Below are positions 1-64,000 of a DNA stretch of 64,000 bases, piece after piece. The notes beneath the pieces are model-generated. The model had not been told where the DNA came from. It saw only the letters and a program-made list of their open reading frames with translations, and did not search any database. This DNA is from an uncultured Methanosarcinales archaeon (GTDB lineage Archaea; Nanobdellota; Nanobdellia; Woesearchaeales; ARS49). Each line of letters starts with the position of its first letter. Position 1 is the first letter of the stretch. A program made the translations under genes and the position numbers. Location of the stretch: the NCBI GenBank assembly GCA_964637115.1, contig CAZWVL010000004.1:9879-73878 (forward strand). The letters are read 5' to 3'.

Positions 1-362
1 CTTGTTTGAGCAGTTTCTTCTGTTTTTCTTGAAGTTCTCTTATTCGTGCACCGGCTTGTTGATAATGCATTTCATATATGCGCTTATAAAACACTTCCAC
101 GCGCGGGTCACCAACGTTTGGCCCGGAAAATGTCTTCGTTTTATATTCGCTTACTCCAAGTTCAACCCGAAAACAAAAAGCAGAAATGCAAAAAATAGGA
201 TCGCAATCACCAAGTCTGGAATCTTTGCTTACCTGAACAGATATGTCTTGATAGGTACCGGTATAAGTAAACTCATTGTTAAAACAATTGTGCCCGTACC
301 TCCATTCTTTCACTTTCTTCCCAAGCTTCAGAAGCTCGTCCAAGGAGAGTTCGTCGGTCATT
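1..362 (-). CDS. MTD-leader family protein, copy C (N-terminal part only; gene runs off the window edge)
   Basis: The reverse complement of 300..362 encodes MTDELSLDELLKLGKKVKEW... in frame. It shares a ~60-nt near-identical 5' segment with the genes at 358..798 and 795..1445. It overlaps the start of the upstream gene by a few nt. Confidence 0.5.
300..362 (-). repeat. conserved ~60-nt 5' cassette of the MTD-leader family (copy C)
   Basis: It matches 737..798 and 1383..1445 at over 90% nucleotide identity while the downstream bodies are unrelated. Confidence 0.6.
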
Positions 363-798
363 TCAGCATTCTCTTGACATACCTAAGTAATTCCTGAGGG
401 CCTTTTTTGAGTAATTTATTTTGCTCTTTGTCAATTTCTCTTTGTTTCATTTCAAATTGTTTGCAATACGCTGTCTCCACACTTTCATAAAATAGATAAA
501 CCTTTTCATCACCTTTGAATTTTTTAGGTACAGCGTGCCGATAACGCTTGCTCTCACCTAATTTGACATGACGACAAGAAGCAGAAATACGGTATACTGT
601 TGTACCCAAGGCACATCCATGAAATGCAGTAATGATTATGCCATTGTATAATCCGGAATATTTAGTATAATTTAAACCCGGATCATCTAAATCGGACAGT
701 TTACCTAAAGATGCATCAACTACATCTGAATTTCTGCTCCATTCTTTCACTTTCTTCCCAAGCTTCAGAAGTTCGTCCAAGGAGAGTTGATCGGTCAT
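358..798 (-). CDS. MTD-leader family protein, copy A (146 aa), function unknown
   Basis: ORF with the N-terminus MTDQLSLDELLKLGKKVKEW, which is conserved at nucleotide level with its neighbours. The C-terminal body is unrelated to the paralogs. It is operon-packed, with 4-nt overlaps. Confidence 0.55.
   Translation of the reverse strand: MTDQLSLDELLKLGKKVKEWSRNSDVVDASLGKLSDLDDPGLNYTKYSGLYNGIIITAFHGCALGTTVYRISASCRHVKLGESKRYRHAVPKKFKGDEKVYLFYESVETAYCKQFEMKQREIDKEQNKLLKKGPQELLRYVKRMLK
737..798 (-). repeat. conserved ~60-nt 5' cassette of the MTD-leader family (copy A)
   Basis: ccattctttcactttcttcccaagcttcagaagttcgtccaaggagagttgatcggtcat. Confidence 0.6.
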
Positions 799-1445
799 TG
801 TGCCAATTCTCTCACCATTTTTAGAGTTGCTCTTCTGTGTTCTTCTGTTTTCTGTATTAGCTTTTCGTTTTCCTTTTTTACAAAATCATAGAATTTTTCT
901 ACTGCACCATTATTGCATCTATGGCCGACAATAGTGACTGTGTCAATTTCAGTCCTAACACTATAATAATCATCTCGATATCCGATTTTAAAGGCAACTC
1001 CTTGCAGAGCTCCCATGAAAATGCCAGTATATTCTCTGTCAGCTCCACGCTTCCATGATTCATACCATTTATCGCATTTTTTTCCAAGATTGATGATGTT
1101 ATCAACACTTGTTTTTGCATCAATTTTGAGAATTTCCCACGCACGTCCGCGTGCTACCATTTCGTGTTTTATTTTTACAGAATGAAAGAAGGCTTCAATT
1201 TCAGTATTGCTCTTGTTTTCTTCATAGGTATCGCGTTCATACTTTCCTAGCTCTGTTTTTTCTAATCTTGCCGAAATTTTATAAACGAAGTGTTCCATCC
1301 AATTTGAAGGTGCTAAATCCGTCCTAAAATCTATTCCTTCGTAATTTCCCTCATAACGAAGGCCTTCACGTATGCGGCTTATCTTCCATTCTTTCACTTT
1401 ATTCCCAAGCTTCAGAAGTTCGTCTAAAGAGAGTTGGTCGGTCAT
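795..1445 (-). CDS. MTD-leader family protein, copy B (216 aa), function unknown
   Basis: It has the same 20-aa N-terminal leader followed by a divergent body. Its start overlaps the stop of the upstream SBP gene (ATGA). Confidence 0.55.
   Translation of the reverse strand: MTDQLSLDELLKLGNKVKEWKISRIREGLRYEGNYEGIDFRTDLAPSNWMEHFVYKISARLEKTELGKYERDTYEENKSNTEIEAFFHSVKIKHEMVARGRAWEILKIDAKTSVDNIINLGKKCDKWYESWKRGADREYTGIFMGALQGVAFKIGYRDDYYSVRTEIDTVTIVGHRCNNGAVEKFYDFVKKENEKLIQKTEEHRRATLKMVRELAQ
1383..1445 (-). repeat. conserved ~60-nt 5' cassette of the MTD-leader family (copy B)
   Basis: ccattctttcactttattcccaagcttcagaagttcgtctaaagagagttggtcggtcat. Confidence 0.6.
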
Positions 1446-2512
1446 CTGTACAACTCTTCGAATTTGCCATTCTTAACCTGCTTCATTACTTGTTCTTTCT
1501 GCGTAATTCTGCCATCATTGTCAAACGTGATAATGTTAGAAACGCCAGCATAGTCCTTGATTGAGTGCAAATACTGGGAAATCTCGTCTGGTGTTGTTTT
1601 TCCATCACGCAAAGCCGTAGCAACGAGCATAACTGCGTCATATGCATACGCTGCAGAAGGCGAAGGTGGCAATCCAAACTTCTCAGTGTATTTCTTTGCA
1701 AATTCTATTTCACCGGGTCCTTTCGCAGGATACGGATAAATTGTTCCTTCAATTGATGGATATGCTTGGAGAAGCACCGGATTATCAGTTCCAGAGCTTG
1801 AGTACAACGGAATCTTGAGTCCGAGCTCTTGTGCTTGTTTGCTGAATGCACCTTGGCTTGGATAGAACGCAAAAGGTGCGTACACCGCATTAACATTCAA
1901 TTCTTTAATTTGTGAAATCACTGTCTTGAAGTCAGTTTCATCTGGATTTGTTGGGAATTCCTTGACAATTGTCAGTCCTTTTGCTTCATTGACAAAGTTA
2001 TCACGCATTGACTGCGACCAGTCATTCAGACTGTAAACGATAGCTACTTTCTTTATGCCGTTTTTCTTCATATATTGTATTTCGGGCATCACTTCTGCCC
2101 GCTCCGTGATCCATACGTCAAAGAAATACGGCGATGGTTGTGGAACAACGCCTGCTGATGGTGATATAATCAGGACTTTTTTCTCGTTTGCAATAGGGCT
2201 TGCTACCTGGCCAAACCAGGTTGGTCCAACAACGACTTTAAGATTATCCACTTCAGCAAGTTTGTTGATTGCTGTAGCCGTACCCTTGAAATCAGTTTTA
2301 CTATCCTCAACAATTAACTCAAGAGGCCTTCCATTTATGCCGTTGTGAGCATTAATGTCATCAGCCGCCAGCAGTGCGCCGTTTTTCTCTCCTTCTCCCC
2401 AGAACGAAGCCGGGCCGGTGAGATGGAATACACCGCCTATTTTGACTGTGTCAGGAGTTGTTTGTATGCAGGCTGCGAGCAATAACAAAATGATAACTGC
2501 AATCTTTTTCAT
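1442..2512 (-). CDS. ABC transporter substrate-binding lipoprotein, LivJ/LivK (PBP type I) family
   Basis: N-terminus MKKIAVIILLLLAAC (signal plus lipobox Cys). It has the PBP1 signature GxxxPLTGPxAxxGE...DDINAxGGINGRP...ED. Confidence 0.85.
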   Translation of the reverse strand: MKKIAVIILLLLAACIQTTPDTVKIGGVFHLTGPASFWGEGEKNGALLAADDINAHNGINGRPLELIVEDSKTDFKGTATAINKLAEVDNLKVVVGPTWFGQVASPIANEKKVLIISPSAGVVPQPSPYFFDVWITERAEVMPEIQYMKKNGIKKVAIVYSLNDWSQSMRDNFVNEAKGLTIVKEFPTNPDETDFKTVISQIKELNVNAVYAPFAFYPSQGAFSKQAQELGLKIPLYSSSGTDNPVLLQAYPSIEGTIYPYPAKGPGEIEFAKKYTEKFGLPPSPSAAYAYDAVMLVATALRDGKTTPDEISQYLHSIKDYAGVSNIITFDNDGRITQKEQVMKQVKNGKFEELYR

Positions 2513-3636
2513 TTCTGCACCATCTCAAACTTGCCATCTTGCACAACTTTCAGCTTGAATCCAGTCTGAACATTGCCTTTTTCATCAAAGCTGAAATTTC
2601 CCATGAAGCCATCATAGTTCTTAACGTTGTTTAGCAGCCAATCATGCACTTTTTCGCCATCATTGCCAACTGCACGTATCGCATCAACCAAAATTCTGAC
2701 AGTGTCATATGTTGCTGCTGTGTGGAACGGCACTGCCGGGTCTTTTCCATAGCGTTCTTTGTACTTTGCAAGGAACGCTTTGAATTCAAGTTTGTCAGCG
2801 TCGTAATTTGGATCGTAGAAATACACGCCTTCAAGTGCATCGCCTGCTATTGTTTTTGAATTCTCATTGGCAACAGTCGTGAATGTGGTAAACATAGGCG
2901 TTTTAAAGCTGAGTTCGCGTGATTGTTTGATGAAGTGTGCTCCTGTTGTGCCTAGCTGGCTTAAAATCAGTATTGCATCTGGTTTTTCTCGTTTTACTTT
3001 CAAGAGTGTTGTTCTGAAGTCTTTTGTGTCTGGAATGAATTCTTCATCCAGAACTATTTCTCCGCCTAATTTTTCAAATTCTTTCTTGAAATGGTCGCGT
3101 ATGTCAATTGTGTACTCTCTTTGTTCCGTAATTATGGCTGCTTTGGTAAAATTAAACTTCTCGATAAAGTCACGCGCTGGCTGTATTCCAGCTTGTACAT
3201 CTGCATTTCCTGTTCTGAAGACGTATTCTCCTGCATTGTCAATATTGCTTCCGCCTGTAACGGGTGTGATATACACAACTTTTGCTTCATTGACGTATGG
3301 CGCAGCTGCCATTGTGTCGTCGCTGCACGTGCCGCCAATGATTACTTTGACATCATCTACTTCAACTAATTTCTTGATTGCTGTAAGGCCCTGATTTTGC
3401 CCGCATTTTGCATCTTCAACAACAAATTCAATATTCAAATCAGACGCGAGTTCTTCTGCTGCAAGTTTCGCACTATCCACAATATTCTGTCCAAGAGAAG
3501 CAAAATCTCCTGAAAGAATTGTTGAGATGCCGATTTTCATTAAGGGTTTTTCTACTGGTTTTGTTTCTGTTTGTATTTCTGGTTGTGCACACGCTGCCAA
3601 TAGTAACAGCATAATAATCGCAAATACTATTTTCAT
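2509..3636 (-). CDS. ABC transporter substrate-binding lipoprotein, LivK family (paralog 2)
   Basis: MKIVFAIIMLLLLAAC lipobox; contains KIGISTILSGDFASLG. The likely start is the internal ATG (ATGA overlap with the upstream stop); the tool ORF extends to 3678. Confidence 0.85.
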   Translation of the reverse strand: MKIVFAIIMLLLLAACAQPEIQTETKPVEKPLMKIGISTILSGDFASLGQNIVDSAKLAAEELASDLNIEFVVEDAKCGQNQGLTAIKKLVEVDDVKVIIGGTCSDDTMAAAPYVNEAKVVYITPVTGGSNIDNAGEYVFRTGNADVQAGIQPARDFIEKFNFTKAAIITEQREYTIDIRDHFKKEFEKLGGEIVLDEEFIPDTKDFRTTLLKVKREKPDAILILSQLGTTGAHFIKQSRELSFKTPMFTTFTTVANENSKTIAGDALEGVYFYDPNYDADKLEFKAFLAKYKERYGKDPAVPFHTAATYDTVRILVDAIRAVGNDGEKVHDWLLNNVKNYDGFMGNFSFDEKGNVQTGFKLKVVQDGKFEMVQK

Positions 3637-4046
3637 TTCCGCCCTTCTGCAATTAAGCATTCTTTTACATTCTTGCACAGTTCGTCAAGCTCCTCTTGAT
3701 TTTGCACAGCCATACTGCAAGTGTATGTGACCTTTACACAATCGGGTTCTCGATCTATCCACATTTCTTGAGAACGAGAAGTATTATGTCCTGCTTTTTC
3801 AAGGAAGATACGGCGGTTTCCAATCAGCAGGCATTCGTTAGCAAGTGCTTCTTCAAAATTTCGCTTGTTGATTACTCGATACATTCCGAGCGTTATGGAT
3901 CGGCGCTCGTCAAAATACAATAACTCAACATTATTATATGGTGTTGAAATTACAAAATGTTCATTAAAGTTATTATGGCGCTTTCCAACATTCTCCCACT
4001 TGCCCCAGAATTTTTCCATGCTTTTTTCAAGGTTGATTTCTGTCAT
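3633..4046 (-). CDS. hypothetical cytoplasmic protein (137 aa), paralog of 4043..4417
   Basis: ORF with no TM segment. It shares MTEI- at the N-terminus, a YxNVxEL core and a C-terminal LC+xxK...AE..RK with its neighbour. Confidence 0.45.
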   Translation of the reverse strand: MTEINLEKSMEKFWGKWENVGKRHNNFNEHFVISTPYNNVELLYFDERRSITLGMYRVINKRNFEEALANECLLIGNRRIFLEKAGHNTSRSQEMWIDREPDCVKVTYTCSMAVQNQEELDELCKNVKECLIAEGRK

Positions 4047-4417
4047 TTTCTTTCCTCCGCCATCACTTTTTTGATGTCTCTGCAGAGTTTTGTTAGGTAA
4101 GTTTGAGAAGAAACTTGAATGTGATACACATTCCTTAACCCACTACGATCATTAAATCCCATCGTATATAAGTTTCTGATATCATATCCACGTTTTCTAA
4201 GAACATTAATACGATCCAATTCCTTACCTAAATCATGTTTTTTAAATAGAACTATAACAGATAGTTCTAATTCTCTGACGTTATCATAGTAACAAATAGT
4301 TGTACGGGCGTTTATGTCATATGCACCAGATCCCTGAATATACCCATGGAAATGTTTCCTAAACACGTCCTTTATAGATTCGTCAAAGCTGATTTCTGTC
4401 ATCCCGTTTTTCTCCAC
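4043..4417 (-). CDS. hypothetical cytoplasmic protein (124 aa), paralog of 3633..4046
   Basis: Tandem paralog, 4-nt overlaps, embedded between SBP genes. Confidence 0.45.
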   Translation of the reverse strand: MEKNGMTEISFDESIKDVFRKHFHGYIQGSGAYDINARTTICYYDNVRELELSVIVLFKKHDLGKELDRINVLRKRGYDIRNLYTMGFNDRSGLRNVYHIQVSSQTYLTKLCRDIKKVMAEERK

Positions 4418-5487
4418 ATGCCGTTCTCAAATTTCGTCAACATGATCTCGCGGTCTATAATCTGATCACCATTATAGCTCACCACACCACTTACTCCGTT
4501 CATGGTCAAGTTGCGCATGTTGTTGGCAACACACAGTGTTTCCGTGCACCCTTCGTATGCTTTTGCCATTGTCATTGCGTCATCATACAATACTGCGCTT
4601 CCTCGCAAGAAATAAGCCTGCTTCTTGTCTTCCAGTTTTTTCTTGAACGAAACAAAAATAGGGTCAGTGCTCGCTTCATCAACTGCAATATCCGCGCCCA
4701 GAGCATCTTTCAGCACTTCTGGATAATCACGGCTGTTCTCAGAGCTTCCGCACCCAAAACTCTGGAAAGGTATTAGGATTTGAGCGGTAATTCCAAGCTC
4801 TTTTATCTGCTTATACGCGTTCGGGCAATCAGGTGCATACATTGCCAAGATGATAGCAGTGCTCCCTGAATTTTTTATCTTTGTGAATTGTGTTCTGAAA
4901 TCAATGCTTCCCTGATCGTACATCTCAGCTGCGGCAAGTTCGCCAATCTGCTCAACACCCTGCTTGCACAGCAGCGTAAACTCGGCATTTGTGCCGAACA
5001 GCGCAATTCGCTTGTTCTTAGCTTGCGTATACAATTTCTTGCACGCTTCAAAGCCGTCAAGCTGGTCTTTGAACACATAAGTTTTATTCGCTGAAAACGA
5101 ATTGACAACATTTACATAAATGAACGGCACTTTTGCATCTTCAGCTAATGGCGCTATAATGCCAGTGGGCATAACTGTGATGGTAAAAAGTGCATCGACG
5201 TTATCCACGTTGATTAGCTTCGCAGTCGCCGGTGCTACTTGCTTTTTATCGCTTGCAAAATCCTCATACAGCACTTCAACAGGCTTTCCGTTTATTCCAC
5301 CCGCGGCATTAATGTCTTCCACTGCTAGGTCTATTCCATATTTTGAAAACTCGCCATAAAACGCATTCGAGCCCGTTAATGGCAAAACTGCGCCGAATTT
5401 GTATGGTTTTATTTCAGCTTTTTCTACTTTAGCGCATGCTGATAGGAACAATAATGCTACAATTGTAAAGACCAAGAATTGTTTCAT
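4399..5487 (-). CDS. ABC transporter substrate-binding lipoprotein, LivK family (paralog 3)
   Basis: MKQFLVFTIVALLFLSAC lipobox; GAVLPLTGSNAFYGE; DINAAGGINGKPVEV. Confidence 0.85.
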   Translation of the reverse strand: MKQFLVFTIVALLFLSACAKVEKAEIKPYKFGAVLPLTGSNAFYGEFSKYGIDLAVEDINAAGGINGKPVEVLYEDFASDKKQVAPATAKLINVDNVDALFTITVMPTGIIAPLAEDAKVPFIYVNVVNSFSANKTYVFKDQLDGFEACKKLYTQAKNKRIALFGTNAEFTLLCKQGVEQIGELAAAEMYDQGSIDFRTQFTKIKNSGSTAIILAMYAPDCPNAYKQIKELGITAQILIPFQSFGCGSSENSRDYPEVLKDALGADIAVDEASTDPIFVSFKKKLEDKKQAYFLRGSAVLYDDAMTMAKAYEGCTETLCVANNMRNLTMNGVSGVVSYNGDQIIDREIMLTKFENGMWRKTG

Positions 5488-5489
5488 CT

Positions 5490-6566
5490 TTACTCTCCAG
5501 CAAACAATGTCTTTTTGCCGTTCTCAATCTTGTAAATCGGCACTGGTCTTGATGCGTCTCCGTTCGTATTAAAGTAAGAAGAACCTTGCAGCCATTGTCT
5601 TACTGTTTCAGTATCTGTCGTTCTTGTTTCTCTATAAGCCTGTGCTAACACCTTGACAGCCATATGAGCAGCGTCAGATGAAATGCCTGGCTCCTTGCCG
5701 TACTTTTCTGTGTACTTCTTTACGAATTCTTCATCGTATGGAAGCATGTCTATATAGTATGAAATCGCAAAATCATCTGTAGTAATCGCATTTCTTGTTA
5801 ATGCTTCACCAAAGTTGCCTTCTGCGTTGAGCAATATGGCATCAAACTGTTGCTCTTTCATTTTTTTTACTATGTGTGCGGTGTCAATCGGGCCAACTGC
5901 GAGAAAAACAACGTCTGGCTTGAGTGATTTTGCTTTGGTTACTTGTGTTGCGAAGTCATTGCCGTCAAATGCTGTGCCGACAAAGTCTGCAGTCAATTCT
6001 CCGCCGTTTTCTTTCATTAATCGTTCAAAATTTTCTTTGTATGAATCTGACCAGGACCCAGGGGCTCTGAAAATTACAGCATGCTTAATTTTTTCCTGTT
6101 TAATCACCAGTCTATACGCTCTGACATGATTTGGAACTGGTGGCCAGGTTCTGAATAAATACTGGCTTAAGCGGGAATTGTCTTTTGTATTTCCGGTTGA
6201 CGGGTTTATTAGTATTAATTTGGCAGCGTCAGCAATCGGAGCCATTGGTTCAAGCGAGTAGTCCCACGTACCGCCTATAATCGCGTCAATTTTGTCAATT
6301 TCCATCAGTTTTGTAAGTGCAGTAACCGCTCTTTTTCCGTCCGTGCCGTCGTCTTCGTAAATAACAACAATTTTCTTGCCATTTATGCCTCCTGCAGCAT
6401 TTATTTCTTCTACGGCAAGGTCCATTCCGTTTCTCGAGCTTTCACCATAGAATGCTGCAACGCCTGTTAAGCTCAAAACTGCGCCTATCTTGATTTGTTC
6501 GCTTTGCTGAGGCGTGCAAGCTGCTAAAAGCAGCAAAGCTGCTAAAAGAACAAAAAATCCTTTCAT
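5490..6566 (-). CDS. ABC transporter substrate-binding lipoprotein, LivK family (paralog 4)
   Basis: MKGFFVLLAALLLLAAC lipobox; IGAVLSLTGVAAFYGE; EINAAGGINGKKIVV. Start trimmed to the internal ATG. Confidence 0.85.
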   Translation of the reverse strand: MKGFFVLLAALLLLAACTPQQSEQIKIGAVLSLTGVAAFYGESSRNGMDLAVEEINAAGGINGKKIVVIYEDDGTDGKRAVTALTKLMEIDKIDAIIGGTWDYSLEPMAPIADAAKLILINPSTGNTKDNSRLSQYLFRTWPPVPNHVRAYRLVIKQEKIKHAVIFRAPGSWSDSYKENFERLMKENGGELTADFVGTAFDGNDFATQVTKAKSLKPDVVFLAVGPIDTAHIVKKMKEQQFDAILLNAEGNFGEALTRNAITTDDFAISYYIDMLPYDEEFVKKYTEKYGKEPGISSDAAHMAVKVLAQAYRETRTTDTETVRQWLQGSSYFNTNGDASRPVPIYKIENGKKTLFAGE

Positions 6567-6567
6567 T

Positions 6568-7650
6568 TTAATCTTCCAGCGGAACAAATCCGCCATTCTT
6601 GACCTGCATCAGTATGAGCGGTCTGTCAACATCGCCTTTTGAATCAAAGCTGAACGTTCCGCTGACTCCATTGTAGTTCTGCGTTGCGTACAGCTGTTGT
6701 TTTATGCAGTCGGTATCATCGTTGCATTGCTCAACGATTTTTGATATCAATTTCAACGCATCATACGCATTGGCTACAAACCACGAGAAGTTCGGATCGT
6801 TGTACACGTTTGCATATTTCTGCTTGAATTCTTGTGCTTGCTGCGTGCCGGGATTAAATCCTGACGTGTAGACTATTCCTTCTCCTGCGCCTTGGGCAGC
6901 AGTTAAGAATGCTTTATCCTCCATTGCTGGTGTTGTCAAGAATGGTCCTGTATATCCCATTTCTCGGGCGATTTTCAGGTTAATCCCTATGTCTTTTGCA
7001 AATCCTGACGTATAGATGACTTCAGGTTTGGAATCGATTACTTTGCTAATCTGGGTGCGTGCATCGCCTGAGTCTTTGTCATATAGCTCTTGTGCGACAA
7101 GTGTTCCTCCTAATTCTTGGTAGCGTGTGGCAAATGGATTCGCATAAGCAAGCGGCCCTTCTGCATTTGCATTTAGCATTGCTGCTTTTTTCCAGCCTTT
7201 TGAAATGGCATATTCAGCCATTGTTTTGCCATGGCCAGTCGCTGTTTCACGGTTTCTGAATGTGTAATCGCCTGCATCGGTAATCTTTCCTGTAACTGCA
7301 GTTGAGCTCAAAATTATGACTTTCTTTTGTTCTGCAAGTGGCGCGACTGCAAGAACTGAGCCTGAAAGGACAGGGCCGATGATTATCTTCACTCCGTCAA
7401 CATCAGTGAGCTTGTTGAACGCAGTAACTGCTACTTTTGTGTCGCTCTGCTCATCTTCGAATATAACGTCGACGTTGCTGACTTCTTTGAGCGCGAGATT
7501 GATTCCTTTGGTAATTCCTTCTCCATAATTTCCTTGCGCGCCGGTTAACGTCAAAATAATGCCGACTTTGACTTTTTCTGTTGGTTGTTCAACTTGTACG
7601 CATGCGCCCAAAAGCAACAATGCTAATATGACAAAGATTATTTTTTTCAT
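6568..7650 (-). CDS. ABC transporter substrate-binding lipoprotein, LivK family (paralog 5, most diverged)
   Basis: MKKIIFVILALLLLGAC lipobox; VGIILTLTGAQGNYGE. Confidence 0.8.
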   Translation of the reverse strand: MKKIIFVILALLLLGACVQVEQPTEKVKVGIILTLTGAQGNYGEGITKGINLALKEVSNVDVIFEDEQSDTKVAVTAFNKLTDVDGVKIIIGPVLSGSVLAVAPLAEQKKVIILSSTAVTGKITDAGDYTFRNRETATGHGKTMAEYAISKGWKKAAMLNANAEGPLAYANPFATRYQELGGTLVAQELYDKDSGDARTQISKVIDSKPEVIYTSGFAKDIGINLKIAREMGYTGPFLTTPAMEDKAFLTAAQGAGEGIVYTSGFNPGTQQAQEFKQKYANVYNDPNFSWFVANAYDALKLISKIVEQCNDDTDCIKQQLYATQNYNGVSGTFSFDSKGDVDRPLILMQVKNGGFVPLED

Positions 7651-7651
7651 T

Positions 7652-8770
7652 TTATACCTCCACGTTTACCCATTTACCTTCGTTGTACTGAACAATACGA
7701 ATGGGACGAGTGGCATAATGATTACCGTCGAATGCCACGTGTCCTGCAACACCAGTGTAATCGGTTTCTGCGAGCTTGTCGCGTACGCATTCCTTGGTTA
7801 TTTCAGTGCACTTGCCTGCCGCAATAGAAATCTCGTGCATATTATCATAGGCGACTGCTGCGTCTACAGGACCGACAAGTTTTTTGCCAATGCGTGTTTC
7901 AATTTTCTGCATAAATTCAGCGAGTTTTGGTGTTGGCTGTGCTGGGTTGGCTGCTTGGTCTGCGGCATAAGCGTCTTTGAGAATGCGGTTTTTGTCCAGG
8001 TCCTTGACTGCCATTGGGTTTGCAGATAATGCAGTGCCGATGGGCAGGTATAATTGTGGAACAAAGTCCAGCTCAAGCATTTGTTTGTAAATCATGTTGC
8101 AGTCTGGGGGCCAGCAGACAAGAACAACAGCATCTGGTTGTATGCTCTTGAACTTGGTGACAGAAGTTCGCGCATCAGGGTCATTGCTGAGCTTCATTTC
8201 ATTTGCAACAATAGTACCGCCCTTTGTGACAAATTCTTTTTTGAGTGTTTCAAGACAGTCTGCGCTGAAGTCAGCGTCATTTCCGAGGAAGGCAAGGCGT
8301 TTGTGGCCGTTTTTCAGTGCCGTTTGTCCTAATTGTTTGCATTCATTTGCAGCATCACGCAAATCGCTAAATATCCAGGTGTTCTTTCTCGCATAGGTTG
8401 GGACACCAGTAAACCCGAACAATGGGACTGCATTTTGTTCCGCTACTGCGCTTGCGCCGCCTGTAACAGGCGTTGTTATCGAATAGATAAAGTCGACGCC
8501 ATCCTGCTGTATTAGTTTTGTAGTCGCAGTAGTGCCTTTTGCAGCATTATCTGCATCTTCTAGAATGGTTTGAATCTGCCTGCCGTTGATGCCGCCTGCT
8601 GCATTGATTTCTTCCTTTGCCATTTCAAGGGCTGAAACGACATATTCGCCAATCCAGGCATTTGGCCCGGTCATGGGCGCCACAATGCCGACTTTGTATG
8701 GCTGTGATTCTGTTTGTACGCACGCTGCCAAAAGCAGCAGCGTCAAAATTATCATTATTGTTTGTTTCAT
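7652..8770 (-). CDS. ABC transporter substrate-binding lipoprotein, LivK family (paralog 6)
   Basis: MKQTIMIILTLLLLAAC lipobox; VGIVAPMTGPNAWIGE; EINAAGGINGRQIQ. Confidence 0.85.
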   Translation of the reverse strand: MKQTIMIILTLLLLAACVQTESQPYKVGIVAPMTGPNAWIGEYVVSALEMAKEEINAAGGINGRQIQTILEDADNAAKGTTATTKLIQQDGVDFIYSITTPVTGGASAVAEQNAVPLFGFTGVPTYARKNTWIFSDLRDAANECKQLGQTALKNGHKRLAFLGNDADFSADCLETLKKEFVTKGGTIVANEMKLSNDPDARTSVTKFKSIQPDAVVLVCWPPDCNMIYKQMLELDFVPQLYLPIGTALSANPMAVKDLDKNRILKDAYAADQAANPAQPTPKLAEFMQKIETRIGKKLVGPVDAAVAYDNMHEISIAAGKCTEITKECVRDKLAETDYTGVAGHVAFDGNHYATRPIRIVQYNEGKWVNVEV

Positions 8771-8779
8771 TTTTCCACC

Positions 8780-9820
8780 TCAAAACTCCTTCTTCCACTC
8801 GAGCATGACAGCATGGCTGTCATCCCAGTGATTTGTAATTGGATTTTCGTTCAGATCTGCTTTGTACCAGATACGCAATCCGCTGTTGCCGAGCTCAAAT
8901 CGTAAACCGAGCATTGCACCATTGGTATCAGTTGCAAAGTTTCTTCGATATTCGATGCTCGGCGTAATGTCATTCAAGAATGCAAAGTCACCTATGTTGA
9001 GTGCGCCGCGGATTGATGCTTTTTTATCATGGGTGTAGGTTGCATCAATGCCGTAATCTCCTGTATCTTTGTCTACATAAATTTCGGCGTTGCCGAAGCT
9101 GAATGTTTTGAAGGATAATGGGAATGTTAAATCGCCCAAGACGCTAAGGGTGTTATGGTCCTCGTCATCAACGCCGAACACTTTTGCACGTTGTGCCCAC
9201 TGCTTTGAGCCGAGAGTAATACGGGCTTCTCTGAAATCGTTTTTACCGATTTTAATGTAGCTCCAGAGTGCTGCACCGTCTAATTTCAAGCTGTATGAAG
9301 CGTTTGCTTCCCAGTTGTTTCCGTTGTTAATATGTCCACCGGCGTATACTAAAGAGTCTCCAATTTCTGCTGTTAGCACACCGCTGGAATTGCCTTTGCT
9401 GTCAAATGCTGCTTCTAAGCCGAAATTGTCATCAAGTTTTAATCCGCCGAGCCAGATTACTTTGTGTTCATTGTTTTCTCTGTCTAACACATCAAATTCC
9501 AGTCCTGCAAATCCTTGTTTGGTATTGTATGAGAGGTATGCTTTGCCTTGGTCTAATGTTGCAGTATCGCGCCAGCCGAGATTAAGCCTGAAATTATCAT
9601 AGTAAAGGTCTGCACCTATTGCGGAATTGTCCTTGGAAGTTTCACCCATGACTTTGTTTCCTGCATACGAAACAATAGTCTGAGCTGCTTCATCGTGCCA
9701 TGTTTCTGCGTATACGCGTGTTTCCATTTTGACTGGTTTCACGTCCTGCGCAAACGCTCCAGTATAGAGCGCCAGCGCGGAGAGTGATGTCATCACTGCA
9801 TGTTTGAGTCTCTGTAACAT
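8780..9820 (-). CDS. secreted beta-rich protein with bacterial outer-membrane beta-barrel (porin-like) character
   Basis: Signal peptide MLQRLKHAVMTSLSALALYTGAFA|QD. About 320 aa of alternating-hydrophobic amphipathic strands with G, Y, N and D in the turns. The C-terminus is ...AVMLEWKKEF (terminal aromatic). It is the first gene of the minus-strand SBP operon. The tool ORF uses GTG at 9829. Confidence 0.5.
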   Translation of the reverse strand: MLQRLKHAVMTSLSALALYTGAFAQDVKPVKMETRVYAETWHDEAAQTIVSYAGNKVMGETSKDNSAIGADLYYDNFRLNLGWRDTATLDQGKAYLSYNTKQGFAGLEFDVLDRENNEHKVIWLGGLKLDDNFGLEAAFDSKGNSSGVLTAEIGDSLVYAGGHINNGNNWEANASYSLKLDGAALWSYIKIGKNDFREARITLGSKQWAQRAKVFGVDDEDHNTLSVLGDLTFPLSFKTFSFGNAEIYVDKDTGDYGIDATYTHDKKASIRGALNIGDFAFLNDITPSIEYRRNFATDTNGAMLGLRFELGNSGLRIWYKADLNENPITNHWDDSHAVMLEWKKEF

Positions 9821-9880
9821 TTCCACCACCTATGTTCAGTAGTGACATGAAACTAATTTATACTTTTTTATTAAACTATA

Positions 9881-9892
9881 TATACTAGTATA
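9881..9892. promoter_or_regulatory. 12-bp perfect palindrome TATACTAGTATA upstream of AbrB-PhoU paralog 1 and the porin-like gene
   Basis: AT-rich divergent intergenic region 9821..9948 with AGTATA repeats. Confidence 0.35.
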
Positions 9893-9948
9893 AAGTATAA
9901 GTATTAAAGAAAAGGTTTAAATATAAGCCATTGCATCGACGATGTAAT

Positions 9949-10860
9949 ATGAAAAGAAAAGTTGTCCGGCAGGGCGCGGCGACATTAATGGTCTCCCTGC
10001 CAAGCAAGTGGGCGCATAAAGTGCACCTGAAGAAAGGCGATGAGATTGACATAGAGGAATCCAACGGCAATCTAGTGATTTCCAAGGAAAAAGTTGAGAC
10101 CAAAAAGCAGACCACTATCAACATTTCCAGTTATTCAGAATCTTCTATCCGTGTGGCGCTGTGGAACACGTACCGCGCAGGTTACAGCCGCATTGTTGTT
10201 AATTTTTCTGATGAAAAACAGTACAAAATTGTGAAGGACGTAATTAAAAATTACGTCGTTGGCTTTGATGTTACTAAGAAAGAGAAGAATTCGTGCATTG
10301 TTGAAAATATCACAGAGCCCGCAGAAGAACAATTTGACGTTCTTTTCAGGAAAATCCTGTATAATATCTCTTTGTTAATCAACATTACTGAAGAACGGCT
10401 GAGAAATAAGCAAACGAGCGACAATTATAATGAAATTGTACTGAAAATCCACCAATATGACAACTTTTGTCGTCGGGTGATTGCGAAAAGGAATTTGTCC
10501 GGCAGTGAGGCATATTTGTTATGGTCATTCCTCACGTTGCTAATTCACGGACAGAGAGAACTGTACCATTTAAACAGGTACTTAGATAAGAACAAGGTAA
10601 AATTCACGAATTTTGAATTTTATGGCAAATTGAGAAAAATATTTGATTTATTGAACGAAGGATACGTCAAAAAAGACTTATCAAAATTTGAAAAGATTCA
10701 TGAATTGGAAAAAGATATCCTATATCAGGAATTTTATGGTTTGATTCAGAAAAATCAGAAAGAGAATATAGTGCTTTATCACATTGCTGCTGCAATAAGA
10801 CAGTTTTATTTGTCAGTAAGTCCTTTAGTGGGTCTATTATTGGAATCCAATAAGTCGTAG
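9949..10860 (+). CDS. AbrB/SpoVT-domain plus PhoU-like domain regulator (paralog 1 of 3)
   Basis: N-terminus MKRKVVRQGAATLMVSLPSKWAHKVHLKKGDEIDIEE (AbrB swapped-hairpin pattern) followed by a helical ~250-aa domain. Its 3' end overlaps the convergent kinase gene by 55 nt. The tool start at 9931 is TTG. Confidence 0.6.
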   Translation: MKRKVVRQGAATLMVSLPSKWAHKVHLKKGDEIDIEESNGNLVISKEKVETKKQTTINISSYSESSIRVALWNTYRAGYSRIVVNFSDEKQYKIVKDVIKNYVVGFDVTKKEKNSCIVENITEPAEEQFDVLFRKILYNISLLINITEERLRNKQTSDNYNEIVLKIHQYDNFCRRVIAKRNLSGSEAYLLWSFLTLLIHGQRELYHLNRYLDKNKVKFTNFEFYGKLRKIFDLLNEGYVKKDLSKFEKIHELEKDILYQEFYGLIQKNQKENIVLYHIAAAIRQFYLSVSPLVGLLLESNKS

Positions 10861-12566
10861 TGAATTCTTCCTTCATTGTCAGTTATGTGATACAATGCGA
10901 TTGCCCTGTTAATCAGGTTCCTTTTCGTTCCTGAAAGGAACTCTGAATAGCCTGATATTTCTTGGCCGTTTTTATTTGTTTTAGAATAATTCAGACTGTT
11001 TGCTTTTTTGCGTGCTTCAAATAATTCTTCTTTGTCACAGAAATATTCTGCACTGACATCAGCAAGTGTTTTATTGGTTCCAAGTTGATTTTTTAAATAC
11101 AATATTGCATAGAAACGGTATCTGAATTCATCAGGAGTGGTTTTATCATTAAATTTATTCACAAAATCATTCGGCACTAAAACTGAATTTGTGCGCATTT
11201 CTTTGTACTCATCTTGTTTTAATTTTTCGTCTTCCATGAGAGCGCTGCGCATTATTGAATAACATAAGCGCTTGCTCATTCTCCTCATATCCATTGTATT
11301 GTCAAGTGGGTCTGCAAATATTCCTTTTTTCGCCTCTTTTAACGGATTTTCTTGTTCCTTGATTTGCTTGAAATAGGGAATAAACTGTTCTGCAATGTCA
11401 GAATTTTGTAAAAGATAGTCTAATCCGCTGTCAGGATATATTCCTGTCCTTAAGGTTTCGTGTATTGCAGGTTCTTTGAATCGGTCTGCTTTTTCTTGAA
11501 TCTGCATTAATTTAAGGCCGCCAAAAATACCGGTTATAATACCAGCAATAGTTGTAAAACCTACTGCATATTTCCTGATTTTTTGCCACGGAACAATGCG
11601 CCTGTTGACAGCATCTTCAAAGTCTCCTTCGAAATTAAAATGTGCCATATTATCAATATACTTCGGATGTTGGACACTGAGGCAATTGCGGAGCATTTTT
11701 CTGTATTGTCGTGGAACAAGGGCGAGGCGTTTTTCCAGAGCAGCGTCGTGTTCATCAAGATTGACATTTGCTATTTGCTTGCCATCCTGTTTAAGTGTTG
11801 CTTTGAGTATCTTTCCATCGACGAAAATTGGTGTTCCATCTTCATCAGCTACCAATTCAATTTTAAATAGCGGTTCTCCGGTTAAAGCATAGAACATTGT
11901 TGCACCTAATGCATAAAACTCGCTTTGTATTGTTGCCTTGGCTTCTTTTTTGTCAAGGAGTGCATTGAGTATGTTTGGCGCAGTAAATTGTGTTCCACCT
12001 CTGGTCGGCAGGAATGATTCTGTAATGTCTCCGATTTTACCTGCTGTCTGCAGGTCTGAAAGCTTGGCGCTCTCATCACGTATTCCAATGAGTATATTTG
12101 ATGGCTTGATGTCTCTGTGCAAAAGGCCTTCGCGCCAGTGTAAATGTTTCAAGCCTGCTGCAACTTGAGAGAATATGTATTTGAACTTCTCTGGTTCGTT
12201 TATTTTACCAAATCGAACACGTTGCTCTAACGAAATGGCTTCATAATATTCTTCAACTGTGATTGTCTTGTCGCCCGTCTTGAACGCATCATTAATCTCT
12301 ACAATGTTCGGATGCTTGACTTTGTTCAGTGCTAGGACTTCGCGTTCATCCAGGTCACCTTTTGAGCGGTTAATGGCTGTCGTGATTGAATTCTCATCAA
12401 TGTGCTCTTTGGGAATCTTGACCACACGGACCTTTTCCACGCTGCCGTGCTTGTAAAGTGCTTCGTAAACGTCTCTGGTGTGGCCTTCTCCAAGTTTGCG
12501 AATTATCGTATACCCGTTTTCCTTGAGTAATTGCTCTACTTTAGAGTCGAGTTTAGTTGCTGCCAT
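10806..12566 (-). CDS. Hanks-type Ser/Thr protein kinase, single-pass membrane, with a ~230-aa C-terminal domain beyond the TM
   Basis: GEGHTRDVY...VVK (VAIK-like), catalytic loop HRDIKPSNILI, then one TM segment YAVGFTTIAGIITGIFGGLKL. Confidence 0.85.
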   Translation of the reverse strand: MAATKLDSKVEQLLKENGYTIIRKLGEGHTRDVYEALYKHGSVEKVRVVKIPKEHIDENSITTAINRSKGDLDEREVLALNKVKHPNIVEINDAFKTGDKTITVEEYYEAISLEQRVRFGKINEPEKFKYIFSQVAAGLKHLHWREGLLHRDIKPSNILIGIRDESAKLSDLQTAGKIGDITESFLPTRGGTQFTAPNILNALLDKKEAKATIQSEFYALGATMFYALTGEPLFKIELVADEDGTPIFVDGKILKATLKQDGKQIANVNLDEHDAALEKRLALVPRQYRKMLRNCLSVQHPKYIDNMAHFNFEGDFEDAVNRRIVPWQKIRKYAVGFTTIAGIITGIFGGLKLMQIQEKADRFKEPAIHETLRTGIYPDSGLDYLLQNSDIAEQFIPYFKQIKEQENPLKEAKKGIFADPLDNTMDMRRMSKRLCYSIMRSALMEDEKLKQDEYKEMRTNSVLVPNDFVNKFNDKTTPDEFRYRFYAILYLKNQLGTNKTLADVSAEYFCDKEELFEARKKANSLNYSKTNKNGQEISGYSEFLSGTKRNLINRAIALYHITDNEGRIHYDLLDSNNRPTKGLTDK

Positions 12567-12699
12567 CGTTCTCCTTCAGAAGCTTGTTTACGGCAAATTC
12601 TACAAAATGAGACTTGTTGCGAAAAGCCCCGTTTTGTAGTTTTTCCTCTACCTGCTTGATGGTATTCTCGTCTATGGATATGCTGACTTTGACCTTCAT
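12553..12699 (-). CDS. small ribbon-helix-helix (CopG/Arc-like) DNA-binding protein, 48 aa, overlapping the kinase start
   Basis: Hand-translated: MKVKVSISIDENTIKQVEEKLQNGAFRNKSHFVEFAVNKLLKENDGSN, a strand-helix-helix pattern. Its stop lies 11 nt inside the kinase ORF (ATGGCAGCAACTAA). It is below the 60-aa cutoff of the ORF track. Confidence 0.45.
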   Translation of the reverse strand: MKVKVSISIDENTIKQVEEKLQNGAFRNKSHFVEFAVNKLLKENDGSN

Positions 12700-12795
12700 A
12701 CGGGGTAGTAAGAATTGCCACCTTTATAAACCTTTCTCTTTTTAGCCACTATCAAGTGGTAACATTTATATACAGGTTATACATAACCTATCCAT
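12700..12795. promoter_or_regulatory. divergent promoter/operator region between the RHH-kinase and AbrB-like-kinase operons
   Basis: TATA-like TTTATAAA (~12723) and TTTATATA (~12766). Perfect palindromes CCACT-atca-AGTGG (~12744) and AGGTTAT-ac-ATAACCT (~12774). Confidence 0.45.
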
Positions 12796-12939
12796 ATGAA
12801 ACAGTTCATAATCACCAAGAAGATTGCCAAGCACGGCTCTCAGGCTATTATTGTAGTTCCGAGAGTTCTTGAATCTTATCTAAAGCCAAAGACGTTGGTA
12901 AAATTGACGATTGACGTGTTGGAGGAGCCAGATGAATAA
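12796..12939 (+). CDS. small AbrB/MazE-like protein, 47 aa
   Basis: Hand-translated: MKQFIITKKIAKHGSQAIIVVPRVLESYLKPKTLVKLTIDVLEEPDE. HGSQAIIVVPRVL fits the AbrB/MazE looped-hinge hairpin. Its stop overlaps the ATG of the next ORF (ATGAATAA). Confidence 0.4.
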   Translation: MKQFIITKKIAKHGSQAIIVVPRVLESYLKPKTLVKLTIDVLEEPDE

Positions 12940-13456
12940 TCCTCTAACTATTGACTTCAAACTGCAAAGAGAACATTTTGGTCAACTAATTGATATTGAC
13001 AGAATTGTTTTCCGGCAAGAACCTCATCCTAATCAGGTTGCAATAGCAGAGAGGCGACCTGAATTGTACACGGTTATCAGACGCGGAGACCATGTTGTTG
13101 GCTATGGTTTAGTTTTGCCATTGCGAAAAGCTGCGTTAACGGCTTTGAAAGAAGGAAAAATATGGGAAGATGAACTAAACATCGGCTGTCTAACCGACCG
13201 GTTGCCAGCTGGCTTTTACATTTCTTCAATTGCTGCAATACAAGATGCTTCTGAACGAGAGCGCGCAATGATTGTTGGAAGCACAGTCAGCCCTCCATTC
13301 CGCACACCTTTTGAAACAATTGCAATTCCTATTTCAGAAGCTGGTAACAGAATTTGTAGAAATCTGCTTCGTATGATTCCTGTACGAGCACGCACCGAAG
13401 TGAAAGGAATCGATGGCTATACGCCGACAACATACCAGCGTGGAGGAGCCAAATGA
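12932..13456 (+). CDS. hypothetical protein (174 aa), possibly an acyl-CoA N-acyltransferase-like fold
   Basis: ORF in an operon between the AbrB-like ORF and the APH-like kinase; its stop overlaps the kinase ATG (ATGA). The tool start at 12911 is TTG. The fold call is weak. Confidence 0.4.
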   Translation: MNNPLTIDFKLQREHFGQLIDIDRIVFRQEPHPNQVAIAERRPELYTVIRRGDHVVGYGLVLPLRKAALTALKEGKIWEDELNIGCLTDRLPAGFYISSIAAIQDASERERAMIVGSTVSPPFRTPFETIAIPISEAGNRICRNLLRMIPVRARTEVKGIDGYTPTTYQRGGAK

Positions 13457-15648
13457 AACCGCTTGAACTCCAGCTGAAAGAAATTCTTGGTGTTAAGGAA
13501 TACAACCGTTTTGCAGATACTGTGCTTTTCCCTGCTATCGAGCAGCTTGCTGAGAGCGGAAAGCTGAGCAATTCTGATCTTGCCAAATTGGCTAAATTGA
13601 CAAAGACCTATGGAGCAGGAATTTTTGACGTTGCCGCTTCAGACGTGGGAGAGGCAACCAAGCATAATCTGTCAGACGGCTTCTCAATTATTGCAAAATA
13701 CAAGTTGAATGAGGATTTGGAATTCAATCTGTTCGTGAAGAAATTCAGCGACAAAAAAAGCTTTGACCGGGGTGTTCTCATACAGGAAGAAATTGCGCAG
13801 CATTTGAGAAACACTGATTTGGCAGGCGTCGTTCCAGAACAGCTATATAAAAACCGGGGCAAGCGCATTGTTGTTATGCCGCTGGTCGAGGCAAAATCAC
13901 TCAATGCCGTCTTGCCTGAATCGAAAGACAAGGAAGAATTGCTTAGAAAAACAATAACAGAATATTTGAAAATAACTGATCATATTGGAGCTAAAAAAGT
14001 CTTTGTGCCTCCAAAAAGAAACGCCCTCGGAAAACTCTGGTATGATGATTTCAAACTGCCTTCATTGCAGAATTTCGACAGATTTTTTGCAAAGGGCTTT
14101 GGTGCTGATGAAAAAATTACAGAAAGCTACAAGCAGCACATAGGCAGCCGTTTGAACGGAAATACAGGCGATTTCATCCACGGTGATTTGCACCCAGGCA
14201 ACATTCTGATTAATGACAAGACCCATTTCATAGACTGGGAGCTGGCCGCAAATGGTTTTACTGAATTTGACCTTTACAAATTGTTCACAAAATCCAATGT
14301 GTCTGATGACCTCGAAGACCGTTTGCTTGCATATACTGTTATGACTAAGGAAAAACTGCGTGCAAAGCGCGAAAACAGGCAGCCAGCCAGCGCTGACACG
14401 CACAGATTGCTATTTGAAGCATCTAAGACACGATACAGGTTAAATCAGATTACTCAGGACTTGTTGACTGCTGAACGCTACAACAAGAATGCGCAAAAAG
14501 ATGTAAAACGCCACGACAAACTTGAAAAAATGGCATTAACTGCCTATAATATTGCCCTGCGCCATATAGAAAAAGCTGAAAGTGAGGGAATTCTCAGTGC
14601 TGATTTCAGGCTGACAATTGAAGATTTTGTACAAAAGAACAAGCCATATAACCGTATTAATAATGTTGAATTCGCTCAATTATTGAGCGTATATAATCCT
14701 CACACAACTCTTTCACAGGATAATCTTGTTTCGCACGGCACTGAAATAGGAGCGCCCGTTGACAAAGAATCCAAGCAAAAGAATTTAGAAATTATAAGGA
14801 AGAGTTTGCACAAGAAGGATTGGGGCAAGATTGCAAAACTTGGAATAGCTGCAGCAGTGTTGCTCTGTAGTGCAAGTTATGGTGGACGGAAGTATTTGGA
14901 GAGTGAACTTGCAAGAATAAAACTCGAGGAAAAGGCTAAACAGGAAGACGCCGATAGTTGGTTTAGAAATGATTTCTGCAAAATTTACGAGACGCGTATT
15001 GAGGCTGAGCTGCATGGTGGAAAGATTCGATGGGCTTATACAGAAGCTGACAAGAGACCGTTGGGAAAAGTGCGGTTAATCGAAGATCGTGAGTTGATCA
15101 AAAATACCTGTGACAAGTATAATCTTGACTTACAATTTACCAGGAGAATGTATAAGATAAATGCTGCTTTTGCTAACGTTGAAAATAATAAAATGAGTGA
15201 TAGAGGCATAAATTTCCTTGATCCATATAGATTCGTATATACCAAAGGTTCTGAGGCTGATCATTATGATCCAGTAATCAATCTTGAATTTGGTGCAAAA
15301 AGATTATCGCGATTGTTTGATAAGTATAAAGTGGATAGAAATATGATTAAAAATGGGCATCATGTCAATAATGGCAACGATGCAATAAAGAATAATGATT
15401 CTTCTTTACAACCATTGATTCGGGCATTAAAACAGTTTTATACCTTTCAAAAGAATTATACCGAAGATGAGGAAGATAAAAGATATGAAGAGCAGCTAAG
15501 CGATGATAAAAAATATAATAAAAAGCTTGCACGTGGCGTACGTGAAATCATATACGCCTTGTTGACAAATGGTCCCCAATCTGATTTTAATGGTGATATT
15601 GTATACTTGGAACAATCAGGAATTCCTGACAATTTCATGCGAGAGTAA
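13453..15648 (+). CDS. membrane-anchored APH/choline-kinase-like protein kinase-fold protein (731 aa)
   Basis: Catalytic motif HGDLHPGNILI and IDWE (APH/CAK family), one TM segment (IAKLGIAAAVLLCSASYGG), and a ~250-aa C-terminal domain. Confidence 0.7.
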   Translation: MKPLELQLKEILGVKEYNRFADTVLFPAIEQLAESGKLSNSDLAKLAKLTKTYGAGIFDVAASDVGEATKHNLSDGFSIIAKYKLNEDLEFNLFVKKFSDKKSFDRGVLIQEEIAQHLRNTDLAGVVPEQLYKNRGKRIVVMPLVEAKSLNAVLPESKDKEELLRKTITEYLKITDHIGAKKVFVPPKRNALGKLWYDDFKLPSLQNFDRFFAKGFGADEKITESYKQHIGSRLNGNTGDFIHGDLHPGNILINDKTHFIDWELAANGFTEFDLYKLFTKSNVSDDLEDRLLAYTVMTKEKLRAKRENRQPASADTHRLLFEASKTRYRLNQITQDLLTAERYNKNAQKDVKRHDKLEKMALTAYNIALRHIEKAESEGILSADFRLTIEDFVQKNKPYNRINNVEFAQLLSVYNPHTTLSQDNLVSHGTEIGAPVDKESKQKNLEIIRKSLHKKDWGKIAKLGIAAAVLLCSASYGGRKYLESELARIKLEEKAKQEDADSWFRNDFCKIYETRIEAELHGGKIRWAYTEADKRPLGKVRLIEDRELIKNTCDKYNLDLQFTRRMYKINAAFANVENNKMSDRGINFLDPYRFVYTKGSEADHYDPVINLEFGAKRLSRLFDKYKVDRNMIKNGHHVNNGNDAIKNNDSSLQPLIRALKQFYTFQKNYTEDEEDKRYEEQLSDDKKYNKKLARGVREIIYALLTNGPQSDFNGDIVYLEQSGIPDNFMRE

Positions 15649-16537
15649 GCGTTTGCCCCATCATTCTTACTATTAATTCTGTCATCTCCCGCAAAAAGCG
15701 CAGGACATATGTCTCCTTTGCCGATTTAGTGCTGTTTAGTTTTCTATCGATTTCAAAAGCAATGCTGTCACGCTCTTTTGCGAGTGCAGCTGCTGCTTCA
15801 TACGAGAATTCATAGAATAATCCTTCAAATTTCTTGAAAAGGCGCTGTATTCGGTCATAGAGGGCAATTACCGATGATTCTAATACAACCTTGTTTTTGG
15901 TGATATAGCCGGTCAGCAGCTTGTATTCGTCGCCAAGCTGCTCAAGAAGCATAACAACAGCATACATGACTGGAGTCTTCGAATATTCCGGATACCCATA
16001 TTTGTTTAGAATACGAAAACAATGGTCCGTTACCCTGTTTATGTTGGCTTCCATATCCTCAAGATAGGCGAGGTCTGTTTCTTTTCGTTTTAAGGTTTGA
16101 AGGCTTTCGTCAGCTACGGCGCTTATCATGAAAAATACCCGCCGAAGTATTGGGTCGAATGCGTTTTCAGACACACCCGAAATATCTTTGATGATAAGAT
16201 AATTTTTGCCTTGCTGGATTACTTCCATTCCTATCATTTCCCTGACGCGCTGCTGAATGAGTCTTGCCTTGTTTAACGAGTCAAACTTCACTTCCAGTTC
16301 ATCAACGCCTTCCAAGTATTTTGCAGCAACAATTCTTTTGAGCAAATTGTCAAGCTTGCTTAGATCAATGGTCTCCCGCATATGCTTGGGAACGGTTGGC
16401 GGGGTCATTACAAGCGTCGTATCTTTCTCTTCCAGTTCTATTTCATCACCCGCTTTCAGATTAAGCTTCTTTGTCCACTTGGCAGGCAGTGAAATAGTCA
16501 GTGTTGCCGCTCCCTGCTTGATTATCTTGCGTCGCAT
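15635..16537 (-). CDS. AbrB/SpoVT-domain plus PhoU-like domain regulator (paralog 2 of 3)
   Basis: MRRKIIKQGAATLTISLPAKWTKKLNLKAGDEIELEE. Its 3' end overlaps the convergent APH-like kinase by 14 nt. The tool start at 16558 is TTG. Confidence 0.6.
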   Translation of the reverse strand: MRRKIIKQGAATLTISLPAKWTKKLNLKAGDEIELEEKDTTLVMTPPTVPKHMRETIDLSKLDNLLKRIVAAKYLEGVDELEVKFDSLNKARLIQQRVREMIGMEVIQQGKNYLIIKDISGVSENAFDPILRRVFFMISAVADESLQTLKRKETDLAYLEDMEANINRVTDHCFRILNKYGYPEYSKTPVMYAVVMLLEQLGDEYKLLTGYITKNKVVLESSVIALYDRIQRLFKKFEGLFYEFSYEAAAALAKERDSIAFEIDRKLNSTKSAKETYVLRFLREMTELIVRMMGQTLTLA

Positions 16538-16594
16538 ATCGTCGATAGTCGCTTTCAAGTATATAAATTTTGCCTTTAGAATATAAGAATATGC

Positions 16595-16608
16595 TAGAAT
16601 ATATTCTA
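16595..16608. promoter_or_regulatory. 14-bp perfect palindrome TAGAATATATTCTA in the divergent promoter region of AbrB-PhoU paralog 2
   Basis: It is flanked by three direct AGAATAT repeats (16577-16602) and lies ~60 nt upstream of the 16675 ORF and ~40 nt upstream of the 16537 ORF. Confidence 0.4.
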
Positions 16609-16674
16609 TATGAAAAAAGAATATATTTCCGATAAGTTGTCACTTGTAGAGTAAGACAAGATTTGGGTGGTAAA

Positions 16675-17094
16675 ATGAACAAAAGAAACGATAACGGTCA
16701 TGTCAAATATTCACCGGATGCTTCATTAGTTAACAAGCTCAAGGTTGGAGATCATTATACTGAGATTTGGCAAGGTTTGCCCGATCACCCATTCGAGCCT
16801 TCTGCAACAACAGGTGGCAAGTCAGGCTTAAAGTATGAAACAAATGATAAATACGTCTGGGTTACGCCAAATACTGCTCGTGCACTGGAACAAAATCCGG
16901 ATGAAATTCTGTATGCCAGTATTAAGAAATCTAAAGACAAAGAGTATTGCGCCAGATGGGTAGAATCCATCAGCGGAACTTCCTTTGGAAATACTCTTGA
17001 AAGTGCTATTTCTCGAGCTCAAGAACTGAATATCGAAGAGTTACATAACAGAATCGAGAAGGATCGAAGAAAGAAATTGGAGGCCAAAAAATGA
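16675..17094 (+). CDS. hypothetical protein (~139 aa) leading the plus-strand SBP operon
   Basis: ORF whose stop overlaps the ATG of the following SBP gene (ATGA). The tool start is TTG at 16663. Confidence 0.4.
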   Translation: MNKRNDNGHVKYSPDASLVNKLKVGDHYTEIWQGLPDHPFEPSATTGGKSGLKYETNDKYVWVTPNTARALEQNPDEILYASIKKSKDKEYCARWVESISGTSFGNTLESAISRAQELNIEELHNRIEKDRRKKLEAKK

Positions 17095-18176
17095 AAACAG
17101 CAATAATTGCAATTCTAGTGCTGTTTCTAGCAGCATGCGTGCAAATAGAAGAAACAAAGCCATTCAAATTAGGTGCACCACTGCCTTTGACTGGCTCAAA
17201 TGCGTTCTATGGCGACTTTACAAAGTATGGTATAGAGCTTGCTGTTGAAGACATTAACAAAGCAGGCGGAATCAATGGTAGAACAGTCCAGGTTATCTAT
17301 GAAGATACTGCTGGAGATAAGACAAAAGCCACAACCGCGGCACAGAAGCTGATTCACATCGATGGTGTGGACGCTCTTATTACCTCCACGACTCCGATGA
17401 GCGGTGCGATTTCTCCGGTTGCTGAAGAGAACCGCATTCCGTTAATTTATGCTTCTGCAACAAATTCATTCACTATAAACAAAACGTATGTTTTCAAAGA
17501 TTATACAGATGCAGCCGGCATCTGTGAGCTTCTGATGAAACAGGTGAAAAAGGATGGGCATGAAAAAGTGGCCGTCTTTGGTACTGATGCTGAATTTACT
17601 CAGCTTTGTAAGAAAGGAGCAGAAAAAGTTGGAAAACTCAACTCATTTGAGGTTTATCCTGGCGGCGAAACTGATTTCAAAACACAGTTTGCCAAGATTA
17701 AGAATGCTGAAAACACTGCTTTGATTCTTTCGGTGTTCGCTGGAGATTGCCCGCATGCGTACAAGCAGATTCGCGAACTTGGGTTGAAGGCAAAATTGTA
17801 CACAGCTTTCCAGAGTTTTGCGTGCGGCAGTGCCGACAACACAAAAGCAAATGCCGACTTGCTTGAGGGCGCATATGGTGCTGATGTTGCTTTAGATGAA
17901 GAAAGCGATGATCCTGATTTTCTCGCTTTTAAGAAGCGCCTTGATGAAAGAGGCTGGACTACGCAAATTCGCGGAAGCGCCATTATGTACGATAGCACAA
18001 TGGAATTCGCAAAAGCCTTCCAGGATTGCCAAGATGCTCTTTGTGTAGCCAATAATCTCAGAGCTCTGCAGATGAATGGAATTTCTGGACACATCAGTTA
18101 TGGTGGAGACCAGATTGTTGAGCGCGAAATAATGTTGGTGAAATACGAAAACGGCAAATGGAGGAAAGTACAATGA
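17091..18176 (+). CDS. ABC transporter substrate-binding lipoprotein, LivK family (paralog 7)
   Basis: MKTAIIAILVLFLAAC lipobox; LGAPLPLTGSNAFYGD; DINKAGGINGRTVQV. It is the closest paralog to 4399..5487. Confidence 0.85.
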   Translation: MKTAIIAILVLFLAACVQIEETKPFKLGAPLPLTGSNAFYGDFTKYGIELAVEDINKAGGINGRTVQVIYEDTAGDKTKATTAAQKLIHIDGVDALITSTTPMSGAISPVAEENRIPLIYASATNSFTINKTYVFKDYTDAAGICELLMKQVKKDGHEKVAVFGTDAEFTQLCKKGAEKVGKLNSFEVYPGGETDFKTQFAKIKNAENTALILSVFAGDCPHAYKQIRELGLKAKLYTAFQSFACGSADNTKANADLLEGAYGADVALDEESDDPDFLAFKKRLDERGWTTQIRGSAIMYDSTMEFAKAFQDCQDALCVANNLRALQMNGISGHISYGGDQIVEREIMLVKYENGKWRKVQ

Positions 18177-19267
18177 AAACGGCAATATTCACAATAATTG
18201 CATTGCTGCTTTTGGCAGCGTGCGCAACGCAAGAATCAGTACAAACAACGCCTATTGCAAAAGAACCGGCAGTTGTCAAGATTGGGGTAACAGTGCCATT
18301 GACTGGTGATGTTGCATTCTTAGGAGAAGCAACGCGAAATTCCCTCGAATTGGCATTAAAAGAAGTGCAGGGAACAAAATACAAGTACGAGCTTGTGTTT
18401 GAAGATGACAAGCTTGATGCAAAACTGGCTTCCACAACTGCAACTAAATTGATTCAAGTTGACAATGTTGATGCAATCATCAGTTTGAGCTCTGGCACGG
18501 GGAATGTAGTTACCCCTCTTGCCGAGCAGAATAAGGTAATTCACTTTGGCATTGCTTCTGATGCAAATGTTGCAAAAGGAATGTTCAATTTCATCCATTG
18601 GACGCCGCCTGATGAGGAAGCTCGTTTATGGGTGCAAAAAGCACAGGAACATGGCTATAATCGCGTCGCAATTATTGTATTGCAGCATCCAGGTGCAATA
18701 GCAGTGGTTGATGCTGCAAAGAAACACGCAAAAGGTACCGACATCGAACTACATGAGGAGTTCTTTAATCCGGGCGAGAAGGATTTCAGAACAGTTCTGG
18801 TCAGGTCCAAGCAATTTAATCCTGATGCTTATATGCTCATGGCGTTCTCTCCTGAACTTGACATATTGCACAAGCAGTTGAAGGAATTAGGCATTAAGGC
18901 ACCTTTGACATCCATCGAGGCATTCGAACTTAGCAATGACCCTTCTCAGTTTGAAGGTCACTGGTATGTCAACGCTGCAGACCCGACAGGCGCATTTGCT
19001 GACAAGTATAAGGCTGCGTACAACAAAGAGCCGGTATTTGGCGGACCAAATGCATACGACATCTTCAAGATGATCGTGAAAGGCTTTGAGGATTCAGGCA
19101 AAGATGCATCTGTAAAACCTTCACCTGAAGAAGTTGCTGCTGCACTTATGCAGATAAAGGACTTCGATGGTGCACTGGGCAAATTGACTGTCGGCGAAGA
19201 TGGTATTGTCTGGAGCCCGGCAGTTGTCAGAACGATTCTGAACGGCAAGCCGGTGACTATCAAATAG
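18173..19267 (+). CDS. ABC transporter substrate-binding lipoprotein, LivK family (paralog 8)
   Basis: MKTAIFTIIALLLLAAC lipobox; IGVTVPLTGDVAFLGE. ATGA overlap with the preceding SBP gene. Confidence 0.85.
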   Translation: MKTAIFTIIALLLLAACATQESVQTTPIAKEPAVVKIGVTVPLTGDVAFLGEATRNSLELALKEVQGTKYKYELVFEDDKLDAKLASTTATKLIQVDNVDAIISLSSGTGNVVTPLAEQNKVIHFGIASDANVAKGMFNFIHWTPPDEEARLWVQKAQEHGYNRVAIIVLQHPGAIAVVDAAKKHAKGTDIELHEEFFNPGEKDFRTVLVRSKQFNPDAYMLMAFSPELDILHKQLKELGIKAPLTSIEAFELSNDPSQFEGHWYVNAADPTGAFADKYKAAYNKEPVFGGPNAYDIFKMIVKGFEDSGKDASVKPSPEEVAAALMQIKDFDGALGKLTVGEDGIVWSPAVVRTILNGKPVTIK

Positions 19268-19292
19268 TTTTTTCTTTTTATGAGGAAGCAAA

Positions 19293-19679
19293 ATGACTGA
19301 CGAACTTTCTTTGGAAGAAGTAATTGCTTTGGGATGTAAAGTAAGACCATGGAGCAAGAACAAAGACGAAGAAGATGAAGATGGCTATGTCGGTTGTTAC
19401 AAAGGAGTTCATATAAGCGTTTCCCGTCATCGATTGTTTATTGGAGAAGACTCTTTTGTATCATACAATCTGAAGATTGAATATAAAGGCACAACAATAG
19501 GAGAATTTTTTTATCAGGCGTTTGACCATTCATCTGCAAGAAATAGAGATGATGTTATGAAGTTCTATAAATTTGCCAAGTCACAAAATGAACAAGAATA
19601 TATCGCAAGGGTATGTGATCGTAACAGAGAAAAGCGATTTGAAGGAACCGTGAACTATGTGCGTGGTTTGTTAAAATAA
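19293..19679 (+). CDS. MTD-leader family protein, copy D (128 aa)
   Basis: MTDELSLEEVIALGCKVRPW. The same N-terminal leader family as 358..1445, with a diverged nucleotide sequence. It lies between the last SBP gene and livH. Confidence 0.5.
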   Translation: MTDELSLEEVIALGCKVRPWSKNKDEEDEDGYVGCYKGVHISVSRHRLFIGEDSFVSYNLKIEYKGTTIGEFFYQAFDHSSARNRDDVMKFYKFAKSQNEQEYIARVCDRNREKRFEGTVNYVRGLLK

Positions 19680-19725
19680 ATAGTTTATAGCAACCTTTAA
19701 AAGTAAAAAAGATGAGTAACTCACC

Positions 19726-20598
19726 ATGGGCATCGCAACGCAGTTAATATTGAACGGTATCATTGCGGGCGCCATATACGCGTTGGTTGCGTCTGGGTTC
19801 TCATTAATCTACTCTGTTACCAAATTTATGCATTTGGCGCACGGTGGAGTGTTGGCGTTAGGCGCCTATCTTATGTACACTTTCGCTGTTGCAAGTGGAT
19901 TGAACTTCTGGTTTGCCATTCTGCTGACATTAATCTGCAGCAGCGTTGCAGGAGAATTGATGAATTGGTTGGTCTACAAGCCTTTGAGAAAACGTAAGGC
20001 TTCTGGTGCAGTATTATTAATAGCAAGCATTGCTGTATTAATATTCGTTAACTCGTTGATTCTCGCCGTCTGGGGTGCTGATGTGAAGACCATTCACACC
20101 AGAAACCCTGTTTTTGACTTTATTGGTGCCAGAATCACTTTTATTCAAGTCACAATCATTATTGTCTCTGTAATTCTTCTTTTATGCTTGTGGTATTTGA
20201 TGAAAAAAACAAAATTGGGCAAGGCAATGCGTGCTGTTGCTGACAACAAGGATGTTGCGCAGACTGTTGGCATTAATCCAGAGAGAATTTACACATATAC
20301 TTTCCTTATTGGCAGTTTTTTGGCTGGTGTTGCCGGAATTCTTATTGGAATCGAACAGAATTTGTTTCCAACAATGGGCCTTTCATTAGTTATTAAGGGA
20401 TTTACTGGTGCAGTTATTGGCTCTTTGGCATCTGTTCCTGGCGCAGTATTGGGCTCATTCATTCTTGGTCTGGTGGAAAACATCGGCATCTGGTGGCTTC
20501 CGTCTGGTTACAAGGATGCAATTGCCTTCGTATTATTGTTCATTTTCCTCTTATTCAGGCCTTCCGGCCTATTGGGCGTTAAAGTGAGGGAGGCTTAA
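19726..20598 (+). CDS. livH: branched-chain amino acid ABC transporter permease (LivH-like)
   Basis: Polytopic membrane protein with LivH/BPD-transport-2 topology. It sits in the operon order permease, permease, ATPase, ATPase. Confidence 0.85.
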   Translation: MGIATQLILNGIIAGAIYALVASGFSLIYSVTKFMHLAHGGVLALGAYLMYTFAVASGLNFWFAILLTLICSSVAGELMNWLVYKPLRKRKASGAVLLIASIAVLIFVNSLILAVWGADVKTIHTRNPVFDFIGARITFIQVTIIIVSVILLLCLWYLMKKTKLGKAMRAVADNKDVAQTVGINPERIYTYTFLIGSFLAGVAGILIGIEQNLFPTMGLSLVIKGFTGAVIGSLASVPGAVLGSFILGLVENIGIWWLPSGYKDAIAFVLLFIFLLFRPSGLLGVKVREA

Positions 20599-21455
20599 TG
20601 GCATTTGTAAATTATCTGATTCATCTTGGAATTTTGGCGGCAATTTATAGTATTCTCACAATTAGTTTGAACTGGGCTGTTGGTTTTACTGGCTTGCTTA
20701 ATCTTGGCCATGTTGGATTTTTTGGTATCGGCGCTTATGTGAGCGCTCTATTAGCTATTAATGGTGTCCCTGTCTGGATTAGTATTATTATTGGCGGTCT
20801 TGCAGGCTTGATTGCTGGTTTCTTGCTTTCCCTGCCTACTTCAAGGTTGAAAGGTGATTATCTTGCTCTGGCAACGCTTGGTTTTTCGTTTATCATGGGA
20901 AGTATTGCAAGAAACTGGACTGATGTTACAAGAGGCGCGTTAGGTATTCCTGGCATTCCTAAGATTGTGAGAGGTAATACAGAGTTTCTCGTCGTTGTTT
21001 TGATTGTTGCAGTTATTACTTATTTCATCTTCTGGAAATTATCGCGTTCAAGATTTGGAAAGACGTGTGAAGCAGTTAGAGATGACGAATTGGCTGCAAG
21101 AATGCTTGGAAAAAATACTTTTATGACGAAAATTATGGCTTTGGGCATTAGTGCGTTTTTTGCCGGCATTGCTGGAGGTTTATTTGCGCATTACATTACT
21201 TTTATCGACCCGTCTATTTTCGGTATTGATGACTTGATTTTACTTTTCAGCATGTTGATTGTGGGCGGTCTTGCCAGTGTGAAAGGCGCTGCTTTCGGCA
21301 CGATTATTATTTTCTTGATTCCTGAGCCTTTGCGCTTTATCGGCTTCCCCAGTTCTGTGCTTGGTCCAATGCGTGCAATTATCTACGCGTTAATCTTGTT
21401 ATTAATCCTTATCTATAAGCCAAGAGGCTTATTTGGGAAGGTGGATTTGGCATGA
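20598..21455 (+). CDS. livM: branched-chain amino acid ABC transporter permease (LivM-like)
   Basis: Second polytopic permease; ATGA-style overlap with the previous gene. Confidence 0.85.
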   Translation: MAFVNYLIHLGILAAIYSILTISLNWAVGFTGLLNLGHVGFFGIGAYVSALLAINGVPVWISIIIGGLAGLIAGFLLSLPTSRLKGDYLALATLGFSFIMGSIARNWTDVTRGALGIPGIPKIVRGNTEFLVVVLIVAVITYFIFWKLSRSRFGKTCEAVRDDELAARMLGKNTFMTKIMALGISAFFAGIAGGLFAHYITFIDPSIFGIDDLILLFSMLIVGGLASVKGAAFGTIIIFLIPEPLRFIGFPSSVLGPMRAIIYALILLLILIYKPRGLFGKVDLA

Positions 21456-22135
21456 TTAGCGTGCAAAAATTGGACAAACATTTTGGTGGAGTTTATGCAG
21501 TTCATAATTGCAGCTTCACAGTTAAAGACAATACAATCACGAGTATTATCGGCCCGAACGGCGCCGGTAAAACAACGTTGTTCAATCTTATCTGTGGCAT
21601 TATCAAGCCGGATGCTGGCAGCATTTTCTTGAAGGGCCAGGAGATTACTGACCTTCCAACATACCGCATTGCTCGTTCTGGTATTAGCAGAACGTTCCAA
21701 CAGGCAAGATTGTTCAAAAATATGTCAGTAAAGGACAATTTGTTGTTAGCAAAGCAGACAACCGATGCAGAATTAAAGGAAATACTAAAAAAAGTGCGTT
21801 TTCCTCTTGATATAAACACAAAAGCAAGCGAACTGAGCTACGGCCAAACGAGATTAGTGGAAATTGCTAGAGCATTACTTAAACCTCACAAATTATTAAT
21901 GCTTGACGAGCCTACTGCTGGCGTGAATCCAAAAGTCCGCCAGGAATTGAAAGAAATTCTTCTAAATCTCAAAAAGGAAGGCAATACTATTGTGCTGATC
22001 GAGCACGATATGGAATTCGTGATGAGTATTAGTGATGATGTTATTGTGATGACAGAAGGTACTGTGTTGACAAGAGGAACGCCTAAACAAGTTCAATCTG
22101 ACAAGCGTGTTTTGGAGGCATATCTAGGCAAATGA
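21452..22135 (+). CDS. livG: ABC transporter ATP-binding protein (LivG-like)
   Basis: Walker A GPNGAGKTT, signature LSYGQTRLVEIARAL, Walker B LLMLDEP. Confidence 0.85.
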   Translation: MISVQKLDKHFGGVYAVHNCSFTVKDNTITSIIGPNGAGKTTLFNLICGIIKPDAGSIFLKGQEITDLPTYRIARSGISRTFQQARLFKNMSVKDNLLLAKQTTDAELKEILKKVRFPLDINTKASELSYGQTRLVEIARALLKPHKLLMLDEPTAGVNPKVRQELKEILLNLKKEGNTIVLIEHDMEFVMSISDDVIVMTEGTVLTRGTPKQVQSDKRVLEAYLGK

Positions 22136-22851
22136 GCTTCCTTACTGTGAAGAATTTGGAATCCGGATATGGAAAATTGCAGATTTTGTTTGGCGTAAAT
22201 ATGGACATTAAGCCGGACGAGATTACGGTCATTATTGGCCCTAATGGTGCAGGTAAGAGCACTGTGCTGAAGAGTATTTTCAAGTTGAATGACATTTACA
22301 GCGGCCAAATAATCTACAAGGGCAAGGATATTACTAACTTGCCAACTTACGAGCGTATTCAGATGGGCATTTCTATTGTGCCACAGGGCAGGCAAGTGTT
22401 TTCAGGTCTTACAATCAAAGAAAATTTGGAAATGGGCGCTTTTATGACAAAAGATAAAGACTTGATTCAGAAGCGCATGGATGAAGTTCTGTCTCATTTC
22501 CCTGCTCTTAAAGAAAAACTGCATCAAAATGCTTATAGTTTGTCCGGCGGCCAGCAACAGATGCTCGCTATTGCAAGAGGATTGATGCAAGACCCTCAAG
22601 TTCTTCTGCTAGACGAACCTTCTTTAGGTCTGGCACCTAAGACTATGAAGGAAATATTCGAAAAAATCCAGGAAATCAACAAAGAAGGCACTGCCATCAT
22701 CATGGTCGAGCAGAATGCCAAGGCAGCGTGTGAGATTGCCGACCATATTTACGTTCTAGAAGAAGGCAGAGTTGCCTTGCACGGTGACAAGAAAATAATG
22801 AAATCAGAAAAAATCAAGCATATTTATCTTGGCGGGCACGGGCATAAATAA
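22132..22851 (+). CDS. livF: ABC transporter ATP-binding protein (LivF-like)
   Basis: Walker A GPNGAGKST, signature LSGGQQQMLAIARGL, Walker B LLLDEPS. Confidence 0.85.
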   Translation: MSFLTVKNLESGYGKLQILFGVNMDIKPDEITVIIGPNGAGKSTVLKSIFKLNDIYSGQIIYKGKDITNLPTYERIQMGISIVPQGRQVFSGLTIKENLEMGAFMTKDKDLIQKRMDEVLSHFPALKEKLHQNAYSLSGGQQQMLAIARGLMQDPQVLLLDEPSLGLAPKTMKEIFEKIQEINKEGTAIIMVEQNAKAACEIADHIYVLEEGRVALHGDKKIMKSEKIKHIYLGGHGHK

Positions 22852-23013
22852 TTACTTTTTCTGGAATGCATTAACTATTATGCCGATTGCCACTACGATT
22901 AGTATCAATGGTATCCACGGAACCTTTACTATAACTACACCAAGCTCGTTCAGCAGCCATACAACGCCAATAACGAGCAATATCACTCCAAATGTTGGAA
23001 ACTTCTTTGCCAT
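22852..23013 (-). CDS. small two-TM membrane protein (53 aa), unannotated
   Basis: Hand-translated from the minus strand: MAKKFPTFGVILLVIGVVWLLNELGVVIVKVPWIPLILIVVAIGIIVNAFQKK. GAGGTGA lies 5 nt upstream of the ATG. It is below the 60-aa track cutoff. The + ORF 22829..23029 is its opposite-strand shadow. Confidence 0.3.
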   Translation of the reverse strand: MAKKFPTFGVILLVIGVVWLLNELGVVIVKVPWIPLILIVVAIGIIVNAFQKK

Positions 23014-23055
23014 ATGTTCACCTCTATGAATAAGAATGTAAAGAGTGTTTAAAAA

Positions 23056-24246
23056 TTATTTGTTCAGCCACTCCAATTCTTCTTCATCCAGCTTTAGTTC
23101 TTCTGTTATCATTTCCGCGCTTGGATGTTTCAATTGGTAGAGTCTGTGTACGTATGGCAGTGTGTCTTGTAATGCTTTTTTCTTTGAACAATGAGTGGCC
23201 GCAGCCAGTTTCTCAGCTACCCTTTTTCGTCGTGCATATTTTTGGTTTGCCATCCAGTGTTTAAGCAATCGTGTCGTTCTTTGGTAAGAGACAAATGCTG
23301 TTGATTTTTTGTCTTTTGCTACTGCAACACCTGCTGTTATGAGAACATCAACGTATGCCAAATATCTCCAGTATTGCCATCTTCGAATTCTGCCTCGGTA
23401 AACATCTGCTTTTGACAATGCTTCATATGCGCGTGCCAAATCTTGTGGATTCTTATATTCTCTTGGCATGTTTTCGTCTATCCATAGGAAACATTCGTCG
23501 ATATCTTCGTCAACCAAATCTAAAGCGCTTACTGCCACTGCAGGGTCTGTTGATTTCAGTATCTTGACTAGTGCTTGCATTATGCTTTCTGAATGCTCGC
23601 GATCGTGCAAAGTTTCAAGTCCATTGACCGTTAGTGCACCCGCTTGTGCGAGCATTTGCATGTCTGTTATTGCTCCTCTTAAGTCTCCGCCGCTTCTGCG
23701 CGCGAGTGTTTTCAAGATTACATCTTCTGAAATTATTTTTTCATTGTCTAGAATTCTCTTGAGTGCCGGCACCATTGCAGTCATCGTAACTGCCGGAAAT
23801 TCTATCATGATGCTTTTCGTGCGTAATGTGTTGAATTTGCTGTCCCAGGGGTCGTTTGCTGTTAAAAATATGGGAAATTTTGATTCTGATATCAATTCTG
23901 CTAGTGCTGAAACTCCTCCTCTGTCTTCGTTGCCTGCAATGCCGTCAATTTCATCTACCAAAACTATTTTTCCTTGCGAAAACAAGCTTTGTTGTTTCAA
24001 AGCATTGCCGATTTTAGAGTTTATCTCGTCAGCATTGCGGTGATCTGATGCATTGACTTCTACTAATTCAAACCCCAGTCGTTTGGCAAGTGCGTGTACT
24101 ACCGTTGTTTTGCCCGTTCCAGTTGGCCCATACAGCATCATTGCTCTTTTCTTTTGTTTAGAGTAATTTGTGGCAAAGTCGTACAACGGCTTAGTATCAT
24201 GCGGTATGTGCTCTAGCTCTGGTTTGTACTTTTGAACCCACAACAT
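23056..24246 (-). CDS. rfcL: replication factor C large subunit
   Basis: MLWVQKYKPE start typical of archaeal RFC. Walker A GPTGTGKTT, the NASDHR motif and a SRC-like box. The tool ORF extends to 24438, probably through a non-ATG start. Confidence 0.8.
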   Translation of the reverse strand: MLWVQKYKPELEHIPHDTKPLYDFATNYSKQKKRAMMLYGPTGTGKTTVVHALAKRLGFELVEVNASDHRNADEINSKIGNALKQQSLFSQGKIVLVDEIDGIAGNEDRGGVSALAELISESKFPIFLTANDPWDSKFNTLRTKSIMIEFPAVTMTAMVPALKRILDNEKIISEDVILKTLARRSGGDLRGAITDMQMLAQAGALTVNGLETLHDREHSESIMQALVKILKSTDPAVAVSALDLVDEDIDECFLWIDENMPREYKNPQDLARAYEALSKADVYRGRIRRWQYWRYLAYVDVLITAGVAVAKDKKSTAFVSYQRTTRLLKHWMANQKYARRKRVAEKLAAATHCSKKKALQDTLPYVHRLYQLKHPSAEMITEELKLDEEELEWLNK

Positions 24247-24324
24247 GGCATTAAATGATTCAAAATCGTATATAATCTTTTGTGTGGCATAATATTTATA
24301 TAGAGATTTGTGTGAAAAACAGGT

Positions 24325-24765
24325 ATGAAAGCTGTTGACGTTGATTTCAAGAAGATTGACATCGTTGACTATTATTCTCAGTTGGACCAGGTGAAGGTCC
24401 GCGTTTTGTTCAGTGATGCTTGCGTTGACGATAGTCAAGGCAAGCTCAGCAACAAAGTTGCCGTTGGCAGGGAGAAGGCATTAATCCGCCAGTTTTCCAT
24501 CACTGACCCTGGAACGCAGGCTTTGGAGATGATTTCTGAAATTAGAACTAAATTGAAAGAGCAGCACAAAGAGCATACACTTGACGATCATCCGTTGGCA
24601 GGCGCATTGATATTGAGGTTCAAGCAGGAAGATGGCTTGGTTCACGAGAGGATGGCAAAGTTTTTGGCACAGACCAGAGAGCGTATTCGTTCTGGCAAAA
24701 TGGCAAAGTTGAGTTATTTGGATTTGGAAAAGAAGGTTGTTGGCTTTAGTTCTTCGTTTAATTAG
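24325..24765 (+). CDS. hypothetical protein (146 aa)
   Basis: ORF convergent with valS (4-nt overlap at the 3' ends). No recognisable motif. Confidence 0.35.
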   Translation: MKAVDVDFKKIDIVDYYSQLDQVKVRVLFSDACVDDSQGKLSNKVAVGREKALIRQFSITDPGTQALEMISEIRTKLKEQHKEHTLDDHPLAGALILRFKQEDGLVHERMAKFLAQTRERIRSGKMAKLSYLDLEKKVVGFSSSFN

Positions 24766-27149
24766 AATTCCACAGTTATCTTGATATCCGGTGTTACTTC
24801 TTCTGTTCCTTTGCCCATTTCTATTTTTTCTGAAGCTGTTGTTGCTCTCAAATCGTCAAATACTCCTATTAGTGGAACTTTCGTGTCTATTATCAGTCGT
24901 TTGACTGGAGATTTCATTGACACCTTCATTTCTGATTTCTTTTTGCGCACTGCTGCAAGTATTGCAACTGCGGCATTGCCTTCCTGTTCGGCTTTTTCAT
25001 TGACAGCAGGGGCTTTTGGCCATTCTGCAAGATGTATGCTTTTGTGCCCTTCGTGTGTCAGGTATAAATTATAGACTTCCTCTGTGATGAATGGCGTGAA
25101 TGGCGACATTAATCTGACGATGGCAGACAAACATATTGAAAGTGCGTATTGCGCGCTTTTCTTTTGTTCCGGGCTTTTCGGCTCATACATTCTGGTCTTT
25201 ATCAGCTCAAGATAATTGTCGCAGTAGTCTTTCCAGAAGAATGATTCAATTGCTGTTTTTGCGCGGAAATATTCGTAAGAGTCAAATGCTATTGTTGCTT
25301 CTTGTATCGTTTTTGCCAGTCGTGTTAATATCCAGACGTCCAGGACTTCTGTTGCATTGCCTTTGTAATCATAGCCTTCAAGGTGCATATTGACGAATTT
25401 GGCGGCATTCCATAATTTAGTAACGAATTTATCGCCAGCAACTAATTCTTTTTCTTGATATACAAGGTCTTCTCCTAATTTGCTTCCGCCTGCCCAGTAT
25501 CTAAGAGCATCTGCGCTGTATTTTGCGAGAATCGCTTGTGGTTCTAAGGCATTTCCTTTGCTTTTGCTCATTTTCACGCCAAGTGGGTCTGTAACATAAC
25601 CTGATAGTGCAACGTCTTTCCACGGGTTTTTGCCATAATGTAGCTGACTTTTAACAAGTGTGTTGAACAGCCAGAAGCTGATTATCTCGTGCGCTTGTGG
25701 TCTTAGACTCATCGGGTATAATTTGGCACGATGTTTTTCCGGCACTAACTGTATTGCCAGTTGTGGTGTCATGCTGCTTGTTGCCCATGTGTCTAAAACA
25801 TCTTTTTCTGGCACAAATTCATCAGATTTGCATTTCAAGCAGGCTTTTGCTGATGGCGGGTCTTTTAATGGGTCTATTGGCAGTTTTTTCTCGTCCGCAA
25901 AGATTGGCTCGTCGCATTTTCTACAGTACCATACTGGGAATGGTACTCCAAAGAATCTTTGTCTAGATATTAACCAGTCCCATTGCAATCCTTTGACCCA
26001 GTTGTTGTATCGGTGCTTCATGAAGTCTGGATGCCAGTTTAACTCAGCACCCCATTCGAGAAGTTTATCTTTTAAGTCAAGATACTTGATGAACCATTGT
26101 TTGCTTTGGATTATTTCTATTTCTGTTGCGCATCTTTCGTGAACCTTAACTGCATGTTTTATTGGTTTTTGCGCGCGTAATAGGCCTTCTATTTTCAAAT
26201 CTGCAATGATTGCCTTGCGTGCTTCGTGTATTTTAAGTCCGTGATACTTGCCTGCCGCATCTGTCATCGTGCCGTTTTTGTTGATTGCTTCTTTCAAAGG
26301 CAGGTTATATGCAAGATACCATGCTATGTCTGTTTGGTCTCCAAAGGTGCAGCACATCACTATTCCCGTTCCTTTTGTCGGATCTGCTCTTTCGTCGGGC
26401 ATTATTGGTACTTCAGAATTAAATAATGGAGTTGTTGCTTTTTTGCCGAACAGTTTTTTGTATCTGTCATCATTTGGGTGTGCAAATACTGCAACACAGG
26501 CAGGAATTAGTTCTGGTCGTGTTGTCGCAATAAGCAACTCTTTGCCGTCTACTTTGAATACGATATCATTGAAAGTGCTGTCTTTTTCTGCGTCTTGGCA
26601 TTCTACTTGTGAAATTGCTGTTTCACACAATGGGCACCAGAGTGCTGGCGCGTTTTTCCTGTAAACTCTGCCTTTTTTCTGTAAGTCTAAGAAGCTCCAT
26701 TGCGAGATTTTTCTGCTATGGGCGTTTATTGTGCTGTATGCTAGCTTGAAGTCGCAGCTCATTCCTATTCTTTTCCAGTCGTGGATAAAGGCAGGCATTA
26801 TTTCTGCCACTGTTTGTTCGCAGAGTTTGATGAAGGCTTGCCTGTCCATCTTGCTGCCCTTAACTCCTTTTAATTTCTCAACTAATCGCTCTGTTGGCAG
26901 GCCATTGTCATCTGTTCCCCATGGATAGAATACGTTAAATCCTCTTAGCCTTTTGTAGCGTGCAACAATATCTTGTTGCGTATAGGAAAAGGCATGGCCG
27001 ATGTGCATTTTGCCAGAAACTGTTGGCGGCGGAGTATCTATGCTATAGACATCTCCTTTCTGTTCAGGATTGAAAGTAAAGATGCCTTCTTTTTCCCAGA
27101 ACTGCATCCACTTATCTTCTTCGATTTTGGAGTCATATCTGTCAGCCAT
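24762..27149 (-). CDS. valS: valyl-tRNA synthetase
   Basis: Class I aaRS. IDTPPPTVSGKMHIGHAFSYTQQDIVARYKRLRGFNVFYPWGTDDNGLPTE matches the archaeal ValRS N-terminal block. Also DWLISRQR and KMSKSKGN. Likely start MADRYDSK; the tool ORF extends to 27251. Confidence 0.85.
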   Translation of the reverse strand: MADRYDSKIEEDKWMQFWEKEGIFTFNPEQKGDVYSIDTPPPTVSGKMHIGHAFSYTQQDIVARYKRLRGFNVFYPWGTDDNGLPTERLVEKLKGVKGSKMDRQAFIKLCEQTVAEIMPAFIHDWKRIGMSCDFKLAYSTINAHSRKISQWSFLDLQKKGRVYRKNAPALWCPLCETAISQVECQDAEKDSTFNDIVFKVDGKELLIATTRPELIPACVAVFAHPNDDRYKKLFGKKATTPLFNSEVPIMPDERADPTKGTGIVMCCTFGDQTDIAWYLAYNLPLKEAINKNGTMTDAAGKYHGLKIHEARKAIIADLKIEGLLRAQKPIKHAVKVHERCATEIEIIQSKQWFIKYLDLKDKLLEWGAELNWHPDFMKHRYNNWVKGLQWDWLISRQRFFGVPFPVWYCRKCDEPIFADEKKLPIDPLKDPPSAKACLKCKSDEFVPEKDVLDTWATSSMTPQLAIQLVPEKHRAKLYPMSLRPQAHEIISFWLFNTLVKSQLHYGKNPWKDVALSGYVTDPLGVKMSKSKGNALEPQAILAKYSADALRYWAGGSKLGEDLVYQEKELVAGDKFVTKLWNAAKFVNMHLEGYDYKGNATEVLDVWILTRLAKTIQEATIAFDSYEYFRAKTAIESFFWKDYCDNYLELIKTRMYEPKSPEQKKSAQYALSICLSAIVRLMSPFTPFITEEVYNLYLTHEGHKSIHLAEWPKAPAVNEKAEQEGNAAVAILAAVRKKKSEMKVSMKSPVKRLIIDTKVPLIGVFDDLRATTASEKIEMGKGTEEVTPDIKITVEF

Positions 27150-27296
27150 ACTTTGTCGTCTTGGGAGTGCATTTAAAAACGTTTCGAGAAGCCGCGCTTC
27201 TAGAAAACCAGCCGAATAATCGGGATTCGGCTTGGTTTCGAGAACAATCAAAACCTTTTTATATCTCTTAACTTAGCTTCGAACTGGGGGAGTGTT

Positions 27297-27632
27297 ATGA
27301 CAAAAACAGCAACAATAAACGGAAAACTGGGCGATGTAAATGACGTTCGCTACACGCTTAACAGCGATATCACCGTGACATTCGATATTGATGACGGCGG
27401 ATATTCTAAAGTGCATTGCGCAGATTTGGGCATCGTAGGTGTTGATACAACTGACGCCAAAGCGCTCGACGAATTTAAAAGGAACTTAATCGCATCTTAC
27501 GAAACACTGCGCTTGCGCAGTCAGTCCAAACAATTGAATGCAGGCGAAATTATAAAGTTTGAGGACCTTTCAAAGCTTGTTGACAGAAAAGCGTACGATC
27601 CGCACAGCGGGCTTGAATTGTCCGTTAGATAA
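27297..27632 (+). CDS. hypothetical protein (111 aa)
   Basis: ORF divergent from valS. No motif recognised. Confidence 0.35.
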   Translation: MTKTATINGKLGDVNDVRYTLNSDITVTFDIDDGGYSKVHCADLGIVGVDTTDAKALDEFKRNLIASYETLRLRSQSKQLNAGEIIKFEDLSKLVDRKAYDPHSGLELSVR

Positions 27633-28098
27633 ATTTTACTTTTTTGCTTTTTCGTTCTCTTCTAAGCAGGTCGCCTATGTCAAACAGTCTTTTTATTACT
27701 ACTCTTTTGCCGTCTAAAGGCGCTATAACATTGCCATAGCCGAGGCATTCTTTGTGCTGGTTGAGTATGACTACCCTGTCATTCATTGCGGGATTGTTGT
27801 GTGATGCAATGCCTTTTGCGAATATGTCTCTGCCGCAGATAAAGAGCCATTCTGCTTTCTCGTTCACAATTATATGCTTGCGTGCTTCTTTTGCTATCTG
27901 TTGTAAGAAGTCAATTGATGGAATTAATACTGGACCTCTGATGTGCGCTATGCATTCGCCTGAATAAATCGGGTTCTTGCCTAGAAAATTCCTGTCCTTG
28001 ACAATAAAGTATGATCTGCTGACTATTTGTGCGTCTATTGTTCTTTTGATGCCGAATGGCTTGAGAAATTCTTCAATATTCATTGTTTTATTATTCAT
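27625..28098 (-). CDS. PUA-domain protein (NIP7-like), partner of the NOL1/NOP2 methyltransferase
   Basis: 157 aa with a C-terminal PUA-like segment (VVILNQHKECLGYGNVIAPLDGKRVVIK). 4-nt overlap with the upstream Nop2/Sun gene, which is the typical archaeal pairing. Confidence 0.55.
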   Translation of the reverse strand: MNNKTMNIEEFLKPFGIKRTIDAQIVSRSYFIVKDRNFLGKNPIYSGECIAHIRGPVLIPSIDFLQQIAKEARKHIIVNEKAEWLFICGRDIFAKGIASHNNPAMNDRVVILNQHKECLGYGNVIAPLDGKRVVIKRLFDIGDLLRRERKSKKVKFI

Positions 28099-28988
28099 AT
28101 TCTCACCAGTTTTGCGATGAAGAATCCTTCTGTTCCTGTTTTGTGCGGCCAGAAACGTTTACAGAGTGAAATATCTGGGTGAAGTTTCTTGCCAAACACA
28201 TTTGTTAGTCCAGGTTCACCGATTGATATGTTGACTTTCTCTAGTCTTACTGGCAGATTTTGCAGCGCCCAGTCAATATTCATCTCGTTTTCTTCAGGTT
28301 CAAGTGAGCAGGTGCTGTAAACTAGCTGGCCTCCGGACTTTAACATATTTACGCAATCGTGCAGTAATCTTCTTTGTATGTTGCTGCTTGTTTGTATTCC
28401 TTCCATTGTTCTTTTCTCAAACCATCCTGCTTCTGTCATGTAGTTTCCTGCACAGGGTACGTCGAGGAGTATTTTGTCAAATTGTATGCCTAGTCTGCTT
28501 GCAAGGACTGCATTTCCTTCAAAGACTGTCGTGTTTGTAATGCCGCATCGTTCTAAGTTCATCAATAAGCTTGGTATTCTGTGCGGCTTAAGCTCATAAG
28601 CTACGATTGTTCCTTGATTTTTCATTTGTGCTGCTAATTGTGTTGTTTTGCCGCCTGGCGCCGCGCAGGCATCTAATATTATGTCTGTTGGCTTGGGGTC
28701 TAGTATTTCTACTGGCAGTTGTGCTGCTGCTTCTTGCAAATAATAGTAACCAAGCAGACATTCTGTTATTGCTCCGAGTGAGAATTTTGACTGCACTATA
28801 GAATAACCGTTTTTGGTGAATGGAATTCTTTCCAGTTTTACGCCTAATTTCTCAAGTCGTGCAATTAGTTCTTTGGCTGTTATCTTTAAAGTATTTACGC
28901 GCAGTGTTGGAAGAATCTTTACGTCTGCTATTTCCCCGCCGATCTGCTCGTATCGCTTACGAAAGAATTCTTTTCCAGCGCTGTCCAT
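28095..28988 (-). CDS. NOL1/NOP2/Sun family RNA (cytosine-C5) methyltransferase
   Basis: SAM-binding motif ILDACAAPGGKT, the PC dyad DVPCAG and the catalytic TCS motif (LVYSTCSL). Confidence 0.8.
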   Translation of the reverse strand: MDSAGKEFFRKRYEQIGGEIADVKILPTLRVNTLKITAKELIARLEKLGVKLERIPFTKNGYSIVQSKFSLGAITECLLGYYYLQEAAAQLPVEILDPKPTDIILDACAAPGGKTTQLAAQMKNQGTIVAYELKPHRIPSLLMNLERCGITNTTVFEGNAVLASRLGIQFDKILLDVPCAGNYMTEAGWFEKRTMEGIQTSSNIQRRLLHDCVNMLKSGGQLVYSTCSLEPEENEMNIDWALQNLPVRLEKVNISIGEPGLTNVFGKKLHPDISLCKRFWPHKTGTEGFFIAKLVRI

Positions 28989-30393
28989 GTGGTGTGTCCT
29001 CTACTGCTATTCCTTTGTTTTTAAGTTCGTCTCGTAATTCGTCAGCGCGTGCAAAATTCTTTATTTGGCGTGCTTTTTCGCGTTCGTCTACTAATTTCTG
29101 AAGTTCTGATGTTAATTTTTCTTCTTTTACCAGTACGCCAAGCACTGTGTTGACATCTTCCATGAATTTAGCAACGGCTTCCGCGTCTTGTTTACTGAGC
29201 TCGTGCGAATCAAGATGCCTATTTATGATATTCATCAATTCAAAAATAGCGGCGAGTGCTGGACTCATCTCCAAATCATCGTCAAGTGACTGCTCGAATT
29301 GTAATCGTGCTTTTTGTATGGCATCGTGCACTTCTGCGTTGTTCTTGCTGCCGTGCGCTTCTCTGAGGCGCAGCATGAAGTCATTTAGTCTTTGGATTGC
29401 AACAGTTGCTGCGTCTAGTGCTTCAAGTGTGAAATTCATCTTTTGCCTGTAGTGGGTTGACAATAGCAAATATCGAACAGCTATTGGGTTGTATCCTTTT
29501 GCAATCAAGTCGCGCAAGGTATAGAAATTTCCAAGCGATTTTGACATTTTCTTGCCGTCTACTAGCAAAAATTCGGAATGTAACCAGTAATTTGCGAATT
29601 TCTTGCCAACACATCCTTCTGTCTGTGCTATTTCATCCTGATGGTGTGGGAAAATATTGTCAACGCCGCCGGTATGAATGTCTATAGTAACAAATTTTTC
29701 TGGATGGAACGCACTATTTGAAAACGCATCAGTAAGGTTTTTTGCACTCATGGCTGAACATTCGATATGCCATCCTGGTCTGCCTTTGCCTATTTCTGTT
29801 TCCCAGAAGACATCGCCATCTTTTTCGTCCCAGAATTTCCATAAAGCAAAGTCTGCGACGTTTTCTTTTTCATATTCATCTGCTTTGACTCTGCCTGACG
29901 CGCCTGCTTCAAGCTTGGCAACATCAATATTTGCCAATTGCCCGTAGTTTTTGAATTTTGCAATGGAGAAATATATGCCGTCGTCTGTTTTGTACGCTAA
30001 TCCTTTTTCAAGAAGGCATTGTATCATTGCGACCATTTCAGGAATGTAATCAGTTGCCTTTGGATATGCCTCTGCTGGTTCAATATTGAGTGCTTTAATG
30101 TCTTCAAAGAATGCCTTTGCATACATTTCTGCGAATTCTTTGAGAGACATGTTATTCTTCTGGCTGTCGCGGATAGTTTTGTCATCAACATCAGTAAGAT
30201 TCATGACTTGCTTGACTTGATAGCCTCGATATTTTATCCAGCGTCTAAGCAAATCTTCAAACAGGAACGTTCTAAAGTTGCCTATCTGTGCAAAATTGTA
30301 CACAGTCGGCCCACACGTATACATTCTGACGAGTTTTTTGTCTACCGGCTTGAATTCTTCCTTTGTTCTAGTGAGCGTATTGTAAAATTTCAT
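28957..30393 (-). CDS. cysS: cysteinyl-tRNA synthetase
   Basis: MKFYNTLTRTKEEFKP...MYTCGPTVYNFAQIGNFR (HIGH region variant), KMSKSLGN, the anticodon-binding domain and a C-terminal DALR-like segment. Confidence 0.9.
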   Translation of the reverse strand: MKFYNTLTRTKEEFKPVDKKLVRMYTCGPTVYNFAQIGNFRTFLFEDLLRRWIKYRGYQVKQVMNLTDVDDKTIRDSQKNNMSLKEFAEMYAKAFFEDIKALNIEPAEAYPKATDYIPEMVAMIQCLLEKGLAYKTDDGIYFSIAKFKNYGQLANIDVAKLEAGASGRVKADEYEKENVADFALWKFWDEKDGDVFWETEIGKGRPGWHIECSAMSAKNLTDAFSNSAFHPEKFVTIDIHTGGVDNIFPHHQDEIAQTEGCVGKKFANYWLHSEFLLVDGKKMSKSLGNFYTLRDLIAKGYNPIAVRYLLLSTHYRQKMNFTLEALDAATVAIQRLNDFMLRLREAHGSKNNAEVHDAIQKARLQFEQSLDDDLEMSPALAAIFELMNIINRHLDSHELSKQDAEAVAKFMEDVNTVLGVLVKEEKLTSELQKLVDEREKARQIKNFARADELRDELKNKGIAVEDTPHGQRWKRILS

Positions 30394-30486
30394 GATTTGT
30401 CGTGCATTATGATGCTTTAAATACCTTTCGAGAATAATGAGGACCGCCCTGCCCAGTTTCCCGAGCGGGCGGCCTCTGGACGACAG

Positions 30487-32274
30487 TTATTTCTTTTTGA
30501 ATTTCGCAAACACTGGCGCTAAATCCTTTCCTAACTGTTGCATTGAATATCTGCGTGTTGCCATGTATATGCCATATGCGAGCAGTGCTGCCGCAACAAT
30601 GTAGCCGAGCATTATTGTGATGTCTCCCATTAAGTCTATAATGGATGAATCAAACAATAATGCTCTTCTTAATAGCGAACTGGCTAAAACGTATGGATTG
30701 AAGCGTGCGATGTACGCAAATGCTTCCGGCATGCTTTCTATTGGGATTATGACGTCGCTTATGAAGAGGAATATTGCTCCTACGCTGACTGCTGTTAGGG
30801 TTGCTGTTTCTTCGTTGTTGAAGAAGTATCCAATCATCATTCCGATGAGTATGAAGAGCGAATTAACTATTAACAAAAGCAAAAACGCTTCTGGCACGTT
30901 TGTTATTATCTGGCTTGAGAAGAACACGCTTGCGATTGCAAGTATGATGATTGTTTGGAAAAACAGCAGTATGAATGCTGTGATGAAGTTTGAAATGACG
31001 TAACTTGAATCTCTGACTGGGGTCATGTATGTTCTGAAGCTTGCCGGAGAATGTTTGTCAAGCAATATGAGTGTAGGAGTTATGAGCAGTGACGTGAACA
31101 TGATGACAAGTACAATCAACACTGGGAAGAGATAGTTCAAATACGTTTTTTGTTGTACAAGTGGTTTGATTGACGTAACTATCGGCTGTGAAACTGCGCT
31201 TGGGTCTTTTATCTCTATTGCGCTGATTCTGTTATCGATGTCGTTCATGGCTTGTTGGATTTCTAGAATGTTCAGCAAACTCTTGTCAAGGAGGGTATTA
31301 ACTGCGTCTAATACGCGCAAACTTAGCTGTCTGCTCGTGTCTGCTTCTTGCAAACGCGATTTGGTATTGGAGATTTGTCCGGCAAGTGCGTCAAGGTCTT
31401 TTGAGAAATCAGCAAATGATTGCATGGTGAGATTTTTTGTTTCAGCCATTTCTGCCTTAATTTTTTTGATCTCATCTACGCTTTTTTGGAAGCTCGCAAG
31501 AAGATTGTCTTTGGTTTGTCCGCTGGCGCCCGATGTTTTGACAAGTGCGTCTGCAGCGTCGATGAATGATGTGGCCTTGCTGAGTCCTTTATCGCCAAGT
31601 GCTAGTGCACTATCCACCCATTGTTTGACTTGTGTCTTGGCTTTTGTAAGGTTTTCAAGAGGAAACGCACTTTCGTCAAAGGTTAAATCAACGTCGCTTA
31701 ATTCTGCCATTAACTGTTGTGTGTTCTTTGAAAGTAAATCGTTTTGTGTTGTGAGCTTGATAACTACTTGTCTTTGGTCTCCTATGCGCTGGTGCGCGTA
31801 TTCGAGCGTGTCAAGCAGCACTTTCGTGAAGTTTCTGCTTGCTTGGAGTGTTTTTTCGCCTACTTTTTCAGTCATTACTTGTAAAACTGTCCAGACGAGA
31901 TTTATTCTGGAGTAATCAACGTGGAATGTGATTTCGTTCATGGGCGGCTTGCCGACTGTGAAATTTGAAGAGAATACCATGCAAGTGTTGATGTCTGTTT
32001 TTCTTATGGCGTCAACGCATTCATCTTCAGTTATGTATTCTATTACTTTGAATTGTTCTCTTAATTGGTCTAGGAATGCTGTTGTGACTTCATTTGCATC
32101 AGGTCTGTAGCTGCCTATCTTGACTGCATATACGTTGCTGTTGTCAAACGCTAATCCTGCCAGAAAAACGACAAGAAGAGGTCCAAGAATTACTACTAGT
32201 GAGCTTGCTTTTGCCCTGACTAGGTTTTTGAGATTTTTCTTTACAAGTTCTAAAACTTCCTGGGCAATGTTCAT
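30487..32274 (-). CDS. ABC-2 family exporter permease with a large coiled-coil extracytoplasmic domain (YhgE/Pip-like architecture)
   Basis: One N-terminal TM segment, a ~330-aa helical extracytoplasmic region, then 5 C-terminal TM segments. Its 4-nt overlap with the downstream ATPase gene suggests translational coupling. Confidence 0.65.
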   Translation of the reverse strand: MNIAQEVLELVKKNLKNLVRAKASSLVVILGPLLVVFLAGLAFDNSNVYAVKIGSYRPDANEVTTAFLDQLREQFKVIEYITEDECVDAIRKTDINTCMVFSSNFTVGKPPMNEITFHVDYSRINLVWTVLQVMTEKVGEKTLQASRNFTKVLLDTLEYAHQRIGDQRQVVIKLTTQNDLLSKNTQQLMAELSDVDLTFDESAFPLENLTKAKTQVKQWVDSALALGDKGLSKATSFIDAADALVKTSGASGQTKDNLLASFQKSVDEIKKIKAEMAETKNLTMQSFADFSKDLDALAGQISNTKSRLQEADTSRQLSLRVLDAVNTLLDKSLLNILEIQQAMNDIDNRISAIEIKDPSAVSQPIVTSIKPLVQQKTYLNYLFPVLIVLVIMFTSLLITPTLILLDKHSPASFRTYMTPVRDSSYVISNFITAFILLFFQTIIILAIASVFFSSQIITNVPEAFLLLLIVNSLFILIGMMIGYFFNNEETATLTAVSVGAIFLFISDVIIPIESMPEAFAYIARFNPYVLASSLLRRALLFDSSIIDLMGDITIMLGYIVAAALLAYGIYMATRRYSMQQLGKDLAPVFAKFKKK

Positions 32275-33359
32275 CTTCGCACCACAGATTCGAATACTTT
32301 GCCTAGGCTTGGTCTTGCTACGTGCAGACTTTGGACGTCTTTTTTGCGTTCGAGATATTCGGAAATGACTGGCAGTATTTTTTCAGGCATTGGTGTTTGT
32401 ATTACGAGTTCGCCTGATTCTTGTGTTACTTTGCTCAGGTATCGTTTGCGCTTGCTGAGTTCTTTTAGAATATTGCTATAGTCTTTTGATGCTGTCTGGA
32501 AGTAAATTTCATAGTTGCGTGAGTAAATGTTCCTTAATTCTTCTGCCGTGCCGAGTTCTGCTATTTTCTTGTTTTGCAGTATGCCTATTCTGTCGCAAAG
32601 GAGTTCTATTTCTGCAAGGAAGTGTGATGCCAGGATTATTGTGGTGCCTTTTTCGTTTATCTGCTTGATTAACTCCCAGAATTGTTTTCTTAATATCGGG
32701 TCTAGGTCTGCTGTTGGTTCGTCAAGCACAAGGATGCTTGGGTCGTGCAGCAATGCGCAGGCTATGTCAAGTCTTTTTTGCATTCCTCCTGACAAATGTG
32801 ATGAAGTGGCATCTCTTGCATCTTTTAATCCAACTAGTTCGATGAGCGCATTTGCTCTTCTTATCAAATCTGTCTCTTCCATGCCGTATAATCTGCCGAA
32901 GTGTTCAAGGTTTTCCCGCACTGTGAGCTTGCCGTAAAAGCTTGGTGTTTGTGTTGAGAATCCTACGTATTTTTTGATGAGTTCTGGATGCTTGAACACG
33001 CTTTGTATGCTGCCGTCTGGCAGTGCAAGCAATACATCTCCCTGGTCGGGTTTGAAAAAGCCGACAAGCAGATTGAGAAGGGTTGTCTTGCCTGCTCCGC
33101 TTATGCCTATTAGGCCGAAAATTTCTCCTGCTTGGACGTCAAAGTCGACATTTTCGAGAATTGTGTTCTGGCCGAATTTTTTGGCAATGCCTTGCACCCT
33201 TATGATTACGCCTTTTTCGAGTTTTTTGAATGCCTTGTCGATGTAGTTCGTAACTTGTGATTCAGGCCATCCTGCTTTGAGAAGGAGTGCTCTGATTTCT
33301 TGCCTGGACAATCCTTGTTGTGCTGTCAGCTGTATGTGCTCTGCCAGTGTGTCGTCCAT
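32271..33359 (-). CDS. ABC transporter ATP-binding protein with N- and C-terminal extensions
   Basis: Walker A GISGAGKTT, signature LSGGMQKRLDIACAL, Walker B LVLDEPT. It carries a ~45-aa N-terminal helical extension and a ~100-aa C-terminal domain. Confidence 0.8.
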   Translation of the reverse strand: MDDTLAEHIQLTAQQGLSRQEIRALLLKAGWPESQVTNYIDKAFKKLEKGVIIRVQGIAKKFGQNTILENVDFDVQAGEIFGLIGISGAGKTTLLNLLVGFFKPDQGDVLLALPDGSIQSVFKHPELIKKYVGFSTQTPSFYGKLTVRENLEHFGRLYGMEETDLIRRANALIELVGLKDARDATSSHLSGGMQKRLDIACALLHDPSILVLDEPTADLDPILRKQFWELIKQINEKGTTIILASHFLAEIELLCDRIGILQNKKIAELGTAEELRNIYSRNYEIYFQTASKDYSNILKELSKRKRYLSKVTQESGELVIQTPMPEKILPVISEYLERKKDVQSLHVARPSLGKVFESVVRR

Positions 33360-33492
33360 AGGGCGTTAGTACGCCAGTTTGTTTAAAAATAAAAGCAACT
33401 ATTCGATAGTGGGAACTTCGGGGTTCGAGGGGACCGGGAATTAAGGCCTCTTCGTTATGATTGCGTAGCCTATATTGCAATAATCTTTTTAT

Positions 33493-33957
33493 ATGATTGC
33501 CAACAATGTTTCTGTTATGGGACGCTGTGAGTTGTGTGGCAAAGAGACGCCGTTGATTACAGCTATTGTTGAAGGCACGCAGATGTCTGTTTGCCAGGAT
33601 TGTGGTAAGTTCGGAAAGGTCATTCAGAGGCCTGTTGCACGTTTTGCCAAGCAGTCAATTGCAAAAGAGACTGAACCTGCCGAAGTTGTTGTTTCTGATT
33701 ATGCACAGCGCATCCGTCAGGCAAGAGAGAAATCTGGCATGACGCAGAAGGAGTTTGCAATGATGCTCAATGAGAAGGAGAGCATTATTCATAAGATTGA
33801 GAACAGTCAATTCGTCCCTCCCATCAGCATGGCGAGGAAATTGGAGAAATTGTTGAAGATAACTCTGATTGAGATTGAGGAAGAGGAAAAGACAGAGGCT
33901 GCGACTAAGAGCTCTGGTCCTTTGACGATTGGAGATATTATTAACCTGAAGAAATAG
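33493..33957 (+). CDS. mbf1: archaeal multiprotein bridging factor 1 (Zn-ribbon plus HTH-XRE)
   Basis: N-terminal CxxC...CxxC (CELCGKE...CQDCGK) followed by the HTH_XRE block IRQAREKSGMTQKEFAMMLNEKESIIHKIENSQ. Confidence 0.75.
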   Translation: MIANNVSVMGRCELCGKETPLITAIVEGTQMSVCQDCGKFGKVIQRPVARFAKQSIAKETEPAEVVVSDYAQRIRQAREKSGMTQKEFAMMLNEKESIIHKIENSQFVPPISMARKLEKLLKITLIEIEEEEKTEAATKSSGPLTIGDIINLKK

Positions 33958-35035
33958 CTGCATACTTTTCAATTATTTTGTTTTGCATTCCCGTATTTAG
34001 TGCAATTAAGCCATTTTCGCAAGATTGCAATGCCTGATTGATCCCAATAAGAAGAAGTGAGCGAGTTAGCTGAATTTTTTCTGGGGGAACATTGTCTTTG
34101 TTTCCATCAAAATTGATTGGAAAGCCGCTATTGAGAAGGTTTATTTCGTTTATTGAGATTGTTTTATGGCAGACGGTATAGCGTGGAAGCTGTTTTCTCA
34201 AGAAAATTGCAGGAAATTCTATGTCAGAAGATGAGGCGCTTGCTAATACAACGCCTTTTTTGCATTCTTCCAGCTGTTTAGGCTGTAAAATTGTATTTCC
34301 TGTGCATCCAACAATAAGATCATAGGCATCAAGTTTTAGTCTTGATTCTGAGAATAATGCTTGCTTATTTCTTGATATGTCATAGCTTGTAACAGAATAA
34401 TGCCTGCCAAGCAATTCGTAGACACAATTTCCAATGGCGCCATTTCCCACAACAAGTACATTTGAATTCTCCCGCAAATATGGCTGAATTTTTTCTGCCA
34501 CGACTCCGGCAATCATAGGAGATTCTAATCTCAATTTGGCTTCGCATCGTGCCACGTTCACAACAGGATACTTCAAAGAAGCTTCATTCAGCTTTCTATA
34601 CCCTGAAGATGTTTGTTCAACACCAAACGTGTTCTTGAAAGCTCCATTTGCCGCGAGGAGCAGATCTCCCCCATCATCTATTACAAGTACTCGTTCAAGA
34701 TTTGACAATGATGAATGAGAGAATGCAAGCAGTTCTTCTATGGCTTGTTGAGTCTGTTCATCAAACGTTCTATAACTGTCGAAGGTGTCGGAATGGGGAC
34801 TGACATAAGCGCCGCTATTTATGAAGCGGTTAAGTACATCTTTATTTGTTGAATAGCATTTTCCTAGAAGGAAGACATGCTTTGGATTGAGATTCTTCTT
34901 GAAGAGTTTTTCAAATAAATCGTAAGTTGTTGAGAGCAGATGCTGCCTTGCAAGAACTCCCGTGTGCTGCATATCAAATCCGCACAATTCTGCTGCGTAG
35001 TCCAAAACCGGCAATGTGTACTGATTCGCCACCAT
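33941..35035 (-). CDS. S-adenosylhomocysteine-hydrolase-like NAD-binding fold protein (divergent, short)
   Basis: VLVIDDGGDLLLAANG resembles the SAHH DDGGD motif. Rossmann block VLVVGNGAIGNCVYELL...YDISRNK and ...IVGCTGNTIL mirror the SAHH cofactor domain. At 364 aa it is shorter than canonical SAHH, and the catalytic residues were not verified. Confidence 0.4.
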   Translation of the reverse strand: MVANQYTLPVLDYAAELCGFDMQHTGVLARQHLLSTTYDLFEKLFKKNLNPKHVFLLGKCYSTNKDVLNRFINSGAYVSPHSDTFDSYRTFDEQTQQAIEELLAFSHSSLSNLERVLVIDDGGDLLLAANGAFKNTFGVEQTSSGYRKLNEASLKYPVVNVARCEAKLRLESPMIAGVVAEKIQPYLRENSNVLVVGNGAIGNCVYELLGRHYSVTSYDISRNKQALFSESRLKLDAYDLIVGCTGNTILQPKQLEECKKGVVLASASSSDIEFPAIFLRKQLPRYTVCHKTISINEINLLNSGFPINFDGNKDNVPPEKIQLTRSLLLIGINQALQSCENGLIALNTGMQNKIIEKYAAISSG

Positions 35036-35129
35036 AGAGTGGTGGTATTATTCGGAATTTAAAGATTATTCTACCAGATTTTACGTAGAAAACGCATAAT
35101 TTAAATAGAAAACCAGATAAATAGGTAAA

Positions 35130-36113
35130 ATGCTGGATAAAGTTGACAAAAAGCTCCTACACCGTCTGCACGTTAATGCGAGATCTCCAGTCAGCCAAAT
35201 AGCAAAAAGCACAGGTTTGACACGCGAGGTCGTATCGTATAGAATGAAACGTCTTGAAGAAGAGGGAGTAATCAAGTCGTACATAACAAGAATTAATCAA
35301 TCATTCTTTTGTGAAGGCATTGGAACAATAGCATTCAAGTTGACTAAGTTCGACGAAAAAAGATTTAATGAAATACTTGATTTCCTGAAGAAGCACAGGG
35401 CTGTTAACTGGGTGGCGGAACTTTCAGGAACCACAGACATTGTTGTCACCTTGCTGTACAAGAATTCTCAAGATCTTGCAAATACAATATCTGAAATAAC
35501 CATTTTCATGGGAAACAATCTCAAGGAGCACCATCTGTCCTTATACATTACTGAATATAAGTTTGAAAGGCAGGGCATCATTTATGGAAAGCAGTCCGAG
35601 CATCCGCTTGAACGGGTTGTTTCTTTTGGGGAACAGAAAGCAAAAGTAAAGATTGACGAAAATGACATGATTATTCTAAGGGAACTTGCCAAGAACTGTA
35701 GAATTAAAAATATCGAATTGGCCAAGGAGACTGGACTGAGCGAGGATATGGTGCGCTTAAGGATAAAAAAACTTGAAAAGCAGAAAATAATTCTCGGCCA
35801 TACTATTGCCTTAGATATCAACAAATTCGGTCTCGAGGCTTATTATATGGCGTTTCAGATTGAAAAAATGACAAGGGAAACAATTGCGAAACTTTCATAC
35901 TATGCGCATATGAATCCTTATATTGGCTATTGTGCGAGAGCTGCTGGAAAATATAATGTTATTCTTGCGCTTTACGCATTTGATAGAAAACACTTTAATG
36001 ATCTTTTGCACGATATAAGGAAGCATTTCGGGGATAAGCTTGCTGATTATGAGTTCCAATTGAATCTTCAGGAACATAAGGAAGTTTTTGTTCCTGAAAA
36101 TTTTATTTCTTAG
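35130..36113 (+). CDS. Lrp/AsnC-family transcriptional regulator, tandem-duplicated (two HTH plus RAM-like modules)
   Basis: KKLLHRLHVNARSPVSQIAKSTGLTREVVSYRMKRLEEEGVI, and a second copy MIILRELAKNCRIKNIELAKETGLSEDMVRLRIKKLEKQKII. Confidence 0.65.
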   Translation: MLDKVDKKLLHRLHVNARSPVSQIAKSTGLTREVVSYRMKRLEEEGVIKSYITRINQSFFCEGIGTIAFKLTKFDEKRFNEILDFLKKHRAVNWVAELSGTTDIVVTLLYKNSQDLANTISEITIFMGNNLKEHHLSLYITEYKFERQGIIYGKQSEHPLERVVSFGEQKAKVKIDENDMIILRELAKNCRIKNIELAKETGLSEDMVRLRIKKLEKQKIILGHTIALDINKFGLEAYYMAFQIEKMTRETIAKLSYYAHMNPYIGYCARAAGKYNVILALYAFDRKHFNDLLHDIRKHFGDKLADYEFQLNLQEHKEVFVPENFIS

Positions 36114-37500
36114 CCCAAATTCTATACCAGCACTTTCCAGACTGTTCATCAAATACTCTCATAAATTTCTCGTCGACTTGTGCGAGCATTTGTTCTGTTT
36201 TTGCTGGACATTCTGCATCATCAGGCGGGCAGATTATTCCTCCGCCGCAGTTATCAATAAGTATTGCGCCGATTTTGTCTGAATGTTTTTTGACATATTC
36301 AAAAAAGTCTCTTGAGACGTTTGTTCCATAAACTGGATAGTATATTTTTTCTAATTTAGTATCAATATATGTTGCAATGATGGGATTCGCCGTCCAAATT
36401 TCTCCAGATATTTGTTTGTCTTGAACATAACCGAAGTATCGTTCTGCAACTTCATCTGGTTGTTGCAGTTCATTTTCATAATAGTATCTAATGCTTGTAT
36501 TTAGCATCCAGAGACCGAGAATAATTGCAATAATTGCAAACACCCATTTATTTTTTGTTTTTAATAAATCATATATCCAAACGATGCCAAGTGCAGTTAG
36601 CATTGCAGCAAATGGCAGTATTAATGTCAAGTAGCGGTAATCATGGCAGTGAATCTGTATCAGGTAAGCTGCAGGCAGCACTAAACTGAGCGCATAGAGT
36701 ATGTGTTGCTTTCTCCATCTTTTGTAGAGGGCATATAGTCCTGGAACTGCCATGAAGTGGAGTACGGTCTCGCTGAAAACAAGCCACCATCCGTAGTACC
36801 ACCACGGCCGGTATCGTAAAACATTGCAGCCAAGTACTTTTGAGATTGCGTCTTGTGCCGCTGCTGTTGTGGCAAGTGGACTGCCGTATGCAATCCAGCT
36901 GTACAAAATATATGGGATGATAATGGTTGCAAATCCTGCAAGTGCAGGCATTATCTTTTTCTTTTTGGAAAATACAAGTGCCGCAATTATGACTATGATG
37001 AAAATTCCTGCTGTGAATTTTGAGATGTATGCTAGGCCGACAGCCAGTCCAGACCAATAATATTTTTCTTTGGTGAACAACCACAAGGCTAGCAATGCAA
37101 AGAACACGTGTGGAATTTCTGTGTATTGATGAAAGCTTAGATAATAGAATATTGGGCTTACTGCGATAATTAGAGAAGCCAGTATTGCAACCTTTTCATC
37201 CCACCAATATCGTGCGAGCTGATACGTTAGCCAAACTATGCCGAGCATCAGCAGAATTTCAAATAGTCTGCCGAAAAGTGCAGGGTCAAGGCCAATCTTC
37301 CAGAATAATCCTAGAATTATTGGTACAAATGGCGGCCTGATGTGCTCCCAGAGACCGTTTTCTCCTCCGGAGAACAAATATTTTCCCATGCCGACGTATA
37401 CTCCTGCATCCCACCAGATTTCGTGCCAGCCAAAGGCAAACATGAGGCGAATAATTAGAGCAACCGCGAGAATTATAATTAATGGATAGTTCCTTCTCAT
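36103..37500 (-). CDS. GT-C fold membrane glycosyltransferase (PMT_2/ArnT-like)
   Basis: About 11 TM helices with the first-loop acidic motif EIWWDAGVY. Its 4-nt overlap with the upstream gene puts it last in a 5-gene operon. Confidence 0.6.
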   Translation of the reverse strand: MRRNYPLIIILAVALIIRLMFAFGWHEIWWDAGVYVGMGKYLFSGGENGLWEHIRPPFVPIILGLFWKIGLDPALFGRLFEILLMLGIVWLTYQLARYWWDEKVAILASLIIAVSPIFYYLSFHQYTEIPHVFFALLALWLFTKEKYYWSGLAVGLAYISKFTAGIFIIVIIAALVFSKKKKIMPALAGFATIIIPYILYSWIAYGSPLATTAAAQDAISKVLGCNVLRYRPWWYYGWWLVFSETVLHFMAVPGLYALYKRWRKQHILYALSLVLPAAYLIQIHCHDYRYLTLILPFAAMLTALGIVWIYDLLKTKNKWVFAIIAIILGLWMLNTSIRYYYENELQQPDEVAERYFGYVQDKQISGEIWTANPIIATYIDTKLEKIYYPVYGTNVSRDFFEYVKKHSDKIGAILIDNCGGGIICPPDDAECPAKTEQMLAQVDEKFMRVFDEQSGKCWYRIWAKK

Positions 37501-39656
37501 ATAAATACCGGATTTGGATCGTCGAATGATGCTCTGTTCGCATATTCTCTGAATATTTTTTGTCCGTATGGATAACTGGCGCTGTGGAAAAGTATTACTT
37601 TTCGTAATTCGTCTTCATCCATCCATTTCTTGATTGTTTCATAGTCGTGTTTGTTGAATACCCGTGTTGCAATAATGCTGGAATTGATTTCTCGTGCTTT
37701 GCCTGTTACTAAATCCATCTGTCCAAAGTCGTCCATGCTTACATACGTTACATCAAGTGGAATTGCTTTTGTTAACGCATCAAAATATGATGCTGGTGTT
37801 TGGTAATACCATAGTGCATAGGCTGCATCTGTTGCGTTTGCAATTACGATTTTGTCATTTAGCGTTATTTTTATTGGCCTATTTCCTATGACTGCTTTGT
37901 CAGCATAGAAAGTTGTTGGAGCGCTGCCTGTAAGCGATAAATTATGCCCCAGTGCAAGATAGGCGTATTTGTCTGGGAAACACGCGACTGATATGTTGTG
38001 TTCGCTTAAGTATTTGGCGGCGTAAACTTTTCCCGGGTGATCGCAGTCGCTGATTACTGCCGAGGCGTTGTAGCGTATTGCCTGCTCTACCAGCATGTTT
38101 ACTCCGTGTGTGTCAATGATGACTGCTAAATCTCTTCTCAAAAAGCGAGTGGTTGGATAACTTAGCTTGTCTAGTGGCACTTCAAATCTGAAAGTGTTAT
38201 TATTATCTATTGCAAACCAGCGATCGCCTTTTCGTGCTACTAGTGTGCCGACGGCAGGAATGTGGGTTATGTTGAGATATTTCAAGTCTTTGACGCGTGC
38301 TCCTTCGTGCCAGCCGATTTCGGGCAGCAGTTCAGATGCATTCCAGCTTAGTCGTTCTGAGAATGTGACAAGAATTTTTGGCCCGTATGGATTTGCGAGT
38401 TGTCCGCTTAGCCAGTCTCTGTATACCCTGTCTTCTTGTGAAATAACTGTGCTGTTTCTGTTGATTGTGATGCTTGTTCTGCCGATAATGGCTGTTTCTG
38501 CGTTGGTTTTGTTTAGTGCAGGAATTATTGGTGTTTGATATCCGCTTATAACTGTTTCATTTGCTGTTATTGCGTGTTTGTCAAAATCGAGTCGGGGCCT
38601 GACTCCGCGCGAGAGTCTTTCCATTAAGTCTGCGCGGTATGTATTGCCCACAGATTTCCATTCTTTTGCTGCCGCTCTTAGAAATGCCGCTCTATTTCTG
38701 CCGCAGCCGATTGAAGCGCTTGTTTCGTAAATTAACGCCATTTCTTCGCGGTTTGTGCTTTTTATCTGGTCGTAATATTGCAGGCTCTGGCAGATGATGG
38801 TATCATTGTGTGTAAGCCTGCCGATGATCATCAGTGCATCTCCGCGCACCCATTTGTCTGCACTGTCATTTGCTGCAATTGCCTCAAGTTGTTTTATGAA
38901 TCTTGTAACGTTGATGCCTGCCGCTTCTGGAGTGATGAGGAAATTGATGTCTTGTGCGTATGGGTCTGCTTTTCTGAGGAACTTCTGGACGCTCGCGTTT
39001 AACATGCCAGTATATACAAGTCCTGTGTATGGTGTTCCGTCAACAATTATTGTTGGTGCGGATGTAACATTGTAGTTTTCTGCCAGTAATTTGACAAGAG
39101 GCTCGTCTTTGTAGTCTTTGTCAAGAGTTAGGATGATTAATTGTTGTTCGTAGTCTTTGCTCAGGTCTTGCAGAATGAAGCCCTGTCTTTCGCTTTCATC
39201 TTGGTCTATTTCGTAGAAGAAGATTATTGGCAGGTATGGCTTGTCGCATTCCTTGTTCAGTCTTTCAATTAGGGCCAGGAATCTGAGTTCAAGCAGGAAG
39301 TATTTTCTTTTCAGGTAGTCATAGTCTTTTCGCCTGAAAAAACTGAAGCGCGAATAGCTTCCCAAATCCTCTCCTACTTTTCTGATTTCATTTTTCAGGT
39401 CTGAAATTCTTGACACCATTGCCTCGCATTGTTCGCCTCCAAAGGTTTCTGTGAAGAACTTTTCCACTCTGTATGCTTCGCTGTCTATTTCGTGTGCAAT
39501 CATCACATCCTCAATGATTGAAATTCTAAAAGCGTCAAATACGTGGTTAATCAGTATGCCGGCTGCAAATATGAGGATTGTAAGCAGCAGGCTTCTTAGG
39601 AGAATTGTTTTGCGTTCATCCATGGAGAAGTGGCAGTAATTGTTCTTTGGAAACAA
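37497..39656 (-). CDS. N-terminally anchored extracytoplasmic protein (719 aa), rich in N-glycosylation sequons
   Basis: Single N-terminal TM segment, then a large domain with many N-x-S/T sites (NAS, NIT, NNT, NIS, NLS, NAT, NSS). Its N-terminal ~200 aa are paralogous to 39616..40254. Confidence 0.5.
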   Translation of the reverse strand: MFPKNNYCHFSMDERKTILLRSLLLTILIFAAGILINHVFDAFRISIIEDVMIAHEIDSEAYRVEKFFTETFGGEQCEAMVSRISDLKNEIRKVGEDLGSYSRFSFFRRKDYDYLKRKYFLLELRFLALIERLNKECDKPYLPIIFFYEIDQDESERQGFILQDLSKDYEQQLIILTLDKDYKDEPLVKLLAENYNVTSAPTIIVDGTPYTGLVYTGMLNASVQKFLRKADPYAQDINFLITPEAAGINVTRFIKQLEAIAANDSADKWVRGDALMIIGRLTHNDTIICQSLQYYDQIKSTNREEMALIYETSASIGCGRNRAAFLRAAAKEWKSVGNTYRADLMERLSRGVRPRLDFDKHAITANETVISGYQTPIIPALNKTNAETAIIGRTSITINRNSTVISQEDRVYRDWLSGQLANPYGPKILVTFSERLSWNASELLPEIGWHEGARVKDLKYLNITHIPAVGTLVARKGDRWFAIDNNNTFRFEVPLDKLSYPTTRFLRRDLAVIIDTHGVNMLVEQAIRYNASAVISDCDHPGKVYAAKYLSEHNISVACFPDKYAYLALGHNLSLTGSAPTTFYADKAVIGNRPIKITLNDKIVIANATDAAYALWYYQTPASYFDALTKAIPLDVTYVSMDDFGQMDLVTGKAREINSSIIATRVFNKHDYETIKKWMDEDELRKVILFHSASYPYGQKIFREYANRASFDDPNPVFI

Positions 39657-40254
39657 GGCCTGGCAGCGTGTTTTCGTAATTTACAACAAGTGTGGGCGTC
39701 TGGTGAATGTCATAATAATCTTCCAGAAACTCAAGTTCTTTGGAATATTTGTATTCGATGGCGAATACGTGTAAATTGTGCTTCTCCACAAGTTCATCAA
39801 GTATTTTTCCTTGTTGTTCGCTAGCCGGGTCTTGCTGTCTGAAGTAGTAGAGGATGACATTTATTGTGCTGCCGCAGTCTTGCTGGAGTTTTTTGTCAAG
39901 AATGTATGTTCTTATTTGCATTAAATGGTATTTTCTTTTTAAGAAAGCGTAATTTTCTTCTCCGAGTTTTTGTTTTGCATCGCCTGCTCCGAGGACTTTG
40001 CCTAATTGCCAGAGTTCATCGCCCAGGCTGCCAAGTCTTTTTGCTGCAAGCGGGCAGTTTGTTTCAAAGCTTTCGAACAATTCCTGCTCGACGAGGAAGC
40101 TTTCTGCATCTAGTTCTGATTGTCTGAGAACTTTTGAGGCTTCTGCTGAGCTTGAGCTTTTCCATTGGTTGCCCAACAAAACTCCGATTGAGAAAACAAC
40201 TGCCAGCAGTAAAATCGTTATGACCAAGACTTGTTTTTTCATTTGACTTCCCAC
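39616..40254 (-). CDS. N-terminally anchored protein (212 aa), paralog of the N-terminal domain of 37497..39656
   Basis: Shared pattern FLKRKY..L....I......C......I.FY...D..SE.QG.IL..L...PT.VV...GLV. One TM segment. Confidence 0.5.
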   Translation of the reverse strand: MGSQMKKQVLVITILLLAVVFSIGVLLGNQWKSSSSAEASKVLRQSELDAESFLVEQELFESFETNCPLAAKRLGSLGDELWQLGKVLGAGDAKQKLGEENYAFLKRKYHLMQIRTYILDKKLQQDCGSTINVILYYFRQQDPASEQQGKILDELVEKHNLHVFAIEYKYSKELEFLEDYYDIHQTPTLVVNYENTLPGLVSKEQLLPLLHG

Positions 40255-41615
40255 ACGCCTATGTTCGAGCCGGTATTCAGTTTTTTAAACGTTTCGCTGT
40301 TTTTGACGAGGAAGTCAAGGCCTTGTTCTTCTCTTTCCCAGAGCAGCCCGTGCTCCATTTCAGATGTGATCAAGATATGGGTAATATTGTATTTGTTGAA
40401 CAGTTTTTCTGCTTGCGCGAGGTCTGTTGTCTTGAATAATGCTGCTGCATCCCATGTTTGTTCACCTGGCTCTGCGAGTTCGCGCCAGAGCGGGTCAAGA
40501 ATCGCTGTATGCCCTGCCGATTCTACCCAGAAGCCGTAATTTTCATGGGTTAGCACTATTCCTGGCTGGAATTCTAGTGCTTTGAAAAAGGCTGGTGTTG
40601 GTGGAGTGTCTGCAGTGCTGACTGCGTGCGAAATACTGCTGAACAATAATCCGCAGAATAGTACTAGTAATGCTGCTTGTCTGAGGAAAGTTAGTTCCCA
40701 TTTTCTCTGTGAAAGTTTTGCAAGTGCAGCTCCTGCAAGAGCAGAAACAACTACATTGGCGAATACCAAAAGGTGAGGGAAAAAGAAACTTGCTATCAAG
40801 AATGCTGTGAAGATTGAGTATGCTGCATAGATTTTTTTCTTGTGTTTCCATACGAGTACTGCTCCTACTATTGCCAGTAATAATGCAAATATGCTGAATC
40901 CGTACACGCCGCCTAAGTCGCTGATGTATTGTGGTAAGCCTTGCTGAAGTCCTACAAGCGGAGGATTGTGCCCAAGTACGAGCGCGCCAATGCTTAGGAA
41001 TGCGGTGATTACGAATCGGTTAGTGTCTTTTTGGGCTGTGAGAAGCAACACTATGAGGAATCCTAGCGCGGTGATGTTGTAGATGAATCCTGAAAGGCAT
41101 GCGATGACGTAGAATATGCTGCCAATTAGCCATGCTCTGCCCAGTAAAAGCCACGTGCCTGCCATGAGCAGGAAGAGTATGAAGGCGTGTGGCGTTCCTA
41201 TGGTGCCGACTGCGATTAGTGGTGGTGAGAGTGCGTAAGCTAAAAGCATCCAGGGCTGTGTGTTTTTTGAAATGTTGAGTTTTCTGAGTAAAAGCCAGAA
41301 GAAGACAAAGCTGAGTATTGCAAAAATGCCTGGCAGCAGATTGAATGCTAATGGTCCAATAATTGCATAAGCTCCTGCTAATGCAATATGGTATGGGTGC
41401 AGGATGTATGGTCTGCCATTTGCAATGGCAGTGTCCATTTTTGGTATGCCGTCGAGCAATTGCATGGCCATTCTGCTGTGGTAATATGGCTCTGTTCCCG
41501 CGAGTGTTTGATTGTGGTGTGCAAAACGCAAATGGAGCGGCAGTGCTATCATAAAGACTGCCAAAATGAATATGGCAAATAGATGTCTATTCATGCTACC
41601 ACCTTGACTTTGCAC
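40239..41615 (-). CDS. polytopic membrane protein, GT-C-like glycosyltransferase candidate
   Basis: About 12 TM helices with a first-loop acidic/aromatic motif (GTEPYYHSRMA) and a ~110-aa C-terminal soluble domain. Confidence 0.45.
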   Translation of the reverse strand: MQSQGGSMNRHLFAIFILAVFMIALPLHLRFAHHNQTLAGTEPYYHSRMAMQLLDGIPKMDTAIANGRPYILHPYHIALAGAYAIIGPLAFNLLPGIFAILSFVFFWLLLRKLNISKNTQPWMLLAYALSPPLIAVGTIGTPHAFILFLLMAGTWLLLGRAWLIGSIFYVIACLSGFIYNITALGFLIVLLLTAQKDTNRFVITAFLSIGALVLGHNPPLVGLQQGLPQYISDLGGVYGFSIFALLLAIVGAVLVWKHKKKIYAAYSIFTAFLIASFFFPHLLVFANVVVSALAGAALAKLSQRKWELTFLRQAALLVLFCGLLFSSISHAVSTADTPPTPAFFKALEFQPGIVLTHENYGFWVESAGHTAILDPLWRELAEPGEQTWDAAALFKTTDLAQAEKLFNKYNITHILITSEMEHGLLWEREEQGLDFLVKNSETFKKLNTGSNIGVWEVK

Positions 41616-43069
41616 TTGCGGTCTTTTTCATATATTTTTATGCTGTTTGAATGGATTTTTTTGAAGCATTCGCCATCCGCATATGGCAGATCTTTAAAGC
41701 CCGGCGGAACGATGATGTAATCCGCTGAGTACTTGTCGACCAGTTGTACTGCCTCTGTTTCAAAGGTTGTTTTGTAGACGCGCAGGACGTCTTGATATCG
41801 TTCATTTGTACGGGGCTGTAGGAAGAAGTAATCGTCTATGATGTTTTTTCTCTTTGCAAGCGCAGTGATGTAGTTTCCGTACGAAACTGGCGCCATGATC
41901 GAGGCATCTGCAGATGTTTTTTTGCTGAGCATTTCGAGTGCATTAACTTCCTCCTGCGTTATTGTGTGTCCAAGTTGTGCAGTTACTTCAGTGTATGTTG
42001 GATAGGCAGTGGTGTAAATGGCCAGAATTATGGCTACTGCAGTGAAAATCCATGTTGCTTTCGCGATTTTTGTTTCTTTGAGCCAGCTTGAGAAATATAA
42101 TAGCCATTTGGCAAACAGGAATGCCAGGGAAATTCCCAAAAGCATCAAGCCTGTGTAGATGTTTATGAGTCTGAACCAGAGCATTATCTTGGCGACCAGC
42201 GTGATTGAAAGCAGGATGAGTGTTTCGCGCTGTGGTTCGATGAATGATGCTTTGTACAATGCATACGTTCCTCCAATAAGTGGGAAAACGCCAATTTGCC
42301 AGAGCGCGCCTAGGATTGTGATGTTGGAGAAATATTGTGACAGGAGTTCTTTTGGAACGTTCTGCCAGATGACTGCCGGTCCGTGGAATAAGATTAATTT
42401 TTTGTAGATTAGGAATTGGGCCCATAGCGCGAAAAATATTGCAAATAATCCTAGTTCGTATTCCGCAATTCTCGGCTTGAGTTTTTCCAGCTGTAAAAGA
42501 ATTATGTATACTCCAATGCTGAGGACAAATACGATTGACAACGGGTGCATGAACACAAACAACAAAAGGGCTGACAGGAAAATCATAATCCATTTGCGTT
42601 CTGGGCATTTCAGCCATGCGTAAGTTAGAAAGAAGAACAGCGGAACGGCCAGTGTCAATTGTGAAACTTGGTTGAACGTATGTGCAAAATATGCAGGCAC
42701 AAGTGAAGTTATTAACGCTGTGAATTCTGAAAAGAGCTTGTGTTTCGTTAACAAGAATGATATGAGGTATGCTGGGATGACTAACAGGCTTGCAAAGACG
42801 TTTGGGATGATTTTGTACACTAATGGCAAGGGCATAAACCATCCGAAGAAGGCTAATATTGCGTCAAATATTGGGCTTCTGATTAACGTTCTTCCTCCGT
42901 AACCAAGCGGGTCGTGCCAGAGCAGTTTTCCGTTGTACAGGCTGTCTGTGGCACGTACTTCCAGATAGGCGCTGTCTGAGCTGAAATAAGGTGTTTGGAA
43001 TGCGAAATATAGTCGAATAGCTAATACGAATAGAAATACGACTGTTAGCCCCACCCACGGTTTACTCAT
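41591..43069 (-). CDS. polytopic membrane protein, GT-C-like (PMT_2-type) glycosyltransferase candidate
   Basis: About 13 TM helices with the first-loop motif FSSDSAYLEVRATDSLY and a ~130-aa C-terminal soluble domain. Likely start MSKPWVGL; the tool ORF extends to 43135. Confidence 0.5.
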   Translation of the reverse strand: MSKPWVGLTVVFLFVLAIRLYFAFQTPYFSSDSAYLEVRATDSLYNGKLLWHDPLGYGGRTLIRSPIFDAILAFFGWFMPLPLVYKIIPNVFASLLVIPAYLISFLLTKHKLFSEFTALITSLVPAYFAHTFNQVSQLTLAVPLFFFLTYAWLKCPERKWIMIFLSALLLFVFMHPLSIVFVLSIGVYIILLQLEKLKPRIAEYELGLFAIFFALWAQFLIYKKLILFHGPAVIWQNVPKELLSQYFSNITILGALWQIGVFPLIGGTYALYKASFIEPQRETLILLSITLVAKIMLWFRLINIYTGLMLLGISLAFLFAKWLLYFSSWLKETKIAKATWIFTAVAIILAIYTTAYPTYTEVTAQLGHTITQEEVNALEMLSKKTSADASIMAPVSYGNYITALAKRKNIIDDYFFLQPRTNERYQDVLRVYKTTFETEAVQLVDKYSADYIIVPPGFKDLPYADGECFKKIHSNSIKIYEKDRKCKVKVVA

Positions 43070-43125
43070 ACTATAGTAGCAAAGGAGAGGGTTTATAAAG
43101 GTTATTGGCATTGGTATAGACGGGT

Positions 43126-43806
43126 ATGAACACAAAAAGAGTGCCTACGGGGGCTGATTTTTTGGATGATTTCTTGGAAGGTGGATTTGAGACAGATGCC
43201 ATTACGACTATTTATGGCCCTGCTGGCGCTGGAAAAACTAATCTTGCCTTGCTGGCAGCTGTCGAGGTTGCCAAACAGGGTAAAAAAGTTATTTATATTG
43301 ATACTGAGGGTGGTTTTTCTGTTGCTCGTTTGAAGCAGATCTTGCCCGATTACAAGAAATTGCTTGACAAGTTTGTGTTTCTAAGGCCCACTACTTTCGA
43401 AGAACAGAAAAAAGCTATTGAGATGTTGAAACAGCTCGTTAATCAGCGCATTGGCTTGATTGTTGTTGACACGATTACAATGCTTTACCGCTTGCAGAGG
43501 AGTTTCAAGGAAGATGATAATTTCAATCGTGATTTGAGCTTGCAGATGCTTGCTTTGAACGAGATTGCCCGAAAGCACAATATTCCTGTTCTTTTGACAT
43601 CGCAGGTTTACGCGTCTTTTGAAAACAGCAAGGTTAAGATTGTTGGCGGGGATATTTTGTTGTACACGAGCAAGTGTTTGCTTGAGCTTGAGCCGTTGCA
43701 CTCTGGAAGAAGAAAGATTGTTCTTAAAAAGCACAGGAGTATTGCCGGCGAGAAGGAAGCTTTGTTTGAAATTGTAGAAAAGGGCGTGAAAGAAGTCAAA
43801 ATCTAG
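43126..43806 (+). CDS. radB: DNA repair and recombination protein RadB
   Basis: Short RecA-superfamily protein: GGFETDAITTIYGPAGAGKTNLAL, Walker B VVDTIT. 226 aa with no N-terminal HhH domain, which distinguishes RadB from RadA. Confidence 0.8.
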   Translation: MNTKRVPTGADFLDDFLEGGFETDAITTIYGPAGAGKTNLALLAAVEVAKQGKKVIYIDTEGGFSVARLKQILPDYKKLLDKFVFLRPTTFEEQKKAIEMLKQLVNQRIGLIVVDTITMLYRLQRSFKEDDNFNRDLSLQMLALNEIARKHNIPVLLTSQVYASFENSKVKIVGGDILLYTSKCLLELEPLHSGRRKIVLKKHRSIAGEKEALFEIVEKGVKEVKI

Positions 43807-43841
43807 AAAAATTTATTTACTCTGAACCTTAATTTACAATT

Positions 43842-44654
43842 ATGGGCCTGCTCAACCGATTGTTTGGTGGAAAGAAAAATCTTGCTAAGGAGATTTCTTT
43901 AGACGAAGAAAAGATCCAACAGGTTTGGGCTGATTATCTTGCAACGTATGAAACAAAGGCAAACCTGGCCAAAAATAAATTAAACGTAGAAGAAATGACT
44001 CCTGAAGTCATGCAGGCACTTCAGCAGATAGAAAGCCTTATCGCGAAAGAGCTTGTCTATATTGAAGATGAACAGAAGGCTGAAAAAGAGGTTTTAAGGG
44101 ATTTGGACAGCCTTACTGAGGGTGAGTCCGCTGATAAAATTGAAGATTTAACAAACGACGTCACCATGTCAAATCGACTTAGTGAATACAAAGTGCAGGC
44201 CTTGCTTGAACAGCTGTTCTCGGTTCTCCAGACTGAATTGCAAATAATTCAGCTTATTAAGAGGGATCCGTCGCACGCCAAAGATACGGCCATAAAGTTG
44301 CGTGACCTCATCAAGTATACCGAGAACGTGATTCAGGACGGACTCAATTCTTCATATACCAATGAAAAAAGACAAAAACAAATATTGGATGCAGTGCATA
44401 AAGTCCTTGCAGGAAATCTAACTAACCCGCCGAAAGCATCATCAAAAGTCCCCGCAATTAAAAGTGTGGTGAAACAATTCGCAGAGGATTTATTAGAAAC
44501 GAACTTCGCAGGCCAAGGGTCTCTGGAAAAAGTCGTTGAAAATGAGGCGCTGCTCACCAAACTGATTGCGGAGTATCATCCAAAGTTCTCTCCAGCGCAA
44601 ATCAAGACAGTCATTAAGGCCTTCCGCGAGGCGTATTACAACGCAGAGTTTTAA
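43842..44654 (+). CDS. hypothetical helical/coiled-coil protein (270 aa)
   Basis: ORF with no recognisable motif. Confidence 0.35.
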   Translation: MGLLNRLFGGKKNLAKEISLDEEKIQQVWADYLATYETKANLAKNKLNVEEMTPEVMQALQQIESLIAKELVYIEDEQKAEKEVLRDLDSLTEGESADKIEDLTNDVTMSNRLSEYKVQALLEQLFSVLQTELQIIQLIKRDPSHAKDTAIKLRDLIKYTENVIQDGLNSSYTNEKRQKQILDAVHKVLAGNLTNPPKASSKVPAIKSVVKQFAEDLLETNFAGQGSLEKVVENEALLTKLIAEYHPKFSPAQIKTVIKAFREAYYNAEF

Positions 44655-44670
44655 AATTAAAAAAATAAGT

Positions 44671-45273
44671 TTACTCTTCCGTGAATTCGTCCAGAGTAAA
44701 TGGTGGTTCTTGGTCCGCACTAAGAACGCCTCTTATTTTCAAATACTCGCGTGCGAGGATGTAGAACAATAGGCCGAGTGATTTCTTGCCTTTGTTGTTG
44801 CACGGCACAACCAGGTCTATTTCGTTGCTCTGGTTGTTTGTATCGCACAATGCAATGACTGGCAGACCGATTTGAATTGCGTCTTTGATGGCGTTTCTGT
44901 CCGGCCAGCTGTCTGTTGCAAGGATTGCTTTTACTTCGATGAACGTATCCAGTTTTGGATTTGTCAAAATTCCTGGTGGATATCTGCCTGCAAATACTCT
45001 GATGCCTGTGTGTTTGCCGAATGCTTTGACTGCTTTCCAGCCGTTTTCTCGTCTGCTGCAGATTAGAATTTCTTCTGGTGAGTATTGTGATAGCAAATTT
45101 GCAGCCATTCTGATGCGCTCATCAATTTTTTGCAGGTTGAGAACGCTTAAACCGTCTGGTCTTGTTTTGTAGATAAACGAGTCCATGTACTTTGTTCTGA
45201 ACTTTGTTCCTATGTGTATACCTGACTTCAGATATACGTCTTGTGGTACTAAAAATGTTCCTTCGGTTGACAT
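44671..45273 (-). CDS. rps2: 30S ribosomal protein uS2 (archaeal type)
   Basis: LVPQDVYLKSGIHIGTKFRTKYMDSFIYKTRPDGLSVLNLQKIDERIRMAANLL matches the archaeal S2 block. Also IALCDTNN. Confidence 0.85.
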   Translation of the reverse strand: MSTEGTFLVPQDVYLKSGIHIGTKFRTKYMDSFIYKTRPDGLSVLNLQKIDERIRMAANLLSQYSPEEILICSRRENGWKAVKAFGKHTGIRVFAGRYPPGILTNPKLDTFIEVKAILATDSWPDRNAIKDAIQIGLPVIALCDTNNQSNEIDLVVPCNNKGKKSLGLLFYILAREYLKIRGVLSADQEPPFTLDEFTEE

Positions 45274-45380
45274 ATTTCTTTCTCCCGGTGTTTTTTATTG
45301 CCTCACACCGTGTTTGTTCGTGCCAAGCTGGCATAAACTGTTGGCAATACATTGTCGTCGAGAAGGGTTGTTTATAAAGC

Positions 45381-46442
45381 TTATGGTCCATAGCCGAAAC
45401 GCCGTCTGAGATTAGTAAGGCGTTTTATTAGCTCGGGATCCATTGTTCTTTTTTTTGCTTTTTCCAAACCTGCTAGAAGGGGCAAAAAGAGATCTAGTCT
45501 GGTCTTATTGATGACTTCTTGCGCTTCGCCGGACAGTTCTATTTTGTTGAAAATGAATTGCAATGGGAAAACGCTATAGCCTGGCGGCAGCGTTATTACT
45601 TGTTGTTGTTCTGGATGTTCTTTTGCAAAGACGTAGTCAAGGGTTATAGCATCATGTTCTTTTTGTTCATATGGTGCGCTGAGGAAGCTTGCATGTCTTT
45701 CTATTTCCCCTGGCCAGAATATCATTCCTGTCAGAGTGTCGATTGAAAATACGCGATGCGATTGCAACATGCCTGGAACATCGTAATACCTGCCAAGAGT
45801 CATTCCTGTGCCGATATTTTCGCCTGGCAATTCTTCGAATTTTCCTTTGAGGAATTCAACATTTTTTTGAACGCGATGTTCTACGGACAAATCATAACCC
45901 CGCAGACTGCGTTCTTCAGGATTCATGGGTTTTTCAATTCTTTGCAGTGCTACTTGTGATGCAGTTATTGCATCACCTATTTCTTGTATTTTGCTGTAAA
46001 GTACGACTATATCGTTCATAAGTCCGCTGTAATGAGATTTTGATTCGACTATTGTTGCTTCACCCGCTTTTTTTCGGTATAGTGCTTCCAGTTCGCTGCG
46101 TGATAGCATGAAATCTTGTGCTAATGCTTCTTTTCCGCCTACGAGAAAATATAGGTCGAATTGCCCCTTGTAGTTTTTGATTGCTTCTTTTATTATGTTC
46201 ATTTCACTTTGTGAAATGGCCACTTCCTGCATTCTGGCTATATCTGTGAGTGCATGCACCAGGCGCACGATTGATGAAAGAAGTTTTGTTAATTCATTCG
46301 CGCGTGTTTCTCGTGCTAATCCTTGAACTGTTTTGAGAAATCCTGATAGACTGGCGTACTTGCCGTCAATACTTACAACAACATTTTGGTTTCCGCACGG
46401 CCCAATGCATCGTTGTGATACCTCTTTAAGCGATATCGCCAT
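45381..46442 (-). CDS. hypothetical protein (353 aa)
   Basis: ORF upstream of rps2 on the same strand. No motif recognised. Confidence 0.4.
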   Translation of the reverse strand: MAISLKEVSQRCIGPCGNQNVVVSIDGKYASLSGFLKTVQGLARETRANELTKLLSSIVRLVHALTDIARMQEVAISQSEMNIIKEAIKNYKGQFDLYFLVGGKEALAQDFMLSRSELEALYRKKAGEATIVESKSHYSGLMNDIVVLYSKIQEIGDAITASQVALQRIEKPMNPEERSLRGYDLSVEHRVQKNVEFLKGKFEELPGENIGTGMTLGRYYDVPGMLQSHRVFSIDTLTGMIFWPGEIERHASFLSAPYEQKEHDAITLDYVFAKEHPEQQQVITLPPGYSVFPLQFIFNKIELSGEAQEVINKTRLDLFLPLLAGLEKAKKRTMDPELIKRLTNLRRRFGYGP

Positions 46443-46474
46443 CGTATCTGAAATAGAAAGTTTGCTTTTAAATG

Positions 46475-46987
46475 TTACTTGTAGGCCGCAACATCCTTGT
46501 AAATCGGCCCTTCAGAAGTGAGCTGGCTTTCTATTAACTTAAATTCTTTTATGTCAAAAGTAAGTTGTTCAACTTTCAGATTTTTGACATTTTCTGCAAA
46601 TTTTTTGTCTTGAACTTCTTTGACACGGGCAAGAGTTATGTGTGCTTTGAAATCTTTTTCTTTTGGAAAATTTAGCGCTTCATCAATATTTTTCTGAAGT
46701 TCGCAAATGATGTCTCTTGGTTCTATGCCTATCCATACAACTCGCGGCGTGCCGTTTTCTGGAAATACTCCTATACCGTCTAATTTTGCAGTAAATGACT
46801 TGAATGATATTTTCGTAAGTCGTTTTTTTACCTCATCTGCCTGAACGGGCGTGATTTCGCCCAGGAACTTGAGTGTCAAATGAAAACTTTTGGTGAATGT
46901 TAGTTTGGCGCCGATTAATTTTTTCTGTAGAGTGAGAAAATAGTCGTGTACTGCCTGCGATACATCAAACGCGATAAATAATCTCAT
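46475..46987 (-). CDS. thpR: RNA 2',3'-cyclic phosphodiesterase (2H phosphoesterase, ThpR/LigT)
   Basis: Two H-x-T-x motifs: FHLTLKFLG and AHITLARV. Start MRLFIAFD. The 84-aa Q/K-rich N-terminal extension in the tool ORF is a frame artefact over the TRAM-tail repeats. Confidence 0.7.
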   Translation of the reverse strand: MRLFIAFDVSQAVHDYFLTLQKKLIGAKLTFTKSFHLTLKFLGEITPVQADEVKKRLTKISFKSFTAKLDGIGVFPENGTPRVVWIGIEPRDIICELQKNIDEALNFPKEKDFKAHITLARVKEVQDKKFAENVKNLKVEQLTFDIKEFKLIESQLTSEGPIYKDVAAYK

Positions 46988-47018
46988 TGTAAAGAAAAAA
47001 GATAATAAAAATAAAAAC
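46988..47018 (-). terminator. oligo-T tract after the TRAM gene (archaeal-style terminator) doubling as an AT-rich promoter for thpR
   Basis: Minus strand reads GTTTTTATTTTTATTATCTTTTTTCTTT immediately after the TRAM stop. thpR's ATG follows ~30 nt later, which suggests a leaderless transcript. Confidence 0.35.
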
Positions 47019-47465
47019 TTATTGTTCGTCAGATGGTTCTTCAGCTGGTTCCTCGGCTGGTGCTTCCTCTGCAGGAGCTTCTTCGCCAAAGCTTTCAGAG
47101 TCCTCTGAAGATTCTGCAGGTGCTTCTTCTGCTGGAGCTTCTGCAGGCGCTTCTGCTGGTGCTTCTTCGCCAAAGCTTTCAGATTCTCCTGCTGGAGCTT
47201 CTGCTGCTGGTGCCGTGCCTTGTCCGACGACTTCTGCAAAACCGACTTTGCGCAACACTTTTGTTACGCGAATTTTGATTTGCTGTCCTTCTTTGACGCC
47301 CGGAACGAACAACACGAAGCCATTTTTCTTGGCTATGCCGTCGCCTTTTTCGCCAACTGCTTCTATGGTGACGTCTAATTCGTCACCAACTTTGACTGGT
47401 GGGGTTTGCATCCCCATGCCTCCGCCTTGTGGTCGGAAGCCTCCTGATCTTCTATCTCCGTACAT
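47019..47465 (-). CDS. TRAM-domain protein with an unusual acidic (APAEE)n C-terminal tail
   Basis: VKVGDELDVTIEAVGEKGDGIAKKNGFVLFVPGVKEGQQIKIRVTKVLRKVGFAEVV is the stand-alone archaeal TRAM fold. It has a Gly/Arg-rich N-terminus and a ~55-aa tail of EAPAE repeats. Confidence 0.7.
   Translation of the reverse strand: MYGDRRSGGFRPQGGGMGMQTPPVKVGDELDVTIEAVGEKGDGIAKKNGFVLFVPGVKEGQQIKIRVTKVLRKVGFAEVVGQGTAPAAEAPAGESESFGEEAPAEAPAEAPAEEAPAESSEDSESFGEEAPAEEAPAEEPAEEPSDEQ
47040..47220 (-). repeat. approximately 87-nt tandem duplication inside the TRAM tail coding region
   Basis: ...gcttcttcgccaaagctttcaga... occurs twice (near 47074 and 47161), flanked by gctggagcttctgc repeats. It encodes SESFGEEAPAE(E)APAE twice. 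Confidence 0.6.
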
Positions 47466-47547
47466 ATTTTATTTCACCTACCTGTATATTGTATGCCCCG
47501 CATACAAAGTGTTTTGCTCGAGGAAAGTATTTAAATGTTGTGCATGA

Positions 47548-48015
47548 TTGCTCGTGAATATGTTGGTTCCGATTACTGAACGACGAAGGCAGATTCAAGA
47601 CCTGTACGATAATAAAGCATGGGATGACTTGAGCAAATTAGGCATTATGATGAAGGAAGGGCCAAGCTCGATTGATTGTGGTGGGTATGTTCTAAAACAA
47701 TTGGGATATACGTCTTCGCGGGAAACGCTTTCTATTTTATGGTCAGAGCCGCGTTCACCGGCGCCGTTAAGGACTAAGTGCATCATTGTATACCGCTTTG
47801 AAAGCAAGCCTGTAATCCAGCAGCACGGCATTTATCAGTCCGACGGCAAAGTACTTTCAAAGTGGGGCCAAAACGAGCCCGTTTTCCTGCATGAAATTCA
47901 GGACGTGCCAACTAAGTATGGCGACCTTGCTGAGTTTATTGAAATTTCTGAAGGACTTCTTTTAAAACTGCACCATTCAATTCAGGAGCACAGGATGGGC
48001 CCTGAAGATTATTAA
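47548..48015 (+). CDS. hypothetical protein (155 aa)
   Basis: ORF only. Confidence 0.3.
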   Translation: MLVNMLVPITERRRQIQDLYDNKAWDDLSKLGIMMKEGPSSIDCGGYVLKQLGYTSSRETLSILWSEPRSPAPLRTKCIIVYRFESKPVIQQHGIYQSDGKVLSKWGQNEPVFLHEIQDVPTKYGDLAEFIEISEGLLLKLHHSIQEHRMGPEDY

Positions 48016-48143
48016 AAATTCAGCTGCAGAGCTGAGCGTGCATGAATGAGATGCATTCTTTGCAGAGCGCTTCTGCTTGCACGAGTTGTGCCAGTCTGCC
48101 GCTGGGTGTTTCTCCACCTCTGTGGCCGCATATCACACAGGGC

Positions 48144-49202
48144 TTATGCATCCTTGACTCCTGCTTCCGTAACTTGGAATATTGCTTCGCCTTCTGGCAT
48201 GCATGGTGAGTCGACCATCTTGGCAACTCTAGTACCTTTCTTGCCTCTGCGCAAGTACAATCTGTACGTGCTGTTGTGCGCTACAATATGGCCGCCGATT
48301 GCTTCTGTTGGGTCGCCAAAGAACTGGTCTGGCTTTGCCATTACTTGGTTCGTGACGTAGACCGCAATGTTGTGTTTGTCTGCAACCTTCATCAGCACGT
48401 GCATGTGTTTGTTGATTCTTTGCTGTCTGTCTGCGAGTGTTCCTCTGCCGATGAATTCTGCTCTGAAGTGTGCTGTCAAGCTGTCAACAACAAGGAGCTT
48501 GACATTCACGCCTTGTTTAATTAGGTCGTCAATTTTTTCTGCTAAAAGCATCTGATGGTCTGAGTTGAATGCTCGTGCTACTTTTACGCCTTTGAGCGCT
48601 TCCTGTGGGTCAAGGCCGCAGTCTTCTGCTATGCTTTTGATGCGTTCTGGTCTGAACGTGCCTTCAGTGTCTATGTAAACGCAAACTCCGCTTGCTCCTC
48701 CTTTTTCTGGTGGTAATTGTACTCTGACAGCTAATGTGTGTGCAATTTGTGATTTTCCAGAGCCGTATTGACCGTATGCTTCTGTTATTGCTCCTGTTTC
48801 AAATCCGCCGCCCATTAGTTTGTCTAGTTCAGCGCTTCCTGTCTTTATTTTCACCATTTTCTCGCGTTTTTTCATTATTTCTTCGCCGGATGTGAATTCC
48901 ATTTCGAGGTTTGCGCGTGCTATTGCAATGATTTTCTTGGCTGTTGCTTCTGACATTTCTGTTGCGCCGACTATTTCTCCTGGTGTTGCTACAGCAATGC
49001 TCATCAAGTCGTGGAATCCTGCTGCTGCCAGTTTTTCAATTGATGCCGGCCCTACGCCTGGCAGGTCTTCAACGCTTGCTATTTTCTTTTTTGGTATTTC
49101 TTCCATTTTTTTCGCTACCTCGAAAACTCCTTCTGATGTTTCGACGCGTGCAATTGTTTCTTCATCATAATCTATTGTTCTTTTGTTTGCCATGTTTATC
49201 AC
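48144..49202 (-). CDS. radA: DNA repair and recombination protein RadA
   Basis: N-terminal HhH domain ([17 protein letters not shown]), Walker [10 protein letters not shown], Walker B LLVVDSLT; 352 aa. Confidence 0.9.
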
Positions 49203-49254
49203 CTTTTTAGTTTTATTGATTGATTTGTTGGAAATTTTACGGAGCTTAATAAAT

Positions 49255-49300
49255 AAAATAAAAAATTACCCGCAGCAGGGTTGCTGCTGGGGCGGGGTAG
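49255..49300 (-). terminator. hairpin plus T-rich tract downstream of the PC4-like gene
   Basis: Minus strand: CAGCAGCAACCCTGCTG, then GGGTAATTTTTTATTTTATTTATT. Confidence 0.35.
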
Positions 49301-49321
49301 TTGTGGCTTCTTTCTTTTTCT

Positions 49322-49597
49322 TCAAATGGTCACCTCTGTTTTTGGTTGTTCATCTGCATGGCCGTTAAGCACTAGATATCTGAATGCTTCTTCTATTACA
49401 AGTGCTACTTTCGGCAGGTCATTTACTCGTAACGAGTCTGTGCTTTTCCATTCGCCTGTCTTGTCTTTGTACCTTCTTTGCAGGCTTACCGAGTGGCTCT
49501 CGAATGTTTTGCCATCCTTGCCTACTCCGGTGTTTTTCCATATTGTTGCACTGATTGCTCCAGTGCTGAACTTTTTTTCTGGTTTATTTCCTTCCAT
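49322..49597 (-). CDS. PC4/Sub1-like ssDNA-binding protein (transcriptional coactivator p15 fold) candidate
   Basis: 91 aa. FSTGAISATIWKNTGVGKDGKTFESHSVSLQRRYKDKTGEWKSTDSLRVNDLPKVALVIEEAF resembles the PC4 C-terminal domain pattern (KRYVSV..FKGK.YVDIREY...G...PGKKGISL). Confidence 0.4.
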   Translation of the reverse strand: MEGNKPEKKFSTGAISATIWKNTGVGKDGKTFESHSVSLQRRYKDKTGEWKSTDSLRVNDLPKVALVIEEAFRYLVLNGHADEQPKTEVTI

Positions 49598-49709
49598 TTT
49601 TTTACCTCTTGCTATTCGCGTTTTGTTTCAGCCCACGACTTTGCCGTGAGTGAGGTGCTCGCATGTTTACTCTTAGAACAGGCAGGGTTTAAATAGCTCA
49701 GGAAGGTGG

Positions 49710-50066
49710 TTGTCCAGTGTCCAGTGGGGGTTTATCGACGATAATAATATAAAGCCGGAATTATTCCGACATTGTATGCCTTGGTATGAAGCTGTTTACC
49801 GTGTATCAGAAAGTAGTTTTGGTGGCGTTAGATATGATCATTGGACTGGGCGGCTTAAATTTGAAGCACGAAATCATGATCATGCAACTCTGCTTGCCAG
49901 AGAAGACAGAGAACGTATGTGCGATATGTTCACGCGTTATTCTTTGATTGATGTAATCGAAAGCAAACCGCCCAAGCCAGTAAAGTTGAAAATTGTTAAA
50001 GTTGATGGTGGCAAGCTTTATTTTAATAAGGATACAAAGGAGTTGGTTGGTGCGGCCTTTCGCTAA
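49710..50066 (+). CDS. hypothetical protein (TTG start in the tool ORF)
   Basis: ORF only. The first in-frame ATG is at about 49776. Confidence 0.25.
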   Translation: MSSVQWGFIDDNNIKPELFRHCMPWYEAVYRVSESSFGGVRYDHWTGRLKFEARNHDHATLLAREDRERMCDMFTRYSLIDVIESKPPKPVKLKIVKVDGGKLYFNKDTKELVGAAFR

Positions 50067-50389
50067 TATCTGAATGTCAGCTGACCCGTATAACCGTTTC
50101 TTCCGCTGCTGTCTTTCATGACTACAGGTATTGCATATTCCGAACCGATCATTTTGAGAAACTCAGTCGCCATACAACCATTAAACATACTTGGCATTTC
50201 AAATTCTTCGCCTGCTTGGGCGATAACTTCAAGTGATGATGGTGGAAGACCTGCAAAGTTGCGTGCTCTGCAGTTTTCAAGCAGCCGCACTCTAAGTGTG
50301 CCGTTGTTTTCTGAAACAACTTCTACTGGAACGCTAATTCCAAGCACGCTCTGTGGTTTCGCTACACTAAGATATAACCTCTTTTCCAT
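50063..50389 (-). CDS. hypothetical protein (108 aa)
   Basis: ORF only. Confidence 0.3.
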   Translation of the reverse strand: MEKRLYLSVAKPQSVLGISVPVEVVSENNGTLRVRLLENCRARNFAGLPPSSLEVIAQAGEEFEMPSMFNGCMATEFLKMIGSEYAIPVVMKDSSGRNGYTGQLTFRY

Positions 50390-50428
50390 CGTTTGTACAA
50401 AACTAAATTCCTAGCTTATTAAATTTTA

Positions 50429-50890
50429 TTAAAAAATATGCCTCACGAAGATAAGCACGTCCAACACAAGCACCCCTCCAAGCGTCAGCAGTTCCATTAA
50501 CCCATCTGTCATTATCGGCCCTTGTATTCTGAAAGTGCTGACTGGGTGCAATAAATTGCAGCCGAGTCTTGTGAAGCAATCAGATGCAAGATGTGATGTA
50601 TATCCAATTGCCAGTGGAATGCCAATAATATCTAATTTTGCAAAGTGGAATCCAAAATATATGATGACTGCCGGAAATATGCTGTGGAAGAATCCTCTGT
50701 GTTCAAAGACTGCTGGAATCCAGCGTGTTATTGGCAGCATTCTGTTAATTTTGCTGTTCTTATGATCAACATCCGGCAGCAATGCTCCCAAGATGACAAG
50801 TGGGATGAAAATATACCATGATTGATGCAATAATGGAAAGAGTATGAGTCCCGCAAGCAGTCCTATTGCCATGTGCGTTCTGCCCATCAT
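50429..50890 (-). CDS. membrane-bound metal-dependent hydrolase (YdjM/DUF457-like)
   Basis: 4 TM helices. Conserved LPDVDH and GHR..FHS-like motifs are seen as ALLPDVDHKNS and HRGFFHS. Confidence 0.5.
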   Translation of the reverse strand: MMGRTHMAIGLLAGLILFPLLHQSWYIFIPLVILGALLPDVDHKNSKINRMLPITRWIPAVFEHRGFFHSIFPAVIIYFGFHFAKLDIIGIPLAIGYTSHLASDCFTRLGCNLLHPVSTFRIQGPIMTDGLMELLTLGGVLVLDVLIFVRHIF

Positions 50891-50932
50891 CTTCAGTCAC
50901 CTTTTACAGCAAGAGAAATAGCGTACTATAAA

Positions 50933-51910
50933 TTACTGCTGGCTTACTCTTGCCAGTTCTTCTTCTGGGTTTGCTTTGTAGACTTGGTTTACGATGAATT
51001 CTATTCTGTCAAAGAACGTGTTTTTCTTCGCACGGCCGATAAATCTGAATTGTTCTCCCAATAATTCTGTTTTAAGAGGTTCAAATGTTTCTGGATTGAC
51101 TCTGTAAGCTACCATTTGCTCTTTGTTTTTGCTGAGTAATCTTTCTGCTTGGTTTCTGAACAATACTATTCTCATATTCTCCGTGCCATCATCTAGAAAC
51201 ACATTAACTAAGTAACTATAGTCAGGCATTAATGCCGAGTGTTCTTCACACACCCATTGTCCTTCTACTTCTTTCAGTCTTGATGAACATTGTGGGCAGA
51301 CTTCGAAGAACTTAGGATCAAATACTTGTACGATTGTGCCTACAACTTCTACTTGTTCGTCGCTTTCTGTTAGTTCTTTCAGGGTTTTGCGTGTTGCTTT
51401 GTTTGGCTTTACTTCTGGCACGGTTTCTTTTGGATTTAAGTTTACTCTGCTTCCTTCATTGAGATGTACTTCTTTGTAGCCTCTTTGATTCTCGCGTACC
51501 ATTCCTCCTGATACTTTGACTGGCGCGCCTGTGCTTATCTGAGCAAGTAAATCTGCTTGATTTCCCCAACAGACTATTCGCACAACGCCTGTATCGTCTC
51601 CCACTAAGAAGCTGCCAACTTTTCCTGCGCTGCCGTCTGCGCGTTTGAATTCTTTGACTTCGTAAATTTGTGTTACTCTGCCAAGGATTTCTGCATTTCT
51701 CATGCCTGGCAGTAAATCTTTTATTTTGCCGCCGCCTTCAAAGAGCTTTACTCCTAATTCATTTGCAATTATGTGTGCCGCGCCTTCTTTAGAAATGAGT
51801 CCTGCAAGTGCTACGCATTTGGCGTCTATTCTTGTCATCAAATCTGCTTCTGCAAGACCTGTTTTTTCTTTTATGCGCGCCAATATGTCTGGCAATGGCA
51901 TTCTAATCAT
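50933..51910 (-). CDS. rpa: replication protein A (ssDNA-binding, OB folds plus zinc ribbon)
   Basis: The N-terminal wH/OB region, the central OB (VGSFLVGDDTGVVRIVCW) and the C4 zinc motif CPQCSSRL...C.EH are typical of archaeal RPA. Confidence 0.8.
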   Translation of the reverse strand: MIRMPLPDILARIKEKTGLAEADLMTRIDAKCVALAGLISKEGAAHIIANELGVKLFEGGGKIKDLLPGMRNAEILGRVTQIYEVKEFKRADGSAGKVGSFLVGDDTGVVRIVCWGNQADLLAQISTGAPVKVSGGMVRENQRGYKEVHLNEGSRVNLNPKETVPEVKPNKATRKTLKELTESDEQVEVVGTIVQVFDPKFFEVCPQCSSRLKEVEGQWVCEEHSALMPDYSYLVNVFLDDGTENMRIVLFRNQAERLLSKNKEQMVAYRVNPETFEPLKTELLGEQFRFIGRAKKNTFFDRIEFIVNQVYKANPEEELARVSQQ

Positions 51911-51985
51911 GTTTTACCCCATTGTTGGCAGAAATTGGTGTTTTATAAATATTTGTGTGGTGCGGTGTAAGTCAAATTAGTATAT

Positions 51986-52081
51986 CTAAGCCGCCGCGCC
52001 TCAATTACACTGAGGTGAATTTTTTTCTCCCCTTGCAAATGCAGGGGAGAAAAAATTCAGTCAAAAACCGCGGCGGCTTAG
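51986..52081. other. 96-nt structured element bounded by perfect 13-bp terminal inverted repeats (candidate ncRNA or MITE-like element)
   Basis: CTAAGCCGCCGCG at 51986 and CGCGGCGGCTTAG at 52069 are exact reverse complements. Between them lie hairpin CCTCA-attacac-TGAGG, a T7 run, hairpin TCTCCCCT-tgcaaatgc-AGGGGAGA and an A6 run. The element is GC-rich in an AT-rich intergenic region between rpa and the pilin cluster. Confidence 0.5.
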
Positions 52082-52118
52082 TAAAGCAGAACCAGCGCGT
52101 CGCTGTTCAGAAAGACAG

Positions 52119-52658
52119 TTACGGCTTGCACGCGCTTAGGTCTGTTTTTGTGTCTATAGTAAAGCTCGGGGCAAACCATATGTGTCCGATATTTTCAAGA
52201 ACTAATCCTTTTAGTGTCAGGTCTTGTTTGACGGGCAGGATTGCAATTGCGTGGATGTTCTTGCCCTCCAAATAGAGTTCATAATTGTTTTTTGGGATTT
52301 TTGTGACGGGCGATTGTGCATTGTAAGCATCTATGTATTTGTCGAGTTCTTGGTTGAATCTTGGTGTTAGGCCTGTTGTGCACGCAGTAAGTACGTCAGG
52401 CATAGAAAGTTCTGCTGATTTTTCAAGATATGTTATGATGTTTTCTTTTACATATGGCGCTTTTAACAGCGCCATTTCAGTATCTCCCAGCGTTGTCTTG
52501 TTTTCCGCAACTTTTGTGGTGAGCTGCAAGAACAGGAACGAAAGTGCCATAACTACCACAACTATCATGCTGAGTGCATAATCTAGTCCGCGCTTCGAAA
52601 AACGAAGTTTTTTGAAGCTAGAAAATGCCGTGCATTTTCTTTGTTTGTTCATCCCCAT
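52119..52658 (-). CDS. class III signal peptide (archaeal type IV pilin-like) protein
   Basis: N-terminus ...KLRFSKRG|LDYALSMIVVVVMALSFLF (basic, then Gly, then a hydrophobic helix). Its 5' coding region carries the conserved palindromic motif. Confidence 0.55.
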   Translation of the reverse strand: MGMNKQRKCTAFSSFKKLRFSKRGLDYALSMIVVVVMALSFLFLQLTTKVAENKTTLGDTEMALLKAPYVKENIITYLEKSAELSMPDVLTACTTGLTPRFNQELDKYIDAYNAQSPVTKIPKNNYELYLEGKNIHAIAILPVKQDLTLKGLVLENIGHIWFAPSFTIDTKTDLSACKP

Positions 52659-52660
52659 TT
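52592..52660 (-). promoter_or_regulatory. conserved palindrome-rich 5' coding motif, copy 1 (pilin gene 52119..52658)
   Basis: It encodes CTAFSSFKKLRFSKRG. The DNA contains hairpin CTTCG-aaaaa-CGAAG plus a further inverted repeat. Confidence 0.4.
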
Positions 52661-53164
52661 CACCTTCATGGTCAGCTTGAATTTTATTGCCTTGCCTGGT
52701 TTTACCGGCAGGTATGCTTCTTGGCTTGTGTCTTGAAGAACGTTAAGTCCAATTGCTTTTATGAGCCGCCAGACAGGATCGACAGCTATTGCAAGACTCC
52801 AACTGGCAATTACGTGCAGTGGTTCATTGCTTGTAACTGAGAGCGTGCAGTCTTTTGTCGAAGTGCAGCTGGCACTGTAGCTTCCTTTTGGCAGCGCAAT
52901 ATAATTTTTTGCATAGTTTTCAATTATTGTTGCGGCAGTGCTTGCATCTTTGTCGGCTATTTCTATGCCGTGTTTATCGATGAGCTCAGCAAAGAAGTTT
53001 TGTAGTTCTACATTTGCTGCTATGCTTTCTGCCTGATTTTTCTCTGCTGCCGTAATATTGTTTCCAACCCAGATGTAGAAAATGATGATTAAGATTGCTA
53101 TGATGAATATTGAAAGTATTAGTTTTGCCCCTTCCAATGCTCCGCGTTTATTTTTTGAGTTCAT
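52649..53164 (-). CDS. class III signal peptide pilin-like protein
   Basis: MNSKNKRG|ALEGAKLILSIFIIAILIIIF. Confidence 0.6.
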   Translation of the reverse strand: MNSKNKRGALEGAKLILSIFIIAILIIIFYIWVGNNITAAEKNQAESIAANVELQNFFAELIDKHGIEIADKDASTAATIIENYAKNYIALPKGSYSASCTSTKDCTLSVTSNEPLHVIASWSLAIAVDPVWRLIKAIGLNVLQDTSQEAYLPVKPGKAIKFKLTMKVKWG

Positions 53165-53657
53165 ATTTTCTTGGATAATATTCTTCTATGGTTAAATTCT
53201 GGATTGTGCCTTCTGCCATTACTTTGCGTTGTTCTATGTAAGTTTCATACTTGAATTTGGCAAGGGGTTTTGCGCGTTTGTAGAATAGTTCATCGTAAAC
53301 CGCACTTTTTCCGTCGAGTGAAACATTGTAAGTGAGAAGTTTTGTCGTGTAGAGCTTATCCAACCCAGCCAAGTTTGCAGTATAAAGGAATGGGCTTGTT
53401 TGCCCCGTGTATTCACTTGTAATCCAAAGTCTGCTTTTTATCTGTTGTGCTAGGACTGCTTGGTCTATTGATATCGGTTGCACACTGGATTCAACAAGGT
53501 TTTTTGGAATTATGACCATTGATAACGCTACACACGCAGTGAGGAATGCGTACCACGCTGCAAAAAGGAGAAGATTTCTGGGTCCATTCGCTCTCCTTGA
53601 AAAGCGTAGCTTTTCGAGGCTCGAAAATGCCGTGCATCGTTGCTTATACCACGCCAT
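53148..53657 (-). CDS. class III signal peptide pilin-like protein
   Basis: ...EKLRFSRRANGPRNLLLFAAWYAFLTACVALSMVII. Carries the conserved 5' motif. Confidence 0.5.
   Translation of the reverse strand: MAWYKQRCTAFSSLEKLRFSRRANGPRNLLLFAAWYAFLTACVALSMVIIPKNLVESSVQPISIDQAVLAQQIKSRLWITSEYTGQTSPFLYTANLAGLDKLYTTKLLTYNVSLDGKSAVYDELFYKRAKPLAKFKYETYIEQRKVMAEGTIQNLTIEEYYPRKYELKK
53590..53650 (-). promoter_or_regulatory. conserved palindrome-rich 5' coding motif, copy 2 (pilin gene 53148..53657)
   Basis: It encodes CTAFSSLEKLRFSRRA. There are two overlapping, mutually exclusive hairpins: GAAAAGC-gta-GCTTTTC and TTTTCGA-ggc-TCGAAAA. Confidence 0.4.
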
Positions 53658-54699
53658 ATTTTTTCACCCCTTCAAATATCGCGTTTGCTAGGTTGCCCGT
53701 GCTGCCCAGTATGCTTGTTTTTTTCTGCGCATTGCCTATTTCAAGTATTACTGCCGGCCTTTTTCCTTTGAGCACTTGTTTTGCATCATCTGCTGCTAAT
53801 CTGCTGACATCTATTGGTATTGGTCTTACCGGCAGGTTGAATTCTGTTGTTATTGTGTTAAGTATTTCGCACGCTAATCTTTTGCTGTTTTTGTTTTCTG
53901 GATTATAGTATGCTTTGACAACCTCTAAATCGTCTGCTCTGCTTCCTACGTGCAGTGAAAGTAAAGCATCTCCTGCCTTGTTTTGTCTTACGTCAATTGA
54001 TGCAACACTGTCCGCATCTAATGCGCGTGTTGGATTTACAATCACTCCTCCTGCTGCTATTGTGAATGATTTTGCAAGCCGCATTGTGTATTTGCTTTCT
54101 TTCAAACCCACACTGTCAATTGTTGTTCCTTCGTCTCCTGTTGTGCCGTCATATCCTTTGCCGGGGTCTATTGCAATGCTTTTGAGCGGTATTCCTGCCA
54201 GTGTATCGCATTCAAGCAGGTATGGGCTTGCCAGGTTTGCTGGTTGTACTGCTCCAAATGTGTTTCCGCGTTTGAAGAGGGTTAGTGGCCCAATTGTTTT
54301 TTTGCCGGTTTCTGGCGTAAATTCTTTTCCTTTGAGAATGTATCCAGGCACTTGTGTGAAAAGGAAAGTGCTTGTTGGCACGCCGCGTTCTCGCGTGTAT
54401 ACTTTGCTGCCTTCAAAGACTAGAACATAAGGTCCTGCATCTGTGATTGTTCTGTCTGCATTAATGTCTTTTCCGAATGACTGTAATGCTTGCAAATCCA
54501 TACTGATTAGGTTTACCGCATTTTGCCGGTCGTATGCTTCATTGTTTCCTATGGAAAGCGCAGCATAAAGTACTGTAAGCAGAACAATGCCCAACCCTAT
54601 CGCTACAAGAAATGCTGGTGGCAAGACTAATTCTTCACTAGCTCTTTTTTGTTTGAATAATTTCATGCAATTATGAACTGGCTGCCTTCGGTTGTGCAT
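53644..54699 (-). CDS. large pilin-like / minor pilin protein (351 aa)
   Basis: KQKRASEELVLPPAFLVAIGLGIVLLTVLYAALSIG at the N-terminus, followed by a large beta-rich domain. Confidence 0.55.
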   Translation of the reverse strand: MHNRRQPVHNCMKLFKQKRASEELVLPPAFLVAIGLGIVLLTVLYAALSIGNNEAYDRQNAVNLISMDLQALQSFGKDINADRTITDAGPYVLVFEGSKVYTRERGVPTSTFLFTQVPGYILKGKEFTPETGKKTIGPLTLFKRGNTFGAVQPANLASPYLLECDTLAGIPLKSIAIDPGKGYDGTTGDEGTTIDSVGLKESKYTMRLAKSFTIAAGGVIVNPTRALDADSVASIDVRQNKAGDALLSLHVGSRADDLEVVKAYYNPENKNSKRLACEILNTITTEFNLPVRPIPIDVSRLAADDAKQVLKGKRPAVILEIGNAQKKTSILGSTGNLANAIFEGVKKYGVV

Positions 54700-55169
54700 T
54701 CAACTTTGACCGTGACTATTCCGCCTTTGCTTTCAGGTGAAGGAGGATAAAGTGCTCCTGCACATAATTCTCCGCCGCATTGTGCAGTGGTGCATTTTTG
54801 TTTGATATCAATTGTTTTGCAGGTTGTTTTTGGCCCGCCAGAAGTTAGATGATACATGCACATGCATGCTCTGCCTCTGCATTTTGCTTCTCCTCCGCCA
54901 TCTGGGTAGAATGCTATATCCATTGCTTCTTCTGAACTTATGGGCACGTTGATTTCTTGTTTGCCGTAGATTTTTCCTTCATCATAGTCGTTGAGCAATT
55001 TTGCGCTTGCTTTTAAGACTCGTGCGAAGTCCATTTCTTGCGGGTCTTTTGTCCCCTGCGTAAAAACGTATATTATGCCTACAAATATCAGCGCCACTGA
55101 ACCTATTTCCAAAACGGCCAGGATAATATTGACAAGCCATGCCGGCATCAAGTCGGACCCTTTTTTCAT
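54663..55169 (-). CDS. Cys-rich class III signal peptide pilin-like protein
   Basis: MKKG|SDLMPAWLVNIILAVLEIGSVALIFVGIIYV. The C-terminal domain has at least 7 Cys (CRGRACMCMYH...CKTID...CTTAQCGGELCAG). The tool ORF extends to 55259. Confidence 0.55.
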   Translation of the reverse strand: MKKGSDLMPAWLVNIILAVLEIGSVALIFVGIIYVFTQGTKDPQEMDFARVLKASAKLLNDYDEGKIYGKQEINVPISSEEAMDIAFYPDGGGEAKCRGRACMCMYHLTSGGPKTTCKTIDIKQKCTTAQCGGELCAGALYPPSPESKGGIVTVKVECTTEGSQFIIA

Positions 55170-55207
55170 AAACATAATTTGAGAAAGTGTGTATTTAAAG
55201 GTTCTGC

Positions 55208-55513
55208 CTACTTTGGCACGCAGCAAGTGGAGAATTTTTTCTGCACGCAATCTCCCCACGGTTTTCCAGTAGGCGAATTTGTAACTGGGTCGTATTTTGC
55301 AGCATCACACGTATTCGAGCAGAACCTGCCCATAACCAGAGATTGGCACTTGTCTGCCGATATGTTTGCTTCTTCTCCAAATTGCCCGTATCCCTTCTCT
55401 GATTTCTTTACCTGTTGCTGTACAAATATTATCAGGATGACGAGAATAACCAATCCAAGCACTATTGTTACAATCGTGCCGGTTGCCATTTCTAACGCTT
55501 TTTTGTCTTTCAC
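55208..55513 (-). CDS. small Cys-rich pilin-like protein (101 aa)
   Basis: MKDKKALEMATGTIVTIVLGLVILVILIIFV, with 8 Cys in the last 50 aa including a CC pair. Confidence 0.55.
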   Translation of the reverse strand: MKDKKALEMATGTIVTIVLGLVILVILIIFVQQQVKKSEKGYGQFGEEANISADKCQSLVMGRFCSNTCDAAKYDPVTNSPTGKPWGDCVQKKFSTCCVPK

Positions 55514-55546
55514 GTGTGTAGTCCTGTCTTGTTGATATTTAAAGTT

Positions 55547-56029
55547 TTAGCTGCAGTCAGATGCAGGTGTTCTGGTTAGGAATACTTCTCCTCCCCATCC
55601 TGCATCATAGCATACTGTAAACATTGATGCTGTTTTATCAATATTTGATTCTATGTTCCATTCGATTGAAACTCCCGTACCTAACAATTTCGTGGAGAGC
55701 TCACTTTCGCTTATTGTTGTTGTTAATGTTGACGTGTCTATTTTATAGCAGCAGGGATTGTTTGTTCCTGCTGTTGCTTTTTTCCAGCAATCGTGTACTG
55801 CTGCTGCCAGGATGCCTGCATCCACTATCTTGCGTGTGCCGCATCCTGCTCCTACAGTTGTTCCCGGTATTATGATGCCTTCTGTCTTGCTTGGAAAGGC
55901 CATGTCCCAAATTGAACCTAAAAATGTTTTTTCTGTTTTTTGTTTTTGTTGATAAATAAATGCTGCTGCTGCTCCGAGAATGATGAGCGCAAGAATTGCT
56001 GTTACCAAAAATGACATTCCTCTTTTCAT
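55547..56029 (-). CDS. class III signal peptide pilin-like protein
   Basis: MKRG|MSFLVTAILALIILGAAAAFIY. The tool ORF extends to 56137. Confidence 0.55.
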   Translation of the reverse strand: MKRGMSFLVTAILALIILGAAAAFIYQQKQKTEKTFLGSIWDMAFPSKTEGIIIPGTTVGAGCGTRKIVDAGILAAAVHDCWKKATAGTNNPCCYKIDTSTLTTTISESELSTKLLGTGVSIEWNIESNIDKTASMFTVCYDAGWGGEVFLTRTPASDCS

Positions 56030-56159
56030 GGTAATTGTGCTATGACATCTGCTCCTTTTTGTCCCGATTTGATGCTGAGCCAGATTAAGAAGATTAGTAT
56101 CAATAATCCTAGTATCATTCCTATTATTACAAACCATCCTGGGAATTCTTGTGCTCGCT

Positions 56160-57254
56160 TCATGCTACTATGTCTGTGCATCCTAAACCGCCATCTTTCA
56201 TATCTTTTGTAATTAATTCATAGGGATGGATGACCACAACTTTAAGAGTATCGGATTTTTCTATTGCTTCATCGGTGATTGCAGTTGCGATCGCCCCAGC
56301 TTCTACAGCGCCTACTCCAGTGGTAACACCTTTCTCTGCAGCGGTAACAACTTTCGTCGCTTTTTCTGCAGTGGTAGCAAGTTTACCTGCCTTAATAGCA
56401 AGGCTAGCTGCACGTGTAGTGAGACCGGCAGTGGAAAGACGTGCGAGTACACGAAGCCCTGCTCCAGCAACTTTTCCAACTCCAGGAAGCGCCACCGTCA
56501 GTGCTATGTCAGCAGTCCAAAGGGAAAGCTCCACCCAGTTTTTTGAAAGCCAGCCTTCTTTCTCTTCAATAAAAACAACGGAGATGGGAATTTTGGTGGT
56601 GAAAAACAGCGATGACTGATCAGGCATTATGCTTTGTCCTTGCATGTAGTCGTAATAAGTGGTTTTGTAATATGGTTCTGCCTTCATCCACGCGTAGAGT
56701 GAATTGACGCTCACCTGATCGTTTATGTTTATAGGCAGATCGTCAGAAAAGGTGACCACGCTGCACACCACGCAAAATACGTGTTTGCCGGAGAAGAATC
56801 CTTTAATTCCTCCTGGACCGAAAACATCAAGCTTTCCGTGCCAGACTTTGTTCCAACAGCCGACCATTTCTTTCCCCAGGATTGAGTCAAGAGCCCATTC
56901 ATTCATTGCCGTGTCAGTAACTCCTTGTGCGACACCAAAAACGTTGCGCGCGTCTGAATAATACCCAGTATTGTCCTGATAATATTTATCTAAGCGTTTT
57001 TTTGCGATGTTTTTACGTACTCCGATATCATCTTTTGATATTGTCAAGTATTCTGCTTCGCATCCTGGAGGCACTTCCGCAAAACCAAGCGAGCCTGCCT
57101 TGACCGCTGCTGAAATGAATAAGTTGAGGTTGCACGTTGTTTGTCCTCCCGCAAATTTGAGAAGCGGAATAATTGAGTTTTTAAAAAAAAGGAGGAGAAT
57201 TATGGCTGCGATGGCGATCGCAATTAAAGTTACAAACTGTGCCCGCTTGTTCAT
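56160..57254 (-). CDS. large pilin-like protein (364 aa) with an Ala/Thr/Gly-rich C-terminal region
   Basis: MNKRA|QFVTLIAIAIAAIILLLFF. The C-terminus has low-complexity GVGKVAGAGLRVLARLSTAGLTTRAASLAIKAGKLATTAEKATKVVTAAEKGVTTGVGAVEAGAIATAI. Confidence 0.55.
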   Translation of the reverse strand: MNKRAQFVTLIAIAIAAIILLLFFKNSIIPLLKFAGGQTTCNLNLFISAAVKAGSLGFAEVPPGCEAEYLTISKDDIGVRKNIAKKRLDKYYQDNTGYYSDARNVFGVAQGVTDTAMNEWALDSILGKEMVGCWNKVWHGKLDVFGPGGIKGFFSGKHVFCVVCSVVTFSDDLPININDQVSVNSLYAWMKAEPYYKTTYYDYMQGQSIMPDQSSLFFTTKIPISVVFIEEKEGWLSKNWVELSLWTADIALTVALPGVGKVAGAGLRVLARLSTAGLTTRAASLAIKAGKLATTAEKATKVVTAAEKGVTTGVGAVEAGAIATAITDEAIEKSDTLKVVVIHPYELITKDMKDGGLGCTDIVA

Positions 57255-57408
57255 GTTGTCAGCTTCTCCAGTATTGGTTTGATGACAAACATAATTATTA
57301 ACAGAAATCCGAGAACGATGAGCAGTATTTTGAGCCAGGTTTCCCAGTTAATATCAAATTGACCTCTTTTCGACATACTTATTTCCTTAGAAACAGCATA
57401 TTAAATAC

Positions 57409-57684
57409 TTACTGTTTTTTTCTACAGCAGATTTCTCCTGGTCTCAGGTCTTTGAATGAAGCGTAGATAACGTCGCAATCCGTGCCTACTGGTTTTCGCT
57501 CATTATCTGGCTCGCAAGTGTTTTCCGTTACGTTTGCTATGCCTCTGCTGCTTTTTGTTATTTGTTGTTGTACTACGAAGATAATTATTACAAGAACTAT
57601 GAGCCCAAGGGCTGCTATTATTATGGTGTTTAATGGCAGTCCTTGTCCTAGCCTGTTAGAATGCAGCATTCGTCGCATCTCCAT
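57409..57684 (-). CDS. small Cys-rich class III signal peptide pilin-like protein (91 aa)
   Basis: ...NRLGQG|LPLNTIIIAALGLIVLVIIIFVV, with 5 Cys in the C-terminal half. Confidence 0.55.
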   Translation of the reverse strand: MEMRRMLHSNRLGQGLPLNTIIIAALGLIVLVIIIFVVQQQITKSSRGIANVTENTCEPDNERKPVGTDCDVIYASFKDLRPGEICCRKKQ

Positions 57685-58004
57685 GGACTTGGGTTGTTTG
57701 TTTTTGGCATGTTTCTCGGGATGCTTGCTCCGCTCAGTCTTGTTTCAAATTCTGCATCGCATGCTTGGTCTGAATAAATGCCTGCTGGCGCGCCTGATGG
57801 CGGGTTTAATTTGTAGCATCTGCCTGCGCATTCGTTTGCTGCTTGTCCGACCTTTCTCATTTGTCCGCCGAATATGGCACCAATGACTACGAGAACTAAT
57901 ATGCCTAGTGCTGCAATGATGATTGTGCTTATTGGTAAGCCTTGTGCTCTCCTTGAAAAGCGAAGCTTTTCATGGCTCGAAAACGTGAGTTTTCGTTGTT
58001 TCAT
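57648..58004 (-). CDS. small Cys-rich class III signal peptide pilin-like protein (118 aa)
   Basis: ...KLRFSRRAQG|LPISTIIIAALGILVLVVIGAIFGG, with 6 Cys (CAGRCY...ACDAEF...WRCDECC). Carries the conserved 5' motif. Confidence 0.55.
   Translation of the reverse strand: MKQRKLTFSSHEKLRFSRRAQGLPISTIIIAALGILVLVVIGAIFGGQMRKVGQAANECAGRCYKLNPPSGAPAGIYSDQACDAEFETRLSGASIPRNMPKTNNPSPWRCDECCILTG
57945..58004 (-). promoter_or_regulatory. conserved palindrome-rich 5' coding motif, copy 3 (pilin gene 57648..58004)
   Basis: It encodes LTFSSHEKLRFSRRAQG. Hairpins GAAAAGC-gaa-GCTTTTC and CGAAAAC-gtga-GTTTTCG. Confidence 0.4.
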
Positions 58005-58072
58005 AGGAATACACCTCTCTTACAGAAACTTCCAGACTATGCCGATATTTAAATGTTGCTCTATGTTAAGGT

Positions 58073-58858
58073 CTACTTGCCAAAGCTTGCAAGCTCTTTT
58101 TTGACATCTTCTAAACGATTCATCAGACTTTCAATGACACGATCAATTTGCTTGAGTGCGGTCTTGACATCTTCGGTACCGCCCATAACTATTGCTTTCT
58201 GCAATTTTTCACGCAATAAAACAGTCAAAGAAAGGTATTCTTCAGTCATTTGAAGATGCGCAGTAAGTATGGCTTTTGCCATTAGCGGATCGTTTATGAC
58301 ATTCGGTTGTGTATGGATGGAGTAAAGTGCGTCGATTGTTTGTGGATGAGCTGTCCATTGAAAAATGCCGACAAGGTCTATTCGTGTTGGAGGAATCTCT
58401 ATTTTCTCAACAAAAACTTTATTTTTGATTAAACTGTCCTGCGCCCGTTGTGTTGCAGTGACAATATCCTGATACCTGTATAATTTATCTTCTACAGATA
58501 TGAACTGTTCATTGTGTTTAACCAGTAGCATGACAACGCTGATTGCCTCTCGCAGTTTCTTCTGACATGAAGACAAATCGCCAGACTTGTAATCTTCCAC
58601 TGCAGCGTGCAACGTCGATTCAAGTAAGTTTTCTTGTTTGTCTACAGATTGCCTGACGGCTGGCGGCAGTTCTTGATATGATGTTTTTCGTACAATCCCT
58701 TGATAATATGCAGCAGAAAGAGCAATGACACCTGCAACGCCGCCAGCGAACCACTTGGCGGCTTTCTTGAAATCAACCATAAAGTTACTAAGTGCGACTC
58801 GTTTTAAAATATTTCTATGGTTAGGGCGTGTCAAATAGCGCTTCTGCTTGATTTGCAT
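58073..58858 (-). CDS. N-terminally anchored hypothetical protein (261 aa)
   Basis: One TM segment (WFAGGVAGVIALSAAYY), then a helical domain. Confidence 0.4.
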   Translation of the reverse strand: MQIKQKRYLTRPNHRNILKRVALSNFMVDFKKAAKWFAGGVAGVIALSAAYYQGIVRKTSYQELPPAVRQSVDKQENLLESTLHAAVEDYKSGDLSSCQKKLREAISVVMLLVKHNEQFISVEDKLYRYQDIVTATQRAQDSLIKNKVFVEKIEIPPTRIDLVGIFQWTAHPQTIDALYSIHTQPNVINDPLMAKAILTAHLQMTEEYLSLTVLLREKLQKAIVMGGTEDVKTALKQIDRVIESLMNRLEDVKKELASFGK

Positions 58859-59291
58859 CAGAAAGGAAGCGTTCTCTTTTGAGTTCGTCTATTACATAGT
58901 GTATTTGCTTCTTTTTTATGTGAAACGTGCTTTCCAGGTGTTCTACGAAGTCTTCCATTGTTGGCATGTCTTTGAAGACGCATTCCATAACGACATTCCA
59001 GCCGTTGTTTATTCTGAAAAGTGAATTGACGTTTGGATGGTTCTTCAGCTGTTGGAAGAACTTGTCTTTTTCTGTTGATTCAACGCTTAGTAGCAGATAT
59101 GCTCTTGTTGAAAAGCCGATTTTTTCATAATTTATGAGCACTGTTGGCTTTAGCCATTGTTTTCGTTTGTATTGTTTTAGTCTGTCGTGAATTGTGCTCA
59201 CTGGCAGTTTTAGCTTGCGTGACAGTGCTGTCAGCGGTATTCTGCCATTGTTGCGTAATTGGGTTATGATGTTGATGTCGGTTTTTTTCAT
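58821..59291 (-). CDS. Lrp/AsnC-family transcriptional regulator
   Basis: HTH ITQLRNNGRIPLTALSRKLKLPVSTIHDRLKQ plus a C-terminal RAM-like domain. Confidence 0.7.
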   Translation of the reverse strand: MKKTDINIITQLRNNGRIPLTALSRKLKLPVSTIHDRLKQYKRKQWLKPTVLINYEKIGFSTRAYLLLSVESTEKDKFFQQLKNHPNVNSLFRINNGWNVVMECVFKDMPTMEDFVEHLESTFHIKKKQIHYVIDELKRERFLSDANQAEALFDTP

Positions 59292-59300
59292 GGTGAACTC

Positions 59301-59337
59301 CGAGGGGTTCGAAAAGGGGGCGTCGGTTGAGCCCCCT
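59301..59337 (-). terminator. GC hairpin plus T-run; candidate terminator for 59418..61190
   Basis: On the minus strand, GGGGGCUCAACCGACGCCCCC (6-bp GC stem) is followed by CUUUUCG. It lies ~80 nt downstream of the stop. Confidence 0.4.
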
Positions 59338-59417
59338 TTGATATGGCTGCGTAGCCTCTATGCCCGCTCAGATAAATACAAAATCAAGACTCAGCATATT
59401 CTTTGTTCTTAAGATTC

Positions 59418-61190
59418 TTAAGATGGTATAAGTTTATGTATCTCTTGTAGTGCTTTGTGAATGTGGAGATACTCATCTTTGAAACGGTCGTAGTATTCTT
59501 TGTCTTGTTCTTTTATCGCGTCTATAGCGTACATGGCTTTTCTTATCATTTGTTTTCTGTATACTTTCATTCTGGGTCTTTCTGGCGAACTCCACGCGCT
59601 TGACAACGCTATCATTCGATGTATGATTGCGTTGTTGTATGCCCGTTCAATTGTTGAGAAGTTGGCGTTTTTATCGTGCTTGTGCGTTTCAACAATATAG
59701 CGTACCGTGTACGCTTTTTTTTCAACGTCGTCAAAGAAATCTCCGTACTCTAACAGGTTGACAAGGTCAAATACGACAGGAACGAGATGTTCTCCCTCAT
59801 TATCAATTACTCCGATTTTCTTTCCTATGATCCAGTTTTCTGGGTGTGCATCTTTGTTCCACGCCCACGGAATGTTGTTTAATGCTTCAACAACTGGCGT
59901 GTAATTTTGCACAATCTTTTGAGAAAGTTCTTCAGGAATGTTAAATTCTTCTGCTTTGAGTTTTTCTTCCAGGTTTTTCTTGACGTCGAGTTTTTCCAGG
60001 CCTTCTTTAGGATAATACGCATGTATTTTGGCCAGTGCAGAAATGACTTGGGGCATCGCGTTTTTGCCATCTTTTTTGTCATCCTTTTTGAGCTTTTCAT
60101 ACAGTGTTTCTCCTTCTATATGGCGCATTATGTGTACGTATCTTCTTTCGTGAGGCTCTCTTGTAATGTAGAGCGGCTGTGGAACTTCAATATCTTCAAT
60201 AATTGCTGCGAGTTTTGCGCTTCTCTCTGCTTCTGATACGAGCTCTTCTCGGGATTCGCGTTCTTTGAATACAAGTGTGTTTGAAAAGAATTTGTTGTTT
60301 GTCAGCTTGCGGACAATCGAGCGTGATTCTCCCAATCTCTCCCACATTGGTTGCTCGCAGAGCACATTATGAGCTTCTTTCCACGCTTGTTCTGTATCAT
60401 CGCGTTTTTGTGCTGTTGCGAGTAGTGCGTGAAAGACGTACATTTCTGCGCGCTCTGGAAGCTTGAATTCATCTGCAGCGAGTCTTCCAAGTGCGCTCCA
60501 GTACCATGAATGTTCTGGCTTGAGTATGCTTTCGTGTGCTGATGCAAGGATGTATTCGTATGAACTTCGTGGCATGAGCCATCGTGCCAGTCCAAATATC
60601 AGGTCTCGGTAGGCGTATGCTATTCTGCCGCTAAGGGAGAGTTTTGGTTTTTTGTTGTTTAACCAGTCAAATGCGTCTTTTAGCAGCAGGTAACCGACAT
60701 CAATCTTTCTTTCGATGCTATAATTGAGCATTGCATCGATGGCCAATGCGACATTTTGTTTTTCTCTGGCTTTCTTTTCGAGGTCTGCTCCTTTTTTGCG
60801 CATCAAAAATATCGTGTCAGTTATTCCGTAATCGAGTTGTTTTTCTCCTGTTAGGAAAATTGATGGTGGTGTTTGTTCTTGGAGGCGTGCTTCAAGGTTT
60901 TTTATTATTTTTCTGTCGCCTGGCCGCGTTCGCTCGCAAGTATCTTTTTCTTTTGTGTACGCATGCAGTACAGCCGTAAAAAGATATGCTACGATGCCAA
61001 CGCCAACTGTAGGAATAACTGCTTTCGCAAAATCAGAAAATGGGTTGTCCTTGCCGTCCGTTAGTAATTGATGGCATTTGTAGGTAAGTGCTCCAGCTGC
61101 TGCAATTCTGGCATTCCATAGAGGGCTTTTTGTGAGCAGCTTCAAAACAAGTTTTCCCAATCCCATATCACTGCCCAGTAGCGATAACAT
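59418..61190 (-). CDS. membrane-anchored protein with a C-terminal APH-like kinase-fold domain (590 aa)
   Basis: TM segment AVIPTVGVGIVAYLFTAVLHAY. C-terminal catalytic-loop-like NKDAHPENWII and VIDNEGE (HxDxxxxN / IDxE of the APH/CAK fold). Confidence 0.5.
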   Translation of the reverse strand: MLSLLGSDMGLGKLVLKLLTKSPLWNARIAAAGALTYKCHQLLTDGKDNPFSDFAKAVIPTVGVGIVAYLFTAVLHAYTKEKDTCERTRPGDRKIIKNLEARLQEQTPPSIFLTGEKQLDYGITDTIFLMRKKGADLEKKAREKQNVALAIDAMLNYSIERKIDVGYLLLKDAFDWLNNKKPKLSLSGRIAYAYRDLIFGLARWLMPRSSYEYILASAHESILKPEHSWYWSALGRLAADEFKLPERAEMYVFHALLATAQKRDDTEQAWKEAHNVLCEQPMWERLGESRSIVRKLTNNKFFSNTLVFKERESREELVSEAERSAKLAAIIEDIEVPQPLYITREPHERRYVHIMRHIEGETLYEKLKKDDKKDGKNAMPQVISALAKIHAYYPKEGLEKLDVKKNLEEKLKAEEFNIPEELSQKIVQNYTPVVEALNNIPWAWNKDAHPENWIIGKKIGVIDNEGEHLVPVVFDLVNLLEYGDFFDDVEKKAYTVRYIVETHKHDKNANFSTIERAYNNAIIHRMIALSSAWSSPERPRMKVYRKQMIRKAMYAIDAIKEQDKEYYDRFKDEYLHIHKALQEIHKLIPS

Positions 61191-61270
61191 TTATATATTA
61201 ACTTATCGTCGATGTAATTGTCAAGAACAACCAAGATATGATTATGAATGTGGTGGTTCTTGAGCATGCT

Positions 61271-61312
61271 CGGAAACTACGCCTAAAAGGATGTTTCCGC
61301 GCGGAGTTTCCG
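61271..61312. promoter_or_regulatory. inverted repeat CGGAAACT-N26-AGTTTCCG ending 5 nt before the ATG of 61317
   Basis: Perfect 8-bp arms, with an extra GTTTCC inside the spacer. Confidence 0.35.
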
Positions 61313-61316
61313 ACAT

Positions 61317-62219
61317 ATGAAGCGCAAGGTCATTCAGATTGCCGACAAAACCTTTGTTATCAGCCTGCCGACTGACTGGGTGAAGCAGTGGAGCATAAAG
61401 AAGGGCGAGGAAGTTGATGTTATAGAAAAGGGTCCGCGCTTGATTGTCAGCACAGCTGAACCGAGGCAATTAAGGAAAAAGGGTATTGATGTCTCTAATG
61501 CAAGTGAAAGAACTTTGCGCTGGCTTCTTTCATCTTTGCACAAGAAAGGCTATGATGAAATTGAAATTCATACTGAAAATCCTGAGCACGCCATCATTAT
61601 TGATCAGCTGCTGAAAGATTTGTTTTTGGGTTTTGCTGTTGTTCATTGTTCTGGTAGTCAGTGTGTTGTGCGTTCGCTATCTAAAGAGCTGGATGACCAG
61701 CTTGACGTTATTGTAAGGCGCGCTTTTCTTGTAACGCTTGCTTTGGCAGAGCAAAGTTTGCAGATGGCCAAGAGCAGGAAGTTTGAGGAACTTCATCATA
61801 TTCTTGATTTGGAAAAAACCAATAATCAGTTGACAAACTTTTGTGAACGAATTTTAAACAAGAGAGGGCTTGACGAACCTGTCAAGACCAGCTTTTTGTA
61901 CGTTATTATGTGGAATTTGGAAAAGATTGCTGACGAATACAAGTATATCTGCGAGCAATTGGCAAAGAAGAAGAAAGTTAGCGTTGAAACAGCAGTTTTA
62001 TTCGAGAAAGTGAATGGTTTGCTGAGAAAGTATTACGAATTGTTTTACAGTTTCAACATTGAGAGGCTTAGCGCGCTGTCTGATGAGTACAAAATAATTA
62101 AAGAACAGGTTGAAAAGGCGATGATAAAGAATGAAGATGCCGTGATTCTATCACATTTGCATCACATCACGCTGAAAACTGCTGATTTTAGTGCATCAAC
62201 GTTTGCGCTTTATGACTAA
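61317..62219 (+). CDS. AbrB/SpoVT-domain plus PhoU-like domain regulator (paralog 3 of 3)
   Basis: MKRKVIQIADKTFVISLPTDWVKQWSIKKGEEVDVIE followed by a helical domain. It is divergent from the kinase-like gene. Confidence 0.6.
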   Translation: MKRKVIQIADKTFVISLPTDWVKQWSIKKGEEVDVIEKGPRLIVSTAEPRQLRKKGIDVSNASERTLRWLLSSLHKKGYDEIEIHTENPEHAIIIDQLLKDLFLGFAVVHCSGSQCVVRSLSKELDDQLDVIVRRAFLVTLALAEQSLQMAKSRKFEELHHILDLEKTNNQLTNFCERILNKRGLDEPVKTSFLYVIMWNLEKIADEYKYICEQLAKKKKVSVETAVLFEKVNGLLRKYYELFYSFNIERLSALSDEYKIIKEQVEKAMIKNEDAVILSHLHHITLKTADFSASTFALYD

Positions 62220-62321
62220 AAGCATTTGAACAAGCATTCATAAGATCGTCTGAGAAGATGATATTTCTAAGGGAAGTTTTTTAATATCGCATCATTGTCT
62301 GTTTCTCAAGGTGGTTAAAAA

Positions 62322-62675
62322 ATGGCTAAACTCGGCATTATTTCACGTCAAAACCTCTATGAACTGACACTAAGAGGACAAGGACCTACTCAAGGAGAGC
62401 GATGTTGTGAAATTGGAAAAACGCCAGTTGCGACTATAAACGACTTGGAATTAATCGCGAGTTTTGCAGGCTCTTACGATAAATGGAAATGTTTCTACGA
62501 TAATCGAAATCACGTATCCTGTCCTGTTATATTCGGGCACCAACAACTATTCGATCTCGCAGACGCGGTCGGTGGGGAATATGTCTGTTTCATTAATTCA
62601 AATCGTTCAGGAAAATTAGAAGATGCTCAGCTCGGATACGATGTTCAGGTCTATCGTAGCAAGAAAGCCCAATAA
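62322..62675 (+). CDS. hypothetical protein (117 aa)
   Basis: ORF only. Confidence 0.3.
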   Translation: MAKLGIISRQNLYELTLRGQGPTQGERCCEIGKTPVATINDLELIASFAGSYDKWKCFYDNRNHVSCPVIFGHQQLFDLADAVGGEYVCFINSNRSGKLEDAQLGYDVQVYRSKKAQ

Positions 62676-62737
62676 CATCAGCTCTGCCTTCTTGACCAAG
62701 AAAGGGTAATGCATCAACACAGCTCTTATCGGTATGG

Positions 62738-62785
62738 GCTTTCTTTTCTCTTTACTACTTAAAAGAGACAAAAAACGAAAGCTTT
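62738..62785 (+). terminator. nested hairpin followed by a short T-run downstream of 62322..62675
   Basis: GCTTTC...TCTCTTT-actactt-AAAGAGA...GAAAGC followed by TTTAAAA. Confidence 0.3.
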
Positions 62786-62811
62786 AAAAGGATTGAATTG
62801 TACTTTCGTTT

Positions 62812-63873
62812 GTGGACAAAAGGAAATCAGAATCCAAAGGAAGCACTAGAAGAGTGGTAATTTTTGGCTTAGCAGGTTTGCTTGCCTCATATGGTCTTTA
62901 CCGCTTCTTCGGAAATAAAGAATTGGATTTATCTTTTTTGGAAGCAAAAGCTCAGACCTTCCCTGCATTCAAGCTAAATGATCCAAAAGCGCTTTCAGAT
63001 TTGCCAGAAAAAGTTAAAGAAGAGTTTGTGCGTTTTACCCAGTCCGACCCGACTATCAAACAAAAATGGTACGCCCGTGGTGGAACTTCAGATATTTCTT
63101 TGCACGTAGTTAATGCAACTAAGCAAGAGATGGTTGTTCCAGAGCAGAATCTCCGATATGCTGAAGCTTACAAAGAGTTTTGTACTCTCGCATCAGACTT
63201 TGCCATGAAGCGCTGTGGGTATGATCCTAATGACAGACTCCCGATTACAATTCTTCGTGATAAGAGTCCGTCTGCTGAATGTATAAGCATAGTTAATAGT
63301 GTTATTGAAAAGTACGATATTAAATTCAATATTTCTCAAAAAGGTGTTGAACCGCTGCAACACGATGTGGCTTTGTCTCATTTTAGTTATCAACGTGGAG
63401 GATTCCAGATTAGCTTAACTCTTGATAAAAATACAAACGCGTGCATTCTAACACGCGGCCCAATGACATTTACTACAACAGGCGAAACGTATGAAGTTCT
63501 TGAAACGCCGTTTGCAGAAACATTGCATTTGATAACTTCCCCCACAACCATAACACATATCACCCAAGTTTTGCGTGAACTGAAGAAGGAGGAACGCAAT
63601 GAAAGATTTATGCTGGACATAATAGGACATGAAATGAAAGTTGAAGAGGCAATTGTCCATGCTGTTGGTCACAAGATGCTTGAAGAATTCGCAAGCAAGT
63701 ATCGTCTTCCCATAACCGAATCTCAACGTAAGGAAAGAATTGAATTCCAAAAGAATTATCCAGACTACCAGTTGATTGGCAAGGCTCTTGATCTTATCAA
63801 AACGCACGGTACAGATTTAATATCGTTGTATGTTAAAAATCCTGAACCTATAAGATCTGCTCTGAAAAACTAA
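62812..63873 (+). CDS. N-terminally anchored hypothetical protein (353 aa)
   Basis: TM segment RRVVIFGLAGLLASYGLYRFF, then a soluble domain. Confidence 0.4.
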   Translation: MDKRKSESKGSTRRVVIFGLAGLLASYGLYRFFGNKELDLSFLEAKAQTFPAFKLNDPKALSDLPEKVKEEFVRFTQSDPTIKQKWYARGGTSDISLHVVNATKQEMVVPEQNLRYAEAYKEFCTLASDFAMKRCGYDPNDRLPITILRDKSPSAECISIVNSVIEKYDIKFNISQKGVEPLQHDVALSHFSYQRGGFQISLTLDKNTNACILTRGPMTFTTTGETYEVLETPFAETLHLITSPTTITHITQVLRELKKEERNERFMLDIIGHEMKVEEAIVHAVGHKMLEEFASKYRLPITESQRKERIEFQKNYPDYQLIGKALDLIKTHGTDLISLYVKNPEPIRSALKN

Positions 63874-64000
63874 GACTTACAGATATATAACGTTAATCTG
63901 ATATCCATTCCTGCTCTGATTTTTTCTGGCCGCGTGCTTCCTTCTCTTTCTCCTTCGCAGGGTCCATTCTCAATCTGAATTTGCTCGACTGCTTCAGTTC

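Follow-up and report, generated by a model that had tools for sequence, protein, structure and literature searches.

A small open reading frame (ORF) of 47 codons, followed with overlaps by an ORF of 174 codons and by a gene for a 731-aa kinase-like protein, raises the question of whether a compact archaeal operon of this kind is a toxin–antitoxin (TA) system or serves some other function. The first-pass annotation had read the layout as TA-like. The operon was studied in its surroundings within a window of 64,000 nucleotides, i.e., the whole stretch of DNA that was analysed, and in related loci (numbered L001, L002 and so on) from other genomes. We lean towards the reading that it is a chromosomal, self-regulated membrane-kinase signalling operon, in an archaeon most probably of the Woesearchaeota/Nanoarchaeota (DPANN) type, and not an addiction module.

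Anatomy of the operon and its neighbourhood

The genes and elements considered below are as follows.

4399-8770, minus strand: four more ORFs of a size similar to that of the binding proteins listed below; the nearest two are Peripla_BP_6 proteins in the identical locus L001
9949-12699: sister module, a mirror image of the operon, comprising the next three genes
9949-10860, plus strand: AbrB-N paralogue of 303 aa, convergent with the Hanks kinase gene (55-nt tail overlap)
10806-12566, minus strand: Hanks kinase of 586 aa, with a transmembrane (TM) helix at aa 333-353
12553-12699, minus strand: RHH gene, 48 aa
12796-12939, plus strand: mini-ORF, first gene of the operon, 47 aa, from a large uncharacterised small-protein family
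12921-12935, plus strand: coupling junction 1, GGAGGAGCCAGATGA, an SD-like GGAGG and a start codon inside the 3' end of the mini-ORF
12932-13456, plus strand: gene of a divergent 174-aa protein of predicted GNAT fold, a lineage-specific insert that separates mini-ORF and kinase gene
13442-13456, plus strand: coupling junction 2, ...GGAGGAGCCAAATGA, almost the same sequence as junction 1
13453-15648, plus strand: APH/ePK-like kinase of 731 aa (Pfam APH), core at aa 94-291 (nt 13732-14325)
14179-14202, plus strand: catalytic HGDLHPGN motif of the kinase (aa 243-250); Asp261 is the Mg-binding residue
14824-14886, plus strand: Ala-rich hydrophobic stretch of the kinase (aa ~458-478), below the Kyte-Doolittle threshold
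15635-16558, minus strand: R, an AbrB-N and PhoU-like regulator of 307 aa (PF04014, E 6.1e-9), convergent with the kinase gene (14-nt 3' overlap)
17091-19267, plus strand: two LIV-type substrate-binding proteins (context)
19726-22851, plus strand: ABC permease and ATPase genes (context)

The three overlapping ORFs of the first-pass annotation are present at these positions, the mini-ORF with the sequence quoted there, and their coupled anatomy was confirmed. The mini-ORF and the 174-aa ORF overlap by ATGAATAA (8 nt) at a junction ending in ...GGAGGAGCCAGATGAATAA, where the ATG lies at 12932-12934 and the stop codon TAA of the mini-ORF at 12937-12939; the 174-aa ORF and the kinase ORF share ATGA (4 nt), with the ATG at 13453 and the stop codon TGA at 13454-13456. 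The 174-aa ORF is counted here from the ATG at 12932, and a mechanical ORF list has it from a TTG at 12911, as 181 aa. The operon is also divergent from an RHH-kinase pair, as had been claimed, the kinase of this pair being of the Hanks type.

The APH/choline-kinase fold proposed for the 731-aa protein was borne out by the Pfam APH model PF01636 (aa 94-291, E 7.6e-11, 42.7 bits against a cut-off of 23.2) and by a weaker Choline_kinase match. The alignment of the kinase family shows no exchange at K96, D245 or D261 and hardly any at H243 and N250; among 46 proteins whose genes lie downstream of mini-ORFs, conservation of D245, N250 and D261 reaches 90% or more. By its motifs, the kinase appears catalytically competent. 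The label "membrane" stood only in part: the Ala-rich stretch exists, but it scores too low to be called a TM helix on the Kyte-Doolittle scale. A clear central TM helix was found in 27 of 45 sister kinases, which are 500–840 aa long. The window's kinase also contains a helical region of ~170 aa and, behind the hydrophobic stretch, a C-terminal domain of ~250 aa.

The mini-ORF family and its partners

The product of the mini-ORF belongs to a family with the consensus ..FxITKKIAKHGSQAIIVIPRxLExxLKPGTIVxLTIDVLE, which numbers at least 3,480 clusters, all annotated as "hypothetical" and without a Pfam domain. Species-representative archaeal metagenome-assembled genomes (MAGs) gave 114 matches, labelled mostly as Woesearchaeota, Pacearchaeota or Nanoarchaeota. 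Between loci, the mini-protein is 89–100% identical while the DNA of the same loci is only 77–90% identical, so the ORFs are beyond chance. The mini-ORF appears to be under purifying selection, with 11–26 synonymous and 1–5 non-synonymous codon changes per locus pair. Because it is conserved, the lack of conservation that the first-pass annotation had named as part of the grounds against its own reading does not apply. About 12 tandem-fused forms of 100–116 aa are compatible with a dimer and may hint at one.

The same annotation had called the mini-ORF AbrB/MazE-like, and this assignment found no statistically significant match to AbrB models in its favour. Searches of Pfam and NCBIfam with the window's mini-protein gave nothing at E ≤ 1, including PF04014 and TIGR01439; PF04014 was matched by just 7 of 80 family members, weakly (best E 0.006), and by none of the tandem-fused forms except one at E 0.14. 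With an HMM built from 30 neighbouring AbrB-N domains, the mini-proteins score no better than shuffled sequences. An hhalign comparison with AbrB gave E 0.044 and a probability of 1.2%, though in the canonical register. An AbrB fold is, thus, unsupported by the PF04014 scan, by the HMM of neighbouring AbrB domains and by hhalign, and significant similarity of the mini-protein to DNA-binding domains was looked for and not found. The AbrB (MazE-type swapped-hairpin) fold has the topology β1-β2-α-β3-β4 and is an obligate dimer. By eye, the mini-protein seems to lack one strand of a complete AbrB domain.

A neighbourhood survey covered 80 species-level mini-ORF loci. A large downstream ORF, defined as one of at least 450 aa, follows the mini-ORF in 45 of them, with a start/stop overlap in most. 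Proteins encoded downstream, the window's included, are kinases in 40 of 46 cases (30 Pkinase and 10 APH). At least 28 of those 45 large ORFs are followed by a convergent, usually overlapping gene for an AbrB-PhoU-like protein of ~300 aa. A large ORF is missing behind the mini-ORF in the remaining 35 loci, so the mini-protein is not obligatorily linked to a kinase. In relatives with a kinase identity of only 42–44%, the mini-ORF abuts the kinase gene directly (L012, L015), and an AlaE gene is the middle gene in L014, between mini-ORF and kinase, and in L019. It follows from L012, L015 and L014 that the middle gene is variable and the frame of mini-ORF, kinase and convergent R is constant.

All APH-kinase loci examined have R behind the kinase gene. 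The PF04014 domain was found in all 30 aligned members of the R family, the window copies included (E 6e-9 and 6e-7); PhoU was detected in 6 of the 30 and not in the window copies, and a PDB profile search was uninformative. The 307-aa and 303-aa paralogues are 28% identical (E 2e-31). Their architecture may be that of archaeal AbrB-N and PhoU-type proteins, often annotated as "phosphate uptake regulator PhoU", with a putative PhoU part; R differs from these in its fixed convergent pairing with a kinase gene, and no description of such a usually overlapping pairing was found in the literature searched. The divergent arrangement of RHH gene and mini-ORF was seen again in L017, L020 and L072.

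The locus is syntenic inside an amino-acid ABC-transporter cluster, even in genomes with kinase identity of 42–44%, and relatives sought in 2.9 million viral contigs were not found. Because of this conserved synteny and the absence of viral relatives, the operon is read as chromosomal and not mobile. The pair of APH-kinase and R genes also lies amid Peripla_BP_6 genes in L005, L007 and L012-L016, and 5 of 26 genes adjoining R encode Peripla_BP_6 proteins; judging from gene order, the link to amino-acid uptake is limited to the APH-type subclade.

The first-pass annotation had left the nature of the 174-aa protein open, with GNAT as one possibility. This was sustained at the level of the fold and not at that of curated GNAT sequence models. 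According to structure modelling, the protein has a GNAT fold, and its nearest folds are the GNAT-like decarboxylases of polyketide synthases and N-terminal acetyltransferases. Identity to these proteins (the GNAT-like loading/decarboxylase domains of CurA, GphF and SxtA, and the archaeal and eukaryotic acetyltransferases Ard1, Naa30 and Naa50) is 7–14%, and the 174-aa protein differs from them in an extra helix between β3 and β4 and in the family-specific residues D23, P43, Y46, G57, Y58, P63, G75, E79, Y96, S99 and G138. It lacks the motif A pyrophosphate loop Q/R-x-x-G-x-G/A (β4-α3), residues 107–112 being S-E-R-E-R-A; family-wide, the canonical Gly position is E, L or I, and only the last small residue (A, G or S) is retained. 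Only 1 of 45 family members matched Acetyltransf_1 (E 0.0036), a few remote fusion proteins of the family overlap this model weakly, a PDB profile search with the family gave nothing at E ≤ 10, and the protein itself had no match in Pfam, NCBIfam or PADLOC.

Its gene adjoins the mini-ORF in just 1 of the 80 species-level loci. The most distant of seven close homologues (L010, 53% identical) stands alone among housekeeping genes, and in L009 and L011 the protein is coupled to Hanks kinases. Junction 2, a near-copy of junction 1, is probably the footprint of a gene insertion; the duplicated junction occurs also in L005 and L007, and a remnant of it is left in L002. This last locus consists of the mini-ORF and the 174-aa gene only, with the kinase start fused to the 3' end of a binding-protein gene, an arrangement that reads as a secondary deletion.

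The control region and a model of the operon

The following elements lie between the two divergent operons.

12723-12736, minus strand: putative promoter of the RHH-kinase operon, with a palindromic TATA box, TTTATAAA, at 12723-12730 and a BRE-like GAAAGG
12746-12759: palindrome P1, CCACTATCAAGTGG, with ACT-N4-AGT as its core, flanked by the two back-to-back promoters
12765-12772, plus strand: TATA box of the mini-ORF operon, TTTATATA, 24 nt before the ATG, putative promoter
12778-12796, plus strand: paired 8-bp boxes P2, candidate operator, with TATACATA at 12778-12785 and TATCCATA at 12789-12796

Given the distance of its TATA box from the start codon, the mRNA of the mini-ORF operon would be leaderless or nearly so; this element is kept in L005, L009, L011 and most of 58 mini-ORF promoters. 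On the minus strand, the TATA box of the RHH operon is situated 24 nt from the RHH ATG at 12699, with the purine-rich GAAAGG (12731-12736) upstream of it, and the consensus GAAAGGTTTATAAA, as in this promoter, heads most mini-ORF promoters of related loci. The core of P1 was found in 30 of 58 mini-ORF promoters and in 51 of 451 control upstream regions, and the other spacings are rare (N3 in only 2 and N5 in only 1 of the 58); in L009 and L011, the palindrome is preserved by paired changes.

The boxes of P2 are placed against the mini-ORF ATG, 11 bp from start to start; by chance, the window would be expected to contain 0.10 occurrences of the pair pattern. In mini-ORF operons, the promoter has two boxes (TATGTATA/TATACATA) exactly 11 bp apart between TATA and ATG, and the exact 8-bp box is present in 46 of 58 such promoters against 16 of 460 controls. 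Conversely, among 50 box pairs with this spacing in ~1 Mb, 36 are located 12–52 nt upstream of a mini-ORF ATG, and most of the others head operons containing a coupled mini-ORF. Boxes are also present at mini-ORF operons without a kinase or R (L053, L071, L075, L085).

In the signalling operon that we favour, the BRE/TATA promoter would give a leaderless tricistronic mRNA for the mini-protein, the GNAT-like protein and the kinase, and the stop/start overlaps after GGAGG, which are seen directly, would couple translation of the three genes. A dimer of the mini-protein may bind the two boxes, which lie a helical turn from each other and would cover the transcription start, and repress its own operon, so that kinase dosage would stay low. 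The mini-protein is proposed as autorepressor because the boxes track the mini-ORF, the protein is near-invariant like the boxes, and tandem-fused doubles exist. Anchored in the membrane and with its C-terminal domain facing outward, a topology to which the window copy itself points weakly, the kinase would then work as a receptor kinase. From synteny, its likely targets would be the convergent R, the mini-protein or both, and these proteins could control the neighbouring amino-acid-uptake genes. The GNAT-fold protein would be a recent, clade-specific accessory inserted at the junction of mini-ORF and kinase; without the acetyl-CoA loop typical of GNAT proteins, it might either draw on a different acyl donor or serve as a non-catalytic partner. 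The divergent unit of RHH, Hanks kinase and AbrB/PhoU genes would represent a second module of the same design with a shared control region.

In Bacillus subtilis, the Hanks-type kinases PrkC, PrkD and YabT phosphorylate the transition-state regulator AbrB. In our model, as there, a eukaryote-like kinase in the membrane, equipped with a sensor domain on the outside, would act together with small DNA-binding proteins of the AbrB type. The archaeal system differs in that kinase and regulators form a fixed gene cassette with many copies per genome, a third partner of 45–50 aa is translationally coupled before the kinase, and Hanks and APH types share the same slot.

Competing explanations and biological meaning

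That the operon is a type II TA-like system, with the mini-protein as an AbrB/MazE-type antitoxin and autorepressor and with the GNAT protein or the kinase as toxin, seems to us very improbable. Its appeal lies in a small first gene overlapping a gene for a GNAT-fold protein of ~170 aa, in a promoter repeat that resembles the operators of autoregulated TA operons, in the multiple copies per genome (five loci from one MAG and four from another) and in L002, where mini-ORF and GNAT gene occur alone. However, L002 is a deletion derivative, the GNAT family is so rarely found beside the mini-ORF, with the L010 homologue standing solo, and none of the operon's three products matched a toxin, antitoxin or defence model in PADLOC, NCBIfam or Pfam, where the APH kinase gave only generic APH/kinase families. 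Most kinases of this large size have a TM helix and an outer domain, synteny outlasts the divergence of the kinases while downstream partners vary, and the family is absent from viral contigs. The conserved unit is the mini-ORF with a large kinase and a convergent AbrB-PhoU-like gene, and not a small antitoxin with a small toxin. Known TA systems share some features with it. HipBA consists of the small DNA-binding autorepressor HipB and the kinase toxin HipA, and likewise has a small first gene overlapping the kinase gene and operator repeats over the promoter. The kinases here are large and mostly transmembrane, and no HipA family stands among the matches listed for the two kinases of the window (E up to 1) or among the 25 families shown, of 36 that the 46 downstream proteins matched at E ≤ 0.001. 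Unlike HipBA, moreover, the locus lies in conserved chromosomal synteny and includes a convergent regulator as third gene. In TacAT and AtaRT, a small upstream antitoxin gene overlaps that of a GNAT protein of ~170 aa that acetylates aminoacyl-tRNA. The TacA-TacT, AtaR-AtaT and KacA-KacT pairs resemble our operon in this overlap, but the 174-aa protein has neither the canonical acetyl-CoA loop nor a match to GNAT Pfam models, and the mini-protein is normally coupled to kinases and not to GNAT proteins. An ordinary metabolic operon is somewhat less far-fetched, yet also improbable: an APH-fold small-molecule kinase (choline, methylthioribose (MTR) or aminoglycoside type) and a GNAT small-molecule acyltransferase would process some amino-acid-related compound taken up from outside, with the mini-protein as no more than a local repressor. 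In sequence, the kinase core indeed comes closest to small-molecule kinases, namely spectinomycin phosphotransferase (1.1e-6) and choline kinase, both matched in a PDB profile search, and MTR kinase; the LIV-type ABC cluster surrounds the locus, AlaE occurs in L014 and L019, and a PLP enzyme gene lies nearby in L002, L005 and L007. Against it, bona fide Hanks kinases take the place after the mini-ORF three times as often as APH proteins do, with R following too, the 731-aa protein has extra domains that soluble small-molecule kinases of ~300 aa do not have, and the GNAT protein is itself coupled to Hanks kinases in L009 and L011.

A closer competitor, in our opinion rather unlikely, concerns the mini-protein itself, which may not bind DNA but act as a universal small subunit, adaptor or phospho-acceptor of the kinases, or pair up with the AbrB domain of R. 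The boxes could then be bound by some other factor or be a specialised, perhaps lineage-specific, core-promoter element. Eleven positions are invariant across the 80 loci, and paralogues are near-identical though the kinases behind them share only 10–38% identity with that of the window, as if the protein were contacting a conserved surface; the near-invariance of the mini-protein ahead of such unlike kinases is explained equally well by a shared protein partner and by a shared operator. The conserved Thr7, Ser/Asn15, Thr33 and Thr38 are possible phospho-sites, translational coupling would lead to roughly stoichiometric co-production, and the lack of similarity to DNA-binding domains points the same way. 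On the other hand, many mini-ORFs have no large ORF behind them and several of these still have boxes, the boxes are tied to the mini-ORF far more tightly than to any other gene, and the simplest account is an invariant protein matched to an invariant DNA motif.

Returning to the self-regulated signalling operon, its duplicated coupling junction provides an example of a new gene spliced into a coupled operon without breaking the coupling. DPANN-type archaea have to sense and answer their surroundings or hosts with tiny genomes of mostly "hypothetical" annotation. The recurrent cassette of mini-protein, receptor-type Ser/Thr or APH kinase and AbrB-PhoU regulator, with a clear cis-element, offers a testable handle on kinase signalling in archaea. 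Metagenomes contain thousands of members of the mini-protein family, which has neither a Pfam model nor a name; describing it would improve the annotation of the superphylum. As a tentative possibility, put forward with less confidence than the reading of this single operon, the mini-protein may represent a new family of DNA-binding mini-regulators, which together with the boxes, the kinases and the AbrB-PhoU proteins would form the main modular, multi-copy signalling system of Woesearchaeota-, Pacearchaeota- and Nanoarchaeota-type archaea. If this is true, phosphorylation by the kinase would switch the mini-regulator, the AbrB-PhoU protein or both, GNAT-like inserts would add an acylation input, and the mini-regulator cassette would be the counterpart of bacterial two-component systems in reduced genomes.

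Gene organization and the divergent neighbour module

The three plus-strand genes were found at the positions given by the first-pass annotation, and the protein of the 47-aa mini-ORF is exactly the sequence reported there. Both junctions were read directly from the window sequence and bear out the claimed overlaps: in ATGAATAA the 174-aa ORF begins before the mini-ORF has ended, in ATGA the kinase start codon shares bases with the 174-aa ORF stop, and GGAGGAG lies upstream of each overlap. The 731-aa protein is an APH-fold kinase as had been described (Pfam APH above threshold, aa 94–291, E 7.6e-11; Choline_kinase weakly), and the divergent ribbon-helix-helix (RHH)–kinase pair is also present. 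The operon anatomy is thus confirmed. The word 'membrane' for the APH kinase was not, since the hydrophobic stretch at aa ~458–478 is below the hydropathy threshold used.

Features of the two modules in the window (genes from ORF calls; promoter elements from the window sequence)
9949–10860: convergent AbrB-N gene, 303 aa; 55-nt tail overlap with the Hanks kinase
10806–12566, minus strand: Hanks-type kinase, 586 aa; TM helix at aa 333–353 (hydropathy analysis)
12553–12699, minus strand: RHH, 48 aa; a small protein of DNA-binding type, whose gene comes first and overlaps the kinase start
12723–12730: TATA box of the RHH operon (minus-strand promoter)
12746–12759: P1 palindrome, CCACTATCAAGTGG, between the promoters
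12765–12772: TATA box of the mini-ORF
12778–12785: box 1, TATACATA
12789–12796: box 2, TATCCATA
12796: ATG of the mini-ORF
12796–12939, plus strand: mini-ORF, 47 aa
12932–13456, plus strand: 174-aa ORF, ATG at 12932
13453–15648, plus strand: APH kinase, 731 aa
15635–16558: R, the convergent AbrB-N/PhoU-like gene; 14-nt tail overlap with the APH kinase

The minus-strand unit shares the design of mini-ORF, kinase and R, and the two modules are read in opposite directions from a common 96-bp control region. Its 303-aa AbrB-N protein is a paralogue of the R behind the APH kinase (28% identical). Of the 80 mini-ORF loci analysed, 8 contain an RHH homologue, and the divergent RHH/mini-ORF layout is found again in three of the related loci (L017, L020 and L072). 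The RHH protein is weakly like the haloarchaeal regulator CdrS (NCBIfam E 3.4e-4).

Both kinase modules are flanked by six paralogous-looking ORFs of ~360–370 aa (4399–8770, minus strand; 17091–19267, plus strand), and in the identical locus L001 the nearest four belong to the LIV-type binding proteins (Peripla_BP_6). Binding-protein genes are multiple in the relatives too, where as many as four or five stand side by side, and genes of a PLP-dependent enzyme and AlaE are present or absent depending on the relative. A 143-aa ORF (orf143; 16663–17094, plus strand) lies between R and the binding-protein genes and is absent from L005 and L007. The 349-aa ORF at 8780–9829 (minus strand) has a signal-peptide-like N-terminus, a C-terminal ...LEWKKEF and alternating Gly/Tyr/Asn/Asp-rich stretches that recall beta-barrel proteins of outer membranes, which would be odd for an archaeal genome; its gene call in L001 has no Pfam match on record, and a similar-sized Pfam-less ORF stands at the same position in L002. 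An Rfam scan of the window found no RNA family, and the mini-ORF, the 174-aa ORF and orf143 gave nothing above threshold against Pfam, NCBIfam and PADLOC.

The mini-protein family and its paired promoter boxes

The mini-ORF, on whose conservation the first-pass annotation had made its reading depend, encodes a near-identical protein across diverged DNA. In the contigs of seven close homologues of the 174-aa protein, it lies upstream of the 174-aa ORF at all loci but the most distant one; between the close-homologue loci its DNA is 77–90% and its protein 89–100% identical. The differences fall mostly in the third codon position, with 11–26 synonymous against 1–5 non-synonymous codon changes per pair, so the mini-ORF codes for a protein that is kept by strong purifying selection and varies less than the adjacent 174-aa protein (53–84% identical). 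In L005, a ~90-nt insert with hairpin-like repeats (5772–5864) separates the conserved promoter and boxes from the ATG, so that gene callers lengthen the mini-ORF to 78 aa.

An alignment scan with one genome per species gave 114 confirmed relatives, the best 80 of which make up the locus set analysed. Most carrier MAGs are labelled Candidatus Woesearchaeota, Pacearchaeota, Nanoarchaeota or Nanoarchaeia; the remaining ones are named 'archaeon', 'uncultured archaeon' or, in several TPA MAGs, 'uncultured Methanosarcinales'. The last label is carried by the closest relatives of the window (L017–L020, L024 and other TPA MAG records), for which it may be a taxonomic mis-assignment. The mini-ORF can be multi-copy within a genome, with five loci in MAG STD1_118 and four in CAZYZS01. 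Eleven positions are invariant over the 80 loci, and the consensus reads ..FxITKKIAKHGSQAIIVIPRxLExxLKPGTIVxLTIDVLE. A profile search of a 5.8-billion-protein collection, in which 8,000 candidates were scored, yielded at least 3,480 clusters at E<=1e-3, all without a Pfam domain and, two evidently spurious JGI labels aside, unnamed or 'hypothetical'. No relative was found among 2.9 million viral contigs. About a dozen of these clusters, from several metagenomes, are tandem-fused mini-proteins of 100–116 aa (P0101–P0112), and another such fusion lies within one MAG (L055, 3653–3979); these natural fusions suggest that the mini-protein works as a dimer. A 567-aa 'member' of one mini-ORF cluster (P0093) proved to be an unrelated histidine-kinase-like sequence, a clustering artefact and not a fusion.

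By eye, the mini-protein looks similar to a domain of the AbrB type (K-I-x-K-x-G ... I-x-V/I-P ... L-K-P-x-T-x-V-x-L), and the first-pass annotation had called it AbrB/MazE-like. This assignment was not confirmed by any of the tests applied. Alignment of the family with the AbrB domains of neighbouring R proteins by hhalign is in the AbrB register at E 0.044 and a probability of 1.2%; the window protein has no match in Pfam or NCBIfam, PF04014 touches 7 of 80 family members with a best E of 0.006, and the tandem forms gave a single PF04014 match (E 0.14) and nothing else in the Pfam scan. Against an HMM of 30 genuine AbrB-N domains, real mini-proteins score no higher than shuffled ones, and a PDB profile search with the family returned nothing informative. 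As all the AbrB-fold tests were non-significant, the mini-protein is not classed as AbrB here, and 'AbrB-like' may serve as a lead only.

The 110 nt upstream of all mini-ORFs were lined up, with control upstream regions drawn from the same loci. Mini-ORF promoters have a strong archaeal BRE/TATA consensus, GAAAGGTTTATAAA, and between the TATA box and the ATG an 8-bp box (TATGTATA or its complement TATACATA) appears twice, the copies being direct or inverted repeats of each other and almost always spaced by exactly 11 bp. Of 58 mini-ORF promoters, 46 contain the exact box, against 16 of 460 control regions; all 22 mini-ORFs coupled to an upstream gene lack it. Across the whole ~1 Mb there are 50 box pairs, 36 of which lie 12–52 nt upstream of a mini-ORF ATG; most of the others head operons with the mini-ORF as a coupled internal gene. 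In the window, 0.10 occurrences of the box-pair pattern are expected by chance. The sole other exact TATGTATA in the window (42503–42510) has no partner box and agrees with the 1.3 occurrences expected by chance. P1, an ACT-N4-AGT palindrome in the upstream alignment, is found in 30 of 58 mini-ORF promoters vs 51 of 451 controls, N3 and N5 spacings being nearly absent. Each of the two TATA boxes in the control region is located 24 nt from its ATG, so both divergent transcripts would be leaderless.

Kinases, R and the 174-aa middle gene

A protein search detected only seven relatives of the APH-type kinase. In L012/L013 and L015/L016, where the kinases are 42–44% identical to that of the window, the mini-ORF directly overlaps the kinase start, and in L014 an AlaE gene lies between them; the 174-aa ORF occurs in none of the contexts L012–L016. 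Behind the kinase in every one of these contexts comes a ~300-aa gene that is convergent with it, overlaps its tail and encodes an AbrB domain at the N-terminus, and all of these units sit among genes of LIV-type substrate-binding proteins and ABC permeases. The constant frame is therefore mini-ORF, kinase and convergent R, with a variable middle gene. The proposal that the gene divergent from R always encodes a substrate-binding protein was rejected, being true of 5 of 26 cases only.

The mini-ORF is statistically associated with kinases and R, as with the paired boxes. In 45 of the 80 loci, an ORF of at least 450 aa follows it directly or one small gene later, as a rule with a start overlapping the mini-ORF stop (called ORFs). 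A Pfam scan of 46 such large proteins, the window's included, assigned 30 to Pkinase and 10 to APH. The convergent ~300-aa gene follows the large ORF in at least 28 of 45 loci; all 30 aligned R members, both window copies included, match SpoVT/AbrB and six match PhoU, and a PDB profile search with this family gave nothing informative. Of the 45 large proteins, 27 have the layout of receptor kinases, in which the kinase domain is followed by one hydrophobic helix in a central position. The catalytic Asp, the Asn and the Mg-binding Asp are at least 90% conserved over both kinase types, and K96, D245 and D261 are invariant in the APH subfamily. Mini-ORF loci without a large kinase have mixed downstream genes, including binding proteins, AlaE, two small kinases, radical-SAM enzymes and many unknowns.

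The C-terminal domains of the two window kinases have no mutual similarity. That of the APH kinase (14887–15645, aa ~480–731, presumably extracytoplasmic) weakly matches the SLT lytic transglycosylase (E 0.029), a reading dropped because the match is too weak; SLT matches at E<1e-3 occur in 2 of the 46 downstream proteins, both sister kinases. Such a resemblance could hint at glycan or cell-wall sensing.

The middle gene of the window belongs to a family that is an orphan by sequence. A search of 5.8 billion proteins gave no more than seven close homologues of the 174-aa protein, 44 of 45 family members are without a Pfam match, and a PDB profile search gave nothing informative. With the seven homologues AlphaFold reached a pLDDT of 73 only; after the addition of remote relatives (57 at E<=1e-3 in an exhaustive profile search of 1.84 billion representatives), it gave pLDDT 96.1 and pTM 0.91, and in this predicted structure the first-pass guess of a GNAT protein was right at the level of the fold. 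The acetyl-CoA pyrophosphate loop Q/R-x-x-G-x-G/A reads S-E-R-E-R-A in the window protein, with E, L or I at the Gly position family-wide, which makes its catalytic competence as an acetyltransferase doubtful.

Co-occurrence of this gene with kinases, which the first-pass annotation had proposed to examine, holds within a narrow clade, where it lies 5' of APH kinases (window, L005, L007) or of Hanks kinases (L009, L011), and does not extend to the wider set, in which the family adjoins the mini-ORF in one of 80 species-level loci (L017, the contig of L002). A near-identical 15-nt junction, GGAGGAGCCA(A/G)ATGA, stands at both ends of the gene (12921–12935 and 13442–13456); L005 and L007 have it in duplicate as well, and it is similar to the junction of L015, where mini-ORF and kinase meet directly. 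This suggests that the 174-aa gene entered the operon at the coupling junction and that the junction was duplicated in that event.

A probable signalling operon and alternative readings

The best-supported reading of these coupled and conserved genes, with their kinase motifs and GNAT fold, is an autoregulated receptor-kinase signalling operon. The mini-protein, as a dimer, would bind the boxes, each subunit contacting one of them and both from the same side of the DNA; the kinases would sense something outside the cell; R and/or the mini-protein would be the kinase substrates.

From the three-gene layout, the first-pass annotation had drawn a toxin-antitoxin-like function, which is graded unlikely. 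L002 is the only locus with 'mini + GNAT' and no kinase. In this 84%-identical relative, ~5.8 kb comprising the kinase, R, orf143, two binding-protein genes and a 128-aa ORF are gone. The deletion joins the kinase start-codon region (window 13453) to the last binding-protein codons: a few codons past the junction, L002 (6520–6600) continues as a homologue of the second binding-protein gene of the window, at its 3' end (~19226–19282), and the permease promoter comes after the fused 3' end. L002 is thus a secondary deletion derivative, and an independent two-gene unit was rejected. Another alternative is that the mini-protein acts as a kinase subunit or substrate and does not bind DNA. Its gene is coupled directly to kinase starts in several loci, and box pairs are also found at mini-ORF operons without kinase or R (L053, L071, L075, L085), which indicates that the boxes track the mini-ORF itself; we consider this alternative less probable than DNA binding, but a serious one.

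The components of the proposed signalling operon are of known kinds, namely Hanks and APH kinases, AbrB-PhoU proteins and the GNAT fold, and in Bacillus AbrB-type regulators are under kinase control. Full-text literature searches on AbrB and kinases in DPANN/Woesearchaeota and on archaeal AbrB, PhoU and kinases turned up nothing relevant to this module. The mini-protein family, the paired-box element, the fixed three-part cassette and its multiplicity in DPANN-type archaea appear undescribed, and the output of the operon would be control of the adjacent uptake genes.

Follow-up and report, generated by a model that had tools for sequence, protein, structure and literature searches.

The window, by which the whole 64-kb stretch of analysed DNA is meant, is assigned by its RPA protein to the Woesearchaeota (DPANN archaea). 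It carries the rpa gene and, upstream of it, a pilin-like ORF. Both genes are on the minus strand and stand in tandem, so the convergent organisation of pilin and rpa units given in the preliminary description does not hold. The ORFs upstream of rpa had also been called a pilin cluster; their signal-peptide-like N-termini, on which that name was based, are present, but Pfam assigns no pilin family to them. Between the two genes lies a palindromic element of 96 nt (51986-52081), which is situated past the stop codon of the upstream gene and ahead of the rpa TATA box. The rpa start codon and the element are separated by the TATA box, which places the element upstream of the promoter and outside the rpa 5' UTR. 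The sole ORF spanning the element is spurious and antisense to the neighbouring gene, and no promoter of its own at a fixed position was found for the element. The coordinates of all features are collected in Table 1.

Table 1. Features of the rpa locus in the window, hairpin modules in pilin-like genes of the window and related copies in L097 (GCA_038868995.1).
Feature	Position	Strand	Basis or remark
rpa	50933-51910	minus	
rpa promoter TATA box TTTATAAA	51942-51949	minus	kept in all relatives (alignment, upstream regions); outside the element
Promoter-proximal outer part TGTAAGTCAAATTAGTATAT	51966-51985	n/a	resembles L097 terminal repeat AAGTCAACTTAATGG; boundary uncertain, L100 also has ATTTGAC
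Putative whole insertion, with the 96-mer as core	51978-52127	n/a	150 nt replace 9 nt compared with L100 (pairwise alignment)
Outer stem P1, 5' arm CTAAGCCGCCGCG	51986-51998	n/a	perfect 13-bp repeat with 52069-52081
Hairpin 1, CCTCA-ATTACAC-TGAGG	51999-52015	plus	folding
Hairpin 2, T-run and CTCCCC paired with GGGGAG and A-run	52017-52058	plus	folding, inverted-repeat scan
Single-stranded joiner AGTCAAAAAC	52059-52068	plus	degenerate counterpart of the small fourth hairpin of other copies
Outer stem P1, 3' arm CGCGGCGGCTTAG	52069-52081	n/a	perfect 13-bp repeat
Stop-codon-proximal outer part	52082-52122	n/a	holds the stop codon of the upstream ORF (52119-52121)
Upstream pilin-like ORF	52119-52658	minus	stop codon 52119-52121
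Window modules	52588-52640, 53590-53640, 57946-57995	minus	in three genes, the pilin-like genes at 53148-53657 and 57648-58004 among them; encoded peptide KQRKCTAFSSFKKLRFSKRG-like
L097 copy A	16780-16910		preceded by CCTTGGAAC; adjoins copy D
L097 copy B	1307-1441		GCATAGG on both sides
L097 copy C	4417-4526		AAATAG on both sides
L097 copy D	16920-17061		terminal repeats GGCTGTATTGAAAGG / GCGGTATTGAAAAG; exact 9-bp flanking repeat CCTTGAAAC

The perfect 13-bp terminal repeats that had been claimed for the 96-mer were confirmed, CTAAGCCGCCGCG and CGCGGCGGCTTAG forming an inverted repeat with 70 nt between the arms. A second perfect 13-bp inverted repeat, TTTTTTCTCCCCT / AGGGGAGAAAAAA, is nested inside it (52021-52033 / 52043-52055). 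The outer and nested pairs are the sole perfect inverted repeats of >=13 nt with arms <=300 nt apart in the whole 64-kb window. The predicted RNA folding energy of the 96-mer is -54 kcal/mol for the plus strand and -56 for the minus strand, and -35 kcal/mol when it is folded as DNA. The folding z-score is about -10 for either strand, whether RNA or DNA is modelled, and none of the 200 shuffles was as stable (0/200). The palindrome is real and far beyond chance.

Folding of the core predicts a three-way junction composed of an outer GC stem, hairpin 1 and a long hairpin 2 in which a T-run pairs with an A-run. Of the two internal hairpins described earlier, with stems of 5 and 8 bp, the first stands as a 5-bp stem (CCTCA/TGAGG), while the second has a stem of ~19 bp (52017-52058) and not 8. 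The T7 and A6 tracts had been taken as separators of the hairpins; they pair with each other within hairpin 2 and are therefore arms of its stem. Hairpin 2 thereby gives the plus strand a T7 run and the minus strand a T6 run. The composition had been called strikingly GC-rich, which was overstated, as the GC content of the 96-mer is 47% against roughly 38-46% in the flanks and only its outer arms are GC-rich. The extent of 96 nt holds for the palindromic core, but the homologous unit is larger: the nhmmer profile of the family matches 51967-52121, and the extra DNA relative to L100 amounts to ~150 nt (51978-52127). The outermost ends of the window copy pair imperfectly (GTAAGTC / GAC(AG)TTAC), the perfect 13-bp repeat being internal. 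The stop-codon-proximal part forms an extra small hairpin (52089-52108), and its end, ...CAGAAAGACAGTTAC, resembles ...CAGAAACTTGACTTAAC of the L097 copies.

The site was compared among 80 rpa loci from GTDB species genomes of Woesearchaeota together with contigs of closer relatives. In almost all relatives, L002-L006, L009, L083, L087, L095/96, L097/98, L099, L100 and L101 among them, the spacer is ~50-90 bp long and has no element. In L083, L095, L099 and L101, which are among the closest relatives, the stop codon runs directly into the conserved promoter ...ACACAAAT(A/C)TTTATAAAAC. The extra DNA is present in the window and in L001, an independent Logan assembly that reproduces the window sequence exactly, and probably also in L082, the contig of which starts near the end of the window insertion. 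Among relatives with a readable site, L100 is nearest to the window (RPA 97% and DNA ~89% identical); in it, 9 nt stand in place of ~150 nt (51978-52127). As such 'close' relatives are only ~90% identical in DNA, the insertions are not demonstrably recent. L100 and the window share ATTTGAC and CACCGCAC beside the junction, so L100 could have arisen by deletion and need not be a pristine empty site. Both the window copy and the L084 copy have complex junctions when compared with L095, L099, L100, L083 and L101, with 8 extra nucleotides, AGCCGTAA, before the native CTGT codons. No flanking direct repeat was identified for either copy in the same comparison, in which their outer ends are poorly defined. 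A blastn-short search with the element against the 80 GTDB Woesearchaeota rpa loci gave no match.

A homologous element occupies the same intergenic site in L084, L085 and L086, three independent JGI assemblies of another lineage (RPA 89%). The core of this element is 89% identical to that of the window, against ~78% for the flanking genes, and the sequences upstream of the element are unrelated between the window and L084. According to the asymmetric motifs CCTCA..TGAGGTGAA and TCAGTC.AA.ACC, the L084 copy is inverted relative to rpa when compared with the window copy. Its hairpin 1 is longer, and it is the only copy in the 21 kb of L084. The site is empty in L095 although the RPA of L095 differs from that of L084 at few residues only. 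Two gains of the element are the more parsimonious account of the distribution, the alternative being a single gain followed by an inversion and at least five precise losses. For two insertions to share one position in opposite orientation, a target preference or a strong survivorship filter is required.

Further copies were searched for with an nhmmer profile built from the window and L084 copies and with a covariance model, R1. Both found four related copies within 21 kb of L097, at three other intergenic sites. The copies of the family are 110-142 nt long, with a GC content of ~47-54%, and those of L097 are flanked by direct repeats of 6-9 bp. The terminal inverted repeats match at 12/14 nt in copy D and at ~20/24 nt in copies A and B. 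Since copy A is preceded by CCTTGGAAC and copy D is flanked by CCTTGAAAC, the target sequence is present three times. The target of copy B occurs singly, as CATAGAG / CATAAGG, in the window genome and in L084, which represent empty sites. All four L097 copies are intergenic and immediately upstream of TATA promoters, with the spacing seen at the filled sites. They flank housekeeping genes such as rpsB and are of mixed orientation.

The copies have a common architecture of imperfect outer arms, a GC-rich closing stem of varying sequence, hairpin 1 and the T-run/A-run hairpin 2. A P1 stem, differing in sequence, was found in all long copies. The small fourth hairpin is confined to some members of the family (GTC-GAA-GAC in L084, GTCTCAC-GCT-GTGAGAC in L097 copy D). 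A second copy was not detected in the 64-kb window by terminal motifs with <=3 mismatches, by nhmmer or by R1 with filters off, and the other window matches (9054-9113 and 45429-45513) fall within ORFs. Of the multiple copies named earlier as the sign of a MITE, L097 shows four within 21 kb and the window one within 64 kb. A scan of viral contigs for the element gave 0 matches. In a metagenome scan with TGAGGTGAATTTTTN{0,4}CTCCCC, the six sequences retrieved were chance matches to unrelated contigs; the JGI contigs known to bear the motif were not among them, so that metagenome collection does not cover them. No transposase or longer element with matching ends turned up in the compared DNA, which was scanned by end sequence. 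A repeat scan found no IS-like terminal repeat pair in the window.

In hairpins 1 and 2, 93% of the cells over six copies are paired, and compensatory changes affect 9 of the 18 pairs. This level of pairing and covariation was reached by none of 500 shuffles (0/500), and slid controls stood at ~50%. In hairpin 1 the stem reads CCTCAAC/GTTGAGG in L084 and CCTTGGC/GCCAAGG in L097 copy D; in hairpin 2, CTCCCCT/AGGGGAG is replaced by CTCCCCC/GGGGGAG in L084. Both strands of the copies fold equally well. The alifold energies of the two strands are -16.0 and -13.9, and the wobble counts over the union of pairs, 19 G.U against 17 A.C, show no strand asymmetry. The hairpins are kept by compensatory changes with neither strand favoured. 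In palindromic DNA, compensatory changes can arise without selection.

On this evidence, the element is likely to be a MITE-like foldback repeat of ~150 nt belonging to a small family restricted to a lineage, a subclade of the Woesearchaeota. The reading is based on its small size, the lack of a gene, the inverted ends, the direct repeats at sister copies and the multiple copies in L097, together with the occurrence of both orientations, of filled and empty sites, and of a structure neutral to strand. With ~150 nt extra compared with L100, the element falls in the size range of MITEs (<500 bp, non-coding). Filled orthologous sites in the window/L001 and in L084-86 face empty ones in relatives, as in MITE families. 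The transposable-element option of the preliminary description is in substance upheld by the filled and empty sites, the inverted copy in L084 and the four L097 copies with terminal and direct repeats. The element would have entered this locus as DNA, in the very short spacer that follows the stop codon of the last pilin-like gene and precedes the BRE/TATA promoter of rpa. Having no gene or promoter of its own, it was presumably moved in trans by a transposase, for which the 6-9 bp direct repeats at the sister copies suggest a DDE-type enzyme. In a published MITE census, a Woesearchaeal genome ranks among the highest archaeal MITE densities (PMC11602168).

A different history, in which the element is a vertically inherited and non-mobile cis-acting RNA element of the host, such as a terminator, a 3'-UTR stabiliser or an insulator, is unlikely. 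It would account for the exact position from stop codon to promoter, for the T-runs on both strands and for the compensatory change that preserves the hairpins. The flanks of the window and L084 copies are weakly alike in gene orientation (CTGTCTTTCTGAA against CTTCATTTCCTAA, with ...GCACCACACAAAT in both), as an inversion of the core in situ would yield, and ATTTGAC in L100 is a possible remnant. Such descent requires repeated loss in relatives and one flip by recombination between the element's own 13-bp arms. At least five independent and precise losses would be needed, each restoring the stop-codon/promoter junction of the outgroup. It is also opposed by the L097 copies at three unrelated loci with flanking direct repeats, and by window and L084 cores that are more alike than the surrounding genes.

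It is very unlikely that the element is a recombination site of folded DNA, attC-like or a small inverton, tied to the shuffling or switching of the adjacent pilin-like genes. Its structure is conserved while its sequence is variable, both strands fold, and one site holds the core in both orientations, bounded by perfect inverted repeats and adjoining paralogous pilin-like genes that carry related hairpin modules. Against this, the ends CTAAGCC... / ...GGCTTAG do not fit the attC core sites RYYYAAC / GTTRRRY; GTTAAGT and ACTTAAC are present in the L097 copies but in the wrong relative arrangement. The window has a single site and no cassette array with a site after each cassette, and no recombinase or integrase is found among the Pfam-annotated neighbours. 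The two orientations occur in ~78% identical genomes with non-identical flanks and not in one population. As the 70-nt segment has T-runs both ways, flipping it would leave the output unchanged.

The preliminary description had also raised a structured ncRNA, that is, an independent small RNA gene in which the outer stem closes a two-hairpin core and one strand is transcribed. This is extremely unlikely, even though the fold is very stable and shows covariation, and a divergent transcript of the plus strand might in principle be driven by the rpa TATA box, which is palindromic and lies ~40 nt upstream. Most relatives have no element; its orientation relative to the neighbours and its upstream sequence differ between the window and L084; no fixed promoter was found; and the wobble pairs carry no strand bias. 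The internal T5-T7 runs on both strands would stop the archaeal RNA polymerase before the closing stem (PMC8716108). The Rfam scan that had been proposed found no curated RNA family for the element: no match was obtained on the whole window at gathering score, and at E<=10 the region 51700-52400 gave only chance-level matches resembling microRNA precursors (E>=0.26). ARAGORN found no tRNA or tmRNA in the 64-kb window. Several known structures were compared by eye, namely tRNA, a tRNA-Sec-like 9/4 fold, split or intron-containing tRNA, C/D and H/ACA sRNAs, K-turn and ORB origin boxes, and all were rejected on their arm lengths, loops and boxes. A chance palindrome, without history or function, the outcome named earlier as refuting and suggested by the single copy in the window, is practically impossible in view of the folding z-score and shuffles, the two nested 13-bp repeats unmatched in 64 kb and, above all, the homologous copies in two other genomes, which refute it.

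Judging from its T tracts, the MITE-like repeat probably serves upstream of rpa as an archaeal terminator or insulator that works in either orientation. On the minus strand, which is the gene strand, a T5 run starts at 51 nt and a T6 run at 64 nt after the upstream stop codon, at about 52046-52068, and the plus strand has T7. Oligo-T of >=5 downstream of a stop codon on the transcribed strand, as in archaeal terminators, is thus present in the sequence. Runs of T5-T7 are found on both strands in the window copy, in L084 and in two of the four L097 copies, and on a single strand in the other two. On the strand co-transcribed with the flanking genes such a run is present in 5/6 copies, copy C having it on the other strand only. 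As hairpin 2 pairs a T-run with an A-run, most copies give oligo-T of >=5, together with stable hairpins, on the transcribed strand in either orientation. The efficiency of archaeal termination depends on terminator U-tracts together with aCPSF1 (PMC8716108). The likeliest effect of the element would be to stop or insulate transcription that runs on from the pilin-like cluster towards rpa, and possibly also to stabilise the 3' end of the upstream mRNA. A bidirectional terminator between convergent units had been suggested; that premise falls with the tandem minus-strand genes, but termination in either orientation is plausible from the T runs. Selection need not have acted on the terminator effect, which may be incidental.

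Hairpin modules were also observed inside genes. Weak R1 matches in L003 proved to be two-hairpin modules in frame with, and right at the beginning of, small membrane or pilin-like genes. Each module consists of a GC hairpin followed by a T-run/A-run hairpin, is ~45-55 nt long and occurs in 0, 1 or 2 copies between orthologues. Orthologues in L097 and L084 are without the 17 codons of the module, while L095 has two tandem modules of 51 nt where the L084 counterpart has none. The hairpins are retained while the encoded peptide changes. The modules lie in the leader-peptide region, which would be cleaved, or in the 5' UTR, and AAAAAAG- or AAACGAGG-type motifs are repeated on their flanks; this A-rich+GG motif is Shine-Dalgarno-like or reads as a Lys-Gly codon pair. 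A second covariance model, R2, built from four short modules only, matches the element cores in the same orientation (L084 E ~0.002, window E ~0.18); additional gene-start modules were detected with it in L097, L003, L087 and the distant L021. L003:4057-4121 and L084 share ...AAAAAA..CAGTC(A)GAAGAC. That the long intergenic element and the short in-frame modules form one wider and so far undescribed Woesearchaeota family is possible but doubtful. If it were true, either a mobile hairpin would target gene starts and promoters and be tolerated because the leader peptide is removed, or a cis-regulatory RNA or DNA signal of the pilin-like cluster would have been copied into a mobile shell. Of the two observations, the in-frame modules in pilin leaders would, if confirmed, deserve more interest.

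In DPANN archaea, Woesearchaeota among them, genomes are tiny and closely packed, with ~50 bp between genes. To our knowledge, the mobile DNA and gene-boundary signals of these archaea are almost unstudied. The rpa locus offers a concrete and alignable example of a foldback repeat, with filled and empty sites, both orientations and compensatory structure. Here a selfish insertion may provide a replication gene with a transcription stop and insulator in front of it, and this can be put to the test. Metagenome assemblies could be broken or confused by the strain-level variation that the family also marks, as the start of the L082 contig illustrates.

Among known systems, prokaryotic MITEs, including the archaeal ones of Sulfolobus, Halobacterium and Haloquadratum, have been covered by a census (PMC11602168) and a review (PMC10969869). 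Like these, the present family is small (~110-150 nt) and non-coding, with inverted repeats at or near its ends and a stable stem-loop. It likewise lies between genes, in both orientations, and varies in presence among relatives, and its L097 copies have 6-9 bp direct repeats, with several in the genome. Unlike for MITEs, no cognate insertion sequence or transposase was identified for it by end-sequence and repeat-pair scans, and the window copy is single in 64 kb and without a recognisable target duplication. It also differs in a GC content of ~47-54%, which is not AT-rich, and in its interior, a conserved multi-helix junction kept by compensatory changes and not a simple foldback.

The bacterial SPRITE, ERIC, Correia/NEMIS and REP/BIME elements can function as terminators, RNA-stability elements or processing sites and are co-transcribed with their neighbours. 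With all of these the family shares the form of short palindromic repeats dispersed between genes in both orientations. It has no sequence similarity to them, and its copy number appears low. The host is archaeal, with termination via oligo-U and aCPSF1 and not via a hairpin and U-run, so any terminator effect of the element would come from its T-runs. SPRITE is a mobile repeat of pneumococcus resembling a rho-independent terminator, known from bacteria (PMC10969869). Rickettsia palindromic elements resemble the short modules, which are in frame in coding regions and present or absent between orthologues (PMC10969869). The modules differ from them in being only ~45-55 nt long, in their limitation to the N-terminal leader-coding part or 5' UTRs and in their flanking A-rich+GG repeats; the element at 51986-52081 differs in being intergenic. 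Integron attC sites are imperfect palindromes of 57-141 nt, folded as single-stranded DNA, in which structure and not sequence is conserved. The element likewise conserves structure more than sequence, but it lacks core-site motifs, a cassette array and a uniform orientation, and no integrase was seen among the annotated neighbours. What is new is another example of prokaryotic MITE-like and terminator-like palindromic repeats, in a poorly studied phylum.

Modules of two hairpins, about 45-55 nt in size, lie in frame within genes for pilin-like proteins and small membrane proteins, in the N-terminal stretch that codes for the leader peptide, both in the window and in relatives. The module hairpins are preserved by compensatory change, and the encoded peptide varies. 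The module stretch is missing from the orthologues in contigs L097, of an element-rich genome, and L084, which carries a homologous element at the same rpa site. In architecture and in short motifs, the modules are similar to the palindromic core of the element under study.

In the related contig L095, two tandem 51-nt module copies (L095:6885-6993) directly follow ATGAAAAAA and encode the peptide RSSKLAFGGSFFPHGKK twice. The L084 orthologue (L084:6862-6880), with which they were compared, is without both modules. Each copy ends in AAAAAAG, the same as the target sequence, and from the sequence the pattern appears as if this target had been duplicated.

Module-like two-hairpin elements were also found in the 5' UTRs of L087 and L021, where they are flanked by AAACGAGG / AAA(C/T)GAGG repeats. 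In both elements a Shine-Dalgarno-like GAGG would be the pairing partner of the second hairpin. L021 belongs to a distant Woesearchaeote whose RPA is 53% identical, and the module type is therefore widespread.

Two-hairpin modules, module-like elements and rpsB leaders in the window and in contigs of relatives
Feature	Contig	Positions	Strand
Two-hairpin modules	window	52588-52640, 53590-53640, 57946-57995	minus
Two-hairpin modules	L003	106-163, 2488-2539, 4057-4121	
Two-hairpin module	L006	1883-1947	
Two-hairpin module	L097	5963-6026	
5'-UTR module-like element	L087	4276-4340	
5'-UTR module-like element	L021	8749-8808	
Conserved rpsB leader	window	45283-45380	minus
Conserved rpsB leader	L084	16581-16699	
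Conserved rpsB leader	L095, L097, L099, L087		

Element copies B (1307-1441) and C (4417-4526) border a rearranged region of L097, which has a 416-bp non-coding gap (2056-2472) holding a module-like piece (2094-2149). The repeats may be associated with rearrangement. In the gene order of L097:1-6000, the APH-like gene is located differently from the window and L084. The contig of a relative with 97% RPA identity starts (TTGAGTACACCGCACC..., L082:1-20) near the point at which the insertion ends in the window, which suggests that the palindrome breaks short-read assemblies.

A degenerate tandem repeat of 12-nt period, GCTGGTKCTTCY-like, at window positions 47013-47204 lies within an ORF; the protein segment that it specifies is probably of low complexity and either acidic or rich in proline/alanine. 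A 63-nt repeat, 89-95% identical among its copies (300-362, 737-799 and 1384-1446), occupies the 5' ends of three successive minus-strand genes of the window, and may represent paralogous N-termini or recent gene conversion.

The window comes from a very gene-dense archaeal genome and has only about eight intergenic gaps exceeding 100 bp in 64 kb. Across positions 1-64000 neither a tRNA nor a tmRNA was detected, nor any match to an Rfam family. The conserved leader of rpsB (ribosomal protein S2) takes up about 85-130 nt between a TATA box and the gene start. It contains nested hairpins (TTGCCAAC ... GCCAGCTTGGC ... GGCAA) which differ among genomes in compensatory fashion, and it may be a ribosomal-protein leader.
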